A stretch of 64,000 nucleotides of DNA from an uncultured bacterium (GTDB lineage Bacteria > Chlamydiota > Chlamydiia > Chlamydiales > JAJFMA01). Positions 1 to 64,000 of this stretch are shown here, in pieces. The notes beneath the pieces were generated by a model. The model was not told the origin of the DNA and did no database searches. It was given only the letters and a program-made list of their open reading frames with translations. Where the stretch lies: positions 4,159-68,158 of the forward strand of contig CAYTFC010000003.1 of assembly GCA_964436955.1 (NCBI GenBank), given 5' to 3'. How positions within the stretch are numbered: position 1 is the first letter of the stretch; each line of letters opens with the position of its first letter. A program made the translations under genes and the position numbers.

Positions 1-36
1 ATCGCTAGTTTGATTGTGCAGTACGATTTTTTCCAT
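1..36 (-). CDS. 5' end (12 codons, MEKIVLHNQTSD) of an unidentified CDS running off the left edge
   Basis: ATG at 36-34 (minus) with AAGGA 8 nt upstream, just downstream of the stop of the 50..496 gene; open to the window edge; too short to identify. Confidence 0.2.
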   Translation of the reverse strand, partial: MEKIVLHNQTSD

Positions 37-49
37 GAAGCATTCCTTA

Positions 50-496
50 CTAAGAACGGCCTGCGCCTATGGAATACCCTAGCCATACCAAGTAGGTGAA
101 TACTCCCAAAAGAACGACCGCTGAAAGGCATTCTTTGATGGGAAATGATTTTTGTAAAGTAGAACGCTGCGGTTGGCGAGGATCGTAGAAGGCTACCCAA
201 CTTAATTTACGCAAACTTTGGATATTATCCTCGGTTGCTGAAGGATTGCGAGAGCCTTCGTCATAAAGGAGGGTTTCTCCAGTATATATTCGTCCGCCGA
301 TCTTATAGTGATAACCAACCAACGGCACAAAGACGTCACCCGGCATTTCTTCAACGCTCCACTGACTATCGACTAATGGCGTGGTGGCAGACATAGCGCG
401 GTAATGCTGCACGGCCAATATGCCCGAAACACTGTACCACAGAGTGCAAATACCGATAATTCCTAGAAATACTAACCACAGTCTATTCTTGTGCAT
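50..496 (-). CDS. hypothetical membrane protein (TM helix at each end flanking a ~90-aa soluble domain; DUF3592-like layout)
   Basis: 148-aa ORF; hydrophobic LWLVFLGIIGICTLWY (N-term) and AVVLLGVFTYLVWLGY (C-term); 14-nt overlap with the upstream pseudouridine synthase gene. Confidence 0.55.
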   Translation of the reverse strand: MHKNRLWLVFLGIIGICTLWYSVSGILAVQHYRAMSATTPLVDSQWSVEEMPGDVFVPLVGYHYKIGGRIYTGETLLYDEGSRNPSATEDNIQSLRKLSWVAFYDPRQPQRSTLQKSFPIKECLSAVVLLGVFTYLVWLGYSIGAGRS

Positions 497-1403
497 AGGG
501 GGTTCCTTTTCGGGGAATACTGCGCGGCACGTTCACAAGTTTATAAAATTCTGGGGGGGGAGCTGATGTAAAAGACATCATTTTTCCAGTGATCGGATGC
601 TTAAATGCCAGTAAATGTGCGTGTAAACACAGGCGTTTAACTGGACTGCCAGTCGCCCCATACTTTATGTCGCCGACGATGGGGTGCCCAGCTTCCTGAC
701 AGTGAATGCGTATCTGATTTTTTTTGCCGGTTTCCAACGTGAGTTCCAGCCACGTACTCTTGCGGGATACGCCTTTTACTTCGTAGTGAGTAATGGCTTT
801 TTGGCCTCTGGTAGGGTCTTGACTGCTATGCACGCGATAGTTGGCATCTTCCCAAAGGTAGCTTTGCCAGCTGCCGGAACCTTCGTCTAAATGTCCTTCA
901 ACAATGGCGGCGTAGGAACGCTGTAGATCGTGCTTGCGAAAGATGTCCTTAAGACCGTCAAAAGCTTCCTCTGAAAGAGCGAAAAGCATCACGCCAGAGG
1001 TATCTTGATCCAAGCGATGTACCACCATCACCCGTGTGGGAAAATAGTGTTCCTTAAGAAATCCATGCACCGTTTTGTCAGTTTCATACGCCGTAGATAC
1101 ACTTAAGAGACCGCGCGGTTTATCGACCACAACAAAGTGGCGATCTTCATACAAAATGCGTAGATGTTGTGGCAAGGCCTTGCTTTTGGGCTGTAGAAAG
1201 ACGCGCTGTCCGGGTTTTACATTAACATCGGCGCGTTTTACAGGTTTGCCATCAATGGTAACGCGTCCCACCTTAACCCAATTTCGCTGTGAGTTTTTTG
1301 AACTCCCAGGAGCGAGCTTGCTGAGGCAGTCGAGTAACGATAAATTTTCTGTTGTTTGGTATTCCATTCGCAACATTATATCAAAGCGTCGGGTAGGTAG
1401 CAA
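483..1403 (-). CDS. RluA-family pseudouridine synthase (RluD/RluC-like) with N-terminal S4-like domain
   Basis: HRLDQDTSGVMLFA catalytic-Asp motif, KNQIRIH, S4-like VGRVTIDGKPV; TTG start at 1403, alternative ATGs at 1376/1367. Confidence 0.85.
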   Translation of the reverse strand: MLPTRRFDIMLRMEYQTTENLSLLDCLSKLAPGSSKNSQRNWVKVGRVTIDGKPVKRADVNVKPGQRVFLQPKSKALPQHLRILYEDRHFVVVDKPRGLLSVSTAYETDKTVHGFLKEHYFPTRVMVVHRLDQDTSGVMLFALSEEAFDGLKDIFRKHDLQRSYAAIVEGHLDEGSGSWQSYLWEDANYRVHSSQDPTRGQKAITHYEVKGVSRKSTWLELTLETGKKNQIRIHCQEAGHPIVGDIKYGATGSPVKRLCLHAHLLAFKHPITGKMMSFTSAPPPEFYKLVNVPRSIPRKGTPYAQE

Positions 1404-1411
1404 TCACGCGT

Positions 1412-1440
1412 TTGACTAAATATCTCTCTATCGCTATAAT
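1412..1440 (+). promoter_or_regulatory. sigma-70/66-type promoter candidate for rpsT (TTGACT - 17 nt - TATAAT)
   Basis: TTGACT 1412-1417, 17-nt spacer, TATAAT 1435-1440, 48 nt upstream of the rpsT ATG; AAGAGGAAA RBS before ATG. Confidence 0.5.
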
Positions 1441-1487
1441 CCCCCTTACTTAATTGTACTGAGAAGCACGAAACTAAGAGGAAACTC

Positions 1488-1775
1488 ATGGCCCAAGAAG
1501 CCGACGAAGAAAAAAAAGTTAAGCGCCCAACTCCTTTGAAGCGCGATGATCAAAGCAAGCGTAGAAACTTGCGTAATCGCGTATACAAGTCCAAAGTTAA
1601 GACAGCTGTTCGTCATTACGACGAAGCCCTGCAAGCTGGGGACACTGCTGTTTTGAAAGAGCGCCTCAATGAGGTTTATAGCTTGATGGATAAAGGCGTG
1701 AAAAAGGGTATTCTGAAAGCTAACGCCGCAAGCCGCAGCAAATCCAGACTTACTCAGCGCGCTGCAGCGAAATAA
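1488..1775 (+). CDS. rpsT: 30S ribosomal protein S20
   Basis: 95-aa basic protein, KRDDQSKRRNLRNRVYKSKVKT... S20-type N-terminus and helical C-terminus. Confidence 0.9.
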   Translation: MAQEADEEKKVKRPTPLKRDDQSKRRNLRNRVYKSKVKTAVRHYDEALQAGDTAVLKERLNEVYSLMDKGVKKGILKANAASRSKSRLTQRAAAK

Positions 1776-1786
1776 ATTCTGTTTTT

Positions 1787-1827
1787 AGATAGAAGCGACG
1801 ACCGCTAACTTAGCATCGTCGCTATCT
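1787..1827. terminator. hairpin between convergent rpsT and the 1834..2109 gene (bidirectional terminator candidate)
   Basis: AGATA-(gaa bulge)-GCGACGA ... TCGTCGC-TATCT, 14-nt loop, followed by CTTTTCC; lies exactly between two stop codons. Confidence 0.45.
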
Positions 1828-1833
1828 CTTTTC

Positions 1834-2109
1834 CTAACGAACTTCGTCGACATCGGCGGTGTTATATTCGATTCCACCAAAATTTTTCGCAGCTACATTG
1901 TAGGAAGCCGCAACTAACGCGCTGAATACATAGCACACGATCCAATAGGCAAATGGCACAAGCACTAAGGCTAAGTATTGCAGGTTGCGAGTTAGCAAAA
2001 ATGCTAAAATTGCCAACGGCATAAAGATAAGTGCCGCTAGTAAAAATTGAAACACTCCAAATACTTTGCTCGACTGATGTACAGAAATTTGCGTGATTTG
2101 TTTCTTCAT
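1834..2109 (-). CDS. small hypothetical membrane protein (2 predicted TM helices)
   Basis: ATG at 2109 has AGGAGGG just upstream; the longer ORF-track start at 2163 has none; hydrophobic FGVFQFLLAALIFMPLAILAFLL and ALVLVPFAYWIVCYVFSALVA. Confidence 0.5.
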   Translation of the reverse strand: MKKQITQISVHQSSKVFGVFQFLLAALIFMPLAILAFLLTRNLQYLALVLVPFAYWIVCYVFSALVAASYNVAAKNFGGIEYNTADVDEVR

Positions 2110-2283
2110 GATCCCTCCTAGGAGCCTGACGTTTTTAAATTCGGAGCTTAGCACGCAGCTCATTTGTCACAAATAAAATATTTAATAACGATCAAGAAAA
2201 ATTAACTTAAGGGTAATGGCATAGTGGGGACCTGATAACGGTATCGCCGTTTCCCTTTCTTAATGCCATTTTTATCAGCAGGG

Positions 2284-2292
2284 TGTTATAAT
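2284..2292 (+). promoter_or_regulatory. extended -10 promoter element (TGtTATAAT) upstream of the 2325 gene
   Basis: TG 2284-2285 and TATAAT 2287-2292, 33 nt before the ATG; -35 region (TGCCAT) is poor. Confidence 0.3.
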
Positions 2293-2324
2293 ATTACCTC
2301 AAATACTTAACGAGGTAGAATATC

Positions 2325-3956
2325 ATGCAGGGCTTTGTAGCCTGCTTGCTGGCAATCACATTCTCTTTTGCTCACATTTGGGCAGATGAACCACCTATTC
2401 CTTGCATCACAGTTGAAGTGCCGATGCGTGATGGGACGACATTGCCTACAGACATCTATCTTCCCAATGCAGAGGCCAAGGGGCTTCCCTGCGTATTGAT
2501 ACGCGCACCTAACGGTCGCAAATCGCATTACAAATCTTTTGCACCCTTAGCGATAGAAGGATATGCCGTAGCCATTCAGGATACGCGTAGTCATGTGGAT
2601 AGTGAAGGCAAGACAATGCCCTATCTCAGCGATGGATGGGGTGCATTACAAGATGGCTATGATACAGTACAATGGCTTGCTACCAGTCTCTATACCAATG
2701 GCAAGGTGGGTACTGCTGGAATTTCGGCCCAAGGAATCACACAACTACTTCTCGCACCTTCTTGTCCGCCCAATCTCATTTGCCAGCATATTGGAGTTGC
2801 TGCAGCAAGTATATATGATCAGGGCATGTTTCCGGGTGGTCAATTATTGAAGCATCAAGTAGAAGGCTGGCTTGGACAGTACGCTCCGCACCCTTCGGTC
2901 CTACAGATGGTCACGCGACAGATATTCTATAACGATTTTTGGGCCCAATTTGACACATCGAGTGTTGCGAGTCGTGTGCAGGTTCCTGGTCTCCACCATG
3001 GAGGATGGTACGATACGTTTTGTCAGGGCACCATTGATTCTTTCTGCTCGCGGCAACATAAAGGCGCGGATGGTGCGCGTGGCCAGCAAAAAATGGTGAT
3101 CGGCCCTTGGACCCACTGGTGGCACCAGTCAGTAGCCTTAGGGGATTATACGATTCCTGAAGCCGGACGCCAAGCCCCCGTAGACTTTTCCTTAAAGCGC
3201 TGGTTTGATCACTACCTTAAAGGAATAGATAACGGCATCGATAGAATACCCGCCATTACCTATTACGTCATGGGGCCATTTGATGGATCGTCCTCTAGTG
3301 GCAACGTATGGCGCAGCACCGATCAATGGCCGCCTGCCTCTACAGCGACTGATTTTTTTCTCACTCCTGACAGAAAACTGAGTACTAACCTACCAGCATC
3401 TGGACGTCTTTCGTTTCGTTATGATCCCTCAGACCCAAGCCCAACTTTAGGCGGACGCAATTTATTGTTGAAGGCCGGACCTGTCGATCAACGCCCCATT
3501 GAAGAGCGCTCAGATATACTTATTTTCACGACGGATGTGTTAGAAGAAGACGTAGAAGTAACAGGACGTATTCTAGCTAAGATGCTCTTCGCCTCAGATC
3601 AGCCAGATACCGATATTGTCGTGCGCTTAACGGATGTTTATCCTGATGGACGGAGCGTGCTTATTGCGGATGGAGTTAGGCGTTTAGCAGATGTTGTGCC
3701 TAGATATCTATCCTTGGGCAAGGCAGCTGGACCAAGAGTTGTTGAAGTTGATCTGTGGTCCACAAGTATTGTATTTGCTAAGGGACACCGCATTCGCGTT
3801 TCCGTGGCTAGTTCCAACTTTCCGCGCTATGCCAAGAATCTCAATGGAGGCAAGGAGAACGAACCCCCAAGGATCGCAATGAACACCCTGTACACTGGTC
3901 ATAAGCATGGATCTCGTATCATATTGCCTATAATCTCAAGAGAGAAAACTCAATGA
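2325..3956 (+). CDS. CocE/NonD-family (peptidase S15-type) alpha/beta hydrolase with N-terminal signal-like leader
   Basis: VPMRDGTTLPTDIYLP ... LIRAPNGRK N-terminal pattern, nucleophile elbow GISAQG, C-terminal beta-sandwich-type region; leader MQGFVACLLAITFSFAHIWA. Confidence 0.8.
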   Translation: MQGFVACLLAITFSFAHIWADEPPIPCITVEVPMRDGTTLPTDIYLPNAEAKGLPCVLIRAPNGRKSHYKSFAPLAIEGYAVAIQDTRSHVDSEGKTMPYLSDGWGALQDGYDTVQWLATSLYTNGKVGTAGISAQGITQLLLAPSCPPNLICQHIGVAAASIYDQGMFPGGQLLKHQVEGWLGQYAPHPSVLQMVTRQIFYNDFWAQFDTSSVASRVQVPGLHHGGWYDTFCQGTIDSFCSRQHKGADGARGQQKMVIGPWTHWWHQSVALGDYTIPEAGRQAPVDFSLKRWFDHYLKGIDNGIDRIPAITYYVMGPFDGSSSSGNVWRSTDQWPPASTATDFFLTPDRKLSTNLPASGRLSFRYDPSDPSPTLGGRNLLLKAGPVDQRPIEERSDILIFTTDVLEEDVEVTGRILAKMLFASDQPDTDIVVRLTDVYPDGRSVLIADGVRRLADVVPRYLSLGKAAGPRVVEVDLWSTSIVFAKGHRIRVSVASSNFPRYAKNLNGGKENEPPRIAMNTLYTGHKHGSRIILPIISREKTQ

Positions 3957-4639
3957 AAATCATCATTTTAGCCGCTGGAATTGGACGACGGTTAGGCATA
4001 GAAAACACACCTAAAGCATTAGCGCGCTTGGTAAACGGACAGAGTATTATTGAGCATCAATTGGAAAACATTGCCCGTTACCTAAGCTTAAGCGATGTTC
4101 GTGTTGTGGTGGGATACGAGCAGGATAAAATTAAGACCCTCTTTCCGCACCTTTCTTACATTGAAAATTCAAACTATGGCTCTGAAAACACCGCTAAGAG
4201 CTTGCAACGAGCTCTTAGTGAAGTCGGTAATGAAGCTGTGTTATGGTTGAACGGAGATGTCGTTTTTCACCACAAGATACTGGAGCCCCTGCTTGCACAA
4301 AGACGAAGTGCAATGATTGTTAATATAGGCGTTGTGGGGGAAGAAGAGGTCAAGTATCAAGCAGATGAATTTGGACGCATAATAGAAGTGGCTAAAGCAG
4401 TCGAAGATCCCTTAGGAGAAGCATTAGGCATTAACTTTTTTACGGAAGGGGATGCTCAGCTATTGAAGCAAGCGTTAGCGGAATGTGGCACTCAGGATTA
4501 CTTTGAGCGGGCCGTTCAAATCTGTTTAGATGCTGGTGTGGAGGTATGGACATCTGTAGTTTCTCCAGATTTATGCGTAGAAGTTGATTTTCTAGAGGAT
4601 TTAGGAAAAGCTAACCGCATGCTGAAGAGCTGGAAATAG
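3953..4639 (+). CDS. nucleotidyltransferase-family protein (LicC/MobA-like NTP transferase)
   Basis: MKIIILAAGIGRRLG N-terminal NTP-binding motif; ATGA overlap with upstream hydrolase gene. Confidence 0.7.
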   Translation: MKIIILAAGIGRRLGIENTPKALARLVNGQSIIEHQLENIARYLSLSDVRVVVGYEQDKIKTLFPHLSYIENSNYGSENTAKSLQRALSEVGNEAVLWLNGDVVFHHKILEPLLAQRRSAMIVNIGVVGEEEVKYQADEFGRIIEVAKAVEDPLGEALGINFFTEGDAQLLKQALAECGTQDYFERAVQICLDAGVEVWTSVVSPDLCVEVDFLEDLGKANRMLKSWK

Positions 4640-4698
4640 TTTTCTGAGGAGCACCACGTGCCTCGCGCATCCCTAAAACAGCTGCCTTTTCCTTGTGG

Positions 4699-4719
4699 GT
4701 CTGCCTCGCCGAGGCAGAC
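4699..4719. terminator. perfect 10+1+10 palindrome between convergent genes (bidirectional terminator candidate)
   Basis: GTCTGCCTCG-C-CGAGGCAGAC between the stops at 4639 and 4741. Confidence 0.4.
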
Positions 4720-4740
4720 AAGTTTCCTAAGGAAGCAGCA

Positions 4741-7700
4741 CTACAGGCTTTGTTTTTTTTTTATTTCGCGCCATTTGCTAGCGACGCTTGTGGCAATTGG
4801 GACGGCATCTCGGCCGAACGATCCATAGCGTAAATACACGACAACAACGAGTTCAGGACGTCCTTCCGGATCCTTAAAGACGGTTTCCTGTGATGTTCCA
4901 TCAAAGACAATTGTTCCGAACCACGTGTGGTTATAGGTGCGCGTACCTATTTGGCGATCAGGGCCAAAATTCTCTAAACTTTCTGCTGTGCTGGTCTTTC
5001 CTACTAATTGTCCTCGTAGATCGATCACGGATTGCAGGACCTCGGGATGAGGGGCATACAGTTCTTTCAAAGCATAAAACGTTTTGGTTTGATAACGGCT
5101 AGCGACTCGATGCATACCTTCGAGTAGTAAACTGCGAATAGGCGAGGGTAGCAGAACATGCCGCTCTACAATGCTATCTGGTGCTTCTGAGCGGCTTTCA
5201 CGCATACGTTGCGCGCTTGATAGAAAGAGAGGGAAGTCGATTCCTGCAGAAAGCAAGCTGTCTCGATAGTCAATGCCACGCCGACACGAGAGCGAAAAGT
5301 GGCGCGGTTGAGCTGTTCCCACAATGCTTTGAATGATTTTTGGCTGAAACACTTTCCCGCCGTTAGCCAAAGTTGAAAGCATAGTTGCTGTTTGCAATGG
5401 GGTGACCACCAAACTATGCTGTCCGATTGCCAAACTATATAGTCCATTGCGGTTATAGTCTAAATCTGAAGGGACTTTACCCGCAATTTCGCCTGGTAGT
5501 TGTATTCCTGTGCGTTGTCCATAAGATAGTGAGCGTGCGGCTTCAGCCAGGTCTAAGGGGCTTTCTAATACATCGCTTGTGAGCAGCGCAAAATAGCTAT
5601 TACTGGAAACTTCGATGGCTCTTACAACATCAAGTTCCCCGATGTTGGGGATTTGCGTTTTGGGAAGGAGTCCACCTTTATAGAATTGTGGGATGGGCTG
5701 TCCATCCATTGTGTAGCCGACGATCCAGTCATCCCTTACGCGAAGGGGTTGGTCCATAATTTTTAGTGGATTGAGGAGCTTTAGATCGGATCCTGATGCT
5801 TTTAATGCGATGTAGCGTTGCACTAATGCTTCATAGGCAGTCACAATTTTGAAAATGGAGCCTTGTGGGGTGGCCTGGCGATAGGCTATGGAGCGTCCAT
5901 AGCCAAAACCATAGGTGGGATAGAAGGCGGCAGCTAATTGCTTCTCATACTGTTGACCCTTTTCCCAACGTAATTGGCGATAGCGTCCATATAATGGGCG
6001 GTTTAACTCTTGATAGGAGCGCATGGTGGATAAGTATGCCTGCGCATTGGTATCGTCTAAATCCTGAAGGGTATTTTGTACTACGAGATAGTCCACATGC
6101 CATGGCATAGCCTGATGAGCGCCGTTTTTTATTTCTCGGTACCAGCTAGCAAAATAGTCTTGATAAGGTTCTAAAAGGGGGTTTCTTTCTAGGCCGCTCC
6201 CGCGAACAAACATGAGAACGAGCTTGGGTCCATTTGTCGCCCAAAATTCTTGAAACAATGCCTTTTCTTTTGCGTCGAGGTGCTCTGTATAGGGTTTGGC
6301 ATAGCGTTTATTTAAGACTTCTTCCCGTCGTTTGTCTTTCAAAAAGGTCTTTTCGTGAGCTTTACGCCATTCTTTAAAGGTCACGGTATGGAATAGGTCG
6401 CGGGTCATTTGATGCACTGCTTCTTGCACCACAATGCAGGCTTGGTTCACACGACGATAGTCGCTTAAAGACTGATCTCCAATGGACAGAAGCAGCTGCT
6501 GATTGAAGCGATCTCCATTCACTAGCATGCGGCAAAGATCGATAAGAAGTACCTTATCGTATGTATGCTTGACATCAGACAGATAGTGGTCAGTCTGAAA
6601 TTTGATCAGTTCGATTTCTTCAGCAGCGAGGTTAAGATTAGCTTCGATGCGCTCCCTTTCGGCGGCTGGTAAGGGACACGTTTGCGCTTGATGCCCGTTT
6701 TCTTGGTAGAGTAGGTTCAACAAGTAGGAAAGATCTGCTTGTCCACCGGCTGCAATGAGGCGGTCCGCAGCGCGTTGCAGGGCTACGGCACCATTGAGAT
6801 CGCGTACGTTCTTTAGACCTTTCACGACGTCGCCTTTCTCGTAGAGAGTGAGGTCGAGGTATTTTGACCAGCTTAAGGGTACGCTTTCTTCCCAAAAGCA
6901 GGTGTCACAGACTTCGCGTTGCAACGGACGCTTACCGTCCCACATGTTAGCTAGGTAATCATCGGTTTCAAACCACCGTCGAATGTTAGCTTTCTTGGTC
7001 GCGTTTAAAGTTGTGTCGCCTGAAGATACAAAGTCATTGGGATCGAATCGTGGCCAAGATGCCAACGCAACGATTTCGCCGTTATTGGGATCCATGGCTA
7101 CAATAGCGCCACCTTTAATCCACGGCTCCTTTACGGGCAGTTCTTCTTCTAACCGATGCGGCTTTGCCACACGTGTGTGTCGTATATGCTCGTTTTGAGC
7201 CAAAAGTTTTTCTGCGTGCTCTTGCAATTCTAGTGATAAGGTTAGCCCCACACTGCGACCCGGAATGGGTTGCCGCTGTCCTGGCAACTCGCGTAGATAG
7301 TTTCCCTTAGAATCCACGTAATAGCGCTTTTTTCCGTGATAGCCACGCAGGTCTTCCTCGAATTGCGCTTCAACTCCAGCCTTTCCTACATGATCATTGA
7401 TGGCGTAGGCGCGCTCGTCAATGTCGCGAAGGCGCTCACGCGCCTCTTCTACTGTCGCAAGGTTGAAGGGTAAAGGGGATTCTTGACCAGAGTCATATTC
7501 TCGAAAGTAACGCTGTAGAGACTTACGTTCGTGAATGATACCTTGGTATGTATTCGCATCAATCGCTCCCATATAGCCAACGATATCGCCTGCGGCACGT
7601 TCATAAGGATAATGACGCTTTGGAATACGCTGAGCTAGCAATCCCGGCCAGTCGGTTTCCAACATTTTTAGGCGATAGTATTCCTGTTCAGAAATATCCT

Positions 7701-8160
7701 TCTTTACCAAGTAGGGAACATGATCGTAATAAGCGGCCTCGGCATGAATGCGGTCTTCGAGCTCATCGGCGTCAAGATTGAGTTCTGCTGCCAATAGTTC
7801 TGAAAGCTTGCGGATATGTTCGCGTCGTTTAGGTTTGCGCACGCGTTTGCCATCTGGTCCAGTTTCCCAAGCCCATGAGGCTATGGGTTGGATCTGCGAA
7901 TAGTTGACGGCGGCATTGTACTGAATTTTATTGAGAGCTAATGGTAAGCCAAAGCGATCGCGAATCGAGGCTCGTCGCGCGGGTTCAATGACAGTGCGGC
8001 GAGTAGGAGCTTGGGCGGCCGCGGCCCGTTCGTCGTATTGCACTACCGACAAATACCAAACTCTTAAGAGAATCAGGAACAATCCGACCAATACAATATG
8101 GAGAATGCGGCTAGCTTTGCCGGGGACGTTCGCTGACTGTCGGTATGCATTCATGGGCAT
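4741..8160 (-). CDS. pbp2: penicillin-binding protein 2 (class B transpeptidase), oversized chlamydial type
   Basis: N-terminal TM anchor, SxxK (GSIFKIV), SxN (VSSNSYF), KTG-like (GKTSTAE) motifs in the C-terminal third; 1139 aa. Confidence 0.9.
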   Translation of the reverse strand: MPMNAYRQSANVPGKASRILHIVLVGLFLILLRVWYLSVVQYDERAAAAQAPTRRTVIEPARRASIRDRFGLPLALNKIQYNAAVNYSQIQPIASWAWETGPDGKRVRKPKRREHIRKLSELLAAELNLDADELEDRIHAEAAYYDHVPYLVKKDISEQEYYRLKMLETDWPGLLAQRIPKRHYPYERAAGDIVGYMGAIDANTYQGIIHERKSLQRYFREYDSGQESPLPFNLATVEEARERLRDIDERAYAINDHVGKAGVEAQFEEDLRGYHGKKRYYVDSKGNYLRELPGQRQPIPGRSVGLTLSLELQEHAEKLLAQNEHIRHTRVAKPHRLEEELPVKEPWIKGGAIVAMDPNNGEIVALASWPRFDPNDFVSSGDTTLNATKKANIRRWFETDDYLANMWDGKRPLQREVCDTCFWEESVPLSWSKYLDLTLYEKGDVVKGLKNVRDLNGAVALQRAADRLIAAGGQADLSYLLNLLYQENGHQAQTCPLPAAERERIEANLNLAAEEIELIKFQTDHYLSDVKHTYDKVLLIDLCRMLVNGDRFNQQLLLSIGDQSLSDYRRVNQACIVVQEAVHQMTRDLFHTVTFKEWRKAHEKTFLKDKRREEVLNKRYAKPYTEHLDAKEKALFQEFWATNGPKLVLMFVRGSGLERNPLLEPYQDYFASWYREIKNGAHQAMPWHVDYLVVQNTLQDLDDTNAQAYLSTMRSYQELNRPLYGRYRQLRWEKGQQYEKQLAAAFYPTYGFGYGRSIAYRQATPQGSIFKIVTAYEALVQRYIALKASGSDLKLLNPLKIMDQPLRVRDDWIVGYTMDGQPIPQFYKGGLLPKTQIPNIGELDVVRAIEVSSNSYFALLTSDVLESPLDLAEAARSLSYGQRTGIQLPGEIAGKVPSDLDYNRNGLYSLAIGQHSLVVTPLQTATMLSTLANGGKVFQPKIIQSIVGTAQPRHFSLSCRRGIDYRDSLLSAGIDFPLFLSSAQRMRESRSEAPDSIVERHVLLPSPIRSLLLEGMHRVASRYQTKTFYALKELYAPHPEVLQSVIDLRGQLVGKTSTAESLENFGPDRQIGTRTYNHTWFGTIVFDGTSQETVFKDPEGRPELVVVVYLRYGSFGRDAVPIATSVASKWREIKKKQSL

Positions 8161-8227
8161 TCTGTGTGAAAAAAGCTACGCAAAGCTTAACACACTAGCC
8201 AAACCCCAGCAACAGAGAAGCAATGAC

Positions 8228-16504: not shown

Positions 16505-16550
16505 GGTAGCAATCAGGGTCTCAGTGTCTGTGGTAAAAATCCGAAAAAAT
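16505..16550. repeat. truncated copy of the element C arm fused to a 17-mer also found next to element E
   Basis: TCTCAGTGTCTGTGGTAAAAATCCGAAAAAA matches 32744-32787 apart from an 8-nt deletion and one substitution; GGTAGCAATCAGGGTCT (16505-16521) is the reverse complement of 52600-52616. Confidence 0.6.
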
Positions 16551-16563
16551 AGAACAATCGTTT

Positions 16564-17181
16564 TTAAGTTAAGCTTGAACACAATGGACATTTCAGAGGA
16601 TCGTGCTGCTTAGCACGGCAATACTCACGCGCTCCATAGATGATTTGTAAATGTAGCTTGGACCAAGAACTTTTTGGAAAAAGTTGCTTTAGGTCTTTCT
16701 CGGTTTGCTCTACGGTCTTTCCATTGCTGAGTCCCCAACGGTGCGCACAGCGATGTATGTGCGTATCCACCGGAAAAGCTGGTATTCCAAAGGCTTGTAT
16801 CATTACGACAGAAGCTGTTTTATGACCGACACCAGGCAAAGATTCAAGGTCCTCAAAATTGTTGGGAACTTTTCCTCCAAATTTCTCTAGCAAAATTTTG
16901 GAAAGATTAGAAATGGCTTTTGCCTTAGTGTTCGCCAGGCCGCAGGTTTGAATAAGTTCTTTAATGGTATCTACAGATAGTTTTGCCATTTTCGCGGGGT
17001 TGTCCGCTCTGGCAAAGAGAGCGGGTGTTACCAGGTTCACACGTGCGTCGGTACATTGTGCTGATAAAAGCACTGCTATCAGCAAAGTATAACTATCTTT
17101 GTGGTGCAAGGGGATGGCGGGATTAGGATATAGCTGGTCAAGTGCCGCTTGGATGCGTTTTGCACGCTCTTTTTTGTTCAC
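16564..17181 (-). CDS. nth: endonuclease III (HhH-GPD DNA glycosylase)
   Basis: LESLPGVGHKTASVVM helix-hairpin-helix, VDTHIHR, C-terminal Cys cluster. Confidence 0.9.
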   Translation of the reverse strand: MNKKERAKRIQAALDQLYPNPAIPLHHKDSYTLLIAVLLSAQCTDARVNLVTPALFARADNPAKMAKLSVDTIKELIQTCGLANTKAKAISNLSKILLEKFGGKVPNNFEDLESLPGVGHKTASVVMIQAFGIPAFPVDTHIHRCAHRWGLSNGKTVEQTEKDLKQLFPKSSWSKLHLQIIYGAREYCRAKQHDPLKCPLCSSLT

Positions 17182-18558
17182 TTACTTGCCTACGCAAAAC
17201 TTAGAAAAAATGGCCGATAGGATATCTTCAGTAACATCTGTTCCGATGATTCGCCCTAGTTCACCCAAGCAATGGCGCATGTCAGCCGCTACAAACTCGG
17301 GTGATATTCCATTTTTGAGGCCGTGCATCACTTCGTGGCAAGCCTGAATGGCGTTGGCAAGGGCTTCCTTGTGGCGCACATTGGTGATCAGTACTTCTTC
17401 TCGTGAAGGAGGGCCATGTTCCCATATCACTTTGTCTATTGTATAACGCAGGATGTCGAGGCCAGTCTTTTCCTTAGCCGATACCACGACGACATTTGGT
17501 AAGGAAATCGTTTCGAGCATTCCAAAACCCAAATCCGCCTTATTCCATACTGCAATGGCCTTGTCGGGTGGAACCATTGCAATCAGTTCTTGTTCCTGAG
17601 GTGTTAAGGGCTGGCTGACGTCCAATACTAGCAACACCAAATCAGCTTCTTTGAGTGCTGCTTTAGAGCGACGTATGCCTTCTTGCTCTATGACCTCTTC
17701 TGAGTCTCGAATGCCGGCGGTATCTGTGAGTTTGATATTGAGACCGTTTAAGCGTAGGTGATCCTCAACAATATCTCTAGTTGTGCCAGGGATGGGAGAT
17801 ACAATGGCGCGATCTTTGTCGAGTAGGGCATTCATCAATGATGACTTTCCTACGTTTGGACTTCCTACTAAACATATTGAAAGGCCGTCATGCAAGATGC
17901 GTCCGTCGTGAAAAGTGTCTAGAAGCTTTTGCATGGCTGCTGTTGAGCTTTCAAGGTGCTGGCAAATTTCTTCTACAGTAGCAAATTCCAATCCTTCTTC
18001 GGGGAAATCAACCCACGCCTCTAAAATTGCTGCTGTATCAGTGAGGTTGTGCTGAAAAGAACGAATTTTTTCACTCAACGCCCCGCGCAATTGCTGTTCT
18101 GCAGCGTCGACTGCACGTTCATTTTTTGCGGCAATAAGCTCTTGAACAGCTTCAGCTTGGGCTAAATCCAATTTGCCGTTCACAAAGGCTTTAAAAGTGA
18201 ATTCGCCAGCGAATGCTGCTCTGGCGCCGGCTTGAATAACAACATCCAACACGCGACGTGAAATGAGGGAGCCGCCATGGCAGTGAATCTCAACCGTATC
18301 TTCACCAGTATAGGATCTTTTCCCAAGCATAGGAATAATGAGGATATCATCCACGTGTCGTTGATTGGCGTCGACAACATGACCAAAATGAACCGTATGT
18401 GTTGGATAGGAACGCACATCGCCGGAAAACACCTTATTCGCGACTTCTAATGCATGATCGCCCGCGATGCGAATGATTGCGACGCCACCATCTCCTGGTG
18501 CTGTGGCGATGGCTGCTACTGTATCGCCGGGTTGATAAGGTCTGTCATGAAAGGACAT
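17182..18558 (-). CDS. mnmE: tRNA modification GTPase MnmE (TrmE)
   Basis: DTVAAIATAPGDGGVAIIRIAG N-terminus, GSPNVGKSSLMNAL, DTAGIR, C-terminal CVGK; start taken at ATG 18558 (the 23 extra codons to 18627 are not conserved-looking). Confidence 0.95.
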   Translation of the reverse strand: MSFHDRPYQPGDTVAAIATAPGDGGVAIIRIAGDHALEVANKVFSGDVRSYPTHTVHFGHVVDANQRHVDDILIIPMLGKRSYTGEDTVEIHCHGGSLISRRVLDVVIQAGARAAFAGEFTFKAFVNGKLDLAQAEAVQELIAAKNERAVDAAEQQLRGALSEKIRSFQHNLTDTAAILEAWVDFPEEGLEFATVEEICQHLESSTAAMQKLLDTFHDGRILHDGLSICLVGSPNVGKSSLMNALLDKDRAIVSPIPGTTRDIVEDHLRLNGLNIKLTDTAGIRDSEEVIEQEGIRRSKAALKEADLVLLVLDVSQPLTPQEQELIAMVPPDKAIAVWNKADLGFGMLETISLPNVVVVSAKEKTGLDILRYTIDKVIWEHGPPSREEVLITNVRHKEALANAIQACHEVMHGLKNGISPEFVAADMRHCLGELGRIIGTDVTEDILSAIFSKFCVGK

Positions 18559-18702
18559 TGGATAATAGCCATTAACAAGTTTAATTTGATGATAATAGGT
18601 GTTTGTCGCAATTTTTGCCAGCAACAAATTTTTATCATTTATTTAAAATTACTGTTGTGTTAGATTTTTTTTATACTTTTTAAATAATTTAAAGGGCTAA
18701 TA

Positions 18703-19626
18703 ATGAACATATACGACATTGTTATAGATAAGGCTACCAAGTTAATTGAAGATAGTAATAATCGAGTGGCGGGTCAAGGGGCTGCGAATTTGAGCAAAGG
18801 CCTGTTCTACCCTCGCATCTACTATGAAAAATTGCTGGAGGGCGGAAAAAAAAATGAGAAAAGACTGAACTGGCTAAGAGACAAGCATGCTTTTAGCGCG
18901 GCTTACGTATCGCCGCAGCACTTTTCTCGCATTTTCGAAAAGCCACTTCCCGTAAAGGTCTCAGCAGGTGTTTTGCCTTCAAATGCTATAAAGGCAGCGA
19001 AAGTCGGACTTTCTCTTTTTGGATGTGTCGAATGTTGTCAATTAGCGCAATGGCTTGCAGTGGAAACATTTTTAGGAAAGGATCGTTTTAATGCCGTATT
19101 CGCCTCTGATTTAACGAGTGCTCTTATTTTTGGTGCACATCAAAAGAATCCCCTTCACACACTGACGTTATCCAATAGTAAGACTCTTCAGAGAGCGCAG
19201 ATTATTCACATTTTTAACAGCAGGCTATATATCCCAAAAAATCCTTTAGGCGAGTGGTGTGGTTTTCAATTAATTTGTATAGATGCTACTCCGGGTCATA
19301 CAAGATTTATTGGTTTTGGTATTCCATCCCAAGGGTTGGTTTATCAAGAAATTATTGATTTACTCTTAAATGAATACAACAAACCCCCGGCAAACATTGA
19401 TCATCTTCAAAGTGAAACAGCGAGTATGGTTCAGCGTACGAAGGAGTATGTGTCTTCGTTGTCTTTACGGGATCATACGATCACTATGGACGAGTTCAAG
19501 AGTACGGGAGGAGGTCAGACGACAATCATCAGTGAGTTTAACCTCCAGCGCTTAGAGCAGTTAAGGGATTGTCCTATAGAGGAAGCTTTGACACTAATGG
19601 CGGCATGGATGCAAGAGTTGATGTGA
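18703..19626 (+). CDS. hypothetical protein (no recognised family)
   Basis: 307-aa ORF behind an AT-rich upstream region; Cys cluster FGCVECCQLAQW and later PGHTRFIGFG. Confidence 0.6.
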   Translation: MNIYDIVIDKATKLIEDSNNRVAGQGAANLSKGLFYPRIYYEKLLEGGKKNEKRLNWLRDKHAFSAAYVSPQHFSRIFEKPLPVKVSAGVLPSNAIKAAKVGLSLFGCVECCQLAQWLAVETFLGKDRFNAVFASDLTSALIFGAHQKNPLHTLTLSNSKTLQRAQIIHIFNSRLYIPKNPLGEWCGFQLICIDATPGHTRFIGFGIPSQGLVYQEIIDLLLNEYNKPPANIDHLQSETASMVQRTKEYVSSLSLRDHTITMDEFKSTGGGQTTIISEFNLQRLEQLRDCPIEEALTLMAAWMQELM

Positions 19627-19862
19627 TTTCGGGCTTATTCCTTCTCGATCCAGAAGTACTCTATGGCGATTGCCAAGCACAAGTCCTTGGCAACTTGCCG
19701 TTCACACTATCTTACTTAAGTCTCTGACCAGGATGTAGGTGGCAAATCTGGTTTTAACCAATTGAATATCTACTCTTTACATTGACTTGATCTCTGTTTG
19801 GTAACCTTACTTATGAAACCCACGATTTATCAATAAGAGTTACAAAAAAATGGAGTCATGAG

Positions 19863-20300
19863 ATGGAAGCAACAGCAACAGGAAACAACGGTCCAATGGA
19901 CAAAATTTGGGAAAAAGCAAATGAGTTAGTCGCTCAAGGGCAACAATTGTACCAAAATCGTAATGAGCCTACTACCCATTTAATCTTAGCTGAGGGAGCC
20001 TCTACCGTATTAAAGACTCTTACCATCGCAACGAGCGTTGTTTTGGGATTTCCAGGACTAGTCCTAGGGTTTTTAGGAGGCGTAGTTGTCAATGAGCTAA
20101 AGGACTTCGATTTGGTGGCACCACACATTAAGGATGCTGCCAATTTCTTTGATAGCCTTCGAGAAAAAAGCTCCGATTCTACAACTCAATTGATGAAAGA
20201 TGCTCTTATCTTGGCTGGTACATATGCACTGCCATCTGTAGCGGCAGCTGCTATCGGCGCACGTGCAGGGCTTTATGCCGCTGAACGGCTTCACAACTAG
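19863..20300 (+). CDS. hypothetical membrane protein with Inc-like bilobed hydrophobic domain
   Basis: GGAG RBS 7 nt upstream of the ATG; ~40-aa hydrophobic block LKTLTIATSVVLGFPGLVLGFLGGVVV plus a second block ALILAGTYALPSVAAAAIGA. Confidence 0.55.
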   Translation: MEATATGNNGPMDKIWEKANELVAQGQQLYQNRNEPTTHLILAEGASTVLKTLTIATSVVLGFPGLVLGFLGGVVVNELKDFDLVAPHIKDAANFFDSLREKSSDSTTQLMKDALILAGTYALPSVAAAAIGARAGLYAAERLHN

Positions 20301-20319
20301 ATATAGCAGACTTGTTCAC

Positions 20320-21225
20320 TTATGCCTCCCCCATGGATTGTCCAAGGAGGCATCTTATTTCCATCTTGCGTGCCGTTGCATCCAATAGGCCATTATCAAA
20401 CCGTATGCTGCTGCTAGGGAATAGCAGGGCTATCGCCGATCCACCAAAGGAAAAATAACCTTTTTCTGCGCCTTTGGCATAGGTCTGATTCGGAGTAAAA
20501 GTTTGGGTAATAGTGCCCACGGAAGTGGCCCCAATTTCTACACACAGTACTTCGCCGAAAACATCTGACGCTAGAGTTGTCAGGATGCGCTTATTTTGCC
20601 AAAAGATAGCTGCATTTTTTCTAATAGCTAGTGGGTTTACTGAGTAGAGGTACCCATTGATCAATGTGCTTTCTGAGGGCACACAATCAATTGGAAAGTG
20701 AAAGCGATGGTAGTCGGAGGGACACAAGCGTCCAAGAACCATACTGGCATTTTGATAACGCGCTGCTAAGGCATCATCATGCAAAAATTTGCCTAGATCA
20801 AATTGGGATCCTTTTACGTCAAAGGGCGTCGCCTTGCTAATGTCATTATAGAAATAATAACGTCCATCGGTTGGCATAATGGCTGCATGAGATGCGATCG
20901 GGCGTGCTTCGGGTTTTAGCTCACGATAGAAAAAGTCATTAAACGATGTAAAAGCCTCAAGAGGTTTCAGGAATTCAGTGGTGTCGATAGCATATGCTTT
21001 TGTAAATGGAGCAATGCATTTGCGTGTGCAGCTAAGATTTTGATACCAGCCCATCAATCGCGAAAAAGCAGGATTGCGACACGCAAGACGTTGCAATGGC
21101 TCTGTCATCCAAGAAGAATATGTGCCTTGGCCGTAAAGCAATCGCACAAAAAAATCACCGTATACCTTCTCGATGCACTCTTGGCCAGTGGTTCGATCGA
21201 TATAGCGGATCGCATCAGCGACCAT
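20320..21225 (-). CDS. psd: phosphatidylserine decarboxylase proenzyme
   Basis: GYFSFGGSAIALLF self-cleavage (G-S) region, RLCPSDYHRFHFP motif. Confidence 0.9.
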   Translation of the reverse strand: MVADAIRYIDRTTGQECIEKVYGDFFVRLLYGQGTYSSWMTEPLQRLACRNPAFSRLMGWYQNLSCTRKCIAPFTKAYAIDTTEFLKPLEAFTSFNDFFYRELKPEARPIASHAAIMPTDGRYYFYNDISKATPFDVKGSQFDLGKFLHDDALAARYQNASMVLGRLCPSDYHRFHFPIDCVPSESTLINGYLYSVNPLAIRKNAAIFWQNKRILTTLASDVFGEVLCVEIGATSVGTITQTFTPNQTYAKGAEKGYFSFGGSAIALLFPSSSIRFDNGLLDATARKMEIRCLLGQSMGEA

Positions 21226-21236
21226 CCAATAAACTC

Positions 21237-21647
21237 CTATGGTCTTGGTAGGCCTTTCTTTGAGGCGATTTGTGAGAAGAAGTTGAGTTCCTCTAACAAA
21301 TCCGAATCGAAGAGATATTGTAGGTGCTGAGAATTGATCGATTGCTGCACAAGATGTGCTGCTTTGACAAGCTGAATGATATTATCTTTATTTTGTTCGT
21401 CTTGGAGATAGCGGGCTTTGACCTTATAGTAGTCGGAAAGCTGACGTCGTAATTGCTTTTGATCAATGGCGCTTTTTTCAGTAACAGCGATGATGTCATC
21501 GAGCTGTCGTAATGGCGTACTTTCGGGACGGGCGATACCGCCCGGAGGTAAATCTTCGGTAGATGAATTAACCGGCCCAAACGAGGCGGCAGATACTAGC
21601 AAGACAAAGCTTACGCTGGCAATTAAGGCACATATAAAAGTCTTCAT
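21237..21647 (-). CDS. hypothetical secreted protein
   Basis: Signal-peptide-like MKTFICALIASVSFVLLVSAASF; 11 nt upstream of psd on the same strand. Confidence 0.55.
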   Translation of the reverse strand: MKTFICALIASVSFVLLVSAASFGPVNSSTEDLPPGGIARPESTPLRQLDDIIAVTEKSAIDQKQLRRQLSDYYKVKARYLQDEQNKDNIIQLVKAAHLVQQSINSQHLQYLFDSDLLEELNFFSQIASKKGLPRP

Positions 21648-21714
21648 TACTTCCCCAGGGGTTATAACCGAGGGAAAAGTCTACCTTGCCTAAGGTATTT
21701 TGTCAAAAAACTCG

Positions 21715-22371
21715 TTATTTAACGCAAAGTGCCATCAAGTACCATGCCAAAGGACGAAAGCCTGTGGAAACCACTTCATCCGTCATGGAAAAGAGAAAGA
21801 CCTGCTTAAAATGACGTGACAATAGCTGTTCGAATTCGATTGGCTCAAATTCATGCAGGTGCGTATCACGGCGTCTTTGCGATGCATAGGGTTGGGAAAT
21901 TATATTAGGTGTGCCAATGATCGCGAAGCCATCATTTTTAGTCAATTTGTTATAGTTAGCAGCTACGATTTCGGTCTGTTCTTGTGTGAAATGTTCAATG
22001 ACATCCATTGAAACCACAACGTCAAAAGTGGCATGATTGGGCGGGATAGACAGTAAATCGAGCTTTTCGAATGAGACGTTACTAATATCTTTGTGCGCTT
22101 CAGCATTTGCTAGCACTAAGTCCTCATCAAAATCGCCTCCCGTGACGTGGCTTGCGAACTTGCTCATAAAAACCGTCCCGTGTCCATGACCACATCCAGC
22201 ATCTAAAACACAATGACTTTTCTTTAGAAATCGAATGCCGAACTTGTAGCGAGCAAGCAAAATAAAGAAATCTAGCGGACTTTCTCGAAAAGTGATTCCC
22301 TCAACGTGGGATAGCATTTCTTTCAGTTGTCCATCAGCAGTACGGAACAATTTTTGAGTAGGTTGTAGCAT
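21715..22371 (-). CDS. class I SAM-dependent methyltransferase
   Basis: VLDAGCGHGHGT motif I, DVVVSMDVIEH motif; 218 aa. Confidence 0.75.
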   Translation of the reverse strand: MLQPTQKLFRTADGQLKEMLSHVEGITFRESPLDFFILLARYKFGIRFLKKSHCVLDAGCGHGHGTVFMSKFASHVTGGDFDEDLVLANAEAHKDISNVSFEKLDLLSIPPNHATFDVVVSMDVIEHFTQEQTEIVAANYNKLTKNDGFAIIGTPNIISQPYASQRRRDTHLHEFEPIEFEQLLSRHFKQVFLFSMTDEVVSTGFRPLAWYLMALCVK

Positions 22372-22418
22372 AAATCTCCAAAAAAAGGAGCTGCTAGTGT
22401 CCTAGCAGCTCGTAAGAA

Positions 22419-23162
22419 TTAACGGTCACGTATTTTTGCCAGCAAGCGTAAGATTTCTAGGTACAGCCATACGAGCGTTACCATTAATCCAAATGCTGCG
22501 TACCAGTCCATGTATTGTGGTAGGCGCTTTGATGCGGCTCCTTGTTCGATGAAATCGAAGTCGAGCACAAGATTTAAAGCTGCGATGGCTACTACAAACA
22601 CGCTAAATGCGATTCCCCAAACACCGCCGCCATTCATTAATGGCACGTTTACGCCGAAGAAGCCCAGTGCAATTGTGACTAAATAAAAGATGGCGATGCC
22701 GGCAGTTGCCGCAACGATGCCCATACGAAACTTGTCGGTGACTTGAATGATTCCAGACTTATAGAGAAAGAGCATACCAGCCAGCGTGCCAAAGGTCAGC
22801 GCCACGGCTTGGATTACAATTCCTGGATAGCTGGCTTCTATTACTGAGGAAATTCCACCAATAAATACACCTTCAAGGAGGGCATAGATCGGAGCAGTAA
22901 TGGGAGCCCATTCCTTTTTAAAGATTGTGACCATGGCCACGATAAAGCCACCGATTGCACCCACCATGGTATAGGTTCCTACGGCTGCTTGTCCACCTTT
23001 GGCAAACACGCTCCATGTGTATCCTGCCCCTACTAGCAGCAGCAGTAGCAGCAAAATGGTTTTGTTGACAGCTCCGGAAATGGTCATCATTCCTTGCTGA
23101 GGGGTAGTTGTAGGGGTACTAGAAAAGACATCAGCTGACAGAGCTGGATTGGATGTGCGCAT
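22419..23162 (-). CDS. Bax inhibitor-1/YccA-family membrane protein
   Basis: MRTSNPALS N-terminus, ~7 TM helices, C-terminal LEILRLLAKIRDR; ATG 23162 has a GGGAGAGG RBS. Confidence 0.8.
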   Translation of the reverse strand: MRTSNPALSADVFSSTPTTTPQQGMMTISGAVNKTILLLLLLLVGAGYTWSVFAKGGQAAVGTYTMVGAIGGFIVAMVTIFKKEWAPITAPIYALLEGVFIGGISSVIEASYPGIVIQAVALTFGTLAGMLFLYKSGIIQVTDKFRMGIVAATAGIAIFYLVTIALGFFGVNVPLMNGGGVWGIAFSVFVVAIAALNLVLDFDFIEQGAASKRLPQYMDWYAAFGLMVTLVWLYLEILRLLAKIRDR

Positions 23163-23295
23163 AGCGACCTCTCCCGTTAAGTTGTTACACACTAAAGATC
23201 AATGATACGCCCTGTATTTTATTATGTCCACCACCCAAAAAAATAGCGCGAAAAATGCTCCATTCAAAGTAAGCTTGCCCACTTAAGTCAAAAAA

Positions 23296-24261
23296 ATGGA
23301 GATTGTTTTAATGAAAAGTTTGTCTAGGGCTATCGCAGAAGACATCAAGAAAGCGCATGAGGAACATCTCGTGCAGCAGGCGATAGAAAATCCTGAAAAT
23401 GGTGATGGAGAAATCAATTTCCTGAATGACATTGCAGAAGCTCTGGAAAATACTCTCACTGCATGTGAGCCTGGTGCCCAAGGCGAGCCTTATCACCTTG
23501 ATGTGGTAGAAGAAGAGGATTTCGAGGACGAAGAAGACGAGGCCGATGTATTAGATGATACCCCAAACGAATATGAGGTCTACATGGAGGTGTATCAGTA
23601 TGTCATTGGCATGGCTGGATATCTCGTAAACCAGGAAGCCCTTCTTGAGACCTATCCGGTCCTAAGACAATATCGTATGTTTTTGCACGGCGCTGTGTTG
23701 GATAGTCAACCAGACCATCCCGAAAGTACCGTGTCACAATCTTATTTTAATTTCTGGAGTACCTTCGATTGTCGCATTGGTAACACCGGCGAAACCCTGG
23801 GTTTGGTTGTTCGTGAAACAATTATTGAGCTCGAACAAGCCGATGCTAGTACCATGCATTTTCTGGATCTTGCGAATGCTTCGCGCATGGGGATCTATGT
23901 GCATTGTGGCTTCGATGAGGGTAATATGATCTTGGAGGAATTGGGCTCCGCTACTCAGATGATGGCCCAAACTCCATGGGACGATGATTATCAAGGACGC
24001 TCTGGAGAACTATGGTTCGTGCGCATTTTACCGCCTCTTGGAAGCTCAGCCTGTCATGTCATGGTTACAACGCCATATATATTGCAGTCAGAATGCCGGG
24101 ATGATTTTATGGAACTTATTGACGGCATGACCAATTTTTATGATTTTATGAAGTATGGACCTACTCCTCACTATTGGTTGGACTATCTGACGAAGGTACC
24201 AAGCATGGTTGATGAGGATCGCGGGGTTATCTTTCTGGAACATGCGCCGTCCGCGGGTTGA
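23296..24261 (+). CDS. hypothetical acidic protein
   Basis: 321-aa ORF with acidic run VVEEEDFEDEEDEADVLDD; alternative ATG 23311 has a GGAG RBS; no recognised motif. Confidence 0.6.
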   Translation: MEIVLMKSLSRAIAEDIKKAHEEHLVQQAIENPENGDGEINFLNDIAEALENTLTACEPGAQGEPYHLDVVEEEDFEDEEDEADVLDDTPNEYEVYMEVYQYVIGMAGYLVNQEALLETYPVLRQYRMFLHGAVLDSQPDHPESTVSQSYFNFWSTFDCRIGNTGETLGLVVRETIIELEQADASTMHFLDLANASRMGIYVHCGFDEGNMILEELGSATQMMAQTPWDDDYQGRSGELWFVRILPPLGSSACHVMVTTPYILQSECRDDFMELIDGMTNFYDFMKYGPTPHYWLDYLTKVPSMVDEDRGVIFLEHAPSAG

Positions 24262-24308
24262 CAATTCGACTTGCTCGTAGCTTCCGCGAAGCGGCATATT
24301 AAGTCGGG

Positions 24309-24337
24309 TTGAAATTAATCCCGTGGAGAGGTAAAAT
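24309..24337 (+). promoter_or_regulatory. promoter candidate for secA (TTGAAA - 17 nt - TAAAAT)
   Basis: TTGAAA 24309-24314, 17-nt spacer, TAAAAT 24332-24337; 50 nt upstream of the secA ATG. Confidence 0.4.
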
Positions 24338-24386
24338 TTCTAATTAACTAGTAATGAGTTCTAAAGCTCCAAAAAAGTGATGCATT

Positions 24387-27300
24387 ATGCTTTCATTTCT
24401 CAAGCGATTTTTCGGCACTGCACAGGACCGTAATGTACGTAAGTTTCGCAAAATTGTTGAAAAAATCAATCAATGGGAACAAAAGTTTCTAGATCTTTCC
24501 GACGATGAACTGCGTGGCAAAACAAACGAATTTCGCGAGCGCATAGCTAAGGGTGAAACGCTCGATGAGCTTCTTCCTGAAGCGTATGCCGTTGTGAAGG
24601 TTGCTTGCAGACGTCTGATGGGTACAGAAGTCCATGTGTCGGGTTACGATCAGAAATGGGATATGATTCCTTACGATGTACAGCTGATTGGTGGCATTGC
24701 CATGCATAGCGGAACAATCTCAGAGATGATGACTGGTGAGGGAAAAACTCTTACAGCGGTGCTTCCACTTTATTTGAACGCCCTGACAGGCAAGCCTGTT
24801 CATTTGGTTACTGTTAACGACTATCTCGCTGAACGTGACTGTCAGTGGGTCGGAACCATCCTACGTTGGCTAGGCCTTACGACGGGCGCTCTCACTAATG
24901 CCACACCCATAGAACAGCGTAAGCAGACATATAATTGCGATGTTGTCTATGGCACAGCCTCAGAATTTGGTTTTGACTATCTGCGTGATAACAGCATGGT
25001 CATGAATAAGAATGAGCAAGTCCAGCGTGGCTATTTCTTTGCTATCATAGATGAAGTGGACTCTGTCCTTATTGACGAAGCACGTACGCCTTTAATTATC
25101 TCCGGACCTTCGCCAGTAAGCCGTCAAATGTATGACCAATTGGAAGCTGGTGTAGCGGCCCTTGTTAAGCGGCAGCGAGATTTGTGCAACACCTTAGCCA
25201 CCGATGCGCGTAAAATTTTGGAAGAAGTTCAAAAAGCGCGCGAAAACGATACTTTCGATAAAAAGATGGGCGAAAAAGAGCGGGAAGCTCTTCATAAGTT
25301 ATGGCTTGTCACTAAAGGGACTCCGCGAAACAAGGTTCTCAAACGTCTTAAGGAAGATCCTGATGTCCGCGCAGGCATCGATGAATGGGATCTATTTTAC
25401 TATACGGACCAAAACAAGCCTGATAAGCACATAGCCATTTCTCAGATGTATATTACTGTCGATGAGAAAGCCAGTGAGTATGAACTCACCGATAAGGGCA
25501 TTACAGCTTGGGAAGAGGCCAGCAGTGGCGAGGTTTCCAGCAGCGACTTTATCATGCTCGATCTGGGCTATGAATATCACAAAATCGATCAAGACCCAGC
25601 TCTAGATGACGAAGCTAAGTTACGGGAACGTCTAGCCATCCAAGAGGAAGACACCAAACGCAAAGAACGTGCACACAACTTGCGCCAACTTCTGCGTGCT
25701 CACTTGCTAATGGAACGTGATGTCGATTACATGGTTCAAGAAGGCAAAGTTATCATCGTTGATGAACACACTGGCCGTCCACAGCCTGGACGTCGTTTCA
25801 GTGATGGTCTACATCAGGCAATAGAAGCCAAAGAGGGCGTTCCTATCCAGCGTGAAACGCAAACTTACGCCACGATTACACTACAGAACTACTTCCGTAT
25901 GTATGAAAAGCTGTCCGGAATGACGGGTACAGCAAACACAGAAGCCGGCGAGTTTAAGGAAATCTATAAATTGGATGTTTTGGAAATTCCAACGCATAAA
26001 ACATGCGTTCGCAAGGATTTCCATGATGAGATTTATATGACCGAGCGCGAGAAGTATAATGCTATTCTGAAGGAAGTGCGGGACATTAACTCACAAGGAC
26101 GCCCCATATTAATTGGTACAGAATCTGTTGAGGTTTCCGAAAAGCTTTCCCGAATCTTTAAGCAAAATGGCCTTGAACACACCGTTTTGAATGCGAAATA
26201 TCATGAACGTGAAGCAGAAATTATAGCTCTTGCGGGGCAGCGTGGTGCCATCACAATTGCCACTAACATGGCCGGTCGTGGAACGGATATTAAGTTGGGA
26301 AGCGGAGTTGCGGATGTCGGCGGTCTCTATGTTATGGGTACCACACGCCACCAGTCCCGACGTATCGACAGGCAGTTGAGAGGTCGATGCGCACGTCAAG
26401 GCGATCCTGGCACATCGAAGTTCTATGTGTCGTTTGAAGATCAGCTTTTGCGTCTATTCGCATCGCCAACATTGACTGGGATTTTGCAGAAATTACGCCC
26501 GCCTGAAGGCGAGCCCATTTCTGCACGTATGTTGGATAAATCCATCGAGACCGCACAGAAACGCGTTGAGCAGCGCAACTATACCATTCGTAAGCATACG
26601 CTAGAATACGACGATGTGATGAACAAGCAGCGTCAGGCTATTTACGAATTCCGTAATGAAGTATTGCAATCGGAAGACATTGAATCCATAGCTTTAGAAT
26701 TATTGCATACGGTTTGCTTGGCAGCGGGTGAAGATTATTTCCAGAGTCGTAGTCAAGAAAATGCGTGGGATCCAGAAGGCTATCGTCTTTGGCTCTTAGA
26801 GCATTTTCCTGTATCGTTTGAAGAAGGTGAGTTTGATGACGAGTATTCTGATGTCGATCATCTAGCGCAAAAAGCTTCAGATAAAATTGTGAAAGCATTT
26901 ACTGAGAAGCTTGCTCGCGAAAATGCGAAGGTTCCTGTTGCATCTGATGGTACGCGCCCTAACATAGCGAACAGAGCTATTCGCGACTTGATGATCCGTA
27001 AAATTGACAGCCGTTGGCAGGAACATCTTCTAACGATGGACCATTTGCGTGCCGATGTTAGTTTGCGTACGGTTGGTCAGCGTGATCCATTGATGGAGTT
27101 TAAACATGAAGCATTTCAGTTATTTAGTGATCTTTCGATCAATTTGCGTACAGACATTGCGCATGACATGTTCCGTTTTGAAATCATTACGCAGCAGCAA
27201 GCCAGTTTGCAGCAGCTTTTAAGTCGTCTGCACATGGAAACCAACCGCTCATTCCTGACAGAGTTGGAAGGTTTGCAGCCCTTACCACAGTCAGCGCAGG

Positions 27301-27452
27301 CTCCAACCAATGGCAAGCCAATGCTAGATCCCGAAATGCCTGAGAAGCTTGAGCCGGTTACAGTAGAGCAACGAGTAGGGCGTAACGACTTGTGTCCTTG
27401 TGGAAGTGGCCTCAAGTATAAAAAGTGCCACGGTAGAGGCAAAGAGGAGTAG
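24387..27452 (+). CDS. secA: preprotein translocase ATPase SecA
   Basis: MTGEGKTL Walker A, DEVDSVLIDEARTPLIISG, TNMAGRGTDI, C-terminal zinc motif CPCGSGLKYKKCHG; 1021 aa. Confidence 0.97.
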   Translation: MLSFLKRFFGTAQDRNVRKFRKIVEKINQWEQKFLDLSDDELRGKTNEFRERIAKGETLDELLPEAYAVVKVACRRLMGTEVHVSGYDQKWDMIPYDVQLIGGIAMHSGTISEMMTGEGKTLTAVLPLYLNALTGKPVHLVTVNDYLAERDCQWVGTILRWLGLTTGALTNATPIEQRKQTYNCDVVYGTASEFGFDYLRDNSMVMNKNEQVQRGYFFAIIDEVDSVLIDEARTPLIISGPSPVSRQMYDQLEAGVAALVKRQRDLCNTLATDARKILEEVQKARENDTFDKKMGEKEREALHKLWLVTKGTPRNKVLKRLKEDPDVRAGIDEWDLFYYTDQNKPDKHIAISQMYITVDEKASEYELTDKGITAWEEASSGEVSSSDFIMLDLGYEYHKIDQDPALDDEAKLRERLAIQEEDTKRKERAHNLRQLLRAHLLMERDVDYMVQEGKVIIVDEHTGRPQPGRRFSDGLHQAIEAKEGVPIQRETQTYATITLQNYFRMYEKLSGMTGTANTEAGEFKEIYKLDVLEIPTHKTCVRKDFHDEIYMTEREKYNAILKEVRDINSQGRPILIGTESVEVSEKLSRIFKQNGLEHTVLNAKYHEREAEIIALAGQRGAITIATNMAGRGTDIKLGSGVADVGGLYVMGTTRHQSRRIDRQLRGRCARQGDPGTSKFYVSFEDQLLRLFASPTLTGILQKLRPPEGEPISARMLDKSIETAQKRVEQRNYTIRKHTLEYDDVMNKQRQAIYEFRNEVLQSEDIESIALELLHTVCLAAGEDYFQSRSQENAWDPEGYRLWLLEHFPVSFEEGEFDDEYSDVDHLAQKASDKIVKAFTEKLARENAKVPVASDGTRPNIANRAIRDLMIRKIDSRWQEHLLTMDHLRADVSLRTVGQRDPLMEFKHEAFQLFSDLSINLRTDIAHDMFRFEIITQQQASLQQLLSRLHMETNRSFLTELEGLQPLPQSAQAPTNGKPMLDPEMPEKLEPVTVEQRVGRNDLCPCGSGLKYKKCHGRGKEE

Positions 27453-27528
27453 TCCCTTTGAGATAATTGCATAAGTCGGGTTGGCTTTTTCCGCTTTGTA
27501 AATAGACTTAGAAAGACATTATTTGTTC

Positions 27529-27778
27529 GAAAACCCCAAAAGGGGTTTCAAAATAATAGCCATGGGTAAGAACCCCGAGGGGTCGCAACCCATGGTATTG
27601 GCAATAGAATTCTGAACCCCGAACGGGGTTCCATATTTTTAAAATCCTATTTAAGACGTGCTGTGGATGATATTGAACCCGCTTCGGGGTTCGAGTTCTT
27701 CTCGCATTTTCCATGGGTTACGACCTCTTTCGAGGTCTTACCCATGGCTATTATTTTGAAACCCCTTTGGGGGTTTTC
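27529..27778. repeat. compound nested palindrome / hairpin cluster (element B)
   Basis: 43-nt inverted repeats 27529-27571 / 27736-27778 (one indel); each arm holds a CCATGGGT...ACCCATGG sub-palindrome; 6-7 short GC hairpins of the type GAACCCC-N4-GGGGTTC. Confidence 0.8.
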
Positions 27779-27878
27779 AGCCGCTTTGCGGCTAATAATC
27801 AAAGACATAAAGCATAAACAATTTTAGAGATCAAAGAGACGAAAGGGACAGATGCCCGTTGCGCCCCTTTAACTTAGA

Positions 27879-28364
27879 TTAAGCGGTTTGTTCGTCGAGT
27901 CCCTTAAGGACTTTGCAACCTAGGCCTAGAAGGGCTAACCCACTGCTTAGATACACATACCAGTAGTCCCCGTTCCAGTTCAACGTGAAGACTCCGTTTT
28001 GCGAGAATAGCCAAAGCACTAACCCAAATAAGAAAAAGACCGAACCGCCCAGTAAAAACAACAAAGAAGAGAATACCGTTGTGCTATCCGACGTGTTAAC
28101 ATTCTCTTCGCTTACCACGTCCTCTTCTTCTTCCACCACACGTTTGCCCAAACCTTCAAAAGGTGGCTGCGGAGCTTTCGCGGGTTTCGCCTCTTGCAAC
28201 ATGGCATAGGGAGGCGCTAAAGGATCTACGCCTTGTTTTTTCTTGGCCTGCTTGGGGTTTGCCCCTTCTTTTAGACTCGCTCCACAATAGGTACATTGGT
28301 CGACTGCTAGTGAAAGACTTCCGTCGCAGTTCCAGCATAGCCGTTTCTTGGGTGTTGCACTCAT
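27879..28364 (-). CDS. hypothetical zinc-ribbon membrane protein
   Basis: CWNCDGS...CTYCGAS zinc ribbon, Pro/Lys-rich linker, acidic run, two C-terminal TM helices; start ambiguous (ATG 28364, ATG 28418 or TTG 28427). Confidence 0.5.
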   Translation of the reverse strand: MSATPKKRLCWNCDGSLSLAVDQCTYCGASLKEGANPKQAKKKQGVDPLAPPYAMLQEAKPAKAPQPPFEGLGKRVVEEEEDVVSEENVNTSDSTTVFSSLLFLLGGSVFFLFGLVLWLFSQNGVFTLNWNGDYWYVYLSSGLALLGLGCKVLKGLDEQTA

Positions 28365-28440
28365 CGCCGTCGCTTGGTATATGGGGTTAGCATTACATCT
28401 ATCGCTTAAACGTCGCATTTCTTTCAAGGGACATTTGCGT

Positions 28441-29121
28441 GTGAAGACGGCTCTCTCTCTGGTGACTGCTTCTTTCCTATTAATCAGTCTAGCAGGCTGT
28501 ATGCCGTATCGCTATCATACACGAGATGTTGTTGCCTGTCAGGAAGAATGTGAGCCTATTTGCCATGTCTGTCGCGAACAAGCGCGCGATCACTGGCTAT
28601 ATGACATCATTCCACGCCATCGAACTCAAATTTACTGGTATGATGTCGGACATTGGATCACATGGGCGCTATTCGGTAATGACGATGACGGTATTTTTGG
28701 TGAAGAACCAACCTCTCATTTTTACTGCAATGAATCCCCCTCACTTTGGAAGGCGACTGCATGGGGATGCCGCAATTCACTACACAACTTTTGTTTCTAT
28801 GTGATCGGTTCAGCATACGAAGAGAATGATGAATTCACAGTTCTCCGTCTTACGCCGACTTACGGAGAAGCTTTTGTACATCGTCCCTCTGCTGACACCG
28901 TTTTTGCTGGGGATGGCTCGTCCCTCTACTTAGCTCTTCACGGATGCAAGCCATTTCTATCCGCGCGCATCGTGTGGAGTAAATATCGTGAAACGAGATT
29001 CTACGTTGGTTGGCGCTGCCGGGGAAATTTTGGTATCCGTTTCAATCCGCTAGCTCACAGAAAAATAAAACCCGCGATACACAAAATAGCGGACACCGGA
29101 TATCATAGCGACCACATCTAA
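28441..29121 (+). CDS. hypothetical Cys-rich lipoprotein
   Basis: GTG 28441 gives (M)KTALSLVTASFLLISLAGC, a signal peptide with lipobox; mature part has CQEECEPICHVC cluster and WALFGNDDDG, RNSLHNFCFYVIG motifs; the ORF-track start at 28348 would overlap the divergent gene. Confidence 0.6.
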   Translation: MKTALSLVTASFLLISLAGCMPYRYHTRDVVACQEECEPICHVCREQARDHWLYDIIPRHRTQIYWYDVGHWITWALFGNDDDGIFGEEPTSHFYCNESPSLWKATAWGCRNSLHNFCFYVIGSAYEENDEFTVLRLTPTYGEAFVHRPSADTVFAGDGSSLYLALHGCKPFLSARIVWSKYRETRFYVGWRCRGNFGIRFNPLAHRKIKPAIHKIADTGYHSDHI

Positions 29122-30548
29122 TGAAGCAGGTAATGGTTGTGAGTCTAGAAGAAAAGAAGTTCGATGTTGTAGTTCTTGGCGGCGGTCCAGGTGGCTATCC
29201 GGCCGCTATTCGCGCGGCTCAAAATGGTAAATCGGTCGCGCTGGTAGAAGCCGCAGAGGTTGGAGGTACTTGCCTTAACCGTGGCTGCATTCCCACCAAA
29301 GCGTTAATTGCCAATGGTGAAGCGTTACACAAAATTCGCACCGCCGAAGAGTTTGGCATCACTGTTAAGGAAGTTTCCTTTGACTACAGTAAGATGAATG
29401 CTCGTAAGGATCGTATCGTAGACCAAGTACGTACAAGCCTTGAGGGTTTGATTGCTAGCAATAAGGTAAAGTTAATCCGTGGTTATGGACGCTTTGTAGG
29501 CCCTCACGATATCAAAGTCACCGGACAAGATTCCTGCCTTATTTCTGCGAAATCCATTATCATCGCTACGGGTTCTGAGCCGCGTAATATGGCGGCATTT
29601 CCTTTTGACCACGAGCGCGTGCACAGCTCTACTTCGATTTTACAGCTTACCAAACTGCCAAAAAGCCTTGTTATTGTCGGTGGAGGTGTTATTGGTTGTG
29701 AATTTGCATCTCTTTATCAAGTATTAGGGGTTGAACTCATAGTTTTAGAGGCGCTAGGACAGATTCTGCCTCTAGAAAGCGTGGGAGTGAGTGACACACT
29801 GCGTAAAGCCTTTGATAGCAAGGGTATTCAGGTCGAAACAAGCGTGGCTGTTCAAAGCATTGAGCGCACCGAAAGTGGCGTGCGTGTGCATTGCGGCGGT
29901 AGTAATTTCTACGAAGCTGAGATGGCACTTGTTGCGATCGGCCGCATCCGCAATACGACCGATATCGGTCTTGAAAAAGCTGGCGTTGTGGTTAATGACA
30001 ATGGAGAAGTTCCTACTACGGATGAAATGCGCACAAATGTTCCTCATATCTATGCCGTAGGTGATATCACCCGTAATTGGTGGCTTGCTCATGTTGCCTC
30101 GCACCAAGGCCTGGTGGCGGCTGACAATGCCACTGGAAAGCCAGCACTCATGCACTACAATTCTGTTCCAGCTGTTATTTTTACTCAGCCTGAAATTGGA
30201 ACTGTTGGATTGACGCTTGAAAAGGCTATCGATGCTGGCTATAAAGCTACCGTCGGGTCATTTCCCTTTGCATATCTAGGTAAATCGCTTGCTAACAATG
30301 AAACCGTAGGTTTTGCTCAAATCGTTAGTGATCGGGCTACAGGCCAAATCTTGGGTGCACAGGTTGTAGGATTTGAAGCTGCTACCCTGGTCGCCGAAAT
30401 GGGTGTTGCCATAGCTAACGAACTTACCTTAGAATCAATTACTGCAACGATTCATGCCCATCCTACCATTGCAGAAGCATGGCTAGAAGCGGCTTTACAA
30501 GCCAATGGCACCCCCTTGCATTTGCCACCCAAGCGAACCAAGGCATAA
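29121..30548 (+). CDS. lpdA: dihydrolipoyl dehydrogenase (E3)
   Basis: GGGPGGYPAAIRAAQ FAD motif, redox disulfide GGTCLNRGCIPTK, C-terminal HAHPT. Confidence 0.95.
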   Translation: MKQVMVVSLEEKKFDVVVLGGGPGGYPAAIRAAQNGKSVALVEAAEVGGTCLNRGCIPTKALIANGEALHKIRTAEEFGITVKEVSFDYSKMNARKDRIVDQVRTSLEGLIASNKVKLIRGYGRFVGPHDIKVTGQDSCLISAKSIIIATGSEPRNMAAFPFDHERVHSSTSILQLTKLPKSLVIVGGGVIGCEFASLYQVLGVELIVLEALGQILPLESVGVSDTLRKAFDSKGIQVETSVAVQSIERTESGVRVHCGGSNFYEAEMALVAIGRIRNTTDIGLEKAGVVVNDNGEVPTTDEMRTNVPHIYAVGDITRNWWLAHVASHQGLVAADNATGKPALMHYNSVPAVIFTQPEIGTVGLTLEKAIDAGYKATVGSFPFAYLGKSLANNETVGFAQIVSDRATGQILGAQVVGFEAATLVAEMGVAIANELTLESITATIHAHPTIAEAWLEAALQANGTPLHLPPKRTKA

Positions 30549-30551
30549 GGA

Positions 30552-31541
30552 ATGCATAATAAAGATCAGTTCGACACCAATCCCCAAGTTAGGGAGAGAC
30601 GTCTTAACAGGCTTCCAGAGAATCCAGAGGCATCGGACCCTGATAAAGCCGTTAGTTTGGGCCGTTTTCCTTCCTGGCTGCATCGCCCCCTACCCAAAGG
30701 TGGTGAGCTATTCACGACCAATAAAATTATTCGTGAAAATCGCTTGGCGACAGTTTGCGAAGAGGCAAAGTGCCCAAATTTGCTCGAATGTTATTCTCGT
30801 AAAACCGCCACTTTTTTGATCATGGGCAGAGATTGCACACGCGCATGTGGATTTTGCGAAATCAACTTTGCTAAGGAACCAGCGCCTTTAGACGATGATG
30901 AACCCCTTCGCGTGGCCGAGTCGGTCAAAGAACTTGGGCTCAAACATGTTGTGATTACCATGGTTGCTCGCGATGATTTGTCAGATGGCGGTGCTAAGCA
31001 CCTCGTAAAAGTCGTCGATGCTGTGCGCAAAGAGGTTCCCGGTGTTACGATCGAAGTTCTCACATCTGATTTCGCTGGAAATAGCGACGCTTGGGATGAC
31101 ATGCTCGAAGCAAAACCAGACATCTTTAATCACAACATAGAGACCGTGCGGGATCTCACCCCTCGCGTCCGCCATAAAGCCACCTACGACCGTACCTTAT
31201 CCCTGCTTAACCATGTCAAGCGTTCTGGCGTCAAATTGCATGTCAAATCAGGACTAATGGCAGGGCTGGGAGAAACTGAAGTGCAAATGCACGCCACTCT
31301 CGATGATCTTAAGGCTGCAGGATGTGATATCGTCACCATTGGTCAATATCTCCAAGCCAATCGCAACAAGCTTCGAGTTCAATCCTTTGTGACTCCCGAA
31401 CAGTTTGCTGGCTACGAACAGTATGGCAATAGTATTGGCATCAAGACCATGTACTGCGGCCCATTTGTGCGTTCCAGTTACAACGCCAATCTAGTAATCG
31501 AAAGAGCAAATGGCGAAATCGCCACCATTAATAGTATTTAG
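30552..31541 (+). CDS. lipA: lipoyl synthase (radical SAM)
   Basis: CEEAKCPNLLEC auxiliary-cluster motif and CTRACGFC (Cx3Cx2C) radical-SAM motif. Confidence 0.95.
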   Translation: MHNKDQFDTNPQVRERRLNRLPENPEASDPDKAVSLGRFPSWLHRPLPKGGELFTTNKIIRENRLATVCEEAKCPNLLECYSRKTATFLIMGRDCTRACGFCEINFAKEPAPLDDDEPLRVAESVKELGLKHVVITMVARDDLSDGGAKHLVKVVDAVRKEVPGVTIEVLTSDFAGNSDAWDDMLEAKPDIFNHNIETVRDLTPRVRHKATYDRTLSLLNHVKRSGVKLHVKSGLMAGLGETEVQMHATLDDLKAAGCDIVTIGQYLQANRNKLRVQSFVTPEQFAGYEQYGNSIGIKTMYCGPFVRSSYNANLVIERANGEIATINSI

Positions 31542-31544
31542 GAA

Positions 31545-32531
31545 ATGAACATGGACGAGCAAAAGAAGTCTTTTCAACAACTCATGCGCGAAGCACTTGG
31601 AATCTCTGATTCCGAGGAGGCTTATGATGATCGTGCCGATCTTTCAGACGAAACGTATGATCTCGCAGACGCAGAGGATATAGAGATCCTAATGCATCGC
31701 GATGCTCATTTCGGTGGAAATTTTCCGCTGATGTTTGACTACTACGCGCGTGAGGGAAAGGGTGTTAATCAAGAGTTCAGCCTAGATCGCATGGACAGAT
31801 TGTATCAGGCAGAAACCTCCTCGGGAGAAGATCTAGCATCAATGATGCTCACAGGTGCAGATGCCGAAAAAGTAGCACAAGTGAGGCGGGTGTACCACGG
31901 TCTGCGCAAGATCTACGAATTGGATAATAGCGAAAATCCGCATCCCAAGTTATTAGCGGACCTTATTCTCAGTGAGGAGGAAGAACCTACCGAAGAGATT
32001 GATGCCATTGTGGCACAAGGCCCAGCCATTGTACCTTCGTTATTGCAACTGTTGCAAGCTAGGGAGTTTTACGATCCTCTCTATCCAGGCTATGGCTATG
32101 CTCCTGCTTTGGCTGCGCAATGTTTAGGTAAAATCAAAGATCGCAGTGCTATTGCACCCCTTTTTGAGGCCATTAATGCCGGTGATTTTTTTGCTGAAGA
32201 GGACATTTATCATGCTTTAGTAGAGATTGGAATTCCGGCCCGTGACTTTTTACTTAAGCTACTTCTGCTTAGACCAATGACTATGGATAATGAACGCGCA
32301 GGACGTGTTCTTACGCATTTTGCTTTGGATCCTCTCGTGGCAAAGACAGCGCTTCAGCAGCTTCAGGATGTCGATGTAGCAAAACATTCAAATCTAGCAG
32401 CCTATTTGGTTCTTTGCTGTGAAGGCCTAACAGATCCTTCTGATAGACAAGCTTTTATACAGTTGGCGAACCGTGAAGATCTGCGGGAATTTCACCTGGA
32501 TATCAATGCCATCGCCCATGAATGGAAGTAA
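31545..32531 (+). CDS. hypothetical protein, acidic N-terminus plus HEAT/PBS-lyase-like repeats
   Basis: ALAAQCLGKIKDRSAIAPLFEAIN and similar helical repeat units; function unknown. Confidence 0.6.
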   Translation: MNMDEQKKSFQQLMREALGISDSEEAYDDRADLSDETYDLADAEDIEILMHRDAHFGGNFPLMFDYYAREGKGVNQEFSLDRMDRLYQAETSSGEDLASMMLTGADAEKVAQVRRVYHGLRKIYELDNSENPHPKLLADLILSEEEEPTEEIDAIVAQGPAIVPSLLQLLQAREFYDPLYPGYGYAPALAAQCLGKIKDRSAIAPLFEAINAGDFFAEEDIYHALVEIGIPARDFLLKLLLLRPMTMDNERAGRVLTHFALDPLVAKTALQQLQDVDVAKHSNLAAYLVLCCEGLTDPSDRQAFIQLANREDLREFHLDINAIAHEWK

Positions 32532-32543
32532 GTTAAAAAATTC

Positions 32544-32792
32544 GTTTTGATTTTTTAGGATTTTTACCACAGAGGCACAGAGACACTGAGAAGGACCTGC
32601 GATTTAGAGGTCGGTTTTAGGGACTTTTTCTGGTCTTGAGAGACCAGAAAAAATTGCCTCAGTTTAACAGTTAAATGAGCTGGGTCTCCAGGCCTCTCAA
32701 GGCCTGGAGACTCCCTAAAACCGGTCTCTTAACCGCAGGCCCTTCTCAGTGTCTCTGTGCCTCTGTGGTAAAAATCCTAAAAAAAATCAAAC
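32544..32792. repeat. ~250-bp long-arm palindrome (element C) upstream of sctJ
   Basis: 32557-32594 is the exact reverse complement of 32741-32778 (38 bp); ~80-nt arms overall; internal hairpins 32625-32652 and 32684-32711. Confidence 0.9.
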
Positions 32793-32885
32793 AGACTTGT
32801 ATACCAGGCTAAACTAGCATTGGTGAAAACCGTCAAATATGTTACCTTCCATAATTAACGGTGTCTTTTCCTAGGCCTATATATT

Positions 32886-33866
32886 TTGGTAATTGCAATG
32901 ACCACCTCTCGTTTTGTTAGTACTTTTTTTGCTTTCTTTGCTCTGCTTCTCCTCTTGACAGGCTGCTCTAGCCGCGAAATCATCGCTCACGATATGGATG
33001 AACGCGACGCTAACGAAATCCTCGTCTTCCTATCGGGTAAAGGGATTGAAGCCATCAAGGAGGAAGCTTTAGCAGGTACTGGAGGCGGTGGTGGCGGGGC
33101 GAAAAAATGGAATATTTCTGTCCCTTCAGAACAGAAACGTGAATCCATGGCCATTCTTAGCCAGGCTGGATTGCCTCGTCGTCCAGTTCAGAACCTTCTT
33201 GACCTCTTTAAGGACTCCGGCTTGGTGCCATCCGAACTTCAGCAGGAAATTCGCTATCAAACCGGCCTTGCCGAACAAATTGCTAGTGTCATTCGTAAAA
33301 TGGACGGAATTGTCGATGCAGAAGTACAACTAGCATTTCCTAAGGAAGATATTCTGAACCCTAATGCCAAAAAGGGTAAGATTACGGCTTCTGTATATGT
33401 GAAACATACCGGTGTACTGAACGATCCTAACAGCCTTGTTATTTCACGTATTCGTTCGCTAGTATCAGGATCGGTTCCGGAGCTGAACTATGATAACGTC
33501 ACTGTTGTACCTGACTTAGCTCGGTATCGCGAAGCTACTCCTAGTGGTGGTGAGGAAGGTATGAAATCTGGAGACAAGCCTTTGGTCTCTATCTGGACCA
33601 TTATCATAGCCAAAGAATCGGTTACACGTTTCCGTATCGTATTCTTCTCTTTCTTTGTTACTACGATCCTTTTGCTTACTCTGTTGTTCCTGCTGATCTT
33701 CCGTATTATGCCTATTCTACATGCAGCGAAAACTTCAGGTTCGCTATTTTCATTACGGCGTATTCATCCTGACGATGTCGTAAAGAAAGATGAACCAAAG
33801 TCACAAGCTGGTGTCGTGGAAGCAGGGAAGAATCCCTCAGACGCCGATGAAGAAGAGGAAACCTAA
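32886..33866 (+). CDS. sctJ: T3SS inner-membrane ring lipoprotein SctJ (YscJ/HrcJ/CdsJ family)
   Basis: Lipobox LLLTGCSS, then EIIAHDMDERDANEILVFLSGKGIEA (YscJ-type), C-terminal TM; TTG 32886 or ATG 32898. Confidence 0.85.
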   Translation: MVIAMTTSRFVSTFFAFFALLLLLTGCSSREIIAHDMDERDANEILVFLSGKGIEAIKEEALAGTGGGGGGAKKWNISVPSEQKRESMAILSQAGLPRRPVQNLLDLFKDSGLVPSELQQEIRYQTGLAEQIASVIRKMDGIVDAEVQLAFPKEDILNPNAKKGKITASVYVKHTGVLNDPNSLVISRIRSLVSGSVPELNYDNVTVVPDLARYREATPSGGEEGMKSGDKPLVSIWTIIIAKESVTRFRIVFFSFFVTTILLLTLLFLLIFRIMPILHAAKTSGSLFSLRRIHPDDVVKKDEPKSQAGVVEAGKNPSDADEEEET

Positions 33867-33874
33867 TAGATATC

Positions 33875-34735
33875 ATGGAACGCAAAGGATGGATGATTCT
33901 GCGTGTTTTGTTGAATCGCTATTATGGCGGCCTTTCAGAAGAGGTTGCTGCAATGGTGCCGGAGAGTTATCGCGCTACGCTTAAACAAAGCGATCTTTCG
34001 GCCACCGATGCAGCCTCTTTGCTGGTACAACCTTCTTTCCGCCTGAAAAATATTCATTATTCATGGTTTATACCAGCTATTCAGGCTTTGCCAAAGCCGC
34101 TGCGTAAACCGACAATTGGTGCCTTGGAACATTCTCAGGCTATTGGAATCTGTCGTATGCTACGCTGTGGGATGCCCGAAACATCGCCTAGCTCGCCCAT
34201 TGGGGAATTTTTGCTTCACACACTGTATCATCGAGTAGATCCTGAAGAACGATTGCCAGCATCTTATCTTGAAGACACACCATTAAAGTCATTGGCAGTG
34301 TATTCTAAAGCTACCCTTACGAAACTTATCGATCTCTTAGGAATTAGAGACCTTGTTCAGGAAGTGCGCCTTATCGTGAATAAGCATCATCAAGAAGCAC
34401 TCATGAATTGTTTAACTGAGGAAGAGCGACAGTTTTTTGAATTCTATATGTATAAGCAGCGGGAAAAACTTAAGGTTCCTCGGTTAAATCTCACGGGATG
34501 GAATGGCGAACCTCGCAAAGTGCGTCAGCAAATTCAAATACGTGGCCTTATGCGTTTTGGCAAGGCGCTATCGGGACAAAATCCAGATTTTCTTTGGTAT
34601 ATCTATCATACCTTAGATACGGGGCGCGCCGCGATTATTAAACAATATTGTGCCAATACGCCTATTGAAGGGCTTACGGCAGAATTACAGCGACAGGTCA
34701 TAGGACTCATCAATTATTTTAATAAGAAAGAGTAG
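33875..34735 (+). CDS. hypothetical T3SS-associated protein in the sctK position
   Basis: 286-aa ORF between sctJ and sctL, 8-nt and 2-nt intergenic gaps; no motif recognised. Confidence 0.6.
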   Translation: MERKGWMILRVLLNRYYGGLSEEVAAMVPESYRATLKQSDLSATDAASLLVQPSFRLKNIHYSWFIPAIQALPKPLRKPTIGALEHSQAIGICRMLRCGMPETSPSSPIGEFLLHTLYHRVDPEERLPASYLEDTPLKSLAVYSKATLTKLIDLLGIRDLVQEVRLIVNKHHQEALMNCLTEEERQFFEFYMYKQREKLKVPRLNLTGWNGEPRKVRQQIQIRGLMRFGKALSGQNPDFLWYIYHTLDTGRAAIIKQYCANTPIEGLTAELQRQVIGLINYFNKKE

Positions 34736-34737
34736 TC

Positions 34738-35367
34738 GTGGGTAAAAAGAAGTTTTTCACTCTCTTGTATGGGCAAAATGTACATGTCTCTCCAGGTTCC
34801 AAGGTCATACCTGCCAAGGTGTTTTCCAAAGCCCTTACGGCAGCAGAAGTGCTTGCACATGCGCAAGAGGAAGTAGATCGCTATCGCCAGGAAGTTGCTG
34901 AAGAGTGTGAGAAGCTTAAAATTCAAGCTCAGCAAGAAGGGTTTCAAGAAGGTTTTGCTAAATGGGCTGGGCATGTCGCGGAATTGGAAGCGGAAATGGC
35001 AAACGTCAATCGCGCTACCGAAAAAATGATTATTCCAGTAGCTTTAAAGGCCGCACGAAAAATTGTTGGACGCGAAATTGAGCTTTCTGAAAAAGCCATT
35101 GTGGATATCGTTGCAACCAAACTCAAAGCTGTTAAGCAGAGCAAGCAAGTTGTTGTTTACGTTTGCCCTCAAGACCTTAATAAACTTGAGGCTAGCAGAA
35201 AAGAACTCATGCAGGTATTCGAGAAATTAGAGACACTCTCCATTCGTCCTAGCGATGATGTTAAGCCTGGAGGCTGCATCATTGAAACGGAAGCTGGAAT
35301 TATCAATGCCCAGCTAGAGAAGCAGTGGGAAATACTGGAAAATGCCTTTCAATCGATGATGACATAA
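34738..35367 (+). CDS. sctL: T3SS stator protein SctL (YscL/FliH family)
   Basis: 209 aa, coiled-coil-rich (AEVLAHAQEEVDRYRQEVAEECEKLKIQAQQEG), position directly before sctR; GTG start. Confidence 0.65.
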   Translation: MGKKKFFTLLYGQNVHVSPGSKVIPAKVFSKALTAAEVLAHAQEEVDRYRQEVAEECEKLKIQAQQEGFQEGFAKWAGHVAELEAEMANVNRATEKMIIPVALKAARKIVGREIELSEKAIVDIVATKLKAVKQSKQVVVYVCPQDLNKLEASRKELMQVFEKLETLSIRPSDDVKPGGCIIETEAGIINAQLEKQWEILENAFQSMMT

Positions 35368-35379
35368 AGGTCAATAGAC

Positions 35380-36273
35380 ATGAGATCGAGACTTTTCTCC
35401 TTACGCTTTATGCTTTATCTCTCGGCGGCACTGGCCGTTGCATGGCTCGTGCCAGTGGATCTTTTTCCGCAAAACAAAACGAATGTTGAAAAGACCGATC
35501 AAGTTCAAAAAGCCCCTGCTGACGCAAACAAGACCCAGGAACAAGTTGCAGGTCAACCAAAGCCGGCTGAAATTTTGGAGCATGCCCCATTCGATGAATT
35601 CAAACGACCATCGTTGATTACTCAGGCTGTTACGCTTTCTTTGTTGGCACTGTTGCCCTTCATCATCATGCTGTTGACCTCGTTCCTAAAGATCGTGATC
35701 GTGCTATCACTTCTTCGAAGCGCCTTAGGTGTTCAGCAAGCGCCCCCGAACCAGATCATCAACGGCGTGGGCTTCATGCTCACCATGTACATCATGTATC
35801 CCACAGCGCTGGAAATGTATGATGAATCTAATCTTGCCATTAACGAGTATGCTGCGCCTGAGTCCATGTTTACTACTGAATCATCTCAATATATTGTTAA
35901 CGTTGCCGGACGCACGCGGGAGCCTCTTAGGTTGTTCTTGAAACGCAATTCGGCCGTTAAGCACCAAGCTCTCTTTTACCGAATGGCTTACCGCATTATC
36001 CCTGAAGACCATCGTGCAAGCTTAACCCCAGAAGATTTCATTATTTTGGTACCAGCATTTATCACGAGTCAGCTGAAAGAAGCTTTTGAGATCGGGGTAT
36101 TGATCTACATACCGTTCTTTGTTATCGATCTTGTGACCTCCAACGTCCTACTCGCTATGGGTATGATGATGCTGTCCCCCGTAACCATTTCCATGCCTCT
36201 GAAACTTTTCCTGCTGGTAATGCTTGATGGATGGACGCTGTTGATCGAAGGTTTGGTATTAACTTTCCGCTAA
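35380..36273 (+). CDS. sctR: T3SS export apparatus protein SctR (YscR/FliP family) with N-terminal extension
   Basis: TSFLKIVIVLSLLRSALGVQQAPPNQIINGVGFMLTMYIMYP matches the FliP/YscR core. Confidence 0.9.
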   Translation: MRSRLFSLRFMLYLSAALAVAWLVPVDLFPQNKTNVEKTDQVQKAPADANKTQEQVAGQPKPAEILEHAPFDEFKRPSLITQAVTLSLLALLPFIIMLLTSFLKIVIVLSLLRSALGVQQAPPNQIINGVGFMLTMYIMYPTALEMYDESNLAINEYAAPESMFTTESSQYIVNVAGRTREPLRLFLKRNSAVKHQALFYRMAYRIIPEDHRASLTPEDFIILVPAFITSQLKEAFEIGVLIYIPFFVIDLVTSNVLLAMGMMMLSPVTISMPLKLFLLVMLDGWTLLIEGLVLTFR

Positions 36274-36291
36274 TTGAAAGGGGCTTAAACG

Positions 36292-36567
36292 ATGTTCCAA
36301 ACACAAGTTGTGCAGCTGGCCTATAAGGGCCTTTTGCTGATTCTCATTCTCTCAGCGCCCCCGATTTTGATCAGTATGTTCTTTGGTATCATCGTGGCTA
36401 TCTTTCAGGCAGCAACGCAAATTCAGGAGCAAACTCTCTCTTTTACGGTTAAGTTGGTGGCTGTTACCTTAGTCTTGATGCTTCTTGGCCCTTGGTTAGG
36501 AGCTCAGATTATGAGTTTGGCAGTTGACGTTTTCAAAAACTTCCCCGTTTGGGCAAGGTCGGGATAA
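36292..36567 (+). CDS. sctS: T3SS export apparatus protein SctS (YscS/FliQ family)
   Basis: 91 aa, FQAATQIQEQTLSFTVKLVAV core motif, two TM helices. Confidence 0.9.
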   Translation: MFQTQVVQLAYKGLLLILILSAPPILISMFFGIIVAIFQAATQIQEQTLSFTVKLVAVTLVLMLLGPWLGAQIMSLAVDVFKNFPVWARSG

Positions 36568-36570
36568 TCG

Positions 36571-37443
36571 ATGGAGGCCGAATCAAATCTTTACCTAGAT
36601 CTCTATTTGAACGGCCATTTTCCTAACAATACGCCCGTATCTTTGCTTTCTATGATGCTGTTGGTTTTAGGACGCATTCTGCCCATTATCTCTCAGTCAC
36701 CCTTTTTGGGTGCACGTGTGTTACCCCACCCGGTTAAGGTGACGTTTGCCATGTCCCTTTTTGTGATTTTTTTGCCCCAACTTTTGATCACTACAGAAAC
36801 ACCTATCGAGTTCAACTTACGTATGGTGTTGCTCATGGCAAAGGAAATTTTCATTGGTTATTCCATCGGATTTTTGATGAGTATTCCGTTTGTTGTGGCT
36901 CAAAACGTGGGTATGATCATAGACCACCAGCGCGGTGGTGCCAGCTTGATGGTGAACGACCCCACTATTCAGAACCAATCATCGCCGATTGGCACCCTTC
37001 TCAACATGATGTTGATCTATTTGTTCTTTGTCATGGATGGTCCTTTTCACTTCATTGAGGGAATTCGCAAATCTTATGAATTAATACCTCTAGACCGGTT
37101 TTTGAGCAGCGCCTTCTTTTCTCCACAGTCTCCAATGTATCGGCTAAACCTCGAAGTCTTCAACACAATGATGGTGCTCACACTGCAACTTTCTGCGCCT
37201 GCATTGCTGACGATTTTGATGACAGACGTCTTTTTAGGTATCGCTAATCGCCTAGCACCTCAAGTACAGATAACCTTTTTAGGTATGCCCTTAAAGTCTT
37301 TGCTGGCCCTCATGATAGTCACGATAGGACTACAGGTGTTTACACAGCAGCTTACGATAGATACCTATAAATGGCTGCAAACAGTCATTAGAGCCATTGG
37401 ATGGTTAACATATGGTCTACCACCTTCTGTTGCCCCAACATAA
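36571..37443 (+). CDS. sctT: T3SS export apparatus protein SctT (YscT/FliR family)
   Basis: 290-aa polytopic membrane protein directly after sctS; DHQRGGA loop typical of FliR/SctT. Confidence 0.85.
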   Translation: MEAESNLYLDLYLNGHFPNNTPVSLLSMMLLVLGRILPIISQSPFLGARVLPHPVKVTFAMSLFVIFLPQLLITTETPIEFNLRMVLLMAKEIFIGYSIGFLMSIPFVVAQNVGMIIDHQRGGASLMVNDPTIQNQSSPIGTLLNMMLIYLFFVMDGPFHFIEGIRKSYELIPLDRFLSSAFFSPQSPMYRLNLEVFNTMMVLTLQLSAPALLTILMTDVFLGIANRLAPQVQITFLGMPLKSLLALMIVTIGLQVFTQQLTIDTYKWLQTVIRAIGWLTYGLPPSVAPT

Positions 37444-37600
37444 CCTTGTCTTTTATACCTTTTTTAGATTCTTATCCTGGCGCTTAAGAGTAAATGCAAT
37501 GTTCCCAATGTCAATTTTAGTTTAAAATATTGTTGATTAAAACTTTAATCATGCTTAAACTGCCTGATATCATTTTTTAATTAATGAGAAGAAATACTTG

Positions 37601-39058
37601 ATGGAGCCACTTCGTGCTGAGTCTAATACCTCGGCGGTCTATTCGAAAAATAACACCCCTCCTATAAAAGATAAGTATTTAAATTATTTACGTGATTATC
37701 TTTGCGTGAATGAAGCACAAGCTCGCTGTGAAAAGGCATATGAATGCTATAGTCAGTTTGCATCTAGCAATCTTGACGATGCTCTTAGAGTGGTAGAGAG
37801 GGTTTTGGAGACCTTGACTACTACGACGCAGACGCCTGATTCCCTGCCTCCTCCTACGGCAGAATCCCTATGGGGTGTAATAGAAAGCGTTGTGTGTATT
37901 CAAGCACATCTTAAAGCAGCAGATTCCTTACAAAGTTACATCCATCAAGATTTTACTTTAAGAAATCTTTTAAATTACATATCAGATCTTTGTATTGGAC
38001 AAGACATTGCAAAAGATGGTCCTTTGCTTTTTGCGGCAGCATTTCTTTTGGACGATTTTCCTGAGATATTTACCCAGAAAGATTTTAGCAGAAGATTGTC
38101 ATTTGGAACATCATCTCTTCTTTGCCGTCTTGTTTTTGAAAATCATACAAATCAACCATTAACGGAGGAATTAGATGCGTTACATGAACGCATAGGGTGG
38201 ATTGTCGCCATAGATTGGCTTGAAAGCAATACCCAGCCAGAGTTTGGCAGTTGTGCCACGCATCTAAGAAGATTGGTCGTAATAGAGCTACAAAAACGCA
38301 CCTCTGAATTGCCACTAGGGCATCAGTTTTTGTTTCCATTAGGTTGGATGTGTATTGAAAAGACTGCCCATGTGATGATTGGAAGATTCACTAAAAGGAT
38401 GGAAGGATTTGAGCTATCTATTATTAATCCTGGGGAAGGAGCTCAGCAATGGCACAATGCCCATAAAGTGCCATTTTCTGCTTATCCATCTATTGAAGAT
38501 ACCGTTACCATGAGTAATATCTCATTGGATGATGCCTTTCAATATCTTGAGCAAGTCATCTCCCTATCAAGTTCTTTAAAGACACAATCTCCTTCCGAGA
38601 TAGTTAAACAGGCATTGGAAGTTCTTTACGGTTTGCGAACCAATAAAGTTGTCTGTTCCTCGCGGTCACAGATACAACGATCGCCTGTATGCGGAGTTAA
38701 AGTTTTGAAACGTTTACGTAAATTGTATGGATCTTGGCAGATACAAGATAAAATGTATGTGCTATCTCTATTTTGGCCTACGATACGCACGACAGTCTTG
38801 GCAAGACACATTATAAACCAACTTAAGCATATTCTTTTAAAAAATTGGTTACTAAGTGTCATCCAAAAGTCGTCGGCCACTCAAATTACAGCATTGGTGA
38901 ATGATTACATCGCGCGGACGAAATATATTCCTGGCAAAGTAGTGGCAGTAGCTTTTTACAATATACCCGAGGAAGGGGCGCTTAAAGACTTTGTGCAATG
39001 TATTCTTAAAAGCTTTCCTGACTGGGCCATTGACTTTGATCATATTGCAGCTGGATAG
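37601..39058 (+). CDS. hypothetical protein (candidate T3SS substrate)
   Basis: 485-aa ORF after sctT behind an AT-rich 150-nt gap; no TM, no signal peptide; see findings for a weak His...Asn...Gln-x4-Cys pattern. Confidence 0.6.
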   Translation: MEPLRAESNTSAVYSKNNTPPIKDKYLNYLRDYLCVNEAQARCEKAYECYSQFASSNLDDALRVVERVLETLTTTTQTPDSLPPPTAESLWGVIESVVCIQAHLKAADSLQSYIHQDFTLRNLLNYISDLCIGQDIAKDGPLLFAAAFLLDDFPEIFTQKDFSRRLSFGTSSLLCRLVFENHTNQPLTEELDALHERIGWIVAIDWLESNTQPEFGSCATHLRRLVVIELQKRTSELPLGHQFLFPLGWMCIEKTAHVMIGRFTKRMEGFELSIINPGEGAQQWHNAHKVPFSAYPSIEDTVTMSNISLDDAFQYLEQVISLSSSLKTQSPSEIVKQALEVLYGLRTNKVVCSSRSQIQRSPVCGVKVLKRLRKLYGSWQIQDKMYVLSLFWPTIRTTVLARHIINQLKHILLKNWLLSVIQKSSATQITALVNDYIARTKYIPGKVVAVAFYNIPEEGALKDFVQCILKSFPDWAIDFDHIAAG

Positions 39059-39107
39059 CCTTCGGCGCCTAGAGGATTATGGTTCTTGTGCTGTTCTGGT
39101 GAACATC

Positions 39108-40445
39108 CTAATACGACAAAATGTTCGCGTATACCTTCTCAAACGGTTGCCAGGGATGTACATTGAAGCTTGAATTATGCCAGAGCAGTGTAAATGTGCC
39201 TTTGTACTTTCGGACGCTCTCCACGAGAGACTTGACTTTTTGTGCCATCTCATTAGGAGTCTGTTGTTGATAGATAATAAACGAACCCTCCATGGCAATG
39301 AGCGGCACTTCAATCAGCTTGAGTTTCTGACGTGTTAACACATTAAAAACGGGATAGGGATCGCATATGCCACATCGAAATCCGGGTGCATCGGCGTAAC
39401 CAAGCGTGCTATCATATTCCATGCCATTGTCTTCCCAGACGTTCCATAGTTGTGGAACGTTGCATCTCAAATAGTGTTGTCTTCCTTTGCGTACAGGCCG
39501 TCTAGCAGACTCTTCTAGAAGCTTATGTTCGTTAGTCCATTGCTGTGGATTTTGCAGCGTATTGTAGCTAGGGTGAAAACCTATTTGATGTCCACGAGTT
39601 TGTATTTCGCGAAATAAGGATTGGATGCGATGATCCTTCACTGAATAGGAACTGTCATATTTTGTGCTGCCGCCACTCATAAAGTTAAACTGTGATTGGG
39701 CTCCAACCGCTTCTGAGAGGTTCATCAGATTGGAAAACGTATCATATGGATCGGATCTTCCTAAGTATTTTGTGTGTACAAAGCTCTTCAAATTAGTCAA
39801 AGCTAGCTTGATATCACGACGTTTTAGGATATCTCCAGCACAAACACGTACACCGTTAGTCAATCCATTCCAGCGCCAAGGAAAGTCAACATCGTGACTA
39901 ATATCCCATTTAAAGACTCGTTGTTTACGCGGAGATGTATATCCCAAGTGCCTGAGCATATTGTAGAGCATTTCTGCATATTCATTTACTACAGGACGAT
40001 GAAGGAATCCATCGCGAAACGCTACGCTAGCCAATCCGGGAAAGCGCTCGTGACCATCTCTAACCTTATTGACAGATTCTTCCCAGCGGGTCAGCATGAA
40101 GAATGCGCTAGCCACTAGGTCTATTTGGCAAAGGATGCGCCCTGTCTCGACTACTACATCATTATAACCAAAAATGATGGGAAGATCACTCTCAGGGGCG
40201 AATGGTACGTGTGAAAGACGTACGGATGTTGGTATTTTAGAATACTCGAGAAAGGTATCTCCGTATTTCTCAAAGAAATGATCTACTAGTTTTAGCTGAT
40301 TACCATTAGGTAAACTTAGCACGACGGATTGGACAGTACAATCCACTACGACAACAAAAGAAAAGCCTAAAATTACCTCTAAAAGTACTTCTAAAACATA
40401 TCTACGTTCGGATTCAAATGTGGGTGGTATTGCTATGTTTAGCAT
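39108..40445 (-). CDS. polysaccharide deacetylase-like (NodB-type) protein with N-terminal extra domain
   Basis: WDISHDVDFPW (Asp-Asp-type metal motif) and IGFHPSYNT (H-x-x-x-x His motif); 445 aa. Confidence 0.6.
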   Translation of the reverse strand: MLNIAIPPTFESERRYVLEVLLEVILGFSFVVVVDCTVQSVVLSLPNGNQLKLVDHFFEKYGDTFLEYSKIPTSVRLSHVPFAPESDLPIIFGYNDVVVETGRILCQIDLVASAFFMLTRWEESVNKVRDGHERFPGLASVAFRDGFLHRPVVNEYAEMLYNMLRHLGYTSPRKQRVFKWDISHDVDFPWRWNGLTNGVRVCAGDILKRRDIKLALTNLKSFVHTKYLGRSDPYDTFSNLMNLSEAVGAQSQFNFMSGGSTKYDSSYSVKDHRIQSLFREIQTRGHQIGFHPSYNTLQNPQQWTNEHKLLEESARRPVRKGRQHYLRCNVPQLWNVWEDNGMEYDSTLGYADAPGFRCGICDPYPVFNVLTRQKLKLIEVPLIAMEGSFIIYQQQTPNEMAQKVKSLVESVRKYKGTFTLLWHNSSFNVHPWQPFEKVYANILSY

Positions 40446-40446
40446 A

Positions 40447-41424
40447 TCACATCAAACTTTGACGTAGCGCGCGCAATAATCGTAGCCATTTTGGCTTAGT
40501 GTGCCAGATGTGAAAGTAAGGGGTTTGCTCTCCTCCAAACGCGCGCAGAAAAGGTTCAACTCTTTCGATCATGCTTCCTTCAAAATTTAGAGTTCGACCC
40601 ATTTTAGAGGCTAATTTTATCGCCTCCCAAAATAGAAAACTACTGGCTCCGCTACTCCTCCACATTGGATCCGCTCCCGCCATTAAAGAATGAACTTCTT
40701 GGTTGTCCCAAGCAAGATAAAGTCCCGCATGCATTATTCCCTCTGAGTCTCTGGCAATCAAAATCTCACGACAGCCTTTTTCAGCACATGCCTTATCTAG
40801 TGATTTAATGGCGGCATCCGAATTAGGCACCTGTTTGTTTTGCCGCTCAAACGTTTTCCTTTGAATGTCGAGTAAACTGCGCAAGTCTTCTCCGAAAGAA
40901 CATGTCAGTTGCTTAGAAGCCTTCCGAATATCCGTCTTAATATTGCCCTTAAAGCTATTAAAGACAGCCTCAGGATTAGATAAATCTTTAAGAATGTATG
41001 TATATCGCACACTTGACTGAAAACCTTTCCAGTAGCAAGGCAACCAATTAGTTACGGAGTGATGCAAATACTGATTAAAATGCGCGATATTGGGGAAATC
41101 GGATAGGAGTTCAGTGTATATTTCGCATTCATAAGATGCCTTAGATACATGCTTTTGTCCTTTCGGATAGCTTAAAAATGGCCCCATTCTAGGAGTCAAT
41201 GGTGGCATATTAATCGTGGTTATCCCTAGTTTTTTTTTGGTAAAATAGGGCCAAACGCCGGCTACTTTGCCTTCCCGATAGACAATGGAGGCATCCCATC
41301 CTTCGATGCCGCAAACAGCATCTAACCAAAATGGCTGCACGTATAGTGGAAGAGCGGCGTGTTCATTCGCAAATTGACGGTAGGCGGTTTGTTTTTTTAA
41401 CTGCGCCATTTGTGAGCCTTGCAA
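40447..41424 (-). CDS. FemAB-like / GNAT-fold acyl- or aminoacyl-transferase
   Basis: 325 aa, two-lobed GNAT-like pattern (ILIARDSEGIMHAGLYLAWDNQEVHSLMAG ... SSFLFWEAIKLASKMG); 1-nt gap to the downstream deacetylase-like gene. Confidence 0.5.
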   Translation of the reverse strand: MQGSQMAQLKKQTAYRQFANEHAALPLYVQPFWLDAVCGIEGWDASIVYREGKVAGVWPYFTKKKLGITTINMPPLTPRMGPFLSYPKGQKHVSKASYECEIYTELLSDFPNIAHFNQYLHHSVTNWLPCYWKGFQSSVRYTYILKDLSNPEAVFNSFKGNIKTDIRKASKQLTCSFGEDLRSLLDIQRKTFERQNKQVPNSDAAIKSLDKACAEKGCREILIARDSEGIMHAGLYLAWDNQEVHSLMAGADPMWRSSGASSFLFWEAIKLASKMGRTLNFEGSMIERVEPFLRAFGGEQTPYFHIWHTKPKWLRLLRALRQSLM

Positions 41425-41452
41425 CGATGTGTCTTACACGAAATAACCACAT

Positions 41453-42187
41453 TTACTCCGATGCTAATCTAGCTAATACTCCACCATCACAGACAAATTC
41501 TTGGCCTGTGATACTACCTGATAAATCCGTATTCGCCAAAAATAAGGCGAGGGATGCAATTTCTTCGGGCCGTACAATACGGCCTAAAGGAGTAGATCTC
41601 TCTAAACGAAGCTTGGCCTCTTCATATTCTGAAGATCTGCTTAGGCTTCTTTTGAGCATCTCTGTGTTCACAGCTCCTGGCAAAATAGCATTCACGCGGA
41701 TATCAAGGGGCGCTAATTCAAGAGCAGCAGCTCGAGTAAATGCGCTCATCCCCCCTTTAGAGGTGACATAGGCGCACATTCCAGCCGAGGTCGCTCTGGC
41801 ATGAACCGACGAAATGTTCACAATCGAGCCTCCACTTAGTACTGGAGCAAATGCTTTGGTCATATAGAATGCGCCATTCAAATTAGTGGACATCACACGG
41901 TCCCATTCATCGATTGAGGTATCTAGTAACGATTTTTCGATCTGAATTGCCGCATTGTTAACCAAACAGTTAATGGTGCGATTCTCGGCTATGAATGCAT
42001 CTGCGAGACGTATCACTTGTGCTGGCTTACTAATATCTAACTCGATGTAGTTCCAGGCGCATTCGCTAGGCTTATCAGTGATGTCTAAACCGGTTACAAT
42101 CCATCCACGTTCAAAAAAGAGGTCTGCTATGGCTCTGCCAATACCTTGATTGCATCCAGTGATTAGAACATGCTTATTGTTGACCAA
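41453..42187 (-). CDS. short-chain dehydrogenase/reductase (SDR)
   Basis: VLITGCNQGIGRAIA cofactor motif, NISS, YVTSKGG (YxxxK) catalytic motif. Confidence 0.85.
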   Translation of the reverse strand: MVNNKHVLITGCNQGIGRAIADLFFERGWIVTGLDITDKPSECAWNYIELDISKPAQVIRLADAFIAENRTINCLVNNAAIQIEKSLLDTSIDEWDRVMSTNLNGAFYMTKAFAPVLSGGSIVNISSVHARATSAGMCAYVTSKGGMSAFTRAAALELAPLDIRVNAILPGAVNTEMLKRSLSRSSEYEEAKLRLERSTPLGRIVRPEEIASLALFLANTDLSGSITGQEFVCDGGVLARLASE

Positions 42188-43097
42188 TACCTAGCCCCTC
42201 CAGAAGCATATTAACGGAATTGATATGGACACGATCCCAACATACCAAGCTGCTGTTGGAGTTATGTGCGGCGAGGAAGACATTATTCATGCTACGTAGA
42301 GGGCTATTCAAGGCCAAGGGCTCGTGCTCAAAGACGTCTAATCCAGCTCCGGAAATTTGTTTGGTTTGCAAAGCCTGGACGAGATCAGATTCGTTAATTA
42401 ATGGCCCTCTGCCAGTATTGATAATAAAAGGACGGCGTTGCATTTGTGCAAAAGTAGCGGAGCTTAGGATATGCCTGGAGGTGGAATTAAGGTCGCAATG
42501 CAGAGAGATGATATCAGACTGACGTACTAACGTAGGAAGATCAACCATGGTGACATGTTCTTGTTCTTTTGACAAAATGTCATACGCCAAAATGCGCGCT
42601 CCACATGCTTGAAGTCGCTTTGCGAAGGCGGATCCTATTGCGCCGAGTCCAATGATTCCCACAGCGAGTTCAGAAAGGGCATATCCTTGTGGTTTGTGCC
42701 AGCCACCGCTCTTAAGAATGGAGTCATTGACAACGACATTGCGACAATAAGCTAGGGCATAAGCCAATGCTGTATCCGCAACGGGATCGGTGAAGGCGTT
42801 GGGGGTGCGGTAAACCTTAACCTGATATTTTTCGGCTTCGTCTTTCTGGATGGAATCGATACCGGTTCCCCATTTGACAACGACTTTAAGGTCTTTAGAT
42901 TGTTTATAGACGCTTTCACTAAAGCGATCATCCCCACAGATGATGCCATGCGCACCATTGAGATAGTGGATGAGCTCAGGTTCCTCAAGACGCTCTTCAA
43001 CGGCGGCCCAAACAACCTCTAAGGGTATTCCGCTTAAGAGAGGTTCGACCTTATGACGCTCACGCAGCATATAGGGCGCTGAAATTACGACTTTCAT
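42174..43097 (-). CDS. D-isomer-specific 2-hydroxyacid dehydrogenase family protein
   Basis: GIIGLGAIGSAFAKRL NAD motif, INTGRGPLINESDL, LDVFEHEP, AAHNS catalytic His region. Confidence 0.85.
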   Translation of the reverse strand: MKVVISAPYMLRERHKVEPLLSGIPLEVVWAAVEERLEEPELIHYLNGAHGIICGDDRFSESVYKQSKDLKVVVKWGTGIDSIQKDEAEKYQVKVYRTPNAFTDPVADTALAYALAYCRNVVVNDSILKSGGWHKPQGYALSELAVGIIGLGAIGSAFAKRLQACGARILAYDILSKEQEHVTMVDLPTLVRQSDIISLHCDLNSTSRHILSSATFAQMQRRPFIINTGRGPLINESDLVQALQTKQISGAGLDVFEHEPLALNSPLRSMNNVFLAAHNSNSSLVCWDRVHINSVNMLLEGLGIGQQ

Positions 43098-43101
43098 AAA
43101 A

Positions 43102-44661
43102 TCACATACTCTCTTTTGTCAATATGGCTCGTAGGGGAGCGCCATCGAGGTTTGGTAGATGCAGAGGTAGAGCGATAAGTTTGTATTTGCCGGGAGTTAC
43201 ATGCTTAAGATGTAGCCCCTCAACAATAATGGTATTTGCCTTCAGAAGAATTTCATGTGTGGCATTTGTGGGATCTTCAAACGCTTGTATCGAAGGTCCA
43301 TCGGTACCGATTAGATGGATGCCTTTTTGTACCAATAACTCAGCACTTTCGGGAGTAATTGCGATAAATTTTGGATCGAATTCTCCACACATTTCGGAAT
43401 TCTTTGTTTTAAGTAGAATGCGCGTAGTGGCAGCGGGAATATTTGCTGCGAGGAAGAACGACGGTTGGATATGGCCATTTCCGCGGTATTCTAGGACGTG
43501 AGCTTCGCCAATTAATTTGTCTAACCCGATGTCATGTGTAAAGGAACCGTCTTCAACAAAATGAAAGGGGGCATCCAGATGGGTTCCTGAGTGGGCACTT
43601 AACGAAACATGCGAAACATTGTGGCCATGTTCTGCCATCGTTTTGGTTTGAGAAATCTTTACGGGATGGTCGCCTGGCCACACAACCATACTAGAGGTAA
43701 TTGGTCGAGAAATGTCGATATATTCAGGTTTCATCGATGGCATATTGCTTTGCTGGCTAAAGGGCTTACGTGGGTAATAAAGTCGCCTACGCATCCCATC
43801 AGACATCGGTTCGCGATAGCGGTAGGCACGGAAAGTGCCCCAAAACTGCAAAAAGCGAAATAGCGGAATATCCATGAGGTTTGTGAGTAGTTTTCCATCC
43901 CTCAACGCATGGAAATAGTCTCCAATCGTATTCATGAGAGAGAATTTGGCAAAGCTCCACAAACCGAAATGATGATCCTTAAAGATCTCTTTGTAAGCTA
44001 GAGCCTCGCGGTAGTAGCGTCGATAGATCTGTGTGCTGGTTTCATCATGAATATGATAAACACTGGCTTCAGCAATGTATGCAATGCGATGGCCTTTTTG
44101 AAGGATGGCTTTGCCCCATGCGATGTCCTCTAGACCTGAGAGTGTTTCGTCAAATGGAGTTTGGTCCCATAAAGACCTTCGAATGGCCGAGTTGGCATTG
44201 TTGCAAAAGGCAAGCCCACAATCGGGATTGCTTTCCAGGGGAAACCATTTAGCAAAGATCTGATGTTCGGAATAGCGGGTTTGTTCATCACCTTGTTGAC
44301 GACCATAAACAAGCCCCACATTACTATCACGGCGAAGAGGTTCTACTAGATATTTCAACCACAATGTATTGGTGGGGTGGCAGTGTGCACTGATAACGAC
44401 TACTATGTTACCTTGTGCTTTGGCAATTCCCTGGTTTAACGAATAGCCAAATGTAAACTTCTCCGGAGATATTGTGACAATTTGTACAGGATAATCTCTG
44501 ACGATATCTAAAGTACCATCAATAGAACCAGAATCAACGACGATCACTTCAAAGGCAAGATCTATTTGTTGTGCATGAATTTCCTGAAGAAGACTCCCAA
44601 TATGCCTTGCTTCATTGTGAGTGCGGATGACAATGGAAATTTCGGGTTGCATCGAAGGCAT
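43102..44661 (-). CDS. fusion protein: N-terminal family-2 glycosyltransferase + C-terminal cyclase/kynurenine-formamidase-like domain
   Basis: GT2: ISIVIRTHNE, VIVVDSGSIDGT, LEDIAWG; cyclase family: AHSGTHLDAPFHF (HxGTHxDxPxH). Confidence 0.8.
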   Translation of the reverse strand: MPSMQPEISIVIRTHNEARHIGSLLQEIHAQQIDLAFEVIVVDSGSIDGTLDIVRDYPVQIVTISPEKFTFGYSLNQGIAKAQGNIVVVISAHCHPTNTLWLKYLVEPLRRDSNVGLVYGRQQGDEQTRYSEHQIFAKWFPLESNPDCGLAFCNNANSAIRRSLWDQTPFDETLSGLEDIAWGKAILQKGHRIAYIAEASVYHIHDETSTQIYRRYYREALAYKEIFKDHHFGLWSFAKFSLMNTIGDYFHALRDGKLLTNLMDIPLFRFLQFWGTFRAYRYREPMSDGMRRRLYYPRKPFSQQSNMPSMKPEYIDISRPITSSMVVWPGDHPVKISQTKTMAEHGHNVSHVSLSAHSGTHLDAPFHFVEDGSFTHDIGLDKLIGEAHVLEYRGNGHIQPSFFLAANIPAATTRILLKTKNSEMCGEFDPKFIAITPESAELLVQKGIHLIGTDGPSIQAFEDPTNATHEILLKANTIIVEGLHLKHVTPGKYKLIALPLHLPNLDGAPLRAILTKESM

Positions 44662-44785
44662 AGCAATAAAGGCCTATGTATCTTAGGGAGTTTGGATAAT
44701 CATGCGCGCCACTCTAAATTTAGTCAATTATTGACATAGCAAATATTACGAAAGACAGTATCGTCAAAATAAGGGAAACTATTAG

Positions 44786-44865
44786 GGCTGCCACTTCGGC
44801 GAAGTGGCTCTACATGTTTTGTTACACGTTGTAGCGCCGCTTCGCCGAAGCGGCATAAACAAAGG
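44786..44865. repeat. double-hairpin palindromic element (element D) in a divergent promoter region
   Basis: GCCACTTCG-G-CGAAGTGGC (44790-44808) and GCCGCTTCG-C-CGAAGCGGC (44836-44854); 44836-44865 matches 52651-52680 at 27/30. Confidence 0.85.
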
Positions 44866-44930
44866 CTTGGTATGGACATCGGATTCCTGGTATCGTTTTG
44901 ATATTCAACTCACAACCGCAGGGGACCAAA

Positions 44931-45677
44931 ATGAAGATCGTAGGTTGCATTCCCGCACGAATGGGGTCAAGTCGCTTTCCTGGAAAGCCTATGGAATTGA
45001 TCCATGGTGTACCGATGATTGGTCACGTCTATCTTAGAGCACGAGAGGCCACTTCCTTGAATGGGCTTTATGTAGCAACCTGTGATCAGGTAATCTTCGA
45101 TTACATCACCTCCATCGGAGGGATTGCAATTATGACTAGTGATGAACATCCAGGTTGTGTAGATCGTTGTACTGAAGCCTTATATGTTATAGAACAGCTA
45201 CAGGGAAAGCAGGTCGACGTGATGGTGATTATTCAGGGCGATGAACCTTTACTACGTCCAGAAATGATCGACGATGCGATTGCACCACTTAAGCAAGACC
45301 CTTCTATTTCCATTTCTAACTTGATGGGCCGCATTGAGGATCCTAAAGAGTTTAGTGATATCAATGAAATCAAGGTTGTGGTGGATTGTCATAGCAATGC
45401 TCTTTATTTTTCAAGAGAGCCAATTCCCTGCGGAAAAAAGGGGGAGGGCCATGCAAATCGATGGAAGCAAATTTGCATTATGCCAATACGTCGTGACTTG
45501 TTAATTCGATTTGGCGAAATGCCGCGCACATCACTAGAGATCTGTGAATCAATCGATATGTTAAGGCTATTGGAGAATGGTATTCCCGTTCGTATGGTGC
45601 CTACAAATCATGTGATGAAGAGTGTTGATACTCTAGAAGATCTTATTAAGGTTCGCGAATTAATGGAGGTTCATTAG
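44931..45677 (+). CDS. KdsB-like 3-deoxy-manno-octulosonate (or related ulosonic acid) cytidylyltransferase
   Basis: MKIVGCIPARMGSSRFPGKPM, IIQGDEPLL, ALYFSREPIP align by eye to E. coli KdsB; ATG 44931 preferred over TTG 44898. Confidence 0.8.
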   Translation: MKIVGCIPARMGSSRFPGKPMELIHGVPMIGHVYLRAREATSLNGLYVATCDQVIFDYITSIGGIAIMTSDEHPGCVDRCTEALYVIEQLQGKQVDVMVIIQGDEPLLRPEMIDDAIAPLKQDPSISISNLMGRIEDPKEFSDINEIKVVVDCHSNALYFSREPIPCGKKGEGHANRWKQICIMPIRRDLLIRFGEMPRTSLEICESIDMLRLLENGIPVRMVPTNHVMKSVDTLEDLIKVRELMEVH

Positions 45678-47449
45678 CCCGACGCCTCCACTGCTACCGG
45701 GTCTGTGCATAGGCGTTGGTAGAGATTAGATGTTTCTAACAACTCTTGATGCGTACCTTTCATCACAATGCGTCCAGCTTCTAGTACATGGATGCAATCA
45801 AAATTCTCAACTGTTGAAAGGCGATGCGCAATAGCTACTATCGTTTTACGACCAGCCATCTCCTTAATTGCTTGAGCGATGATCGATTCAGAAATATGAT
45901 CTAACGACGAAGTGGCTTCGTCAAACACAAGTATTTCTGGCTGATGGTAAAGCGCCCTAGCAATTCCCACGCGTTGCTTTTGTCCTCCTGAGAGCCTCAC
46001 GCCCCGTTCGCCAACGTGAGTGTTTGCTTTTTCAGGAAGTGTTTGCACAAATTCATGAAGATGGGCCATTACCAATGCATCGTGTAGCTTTTGGGTATCG
46101 ATAGTGGACTCACCAAATGCCACATTTTGAGCGATCGAGCCATCGACCAATGCGATGTCTTGCGGAACATAGCCAATTAGGTGCTTAATGCCCTGTAAAC
46201 TATGAACTGATTTGCCATCGATTTGGAATTTTCCTGAGTCAGGGGATAGTAAAGAAATCAGAATATCGACAAGAGTGCTTTTACCTACTCCAGATGGGCC
46301 CACAAAGGCAACCGAAGAATTTTTCATAATTTGGAAGCTAACGTCGTGTAAAACCTCTACGTCGTTTGAATAGGAGTAACATACATTTTCGAATGCTAAG
46401 CTACTTAAAAAGCTCCTTGCATGAGGCGAAAACTCTTGGTGCGTTGTTTCAATGTTTTTATGAAGTTCGAGATCTAAGCACTGCAAAGAGGCCTGAAATG
46501 CCTGCATTTGTATCCGTTGAGATACCACCTGGTTCACTGCGGGTAACAATCGCCTTCCCACTGCTCCCAGAAACAACATCGGAGCCACCAATTCAGAAGC
46601 GGGCCAATTCGAAAGTATCCAAACAACGACTACGCCTAGTAAGCCTATAAGAGCCACATATTCAATCAAGACCATAGGCACGGTTGGGTAGTAGACTGTT
46701 ACTGTTTGCGATCGTGCAATGCGCTTCACATAGCTGTCAAACAGCGAAGAAAAGTAGTTCTGTTTTTCATACAGCTTGACTTCTTTAAAGCTTAAAAGAC
46801 CATCGCTAATTGTTTGAAAAACTTTTGGAAAAATTGTTTCTTTTTCTTCTCCAGCCGCATTCATCGGTTTCTTTACAAGATGGTGCATCCAAGCACCAAT
46901 AAGTCCAAATAACGCAATCACTCCCATGGACAAAGCGAAAAATTCGGTTAATATCAGTATGGTCAAAAATATGGTCATGACGATAGCAGCAAGATAACGT
47001 AGATACTGCACCAGCGCATTTGCGCATTGGTCAATCGTAGTGGTACAGTTCTTCAGAAATAGCCCTGTATTACCTTTGATAAAGTCCTGATAGTTTTGAT
47101 GCAGATACCGATTAAAGATAAACAGCGCTTTTCTGCGATAGAATTGATAGGGAAATTTTGCAATTTGGTAGTTGAGGTACATCTGTAGCACAGATTTAAT
47201 GGTGATAGAAAGGCAGAATAGAACGGTAAGCCAAATGACTAGTTCCTTAGCTGTCCATTCCAAACCTGTCCAAACTTGTGCTACAGCAATGACGCGCTCC
47301 GGGTTACTGAGGACCTCCACATAGGGCACGATTAAAGCCAAGCCGAATGACTCGAAAAGAGAAAAGAAAATCATCAGGGCAAGGATAGCAAAAAAGCTAC
47401 GCTTTTCTTGAGTATTAAGGACGGCGATAATTAGCTTCCAGTTAGTCAC
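45674..47449 (-). CDS. ABC exporter, fused permease-ATPase (MsbA/PglK-like half transporter)
   Basis: 6-TM N-terminal domain; Walker A GPSGVGKST, signature LSGGQKQR, Walker B ILVFDEATSSLD. Confidence 0.9.
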   Translation of the reverse strand: MTNWKLIIAVLNTQEKRSFFAILALMIFFSLFESFGLALIVPYVEVLSNPERVIAVAQVWTGLEWTAKELVIWLTVLFCLSITIKSVLQMYLNYQIAKFPYQFYRRKALFIFNRYLHQNYQDFIKGNTGLFLKNCTTTIDQCANALVQYLRYLAAIVMTIFLTILILTEFFALSMGVIALFGLIGAWMHHLVKKPMNAAGEEKETIFPKVFQTISDGLLSFKEVKLYEKQNYFSSLFDSYVKRIARSQTVTVYYPTVPMVLIEYVALIGLLGVVVVWILSNWPASELVAPMLFLGAVGRRLLPAVNQVVSQRIQMQAFQASLQCLDLELHKNIETTHQEFSPHARSFLSSLAFENVCYSYSNDVEVLHDVSFQIMKNSSVAFVGPSGVGKSTLVDILISLLSPDSGKFQIDGKSVHSLQGIKHLIGYVPQDIALVDGSIAQNVAFGESTIDTQKLHDALVMAHLHEFVQTLPEKANTHVGERGVRLSGGQKQRVGIARALYHQPEILVFDEATSSLDHISESIIAQAIKEMAGRKTIVAIAHRLSTVENFDCIHVLEAGRIVMKGTHQELLETSNLYQRLCTDPVAVEASG

Positions 47450-47955
47450 TTTTTCGCTCCTACCGATTGTAAATCGGGAATAAGGCCATTCTTTAATAGG
47501 TATGTGGAACTGAATACGATGTCGTCAGTATAGTAGATGCGCCCGCCCACTGCTTCGATAGCCGCAATTTCTTCCTGCAGTTTAACGTCATCTGGCGTTT
47601 TCTGATACTCAATGCCTTTAATGTAAATGCTTGGAGCTAGCAGACGTATCGTAGGAGCCGCTGAGGGCCATCGATTGAGGCCAACATAATCAATGATGGA
47701 TAGAGCATTCAAATATTCACAACGTTGCCGGTGATTAAAAAAAGGTCTGCCTGGGCCTTTATTTACATAGCGATCTTCAGTCACCGTCACCACTAGAACA
47801 TCGCCTTGGCTCTTTGCTTCTTCAAAGTGCTTAAGGTGGCCGTAGTGTACAAGATCAAAGCACCCATGACAGTGAACGACACAAGTTCCCTGAGATTTTT
47901 TTAATGCGATTATTGCTGCCAGCTCATCTAGGTCTTTAATTTTATTTAAATCCAT
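47446..47955 (-). CDS. HxGH-type cytidylyl/adenylyl-transferase (RfaE domain II / TagD-like)
   Basis: HGCFDLVHYGHLKHFEEAK nucleotidyltransferase motif; IKGIEY ... GGRIYYT ... SSTYLL as in HldE domain II. Confidence 0.8.
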   Translation of the reverse strand: MDLNKIKDLDELAAIIALKKSQGTCVVHCHGCFDLVHYGHLKHFEEAKSQGDVLVVTVTEDRYVNKGPGRPFFNHRQRCEYLNALSIIDYVGLNRWPSAAPTIRLLAPSIYIKGIEYQKTPDDVKLQEEIAAIEAVGGRIYYTDDIVFSSTYLLKNGLIPDLQSVGAKK

Positions 47956-49447
47956 ATTTCAGCCCTTGTCTTAGATCCTCTATAGAAACCGGAATATTAC
48001 CTGTGCGGCTAACCTGGCATGCTGCAGCAAGACTGCCTAAAAAGGCACTTTCCCAAAGACTACCCCCAGCAATTAGAGTTAGGGCTGCGGCTGTCAGCAG
48101 GGAATCACCAGCGCCGGCAACGTCTTTTGGAGAGCTGTTAAGCGCTGGTAGCTTGTCTGTATGGAAAATAGACGAACCCGCTTCTGCGGAATACATAAGA
48201 ATACCTTCAGCGCCTAAAGTGATCACAACGTTCTGAGCATTACATTTATGGCAAAGGTTTTGAGCCAATACAGCCAAACCAGAATCATAGTCCTTTAGGG
48301 CAATTCGGGCTTCGCGCTCAGTGGGAGTAATGAGTTTCATTCCCATAAACCGTGATACGTCACCAATTTGTGAGGAGGACTGACTGTCTGCGACCATGGC
48401 AATGCCCTTGTCTGTGCAATGACGAGTAAGGACATCTACCATTGATTGGGGCAAACAGCCGTAGCTAAAATCGGAAAAAATGACGACGTCACATCCCTCA
48501 ATGCACTCTTGAAGGTCTTTCAACATGCGTTGAGATGTTTCATTCGAGATCGCATGTTGTCGCAGATGGTTAACTCGCAATAACGTTTTTCCTGCCGCGC
48601 GAAAACGTTGCTTGAGTGTAGTAGGTCGCTCGGGTTCAACATAAAATGTGGCCTTCACACCTTCTTGCATTAAGCGCTGACGAACAAAACTAGCAGGTTC
48701 ATCCTGACCTAATACGGAAAAGAACGAAACTTCTGCTCCTAAGCGCTTAGCATGGGCTGCAACTATAGCCGCTCCCCCCACAAACGTTTCGCGCATTAGA
48801 GGGCTGACAACTATGGTAGGATCCTCCTGTGACATGCCTAAGGCTTCACAATCAATGTATTCATCAATAATGGTATCTCCAATCACGCATACTTTGACGG
48901 AGGTAAATGATTCAAAAAGAGTAGGTAGGCGATGCAGTCCGCTTCCATGGCGCTCTAAAAAATTCGATGGAATATGGATGCCTGTTGCGGAGACCTCCTT
49001 GATCTGTTTTCTCAATAGATCAAAAGATGAAAACCCGATGTCTCCAGAGCAAAAGGCTAAGCGTCCTCCATACTTTTGTAATACCGCGGTTTCAGGATTA
49101 TCTCTTCCCTCGTGTTCCTTACCCTTAACAACAATTTCGGGACGCAGCCATTCCACAATTTGAGCAGATGGATCGCGCATGATGAATGCATGATCTACCC
49201 AAGTTGTCTCCTGAATTGCTTCCAAACGAATGGCCTCTGGCAGAAGAGTATCTGGAAAATCGTCTGATGTGACCCCCACAACCAAGCAATCGCCACTTTC
49301 AGCAGCGAAGCGTAATAGGCGTAAATGGCCAGGGTGAAGGATATTGAAATTGCCTGGGACAAAAACAATGCTACTGCCAGTACCGGCCTTGATCCTTATC
49401 TGTTCTAGATAATCCTTGCAGTTAACGGGAACTGTATTTGACACCAT
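47942..49447 (-). CDS. bifunctional HldE-like protein with inverted domain order (N-terminal HxGH nucleotidyltransferase + C-terminal PfkB sugar kinase)
   Basis: N-term PGNFNILHPGHLRLLRFA; C-term VCVIGDTIIDEY ... GGAAIVAAHAKRLGA ... DVAGAGDSLLTAAAL (PfkB signature). Confidence 0.8.
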   Translation of the reverse strand: MVSNTVPVNCKDYLEQIRIKAGTGSSIVFVPGNFNILHPGHLRLLRFAAESGDCLVVGVTSDDFPDTLLPEAIRLEAIQETTWVDHAFIMRDPSAQIVEWLRPEIVVKGKEHEGRDNPETAVLQKYGGRLAFCSGDIGFSSFDLLRKQIKEVSATGIHIPSNFLERHGSGLHRLPTLFESFTSVKVCVIGDTIIDEYIDCEALGMSQEDPTIVVSPLMRETFVGGAAIVAAHAKRLGAEVSFFSVLGQDEPASFVRQRLMQEGVKATFYVEPERPTTLKQRFRAAGKTLLRVNHLRQHAISNETSQRMLKDLQECIEGCDVVIFSDFSYGCLPQSMVDVLTRHCTDKGIAMVADSQSSSQIGDVSRFMGMKLITPTEREARIALKDYDSGLAVLAQNLCHKCNAQNVVITLGAEGILMYSAEAGSSIFHTDKLPALNSSPKDVAGAGDSLLTAAALTLIAGGSLWESAFLGSLAAACQVSRTGNIPVSIEDLRQGLKYGFK

Positions 49448-49473
49448 ATTTTAAACTCCTCCCACCTAAGTAT

Positions 49474-51444
49474 TTAGTATGCTTTTGCCAACTTGGGTTG
49501 GAGAAGCGTTGTAGACCCAGGCCCGACTGGGAGTAGTTTTGGGTGCTGTCTATCAATGAACCAATGATACCACAGTTCGAAATTGGCGAAATACAATAGC
49601 CGGCGAGCGGCTCGTGTAGTACCAGATCTGTCATTGAGCACGTCTTCTAGAGCCGAGCGCTTAAAGACAGCTCGCTCTTTAAGCTGCTCCACTCGCTTTC
49701 GCAACACCTGCTCTATTGATCCGGTAATAAAGTCGGCTTCTGGTATGCCAAAGCCCTTTTTCTTCATTTCCAAGCAGGAAGGATGGATGTATTTTGCACT
49801 TAGTTTTCGTAAAAGATACTTGGATTGATCTTTACGCCATTTCAAATGGGTGGGTAAGCGGAAGCAGAATTCCACCAAGTCGCGATCTAGATAGGGAAAC
49901 CTGCCCTCTATATGAAACCGCATCAAAAACCTGTCTGAGGTATGATTGTGATGAGTTCCTATATAGAATTTCATGTCTGCATAAGACAAAGCTTGGAATG
50001 AGTCCGTGAACTTTTTTAGATCTGGCGAAGCGCTTCTGATAGCTGCTAGTGCATCAATATTATCGTCTAAAAGATTATCTGCAAAGACGCTCGCGGGATT
50101 TTCATAAAGGTAGGAAGCAAAGAGTCTTCTAAAGATATCAAAGGGATCACTACTTTCCATGATTCGCGCAGCGGTTGTAAGGCGACCTTTTCGAGGGATA
50201 AAAGGTGCCAAAAAGGAAAGATGCTTCAACCATGGCCAATGTTGCTGGAGGTTTCTGTAGTATCCATACCCTCCCATCAATTCATCCGGTCCAAGTCCGT
50301 TTAAAATAACGCGAATTCCATGTTTTGAGATATTTTGTGCAATGGGGTAGTGTGGTTCTAAAGCTCCAATAGGTTCTTCAAATACCCATAGCATATCATC
50401 CAGAGAACCCATTAAGTCTTCTTTGCGAAACCTTGTAATGGTATGTGACAAGTTATGCATTTTTGCAGTTGCATGCGCCTGATCCAGTTCACTCAGGGAA
50501 TCAAGCGCTGTGTCATATGCCAATGTAAAGGCTCGGATAGTCGGGTGCATACTTGCAGCTATCGCCGTCATGGTTGTGGAATCTAACCCACCGCTCATGA
50601 GTGTCCCTACTTCCACATCAGCGATCAAGCATCTCTTGATAGCTTGATGAAGAAGCTCTTCGTAACGCTCTAAAGCCTTTTCTTCGCTAATGTCCAGCTG
50701 CTGACCTACTGGCAAATCCCAGTATTGAACAATTTGCTTTGAACCAACAGCTCTACCACTTAAGTAATGGCCAGGAGATAGCGCAAAGGCATCTTTGTAA
50801 GAGGTAGATGGCCTGGGAGAGCCCTGAAAAGCTATTCCTAAACAGAGTCCATTCCAGTTCGGTTTTGGATCGTAAAGGCCAGAAGCAATCAGAGTTGTCA
50901 TGTCCGAAGCAAAGACAAAGGAGCTCTCTCTTTGGTGATAGTATAACGGTTTTATTCCGATACAATCCCTAGCAATAAAAATAGAACGCTCCACAGCATC
51001 ATAAATGGCAAAGGCATACATGCCGCGAAATTTATCCAGTGCGTTATTACCCCATTGAAGATAGGCCTTTAGAACGACTTCGGTATCCGAGTCGCTGTAG
51101 AAATCCCATCCATGGCTTTCAAGTTCAGTACGAATCTCCAAAAAATTGTAGACCTCGCCATTGTACGTAAGCCAAAAGCGTCCTGAAGAAGCAGACATTG
51201 GCTGCGCTGCGCGATCGCTCAGATCGATAATTTTTAGGCGCGTATGCAGCAATGCGCCGAATACTAACGTATTGGGGTCTATCGCTTCGTTGAATGATGA
51301 AACCGTGCCTTGATTTGTGAAGAATACCCACCCTTGACCATCAGGACCACGGTCATAAAGAGTGCTTAAACAGCGTTGAGCCATCGCCAATGCCAGAGTA
51401 AAAGGCAGAGGATTGTCCAGAAAGAAGCCGGCAATACCACACAT
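49474..51444 (-). CDS. asparagine synthase (glutamine-hydrolysing)-family amidotransferase
   Basis: MCGIAGFF Ntn-Cys start, PP-loop LMSGGLDST; 656 aa. Confidence 0.9.
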   Translation of the reverse strand: MCGIAGFFLDNPLPFTLALAMAQRCLSTLYDRGPDGQGWVFFTNQGTVSSFNEAIDPNTLVFGALLHTRLKIIDLSDRAAQPMSASSGRFWLTYNGEVYNFLEIRTELESHGWDFYSDSDTEVVLKAYLQWGNNALDKFRGMYAFAIYDAVERSIFIARDCIGIKPLYYHQRESSFVFASDMTTLIASGLYDPKPNWNGLCLGIAFQGSPRPSTSYKDAFALSPGHYLSGRAVGSKQIVQYWDLPVGQQLDISEEKALERYEELLHQAIKRCLIADVEVGTLMSGGLDSTTMTAIAASMHPTIRAFTLAYDTALDSLSELDQAHATAKMHNLSHTITRFRKEDLMGSLDDMLWVFEEPIGALEPHYPIAQNISKHGIRVILNGLGPDELMGGYGYYRNLQQHWPWLKHLSFLAPFIPRKGRLTTAARIMESSDPFDIFRRLFASYLYENPASVFADNLLDDNIDALAAIRSASPDLKKFTDSFQALSYADMKFYIGTHHNHTSDRFLMRFHIEGRFPYLDRDLVEFCFRLPTHLKWRKDQSKYLLRKLSAKYIHPSCLEMKKKGFGIPEADFITGSIEQVLRKRVEQLKERAVFKRSALEDVLNDRSGTTRAARRLLYFANFELWYHWFIDRQHPKLLPVGPGSTTLLQPKLAKAY

Positions 51445-51463
51445 ACTTTTTTACTCCTATTGG

Positions 51464-52534
51464 CTAAGTCAATGATAATCCCTTAAAAAAGCTTCGAAAT
51501 TCCTGAAACACTAGTTCTGGGTGCAAGGCCCACAGGCATGCATGATCGGTGCAATCGACAGCATTCTTAAATCGGCTGGTATTTCTTCCTACCCAAACAT
51601 TACAAGGTCCACAAGAAGGGTTAGAGGAAACATCTCGATGCATTTTAGGATTTAGCCACTCATAGCCAAATTGACTGGGGCTTGAACCACCCCAAACAAT
51701 GAAGGTGGGCTTCTTAAGGGAAGCAGCAATATGCATTAAACCGCTATCATGTCCAACAAGAACACTGCTTTGTTTAATAATATTCATAACCTCACTCAGA
51801 TTTGTCTTCCCAACTAGAGATGCTACCCCAGGAATATTCTCCTGCATAATTATTTGAGCATTGATCTGCTCGTTTTTATCGCCCAGTAAAATAAACTGAT
51901 GGCTTCGAAAGGCTTTTGATGCCATTTTGAGCCACTCTATCCAGTATTCTAATGGCCACGTTTTAAAGGCAAAAAGGTTATTCGCCGCGGTAGGCTGAAT
52001 GGCAATATAGGGCAAAGTTGTGTCTATGGAAGTAGGCTGCGCGGTTGAAAAACATCTTGCTATAGTATCCTCTGAAAATGCCATCATATCAGGCAACATA
52101 TCGTCATTTGTGGCATGGGGGACGCTAAGGCGCAGATTTTGAATTGCAGCATGAATACCTGTTGCGGGTGGTTGAGTAGTAGCATTTGCTCCTAGAAGCA
52201 GCCACAGTCTTTTTCCTTCTAGGGTGCCGATGATTTTGCGTCCTATCAATCGAGAGGTGAGGATGTTTTCCTTCGTTGCAGCTAGATAGCTGAGATAGAC
52301 TTCGTCAAACGCTTTATAGTTGTCTTTTACCAGACCAAATAGCGAGGCCATTGAGTCTTGGATAGAAATGGCGTTATCTAAAAGGCCGGTATCTTTGAAT
52401 AATACATCAGAGAAGTATTGCGATTGAAATATACCGGTGACGATACGCCCAGTTGCCTTTAGATTTTTTAATAAAGGAATCATGAGCAACGCATCGCCAA
52501 GTCCGGCGTTAATGTAGACAGCAGCTCGTATCAC
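51464..52534 (-). CDS. glycosyltransferase family 9 (LPS heptosyltransferase-type)
   Basis: GLGDALLMIPLLKNLK N-terminus, VGHDSGLMHIAASLKKPTFIVWGG C-terminal motif; GTG start. Confidence 0.8.
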   Translation of the reverse strand: MIRAAVYINAGLGDALLMIPLLKNLKATGRIVTGIFQSQYFSDVLFKDTGLLDNAISIQDSMASLFGLVKDNYKAFDEVYLSYLAATKENILTSRLIGRKIIGTLEGKRLWLLLGANATTQPPATGIHAAIQNLRLSVPHATNDDMLPDMMAFSEDTIARCFSTAQPTSIDTTLPYIAIQPTAANNLFAFKTWPLEYWIEWLKMASKAFRSHQFILLGDKNEQINAQIIMQENIPGVASLVGKTNLSEVMNIIKQSSVLVGHDSGLMHIAASLKKPTFIVWGGSSPSQFGYEWLNPKMHRDVSSNPSCGPCNVWVGRNTSRFKNAVDCTDHACLWALHPELVFQEFRSFFKGLSLT

Positions 52535-52599
52535 AGTAAAATCCAGAATTTAGTATTGTGGAAACTCTAGCATAATGTGAAATTTGATGTGTAGAGGTT

Positions 52600-52705
52600 A
52601 GACCCTGATTGCTACCCAATGCAGTCAACTTAAAATAAACCTTTGTTAATGCCGCTTCGCCGAAGTGGTATTAACAAAGGTTTATTTTAAGTTGACAGCA
52701 TTGGG
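52600..52705. repeat. 91-nt hairpin palindrome (element E) plus flanking 17-mer, in a divergent promoter region
   Basis: 45-nt arms 52615-52659 / 52661-52705 with 3 mismatches (two are G:T); core GCCGCTTCGCCGAAGTGG related to element D. Confidence 0.85.
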
Positions 52706-52755
52706 TGGCAAGTCGGGTTTAAAGCTTGGGCATCGATAATTCCAAGCCGATCACC

Positions 52756-52784
52756 TTGTCAAAAATAAGTTATTTCAATATTGT
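52756..52784 (+). promoter_or_regulatory. promoter candidate (TTGTCA - 17 nt - TATTGT) for the 52820 gene
   Basis: Hexamers at 52756-52761 and 52779-52784; the implied start site lies downstream of TTG 52781, which supports ATG 52820. Confidence 0.35.
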
Positions 52785-52819
52785 GCAGTGCAGTTTTTCA
52801 TAACCGAAGGCAGGCAACC

Positions 52820-54370
52820 ATGTATCAACTTATAAACAAAATGGACTTCGAAGCTATCAGATTTCGGGGCCTTCTAGTAGTGGGTTGGGCCTTATTTGGC
52901 GCTTTTGTGGCGACATATTTGCTTTATTGGTACAGCGTTGGTGGCGATGCTTCTATCTACCTGCCTTATGCTAAGTGGATGTTCCATTCTCCATTTAGTT
53001 ATGGTGTTAGAGGCAATATCGCGTATGGAGCATCTTCTCCCCTTTGGGCCTTATTTATCTCGGTTTTCTATAGTCCTTCTGACACGGTATACTTGTACAG
53101 TTTAAAGGTCGCCAATTTAGCACTATTCCTTGGTTCAATTGTGATCCTCACCAAGAGCCTAAAGGTGCCTTTTTTACCGTTGTTTTTCTTAATCACAGTG
53201 AATGTCTCGGGTGTTTTCGAGTTTTTTCTGCTTTATGAAAATGCTCTTATCTTGTTTTGGATTGCCCTCGTGGTGCATTGCATTTGCAAGAACGACGTGC
53301 GTCGTTTACTTTGGGTAACTGCATTTTTACCTTTGGTTCGTGGTGAATTTGTGTTTATTCAGGTGGCTTGTCTGTATGCCTTCAGAAGGGAAATTCACAT
53401 TAAGCACCTATTATGGCAATGCGTGCCCTTTGGTCTTTATGCTGGTTACATGTTTTTTAATACGGATTCTCTTATCCCTTCGAGTGTGTTGACGCAAATT
53501 TTGAAAAACCGTCTTGCCTCACTAGAGCGTACTGACCGTCATTGGATACTCCAAATACTGGCAAATCTGTTCAACAATCCATACGCGTTAGCCTATCTGA
53601 TTTTTCTCACTGTCGCTGGTCTTTGCAAGGTTCCGCGAATGGAAAAGCTCTTTAGCGTATGCTTCTGGTCTTTGCTAGCAATGTTTCTTGTTGCAATACT
53701 ATTGCAACCATCGCTTCGATATAGTTCGGAGTTCTTTTCGCTTGGCAGTATTGCCTGTGCCGTTTACTTGCATCATTTTCTGGCGAAGAATCGTCTGCCC
53801 GACTCATCTTTAGTATTTTCCGCAGTTATCGTGATTATGTTTTTTACTTGGACGAACCTCTTCTTCCAGGAGTTTAAAGCCAGAAAGGAAAACTCTGAAG
53901 GACTTGCTTCTACATGGTACAGTCGCACAGTGCCCGATATGGCAAATATTCTTAATCAAGTAATGCTACCTGATGATAAAGTCCTCATCTATGAAATTCA
54001 GGGTCAGTATCACTTGAATCAACGTGCAGTATCTATGGACGGAGTAGTCGGCGGACAAGCTACGCCATATTTATTGATGGGAATCAAGGCTGGTAAACCC
54101 ACCATGGATGCTAGTTATGCAGATTTCATAGAGCAGCACCAGTATTTAGTATTAGGTCATGGTACGGGCGGAACTCTTTTCAAGGGAACAGCATACGATT
54201 TTCTAAATGACACTTGCGAGACATTAAATGTCGGAGATCATTGTCGCTATGGATCTTTGATCTTCACGAAGATAGCACAAAACCCTCGTTGGACAACAAA
54301 GGGGCAAAAGATAGACGAAACGTGGCGATCAATTTTTAAGATCGACCATGCTTCCCAAACAGCTGACTAA
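52820..54370 (+). CDS. polytopic membrane protein, GT-C / ArnT- or O-antigen-polymerase-like (function uncertain)
   Basis: ~10-12 hydrophobic helices over the first ~360 aa, then a ~150-aa soluble C-terminal domain; located in the glycan island. Confidence 0.55.
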   Translation: MYQLINKMDFEAIRFRGLLVVGWALFGAFVATYLLYWYSVGGDASIYLPYAKWMFHSPFSYGVRGNIAYGASSPLWALFISVFYSPSDTVYLYSLKVANLALFLGSIVILTKSLKVPFLPLFFLITVNVSGVFEFFLLYENALILFWIALVVHCICKNDVRRLLWVTAFLPLVRGEFVFIQVACLYAFRREIHIKHLLWQCVPFGLYAGYMFFNTDSLIPSSVLTQILKNRLASLERTDRHWILQILANLFNNPYALAYLIFLTVAGLCKVPRMEKLFSVCFWSLLAMFLVAILLQPSLRYSSEFFSLGSIACAVYLHHFLAKNRLPDSSLVFSAVIVIMFFTWTNLFFQEFKARKENSEGLASTWYSRTVPDMANILNQVMLPDDKVLIYEIQGQYHLNQRAVSMDGVVGGQATPYLLMGIKAGKPTMDASYADFIEQHQYLVLGHGTGGTLFKGTAYDFLNDTCETLNVGDHCRYGSLIFTKIAQNPRWTTKGQKIDETWRSIFKIDHASQTAD

Positions 54371-54453
54371 GATTCCATATAGTCCCAAAAAATTGTTGCG
54401 CATCAAAATTCCCAGGGCTATCGTGAACGGCACCTAAACGATGAGGACACCAT

Positions 54454-55050
54454 ATGACACTTGCTAACTATAACTCCCATATTGTCAATACTCTTAATAA
54501 TACCGAAGTAACCCATCGCCAACAAGCCGTGGAGCTGCAAGATGGTCTTTCGCAACTGCTTGCACAAATGCAGTTGGTTAAACAGAATACCCGTAAGGTA
54601 ATTCTCATTGGTAATGGTGGTAGCGCGGCGATAGCCAGTCATATCGCCACTGACTTTTGGAAGCGTGGTGGTATTCGCGCCATAGCATTCAGTGATGCAT
54701 CATTGATTACTTGTGTCAGCAATGACTTTTCGTATGCGGAAGTTTACAGCAAACCTATAGCGCAGTTTGCTGATGAGCACGATCTACTCATCGCCATAAG
54801 CAGCAGCGGAAATTCAGAGAACATTCTTAATGCGGTGAAGGAAGCTAAAAAACAAGGTTGCATTACAGTAACGCTATCAGGATTTTCTTCTGCTAATCTT
54901 CTTAGAACTCTTGGTGATATCAACTTCTACGTTCCTGGAAAAGATTATGGCTGTGTGGAAATTGGACACCTCATCCTTCTTCACTATCTCATCGACTCGT
55001 TTTTGACTCAGCAGGTTACCCGAGTTAGCGCTGGCTTAGCTGCCACATAG
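54454..55050 (+). CDS. gmhA: D-sedoheptulose 7-phosphate isomerase (SIS domain, GmhA type)
   Basis: VILIGNGGSAAIASHIATDF, LLIAISSSGNSENILNAVKEAK align by eye to E. coli GmhA; 198 aa. Confidence 0.8.
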   Translation: MTLANYNSHIVNTLNNTEVTHRQQAVELQDGLSQLLAQMQLVKQNTRKVILIGNGGSAAIASHIATDFWKRGGIRAIAFSDASLITCVSNDFSYAEVYSKPIAQFADEHDLLIAISSSGNSENILNAVKEAKKQGCITVTLSGFSSANLLRTLGDINFYVPGKDYGCVEIGHLILLHYLIDSFLTQQVTRVSAGLAAT

Positions 55051-55068
55051 TAATTTTACACACTTTGG

Positions 55069-56616
55069 TCAATGAACGAACTTGTGAATGGTGTCTCGCA
55101 AGGGTATATCTGAGAATAGTAATTTGTAATGTGCCATTGTGTGCCTTGGAACCAACAATGGACGTAGCAGATCTAGACTGGTTAGCTTCGGTATCATATT
55201 TAGCGATATGGAATGCGCTATACCCTCTTCAACGATGTCGATGAATTGAAAAGGCGTTTCAAGATACCAAATGGGCTTATTGCAGCTCATTAATTCATAT
55301 GCCAAGGTTGTTTGGGTACAAGCAATGACATCAATTTTGGATAGAGAAGATTCATCCAATACGTCGATGCCCTTGAGCTGTGGTCTTATATCATCATCAT
55401 ACACATCTGTATCGGCATCCTTTGTCCCTGGTGCAGGGGGGCGTTGTTTAACATAGACATGCCAACCCAATGCAAGAAAGGCCCTCATATAGGCAGATAT
55501 TGCTTTGTTATCTGATAAAAACTCATAGGGAATAAGGACAGACAAGTTTGTGCGTTCTAAGGGCTTTAGTGAAGGCCAAGGCTTGTGAGAAATATTGTTT
55601 CTTAAATGGCCTCCAACAACGATTTGATGTGGCAAATATTTATTGGAATGCTCAATGAGCACATCCCTCCAGTAATCGCCCCAAACAATAAGAGTGTTGG
55701 AGACCACATTGCAGTATTCTCTGGGAATTCCCGGTGCAATCCACCCAGCGTGGTACTTTGTGAAAAGGCCATGTTGGAAGGTAACTATAGGAATGCTCTT
55801 CACTTTGCAGGCTATTAAATAGCCCAATGCTGATTCCAACTGATCATATCCAAGCACTAATTTTGAGGGGATTGCTTTAGGGCTATCACAAAATGACTTT
55901 GCCTCTGCTACCGCATCATAGCATCGTCGATTGATCGCATTCAAAAGCAAGAAAAACTCATTTTCGGAAAGGTAGGAATGCAAAAACGGTGCGGAAGCGT
56001 AGTCTACGGAAGGGGCAACTGGATATTTCCAAGCTTTTTTACCAATGCAAAGGGAAGACCTACTTTGCAACCAGTTTAACATGCCTCTGCTGGTATGGAG
56101 GTGATCCAAGCGTGTATATGTATGGGTTTCCTTTAGTATGTTCTTCAAATGCCTATAGCGAAAACCGTCCTCGCCATCATCGTACACAACGATTGCTTGT
56201 GCCTTTGGGGATAGAGCACGAGCCACACTTGTACCGAAATTGTAAACACAACGTTCAATAAAGCTTCTTTTGCGATGAAGAATATCCCACAAGGCTTGCA
56301 TCCCTCTTGCGGCTGCATATGGCTGAGGGGGAAATTTGAGTTGATGTCCTCGACAAGCGGCCCAAGCCTCTTGATGCCATACAAGTGGTACGCATACACT
56401 CCAGAACAAAAATTCTTGAAATGCAGGTAGTAAGTAGTAGCCTTTATATTGCCAGCTTGCATAAAGGGGAATACCGGTGGGGGTCTTTAGGTTATTGATT
56501 TGTAGGAGCAGGTCTTTAGCTCTAGCTAGATCAAAACTGGGATGAAACGTGCGTACACCGCCTGGAAGACCTGCGATCACAACTTCTTCATTTTTCCTTT
56601 CAATAATTGAAAGCAA
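55069..56616 (-). CDS. hypothetical protein, last gene of the carrier-protein operon (possible Rossmann/GT-B-like transferase)
   Basis: 515-aa soluble ORF, alternating beta-alpha-looking segments (IPIVTFQHG, LIVWGDYW, LSVLIPYEF); no motif I can name. Confidence 0.55.
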   Translation of the reverse strand: MLSIIERKNEEVVIAGLPGGVRTFHPSFDLARAKDLLLQINNLKTPTGIPLYASWQYKGYYLLPAFQEFLFWSVCVPLVWHQEAWAACRGHQLKFPPQPYAAARGMQALWDILHRKRSFIERCVYNFGTSVARALSPKAQAIVVYDDGEDGFRYRHLKNILKETHTYTRLDHLHTSRGMLNWLQSRSSLCIGKKAWKYPVAPSVDYASAPFLHSYLSENEFFLLLNAINRRCYDAVAEAKSFCDSPKAIPSKLVLGYDQLESALGYLIACKVKSIPIVTFQHGLFTKYHAGWIAPGIPREYCNVVSNTLIVWGDYWRDVLIEHSNKYLPHQIVVGGHLRNNISHKPWPSLKPLERTNLSVLIPYEFLSDNKAISAYMRAFLALGWHVYVKQRPPAPGTKDADTDVYDDDIRPQLKGIDVLDESSLSKIDVIACTQTTLAYELMSCNKPIWYLETPFQFIDIVEEGIAHSISLNMIPKLTSLDLLRPLLVPRHTMAHYKLLFSDIPLRDTIHKFVH

Positions 56617-56631
56617 GGCAACCAGCTCCTT

Positions 56632-57984
56632 TTATGAACGACGCGTTCTTTTATGTCTTATTGTTGGTAGCATATCATATGAAACGATCACTCGTACAGG
56701 AACCATAAATTTAGGTAATCGCTTTAGGCAATAGTGGCGAATAGCGCTGGGCAAGTCTATTTTGGATTCACGATTTGCGGGTAGTACTTTAACTGCAACG
56801 ATTTGGCCAAGGATGGCATTTGCTTCACCATAAGCCATAACATCAGCAACCTCAGACATTTGACGGATAACGTTCTCAACATCGAGCGGATTTACTTTTT
56901 CTCCACCCACATTGATCACATCACTAGCTCTTCCCTTAATGCGCAACAACGCTTCTGATTCTTCCACGATATCTCCGGTAATATACCAACCATCTTCAGT
57001 TAATGGTGTGGAGGCATTTAGATAGCCCAACATCATGTTGGGACTATAGACCTCTAATATTCCGTTGCGTACGCGAATTTGATGTTCCTCGCCTCCCATA
57101 CGCATCCATAGTGAATCGGAGCTTTCTGAGGCAGTTCTAAGCACTCCTAATTCAGTGGTAGCGTAGGTTTGTGTGAGTTTTATATGAGGGTAGATTTGGT
57201 GAAAGCGTTTTAGCGTGGTTTGTGGCATAGGCTCTGCGCCATAGGATATCTTTCGTAGTGAACTCAGCAGATGTCGCTCGTATGCACCGCTCAATAGCAC
57301 CAAGTTTAGAAATGATGGAGAGGTAGGTAGTAGGGTCACTTGATGCTTTTCGATAGCCTCAAGAATGCCATCTGGAGTTCTCAGCGAAGGAATGACCAAA
57401 CAACCGCAGTTATAGAGGCAGTAGAGCAAGGTGTCGAATCCACCTAAATGATCAAGCGTTAAAAAGGCCAAGATGCGTTCGTGTTTGGCTACAATACGTG
57501 CGCCTTTTGCTAATAGCTTGTAGGTGTCATGTACAGCACCTTTTGGATTTCCTGAAATGCCAGAGGTGAATAGCACTAATCCTGGATGACAATTGTGTCT
57601 GAGTTGTTGATAAAGAGCATTTTCCGAGGTGGCAGATTTGATGGCATGCGTGCGCGTCTGCTGTTCGTCTATTTTCACGATGTGCTGAGGAGCGGCGATG
57701 CTTAAATACTCTTCGCGTATAGGGTTATTCAGCTGAGAGAAGGGAATGACAATAGCTCCAAGACGCCACAGTGCTAGTAGGGCAGCGATCCCGGAAGGAG
57801 AATAATCTGCTTCCAATAGAACGACTTCACCAGCACAGATCAGCTCGTTTGTCAGCCAAACCTCCCAAACCGTGATTTGATCGATGATCCAAGCATATGA
57901 ATAGGTGACTTCCTGCCAAATGACCGCGTCTTGATGACGATGCAGATGCATCTTTTGAATGAGATGTTTTATTGGATTGTCCAC
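56632..57984 (-). CDS. adenylate-forming (ANL superfamily) acyl/aminoacyl ligase
   Basis: LFTSGISGNPKGA (A3), YATTELG (A5), WYITGD (A7), GRASDVINVGGEKV (A8); 450 aa, DltA/AlmE-like size. Confidence 0.85.
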   Translation of the reverse strand: MDNPIKHLIQKMHLHRHQDAVIWQEVTYSYAWIIDQITVWEVWLTNELICAGEVVLLEADYSPSGIAALLALWRLGAIVIPFSQLNNPIREEYLSIAAPQHIVKIDEQQTRTHAIKSATSENALYQQLRHNCHPGLVLFTSGISGNPKGAVHDTYKLLAKGARIVAKHERILAFLTLDHLGGFDTLLYCLYNCGCLVIPSLRTPDGILEAIEKHQVTLLPTSPSFLNLVLLSGAYERHLLSSLRKISYGAEPMPQTTLKRFHQIYPHIKLTQTYATTELGVLRTASESSDSLWMRMGGEEHQIRVRNGILEVYSPNMMLGYLNASTPLTEDGWYITGDIVEESEALLRIKGRASDVINVGGEKVNPLDVENVIRQMSEVADVMAYGEANAILGQIVAVKVLPANRESKIDLPSAIRHYCLKRLPKFMVPVRVIVSYDMLPTIRHKRTRRS

Positions 57985-57989
57985 GCGTC

Positions 57990-58688
57990 TTAGATACCGC
58001 CTAAAAAGATGATCTGGCCGGTAATAAAGTTACTTTCCTTTCTCAGAAAAAAGTCGATGACGTTAGAAACATCTTCAAATTCGCCAAAACGCTTTATTGC
58101 TTGGCGGGAAAGAAGTTCGTCTATCTTAGCTTTAGGGACCGTATTGACAAGGTCGGTTTTGATCGGATTCGGTCCCACCGCATTTACCGTAATTCCATAA
58201 GATCCTAGTTCGCGGGCAAGAATCTGCGTAAAGCTGTCCACAGCCGCTTTTGACGCGGCGTATATGGTTTCTCCTTCGAGTTTGAGTGGAGTGGCTACTG
58301 AACTAAAGTTCACGATTCGCCCGAAGTTACCCTTTTTCATCAGCTTCGCGGCTTCACGACAACAAATTAAGGCGCCCACAACATTTGTCTCTAAAATGGA
58401 CCGTATCGTGCTTGTCGGAGTGAGCAGAATGTGGTTCATAGAACCGATGCCTGCATTATTTAATAGCACATCGAGTCTGCCAAATTGTTTGCGAATGCTG
58501 CTGAAAACCTCCAGCATTGCCGATTCATCAGAAATATCTGCTTCAAAGTGCGAGTAGCCATTGATAGAAGCGCTAAAACATCCTCGACTTACGCCAACAA
58601 CTCGATAGCCTTTTGCAACGTAGTAGTCGACCAAGTAGCGGCCAATGCCCTTTCGAGTACCCGTAATGAGCATTACTGGTCTATCCAT
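57990..58688 (-). CDS. SDR-family oxidoreductase (FabG-like)
   Basis: VMLITGTRKGIGRYL, NNAG, YAASKAA (YxxxK); ATG 58688 overlaps the carrier-protein stop (ATGGATAG). Confidence 0.85.
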   Translation of the reverse strand: MDRPVMLITGTRKGIGRYLVDYYVAKGYRVVGVSRGCFSASINGYSHFEADISDESAMLEVFSSIRKQFGRLDVLLNNAGIGSMNHILLTPTSTIRSILETNVVGALICCREAAKLMKKGNFGRIVNFSSVATPLKLEGETIYAASKAAVDSFTQILARELGSYGITVNAVGPNPIKTDLVNTVPKAKIDELLSRQAIKRFGEFEDVSNVIDFFLRKESNFITGQIIFLGGI

Positions 58689-58989
58689 GCTTTGTCTTCT
58701 CTCGAACAAGATCTAAAGAATAGTCAGTTAGCGTTTGCACGCTCCTAAAAGGGGTATGCTTCATTGATAACGCGCGATCGTTAGCCAATACAATTTTGAT
58801 GCCGGTTTTGTCTTCGATTCTGTGTTCGATGTCGACAATTAGGGTAACAAGATCCAAGGAATCCAGCTTGGAATTCATTCCATACAATAACGCAGAGGGT
58901 TCATTTGTGATCTTGTGGTCCGCAGCGAGCTGCGAATTAAGTTCATCGATTGACTCAGAGATGGCTTCTTTAACTTGCAAATCATGCAT
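58681..58989 (-). CDS. acyl/peptidyl carrier protein
   Basis: 102 aa, acidic, phosphopantetheine-attachment motif GMNSKLDSLDLVTLI. Confidence 0.8.
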   Translation of the reverse strand: MHDLQVKEAISESIDELNSQLAADHKITNEPSALLYGMNSKLDSLDLVTLIVDIEHRIEDKTGIKIVLANDRALSMKHTPFRSVQTLTDYSLDLVREKTKHG

Positions 58990-59602
58990 CAGGCATTTCC
59001 TTCATGAAGGGAAAATCGGCTAAAGCGAGCATTTCTTTGTCCCCCTTGCTGTCGCCATAGGCATAGAGAATGTATTGGTCTTTAGGACCGAGTAGTTCAT
59101 CTAAGCGTCTTGTTTTCTCGGCTCCGCGACAATTTTTGCCTTTGAGATAGCCTGTTAGCCTATTTTCTGAGTTTACGGCCAATTCCGAGCTTAGAACTTC
59201 ATTAATGCCAACTGAGTGTGCCCAGGGAATAAGATAGAGATTCATGGACGCACTGACGAGAATGCAGCGATGTCCCTGGTCGTTATGCCATTTTATGCGC
59301 TGTAAAGCCTCGGGTCTTATCTGACTTGGAAGACTTTCTTTTGCAAATCTATGTGCATCTTCGGTGACTTCGTTGAGCGGCATTCCCTTGAAAAAGTAGG
59401 TGAGGACGCGCTCTTTCATGGTTTGACGATCGCGTCCGAGGGCAACATCAAGAGCTAACAAAGGAGCTAGCAAACCAAGTCCAAGAAGGGTTTTGAACCA
59501 GCCAAAGCGAAAAAAAAGAAATGGCACAAGCGAATCGCGATAGCTAATGGTGCCGTCGAAATCAAAGGCCGCAACTGTCTGTAAAGCTTCTTTTTGCATC
59601 AT
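58982..59602 (-). CDS. HAD-superfamily subfamily IB hydrolase
   Basis: AAFDFDGTIS (DxDGT), ILVSAS, YGDSKGDKEML motifs. Confidence 0.8.
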   Translation of the reverse strand: MMQKEALQTVAAFDFDGTISYRDSLVPFLFFRFGWFKTLLGLGLLAPLLALDVALGRDRQTMKERVLTYFFKGMPLNEVTEDAHRFAKESLPSQIRPEALQRIKWHNDQGHRCILVSASMNLYLIPWAHSVGINEVLSSELAVNSENRLTGYLKGKNCRGAEKTRRLDELLGPKDQYILYAYGDSKGDKEMLALADFPFMKEMPDA

Positions 59603-59703
59603 ACGCCGCAGCTTAGCATAAAGCCAGCCTCACTGACAAGATCCCAAAAAATCAAAACAGACGAAAGCGAGGACGTGAGTCCATAATCATTACGTTCGTA
59701 GAC

Positions 59704-59731
59704 TTGCGAGTATTTGCTGTTCATGCATAAT
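59704..59731 (+). promoter_or_regulatory. promoter candidate (TTGCGA - 16 nt - CATAAT) for the 59764 gene
   Basis: Hexamers at 59704-59709 and 59726-59731, 33 nt before the ATG. Confidence 0.3.
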
Positions 59732-59763
59732 GCTCAGATCAATCATTTTTTTATGGGGCAAGC

Positions 59764-60741
59764 ATGAAGGCAATCGTCACAGGTGGATGCGGCTTTATTG
59801 GAAGCCATGTTGTGGATTTATTGGTTGCTAAAGGCGTCGATGTTGTCGTTTTAGATAATTTCAGCTCTGGACGTCGTGAAAATCTAGACCATGTGAAAGA
59901 ACACGTAAAAATTGTGGCTTGTGACATATCTCAGCCAGGTTCGTGGGACAATGAATTCGCACATGTAGATTGGGTGTTTCATCTTGCAGCTCTTGCAGAC
60001 ATTGTTCCTTCCATTAAGGACCCAGCCAACTACTTTCGTTCCAACGTGGACGGCACTTTCAACGTCTTGGAGGCTGCACGAAAACATCAGGTTAAGCGTT
60101 TGGTTTACGCGGCGTCTAGCTCATGCTATGGCATTCCTGATGCATTCCCTACATCTGAAGATGCTCCCCTAAGAGCAATGTACCCTTATGCCTTAACAAA
60201 AAGCTTGGGAGAGCAACTGGTTTTGCATTGGGCTCAAGTATATAAACTGCCTGCTCTCTCATTGCGCCTATTTAATGTTTATGGTCCGCGAGCCCGCACG
60301 TCGGGTACTTATGGCGCTGTCTTTGGAGTTTTTTTAGCTCAAAAACTCGCCCAAAGCCCATTTACAGTGGTGGGTGATGGCACGCAAACACGCGACTTTA
60401 CCTATGTTACTGATGTCGCCGCCGCGTTCATTGCCGCAGCAGAAAGTCAGCGTATCGGAAAGATCTACAATGTTGGTAGCGGGCATACAGTTTCTGTTAA
60501 CCATCTTGTCAATTTACTCGAAGGTGAAGTCACCTATATTCCTAAAAGGCCCGGAGAACCTGACTGCACTTTCGCCGATATTAAAAGCATTTGCCAAGAT
60601 TTAAAATGGGCTCCAAAAGTAAGCATCGAAGAGGGTGTTACCAAGCTGTTAGACGGGATTGAAGGGTGGAAATCGGCTCCCGTCTGGACGCCTGCAACAA
60701 TAGCCCATGAGACAAAGGAATGGTTTGAGTGTCTACGCTAA
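59764..60741 (+). CDS. NAD-dependent nucleotide-sugar epimerase/dehydratase (extended SDR)
   Basis: AIVTGGCGFIGSHV, YALTK (YxxxK), FNVYGPR. Confidence 0.85.
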   Translation: MKAIVTGGCGFIGSHVVDLLVAKGVDVVVLDNFSSGRRENLDHVKEHVKIVACDISQPGSWDNEFAHVDWVFHLAALADIVPSIKDPANYFRSNVDGTFNVLEAARKHQVKRLVYAASSSCYGIPDAFPTSEDAPLRAMYPYALTKSLGEQLVLHWAQVYKLPALSLRLFNVYGPRARTSGTYGAVFGVFLAQKLAQSPFTVVGDGTQTRDFTYVTDVAAAFIAAAESQRIGKIYNVGSGHTVSVNHLVNLLEGEVTYIPKRPGEPDCTFADIKSICQDLKWAPKVSIEEGVTKLLDGIEGWKSAPVWTPATIAHETKEWFECLR

Positions 60742-62036
60742 AACGCTGTTATCTTTGGCTTAAAAAGATTGAGCATTACATGCTTCACATCCCAATGACT
60801 CTCAAAAATTGCGTAAGTGCACACCGAATTTTTTCTGAAAAATACAAAGATAAATTAGTAGGTTTGCTTCCAAACCACGCAATTGGTCCCCAAGCACAAT
60901 ATATCGAAATGTACTTACGTAAGTCTAAGGTTCACAATTTCGATTTAAAGGAAGATGTGGTTCTAGTAGCCACTTCCCGGTATTGCAATAGACAATTTGA
61001 CCTTATGTGTTCGCGCTTAGCTAACATCGTTATCGATGATCAGTTGTATGACCTTCTTCAATATGGAGGATGGCGTTATTTAAAAAGGCAACGGCGTTGG
61101 TTGAGAAGTAGTTTTAGAAATGGAGTTGTTTATCATCCTTCCTGCCCCAGTCAATTAGATTTTTTGCCTGCCGAAGAGGAGCATGGTCGCTTCCTTTTAA
61201 AAAAAATGGGGGTAGACCCCACTAAGCCCTTTGTTACGATTAGCAATAAAGATAATTGGTATTGGCAAAGTCGTGGGGAAGATAAACCGTGGGATGCATA
61301 CCGTTGCTCTGTTTTTGAGGACCTTGTTCCCGCGATAGAATATCTACATATCAACGGCGTGCAGTCAATTCGGGTTGGATATTGTCCTGATACGTCGGCT
61401 CCGAACGCCTACCACACTCTATCTGTTCTTACGGTAGATGAAATCGACTTTATGGACATTTATTTGCAAAAGCATGCGTTATTTTCTGTTTGTGGGGACA
61501 GTGGACTTGCATGGGTGCCCTATATTTTCAAGACGCCAGTACTTTTGCATAACATGATTCCCCTGGGTGAAAGTCCGGTTGTAGAGCGTGGTATTTTTTT
61601 GCCTAAATGCATGAGGAAGGCTGGGACTGATAGAATAGCGAGCTTGAGTGAAATTCAAGAGATTAAACATTTCATAGGCTATTCCGAGATGGATCAATAT
61701 ATGATTCGAGAAATGAGTGCAGAGTTCTTTCAAGGAAGCTACTACTATGCTAAATATGGTCTAGAAATTATGGACAGCAGCCCGGAAGATATCTTGCAGG
61801 CTGTCAAAGAAATGCTGGGATATGTCGATGGAAAGTTTCAGCTGTCTCCTGAACAAAAAGCTAGGCAAACAGCCTTCAATCGATCATTTTCCTTGGGACA
61901 TCCCATGCGTCATACTACGGGGTGGGTTTCGCCTTCGTTTTTGCAGAAGAATGAAAATTTAGTCCGAGACAGGGTCCCTATCGGTGAGAATAAGCGCATT
62001 GACGGAATAGGAGAGCGGATAGATACACGTGCCTGA
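60729..62036 (+). CDS. hypothetical protein, possible glycosyltransferase (uncharacterised family)
   Basis: 435-aa ORF (GTG 60729; ATG alternatives 60780/60795); FVTISNKDNWYW ... VCGDSGLAWVPYIFKTPVLLHN resembles putative GT families seen in O-antigen clusters; weak. Confidence 0.5.
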   Translation: MSTLKRCYLWLKKIEHYMLHIPMTLKNCVSAHRIFSEKYKDKLVGLLPNHAIGPQAQYIEMYLRKSKVHNFDLKEDVVLVATSRYCNRQFDLMCSRLANIVIDDQLYDLLQYGGWRYLKRQRRWLRSSFRNGVVYHPSCPSQLDFLPAEEEHGRFLLKKMGVDPTKPFVTISNKDNWYWQSRGEDKPWDAYRCSVFEDLVPAIEYLHINGVQSIRVGYCPDTSAPNAYHTLSVLTVDEIDFMDIYLQKHALFSVCGDSGLAWVPYIFKTPVLLHNMIPLGESPVVERGIFLPKCMRKAGTDRIASLSEIQEIKHFIGYSEMDQYMIREMSAEFFQGSYYYAKYGLEIMDSSPEDILQAVKEMLGYVDGKFQLSPEQKARQTAFNRSFSLGHPMRHTTGWVSPSFLQKNENLVRDRVPIGENKRIDGIGERIDTRA

Positions 62037-62378
62037 TACAATGGGTGCCCACCAAATACCTGCAATTTCATGGTAGACTACCAAATGGTAGATGGTCACA
62101 CTTAGCGACAACAATAACAGATAGCTTAACAAGTATTTAGTAAACTTCGCGATGTTGAAGCGTTGTGAATTGAAAACAAATTTGCCATTAGCAATAAACG
62201 CAAACACGATCCCACCAAAATACGCAAATCCGTACGCTACTTCGGGCGGCAACACAAACATCAAGCTGCCATACAAAAGATAGATGAATATCGCTATGAT
62301 CAGACTGAGACTCATGTAAGTGCTCATTTTGACAATAGACTGGGGTAAAAAACGATTCCACTTAGCCGGCTGACTCAC
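61959..62378 (-). CDS. GtrA-family membrane protein
   Basis: 139 aa, 4 TM helices, FAYFGGIVFAFIANGKFVF GtrA-like motif. Confidence 0.7.
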   Translation of the reverse strand: MSQPAKWNRFLPQSIVKMSTYMSLSLIIAIFIYLLYGSLMFVLPPEVAYGFAYFGGIVFAFIANGKFVFNSQRFNIAKFTKYLLSYLLLLSLSVTIYHLVVYHEIAGIWWAPIVSGTCIYPLSYSVNALILTDRDPVSD

Positions 62379-62484
62379 CTTATCTCCTCATAAACATGGA
62401 TGCATTAGGCTAAGGTCTTGGACTGTTAAGGTCAAGAGTCTGGACGGGAATTCTGTAGTTTCCTGTACGAGCCTTTATCCTGAA

Positions 62485-62513
62485 TTGACAAAAGTCCAGG
62501 CATGACCTATGTT
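62485..62513 (+). promoter_or_regulatory. promoter candidate (TTGACA - 17 nt - TATGTT) for the 62543 gene
   Basis: Perfect -35 at 62485-62490, -10 at 62508-62513, 30 nt before the ATG. Confidence 0.4.
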
Positions 62514-62542
62514 CTTGAGGAACTGCTTACCAAGAGATTTTA

Positions 62543-63523
62543 ATGACTAAGACCGTTCTTGTTACTGGAGCTGCGGGCTTCATTGGATTTCACCTCTGCA
62601 AGGCTCTACATGCCCGTGGAGACCAAGTTATCGGATACGATAATTTTAACTCCTATTACGACCCGGCTCTCAAACGATCACGTGCAGCTGAACTGCAGCA
62701 CTTAGGCGTAAACCTTATTGAAGGCGATATTTGTGATGTCGACCGTTTGCACGATGTCATGGTATTCCATGGACCGACTCATATTGCGCACTTAGCTGCT
62801 CAAGCTGGAGTACGGTATTCCATCGAAAATCCTTACGTCTATGTAAAAACAAATCTTGAGGGATTCGTAAATATTCTTGAAGTCTGTCGTCATCGCCCAG
62901 GTACACGCCTTATCTATGCATCTTCTTCATCTGTATATGGCGCTAACACCAAGCTGCCCTTCGCTGAAGCAGACATGACAGATCATCCCGTCAGTCTTTA
63001 TGGAGCTACCAAAAAATCAAACGAAGTCTTGGCAGCGTCCTATCATCGATTGTACAAAATTCCAGTGACTGGACTACGTTTCTTTACCGTTTACGGTCCA
63101 TGGGGACGTCCTGATATGGCCTATTATAGCTTCACAAAGGCGATTATCGAAGGTGAACCTATCAAGATCTATAATTATGGAAAGCTTCAACGCGACTTCA
63201 CGTATATCGATGATATCGTTCAAGGAACTATTAGTGCCATTGATCTTGGGGCGCAGAACGAAATCTTCAACCTTGGTAATCACCGTCCGGTGACCTTGGA
63301 ACACTTTATTAGTGTCTTGGAAGCGTCCATCGGCCAGAATGCTATTAAAGAGTTTCTTCCTATGCAAGCCGGTGATGTTCCTGCAACCTATGCCGATATT
63401 GCACACAGTCGGCGCATGTTAAATTTCGAACCTAAAATAAGTTTGGAAGAAGGGATTCCTCGCTTTGTTGCCTGGTATAAGGCTTCCCAAATAAGCAATA
63501 AAACCCATACCATGGCGCCTTAA
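62543..63523 (+). CDS. UDP-glucuronate 4-epimerase-type NAD-dependent epimerase
   Basis: VLVTGAAGFIGFHL, NFNSYYDPALK, YGATK, FFTVYGPWGRPDMA typical of the UDP-GlcA/GalA epimerase subgroup. Confidence 0.8.
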   Translation: MTKTVLVTGAAGFIGFHLCKALHARGDQVIGYDNFNSYYDPALKRSRAAELQHLGVNLIEGDICDVDRLHDVMVFHGPTHIAHLAAQAGVRYSIENPYVYVKTNLEGFVNILEVCRHRPGTRLIYASSSSVYGANTKLPFAEADMTDHPVSLYGATKKSNEVLAASYHRLYKIPVTGLRFFTVYGPWGRPDMAYYSFTKAIIEGEPIKIYNYGKLQRDFTYIDDIVQGTISAIDLGAQNEIFNLGNHRPVTLEHFISVLEASIGQNAIKEFLPMQAGDVPATYADIAHSRRMLNFEPKISLEEGIPRFVAWYKASQISNKTHTMAP

Positions 63524-63545
63524 CGGCTCCGGAGGGCGCGAACAT

Positions 63546-64000
63546 ATGAGATCTTGCTGCGTATTACTACTTTTACTGACCACATTAACGGGTTGTCTTT
63601 ATAATGATCCTGCTTATCGTGAAGAGATGCCTGACATTCCAGCTTTGGAAGAGATAGTGGTTACTTATAGCGATGAGATGGAGCGTTATAACCGCCTGTT
63701 TTTATCAGATTCCCGTGCATACTACGATCATTACGTAGAAAAGGTATGCATGAAGTTCCGAACGGAAGCCATTATGGATGTACTCGAGGCAAGAGACCTG
63801 ATCGTTCATGTGGTTGAAGGCTTTCTTGCGCGCGTCAATGAAGATCCATGGGTCTCCACAGATCTATATAACTTTCCCTTTACCGCTGACAATCTTCACG
63901 TTGAAATAGAGTTTGATAGCTTTTACGGAAAGTATGTGGACACTAGAGAGATTGGGCAAGTGCACCTCAAAGAAGGAATTGTTTACTATTACGCGAATGA
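63546..64000 (+). CDS. hypothetical lipoprotein, 3' end beyond the window
   Basis: GGAGGG RBS, MRSCCVLLLLLTTLTGC signal peptide with lipobox; frame open to the window edge (not in the ORF track because it is truncated). Confidence 0.6.
   Translation, partial: MRSCCVLLLLLTTLTGCLYNDPAYREEMPDIPALEEIVVTYSDEMERYNRLFLSDSRAYYDHYVEKVCMKFRTEAIMDVLEARDLIVHVVEGFLARVNEDPWVSTDLYNFPFTADNLHVEIEFDSFYGKYVDTREIGQVHLKEGIVYYYAN

What the first reader, a model, noticed from the sequence alone, without database searches (positions are those of the whole stretch)
52600..52705. 91-nt hairpin with G:U-compatible mismatches in the second divergent promoter region (element E)
Seen: the 45-nt arms (52615-52659 / 52661-52705) have three mismatches. 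Two are G opposite T when read on the plus strand, so they are wobble-compatible only in a plus-strand RNA; the third is A/A. The apex is the GCCGCTTCG-C-CGAAGTGG motif shared with element D. The left flank is the 17-mer also present at 16505-16521. A TTGTCA-17-TATTGT promoter candidate for the membrane-protein gene lies 51 nt downstream. Inference: this is the same cis element as D, embedded here in a longer stem. Two wobble-compatible mismatches are too few to assign a strand preference.
Basis: seen in the sequence. Interest (0 to 1): 0.55.

Follow-up and report, generated by a model that had tools for sequence, protein, structure and literature searches.

The report
MITE-like foldback repeat in a chlamydia
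The long hairpin between two divergent cell-envelope genes of an uncultured groundwater chlamydia is most likely one copy of a small, multi-copy palindromic DNA repeat built from modules found elsewhere in the same genome, and not a dedicated regulatory RNA, so it is an ordinary kind of feature in a little-studied lineage.

Summary
The inverted repeat is 125 bp (52598-52722, 62-nt arms, 87% complementary, 1 nt between), not 91 nt. It has 8 mismatches: 5 are G:T on the plus strand and none is A:C.

The host is an environmental Chlamydiales MAG from groundwater.

The element is a mosaic of modules that recur elsewhere:
- The apex is a REP-like GC hairpin with a 14-nt flank. It is also present at 24276, 44786, 44830 and just past the window end. 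Those copies carry a GTAG tail; E does not.
- The arm interior recurs as a solo 44-nt copy in another metagenome contig.
- The terminal 17-mer is the terminal inverted repeat of a larger element. That element ends this very contig, and in a relative it bounds a 310-bp MITE with perfect 21-nt TIRs.

Independent k=31 assemblies of the same organism break at 52629 and 52694. This implies a repeat unit of 52600-52723 present elsewhere. The same logic reproduces the boundaries of four other inverted repeats.

The wobble bias (p about 0.06-0.12) is not shared by other hairpin repeats. It partly reflects subfamily variants and one indel.

Best reading: a foldback MITE/BIME-like dispersed repeat. Any promoter, terminator or RNA role is unproven.

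The parts
52598..52722 (.). Whole foldback element E: 62-nt arms around centre 52660. The repeat unit inferred from assembly breaks is 52600-52723.
   Evidence: the repeat finder; mismatch list; folds; Logan contig ends at 52629 and 52694.
52651..52669 (.). Apex: REP-like GC hairpin GCCGCTTCG-C-CGAAGTGGT, without a GTAG tail.
   Evidence: Motif search; alignment with four other copies.
52637..52650 (+). 14-nt 'head-flank' module AAACCTTTGTTAAT. Its mirror ATTAACAAAGGTTT is at 52670-52683.
   Evidence: Shared with D at 44855-44868 and with the copy at L017 11913-11946.
52684..52705 (+). Arm-interior module (ATTTTAAGTTGACAGCATTGGG). Its mirror is at 52615-52636.
   Evidence: A solo copy in JGI contig Ga0206975_1050 (L007 1356-1399) matches 52687-52730 at 86% over 44 nt.
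52600..52616 (+). Left terminal 17-mer AGACCCTGATTGCTACC, a TIR-family motif.
   Evidence: Identical at 16505-16521 (minus strand) and at the contig end, L017 14650-14666. One mismatch to the perfect 21-nt TIRs of the L013 MITE.
52706..52722 (+). Right terminal variant TGGCAAGTCGGGTTTAA, carrying AAGTCGGGTT.
   Evidence: AAGTCGGGTT occurs 3 times, all on the plus strand, against 0.11 expected. It is aligned with the TIR family.
44780..44868 (.). Element D: two inverted GTAG-tailed REP-like hairpins plus the 14-nt head flank. It is related to E by the apex module.
   Evidence: repeat boundaries from Logan contig ends at 44809 and 44839.
24276..24312 (+). Degenerate relative: GTAG + hairpin + GCATATT + AAGTCGGGTT. 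It looks like an E right arm with an internal deletion.
27465..27485 (+). Fragment GCATAAGTCGGGTTG, lying 13 nt after the secA stop codon.
16498..16521 (-). Solo TIR copy GTTTTGGTAGCAATCAGGGTCT. It abuts a fragment of the arm of the 32551-32784 element.
   Evidence: (D6).
19723..19764 (+). Degenerate arm-like copy (GGTGGCAAATCTGGTTTTAACC).
   Evidence: blastn; nhmmer E = 6.5e-5.
52609..52636 (+). Sigma-70-like hexamers inside the left arm (TTGCTA-16-TAAAAT, 9/12), firing inward across the apex.
   Evidence: Consensus scan only; not evidence of function.
52684..52711 (-). Mirror sigma-70-like site inside the right arm (TTGCCA-16-TAAAAT, 10/12), firing leftwards towards the GT9 gene.
   Evidence: Consensus scan only; not evidence of function.
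52756..52784 (+). Promoter-like TTGTCA-17-TATTGT for the 516-aa membrane-protein gene (ATG at 52820).
   Evidence: gene call.
51464..52534 (-). GT9 heptosyltransferase-family gene. The GTG start at 52534 is supported by a conserved N-terminus.
   Evidence: Pfam; alignment with homologues.
52820..54370 (+). 516-aa membrane-protein gene with no family assignment, diverging from the element.
   Evidence: ORF list; no Pfam or NCBIfam hit; called gene.

Best explanation
E is one copy of a roughly 124-bp non-coding 'foldback' dispersed repeat. It is MITE-like in architecture and BIME-like in its mosaic make-up. The host is a repeat-rich environmental Chlamydiales genome.

The two arms are inverted copies of one composite unit, reading from outside to centre:
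- a terminal TIR-family motif,
- an arm-interior module,
- the 14-nt REP head flank,
- half of a REP-like GC hairpin.

The whole element therefore folds into a near-perfect hairpin as a by-product of how it is built.

It most likely reached the GT9/membrane-protein intergenic region by transposition, or by recombination-mediated spread of the unit. It is mobilised in trans by an element whose terminal inverted repeats it shares.

Shown here: the structure, the modular relationships, and the existence of TIR-bounded relatives.

Inferred: multi-copy status of the full unit, mobility, and the identity of the mobilising enzyme.

Any effect on the neighbouring genes is secondary and untested. Candidates are inward-facing promoter-like hexamers in each arm, a terminator-like core, and cruciform potential.
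For: 1. Modules recur.
- The apex hairpin plus flank is found in D, at 24276, and at window-equivalent 64455.
- The arm interior recurs as a solo 44-nt copy (86%) in an unrelated locus of JGI contig Ga0206975_1050.
- The terminal 17-mer occurs three times in the 71.5-kb contig.

2. The terminal motif behaves as a transposon end.
- In the relative GCA_030679955.1 it forms perfect 21-nt TIRs (GACCCAGATTGCTACCAAAAC) around 268 nt, flanked by ATA/ATA.
- In the window's own genome, both the MEGAHIT k127 contig and the Logan contig terminate inside an element that begins with the same TIR.

3. Assembly breaks point to a multi-copy unit.
- Logan k=31 contigs of the same organism end at 52629 and restart at 52694.
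- The terminal 30-mers are unique in the whole contig on both strands. The breaks therefore need copies elsewhere, and they imply a repeat unit of 52600-52723.
- The same arithmetic gives boundaries within 0-4 nt of inverted-repeat ends at 4677-4724, 27530, 32785, 44780-44868, and at L013 5073.
- The k127 assembly bridges E (124 nt, shorter than 127) but not the longer TIR element.

4. No RNA-family or strand-bias support.
- No Rfam family reaches its threshold.
- Other hairpin repeats in the window show no wobble strand bias: 2:2, 4:4, 1:1 and 1:1.

5. Genomic context is unrestricted. Family members lie in divergent, tandem and convergent intergenic regions alike.
Against: - No second full-length copy of E was recovered. 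Pattern scans of GTDB genomes and JGI metagenomes gave only one solo arm and chance 20-mers, and peptide-based searches found nothing.
- Multi-copy status therefore rests on assembly-graph inference. Coverage dropout or strain variation is a weaker alternative cause of the breaks.
- No clear target-site duplication. TA/TA is part of the palindrome, and a 3-bp duplication as in L013 does not fit (TTA vs TAA).
- No transposase or RAYT is present among the called genes of the 71.5-kb contig, apart from a truncated IS at its left end whose end is not convincingly similar.
- All transition mismatches are wobble-compatible on the plus strand (5:0, or 4:0 after the indel correction). This leaves some room for RNA-level or ssDNA-level selection.
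Confidence: 0.7

Rival explanations
1. A plus-strand structured RNA. The hairpin would be part of a long 5' leader of the membrane-protein gene, transcribed from a promoter left of it, or a small RNA. It would be kept foldable on the plus strand by selection.
For: - All 5 transition-type mismatches are G:U-compatible on the plus strand only.
- The plus-strand fold is 17 kcal/mol more stable than the minus-strand fold.
- A 10/12 promoter-like site at 52515-52542 fires rightwards into the element.
- G:T pairing in REP stems has been taken as a hint of RNA function (PMC3733652).
Against: - 5:0 gives two-sided p = 0.06 (4:0 gives 0.125) and was picked post hoc. Five other inverted repeats in the window show no bias.
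- The deviating bases all sit in the right arm. They partly match subfamily variants: AAGTCGGGTT occurs at three sites, and both GCCA/TGGC and GCCG/CGGC stems occur in D.
- Measured against the polarity of the REP module, E's 'forward' strand is the minus strand, which carries the A:C mismatches.
- No Rfam hit. No covariation data are obtainable.
Confidence: 0.1
2. A bidirectional intrinsic terminator or insulator that stops read-through between the two divergent transcription units.
For: The inner stem (52637-52683) has a GC-rich top, an A-tract upstream and TTATTTT downstream. It is scored terminator-like on the plus strand, and the palindrome gives the same tail on the minus strand. A related hairpin sits 15 nt after a stop codon at 24276.
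Against: - Both neighbouring genes point away from the element, so no upstream gene's transcript arrives to be terminated.
- The U-tract is short (4 U).
- Family members are not confined to gene 3' ends.
Confidence: 0.07
3. A DNA-level regulatory site. This would be either an operator for a dimeric DNA-binding protein or a cruciform that extrudes under the negative supercoiling generated between divergent promoters, coupling expression of the two envelope operons.
For: - Location between back-to-back promoter-like sites (52581-52552 on the minus strand, 52756-52784 on the plus strand).
- Near-perfect palindrome with a 1-nt centre and AT-rich arms; ssDNA fold of -53 kcal/mol.
- D sits in a similar divergent region.
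Against: - 125 bp is far larger than an operator.
- The modules occur in all kinds of intergenic context.
- The unit appears multi-copy.
- There is no associated regulator gene.
- Cruciform formation is a property of any such repeat, not evidence of selection.
Confidence: 0.07
4. A REPIN/BIME-type element spread by a RAYT (IS200/IS605-like tyrosine transposase) acting on the REP-like hairpin, rather than by a DDE transposase acting on the outer TIRs.
For: The apex belongs to a family of hairpins that carry a GTAG tail in D (tail-to-tail doublet), at 24276, and in degenerate form (GTAAG) at 64455. GTAG-tailed REPs and their dimers are the RAYT substrates described in PMC3733652.
Against: E itself has no GTAG on either side of the hairpin; both sides carry the 'head' flank. 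No Y1 transposase gene is present in the 71.5-kb contig. E's outer ends match a TIR-bounded element instead.
Confidence: 0.12

Closest known systems
Bacterial MITEs that fold into long hairpins (e.g. Neisseria Correia elements; enterobacterial ERIC/IRU, about 127-bp imperfect palindromes)
   Same: - Size about 125 bp, non-coding and intergenic.
- Terminal inverted repeats and strong hairpin potential.
- AT-rich (TA) junctions.
- Promoter-like hexamers near the ends.
- Apparent multi-copy status.
- Termini shared with a longer TIR-bounded element.
   Different: - The whole element is a palindrome (foldback), rather than TIRs around a unique core.
- No demonstrable target-site duplication.
- No cognate transposase identified.
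- The apex is a REP-like hairpin module.
- No sequence similarity to those families. The resemblance is architectural and rests on my knowledge of those families, not on a database hit.
REP / REPIN / BIME elements (GTAG-tagged palindromes; PMC3733652; Bertels and Rainey 2011, as cited there)
   Same: - A short GC-rich hairpin family scattered in intergenic regions.
- Occurs as singlets and as an inverted doublet (D).
- Mosaic combination with other short motifs, as in E. coli BIMEs.
- G:T pairs in stems.
   Different: - E's hairpin lacks the defining GTAG tail.
- The E unit is much longer than a REP.
- The outer ends are TIR-like.
- No RAYT gene seen.
310-bp MITE in Chlamydiales MAG GCA_030679955.1 (L013 4764-5073) and the TIR element at the end of this contig
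   Same: Terminal motif GACCCWGATTGCTACC (16/16 or 15/16 identical to E's left end). Same clade of organisms. The assembly breaks at its boundary.
   Different: Interior unrelated to E. After the 17-mer the TIR continues AAAAC rather than CAATGC. Not a foldback.

Membership tests
MITE | Small (under about 500 bp) and non-coding | tested here: met
   125 bp. All six frames are closed by stop codons within the element.
MITE | Terminal inverted repeats | tested here: met
   62-nt arms. The outer 17 nt equal the TIR motif of TIR-bounded elements.
MITE | Target-site duplication flanking the TIRs | tested here: inconclusive
   TA/TA can be read at 52599-52600 and 52720-52721, but it is part of the palindrome. 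A 3-bp duplication as in L013 (ATA/ATA) does not fit (TTA vs TAA).
MITE | Multiple copies in the genome | tested here: inconclusive
   Indirect only. The k=31 contigs break exactly at 52600 and 52723, with terminal 30-mers unique in the contig. Partial copies exist. No second full copy was retrieved.
MITE | Cognate autonomous element with matching TIRs and a transposase | not testable with these tools
   An element with the same TIR begins at the contig end, but only 122 nt are available. The rest of the genome could not be fetched.
REP / REPIN (GTAG type) | 20-40-nt palindrome with a GTAG tail at one end | tested here: not met
   E's apex has TTAAT on both sides. GTAG is present in D, at 24276, and in degenerate form at 64455 (definition from PMC3733652).
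REP / REPIN (GTAG type) | Associated RAYT gene in the genome | not testable with these tools
   No Y1_Tnp hit among the called genes of the 71.5-kb contig. The rest of the genome was not seen.
Intrinsic (rho-independent) terminator | GC-rich stem followed by a U-tract, downstream of a transcription unit | tested here: not met
   Stem plus TTATTTT is scored terminator-like, but both flanking genes diverge from the element.
Integron attC site | R'' RYYYAAC ... R' GTTRRRY ends in the correct orientation, in a cassette context | tested here: not met
   Only one end matches (GTTAGAC at 52597-52603), and on the wrong side. There is no integrase or cassette array.
Any Rfam family | Score at or above the gathering threshold | tested here: not met
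   The best hits are generic miRNA-hairpin models at 40 bits against a gathering threshold of 113.

The most novel reading that the evidence does not exclude
The E-type foldback repeat has been domesticated as a promoter cassette or supercoiling-sensitive switch for LPS-core genes. Each arm would carry an inward-firing sigma-66-type promoter (TTGCYA-16-TAAAAT), so the element drives both divergent operons through a shared hairpin. The plus-strand-only wobble pattern would reflect selection on the resulting leader RNA.
Probability: 0.07. Interest if true: 0.5.

Novelty: new member of a known kind. Interest (0 to 1): 0.2.

Why it matters
Mainly as annotation hygiene.

- In this environmental chlamydial genome, long intergenic hairpins are dispersed repeats, with at least six families in 71.5 kb. 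They should not be read as locus-specific riboswitches, sRNAs or operators.
- The repeats explain where short-k assemblies of this lineage fragment.
- The finding documents REP-like and MITE-like mosaic repeats in Chlamydiales. Two literature searches here turned up no description of them. They could serve as strain markers or as sources of promoters, terminators and rearrangements near envelope genes.

Nothing here challenges current understanding.

Tried and rejected
- Exact-pattern scans for the D/E core (GAAGYGGYATWAACAAAGGYTT) found 0 hits in GTDB genomes and in JGI metagenomes. The window's genome is not in the GTDB set.
- The arm pattern gave one real hit in the metagenome scan (L007). 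In the GTDB genome scan it gave five 20-21-nt matches with no extension, with about 4 expected by chance.
- A viral-contig scan for the TIR gave 0 hits.
- Peptide tricks to catch spurious ORFs over other copies failed. A concatenated six-frame query returned nothing, not even the known L013 ORF, so that negative is uninformative. The representatives search with the 53-aa frame gave one spurious repeat protein.
- Orthologous-locus comparison was not possible. The closest GT9 homologue is 47% identical, in a different gene order, and its neighbouring 527-aa protein is unrelated to the window's 516-aa protein.
- The IS next to secA in L015 does not carry the TIR motif.
- The truncated IS at the contig's left end shows only weak similarity to the TIR (TTGCC-CCCAA).
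- attC, Rfam families and a palindrome-induced assembly artefact were considered and rejected. No 30-mer is shared between E's two arms.
- An inversion-breakpoint idea was dropped.

Full report
**What is there**

The sequence at 52598-52722 is an almost perfect palindrome: two 62-nt arms, 87% complementary, separated by one base. The '17-mer left flank' is in fact the outer part of the left arm.

The full list of mismatches is:
- five G:T or T:G on the plus strand: 52601/52719, 52607/52713, 52613/52707, 52651/52669 and 52654/52666;
- no A:C;
- three non-wobble: 52606/52714, 52608/52712 and 52623/52697.

The 52606-52608 cluster is better described as an indel (AATCAGGG vs AAGTCGGG). That leaves four clean transitions.

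Folded as RNA, the plus strand reaches -89.3 kcal/mol and the minus strand -72.2 (z about -13 for both). As single-stranded DNA it reaches -53. The apex motif, the 17-mer repeat and the TTGTCA-17-TATTGT site are all confirmed.

**Context**

- The element lies in a 285-nt divergent intergenic region.
- To the left is a GT9 heptosyltransferase-family gene on the minus strand. Its GTG start at 52534 is supported by N-terminal conservation with homologues.
- To the right is a 516-aa membrane protein with no Pfam or NCBIfam family, starting at ATG 52820.
- The surrounding genes make LPS-core and sugar-nucleotide functions.
- SecA in the window is 84% identical to that of a 'Chlamydiales bacterium' MAG and 71% identical to Protochlamydia.
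- The window is part of a 71,544-nt MEGAHIT contig from a groundwater metagenome, which I rebuilt exactly from fetched loci.
- Close relatives are scarce. The best GT9 homologue is 47% identical, in a different gene order, so orthologous-site comparison is impossible.

**The element is a mosaic of recurring modules**

1. Apex.
   - The 19-nt GC hairpin with a 14-nt flank (CCTTTGTTAAT-GCCGCTTCG...) aligns with four other copies. These are the two hairpins of element D (44786-44814 and 44830-44858), one at 24276, 15 nt after a stop codon, and one just beyond the window end (L017 11913-11946).
   - Those copies carry a GTAG (or GTAAG) tail on one side. This is the hallmark of REP elements as defined in PMC3733652.
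   - E has the 'head' flank on both sides and no GTAG. It looks like a symmetrised head half.

2. Arm interior.
   - TTAAGTTGACAGCATTGGGTRGCAA...GGGTTT recurs as a solo, non-palindromic copy in JGI contig Ga0206975_1050.
   - The match is 86% over 44 nt, it lies in a locus with no coding similarity to the window, and it is next to a different repeat.

3. Termini.
   - AGACCCTGATTGCTACC occurs three times in the contig (52600; 16505 reversed; window-equivalent 67192).
   - In the related MAG GCA_030679955.1 the same motif forms perfect 21-nt terminal inverted repeats around 268 nt, flanked by ATA on both sides. That is a textbook MITE.
   - In the window's own genome both assemblies stop inside an element that starts with the same TIR.
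   - The right terminus of E is a variant (GGCAAGTCGGGTTT). Its core AAGTCGGGTT occurs at three sites in the window against 0.11 expected.
   - At 24276-24312 this core is joined directly to a REP hairpin, as if an E arm had lost its interior.
   - A profile of the seven arm or TIR copies finds no more in about 170 kb of available sequence from the clade.

**Evidence that the whole unit is multi-copy**

Logan assemblies (k=31, from my knowledge of that resource) of a run containing the identical organism tile the contig as ..4706, 4695-27559..., 32756-44809, 44839-52629 and 52694-67214. The k=31 value is consistent with the 97-100-nt offsets from the k127 contig ends seen here.

A de Bruijn contig that enters a repeat stops 29 nt inside it. 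That arithmetic gives repeat units of 4677-4724, 27530-, -32785, 44780-44868 and 52600-52723. Each lies within 0-4 nt of an independently detected inverted-repeat boundary. In the relative, the same arithmetic gives the exact last base of the perfect TIR (L013 5073).

The terminal 30-mers are unique in the whole 71.5-kb contig on both strands, and E's two arms share no 30-mer. The breaks therefore cannot be a palindrome artefact and need copies elsewhere in the sample. The k127 assembly bridges E, which is 124 nt, but not the longer TIR element.

This is an inference, not a direct count. Coverage loss at hairpins is the alternative, but it would not place the breaks at the repeat edges five times.

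**The wobble bias**

- Five of five (or four of four) transitions favouring the plus strand gives a two-sided binomial p of 0.06 (or 0.125). This is my calculation.
- The other inverted repeats in the window give 2:2, 4:4, 1:1 and 1:1.
- All deviating bases are in the right arm.
- Some correspond to variants seen elsewhere: AAGTCGGGTT, and the GCCA/TGGC vs GCCG/CGGC stems of D.
- Relative to the polarity of the REP module, E's forward strand is the minus strand, which carries the A:C mismatches.
- If the terminal 30-mers are indeed shared with another copy, the outer mismatches are inherited family features rather than local selection.

**How it most likely works**

E is a foldback, MITE-like and BIME-like dispersed repeat. 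Its hairpin is a consequence of its construction from two inverted copies of a composite unit. It was probably spread in trans by the element whose TIRs it shares.

Possible side effects on the locus rest on consensus matches only:
- Each arm has inward-facing sigma-70-like hexamers (TTGCYA-16-TAAAAT, 9-10 of 12).
- The core is terminator-like in both directions.
- The position between back-to-back promoter-like sites favours cruciform extrusion.

No Rfam family fits. Terminator, attC, operator and structured-leader readings are discussed under rivals and in the membership tests.

**Limits**

- No second full copy was retrieved.
- There is no clear target-site duplication.
- No transposase is linked to the element.
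- Two peptide-based searches were negative, one of them uninformatively.

**Verdict**

This is a real structure with an ordinary explanation. It is a new member of a known kind (hairpin-forming dispersed repeats) in an under-described lineage. Interest is low.

Noticed in passing
window 32551-32784 (also 16522-16549; L007 1228-1345): A 234-bp element with 73-nt arms (93%) made of CACAGAG-type heptad repeats and ending in AAAAATCC(T)AAAAAAA. A solo arm fragment abuts the TIR copy at 16505, and a similar repeat sits next to the solo E arm in L007. A Logan contig break implies it is multi-copy (boundary 32785).
   Followed up: partly
window 27529-27778: A 250-bp nested palindrome with outer arms of 43 nt at 98%. 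It contains seven small hairpins with tetraloop-like tops (CCCCAAAAGGGG, CCCCGAACGGGG, CCCGCTTCGGGG and others) just downstream of secA. The Logan contig ends at 27559, implying a repeat starting at 27530.
   Followed up: partly
window 4677-4724: A hairpin repeat (GTCTGCCTCG-C-CGAGGCAGAC inside a longer imperfect stem) between convergent genes. Overlapping Logan contig ends at 4706 and 4695 imply a 48-nt multi-copy unit.
   Followed up: partly
L017 14650-14772 (window-equivalent 67192-67314) and L013 4764-5073: A TIR-bounded element family with TIR GACCCWGATTGCTACCAAAAC. In the relative it is a 310-bp MITE with perfect 21-nt TIRs and ATA/ATA flanks. In this genome it starts on the stop codon of a YjeF-type gene and ends the contig. 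The 10 nt outside the TIR are also similar in the two genomes (AAAGAYCTAW), which may indicate a target preference.
   Followed up: partly
L018 1-127 (contig left end, window-equivalent -4229 to -4103): The end of an insertion sequence with an outward-reading transposase start (GGAGGATGACATGAGCCAAAAAAGACAAAGACG...). Both assemblies break at its boundary. The sequence immediately outside is an AAAGGACATAAAGGAC motif.
   Followed up: no
window 13541-13698; L013 13100-13150: Tandem and inverted AAAGGACC(T/A)AAAGGAC 16-mers in intergenic DNA. The same motif follows secA in the relative and flanks the IS and TIR-element insertions. It may be another short repeat family, or an insertion target.
   Followed up: no
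window 24309-24359: A 52-nt stretch upstream of secA is 90% identical to the corresponding region in relatives whose SecA is 87% identical (L015, L016). This is a conserved leader or promoter. It starts with a small hairpin (CGGGTTGAAATTAATCCCG) whose stem differs in the relative.
   Followed up: no
window 51464-52534: The GT9 gene most likely starts at GTG 52534, not at the downstream ATG 52483. Residues 2-20 (IRAAVYINAGLGDALLMIPLL) are conserved in homologues. No Shine-Dalgarno-like sequence precedes it.
   Followed up: yes
window 33102-44809 (L006) and L022: Type III secretion genes (FliP/SctR, SctS, SctT, SctL, SctJ) lie next to the LPS and sugar-modification genes. This is consistent with a chlamydial genome.
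   Followed up: no
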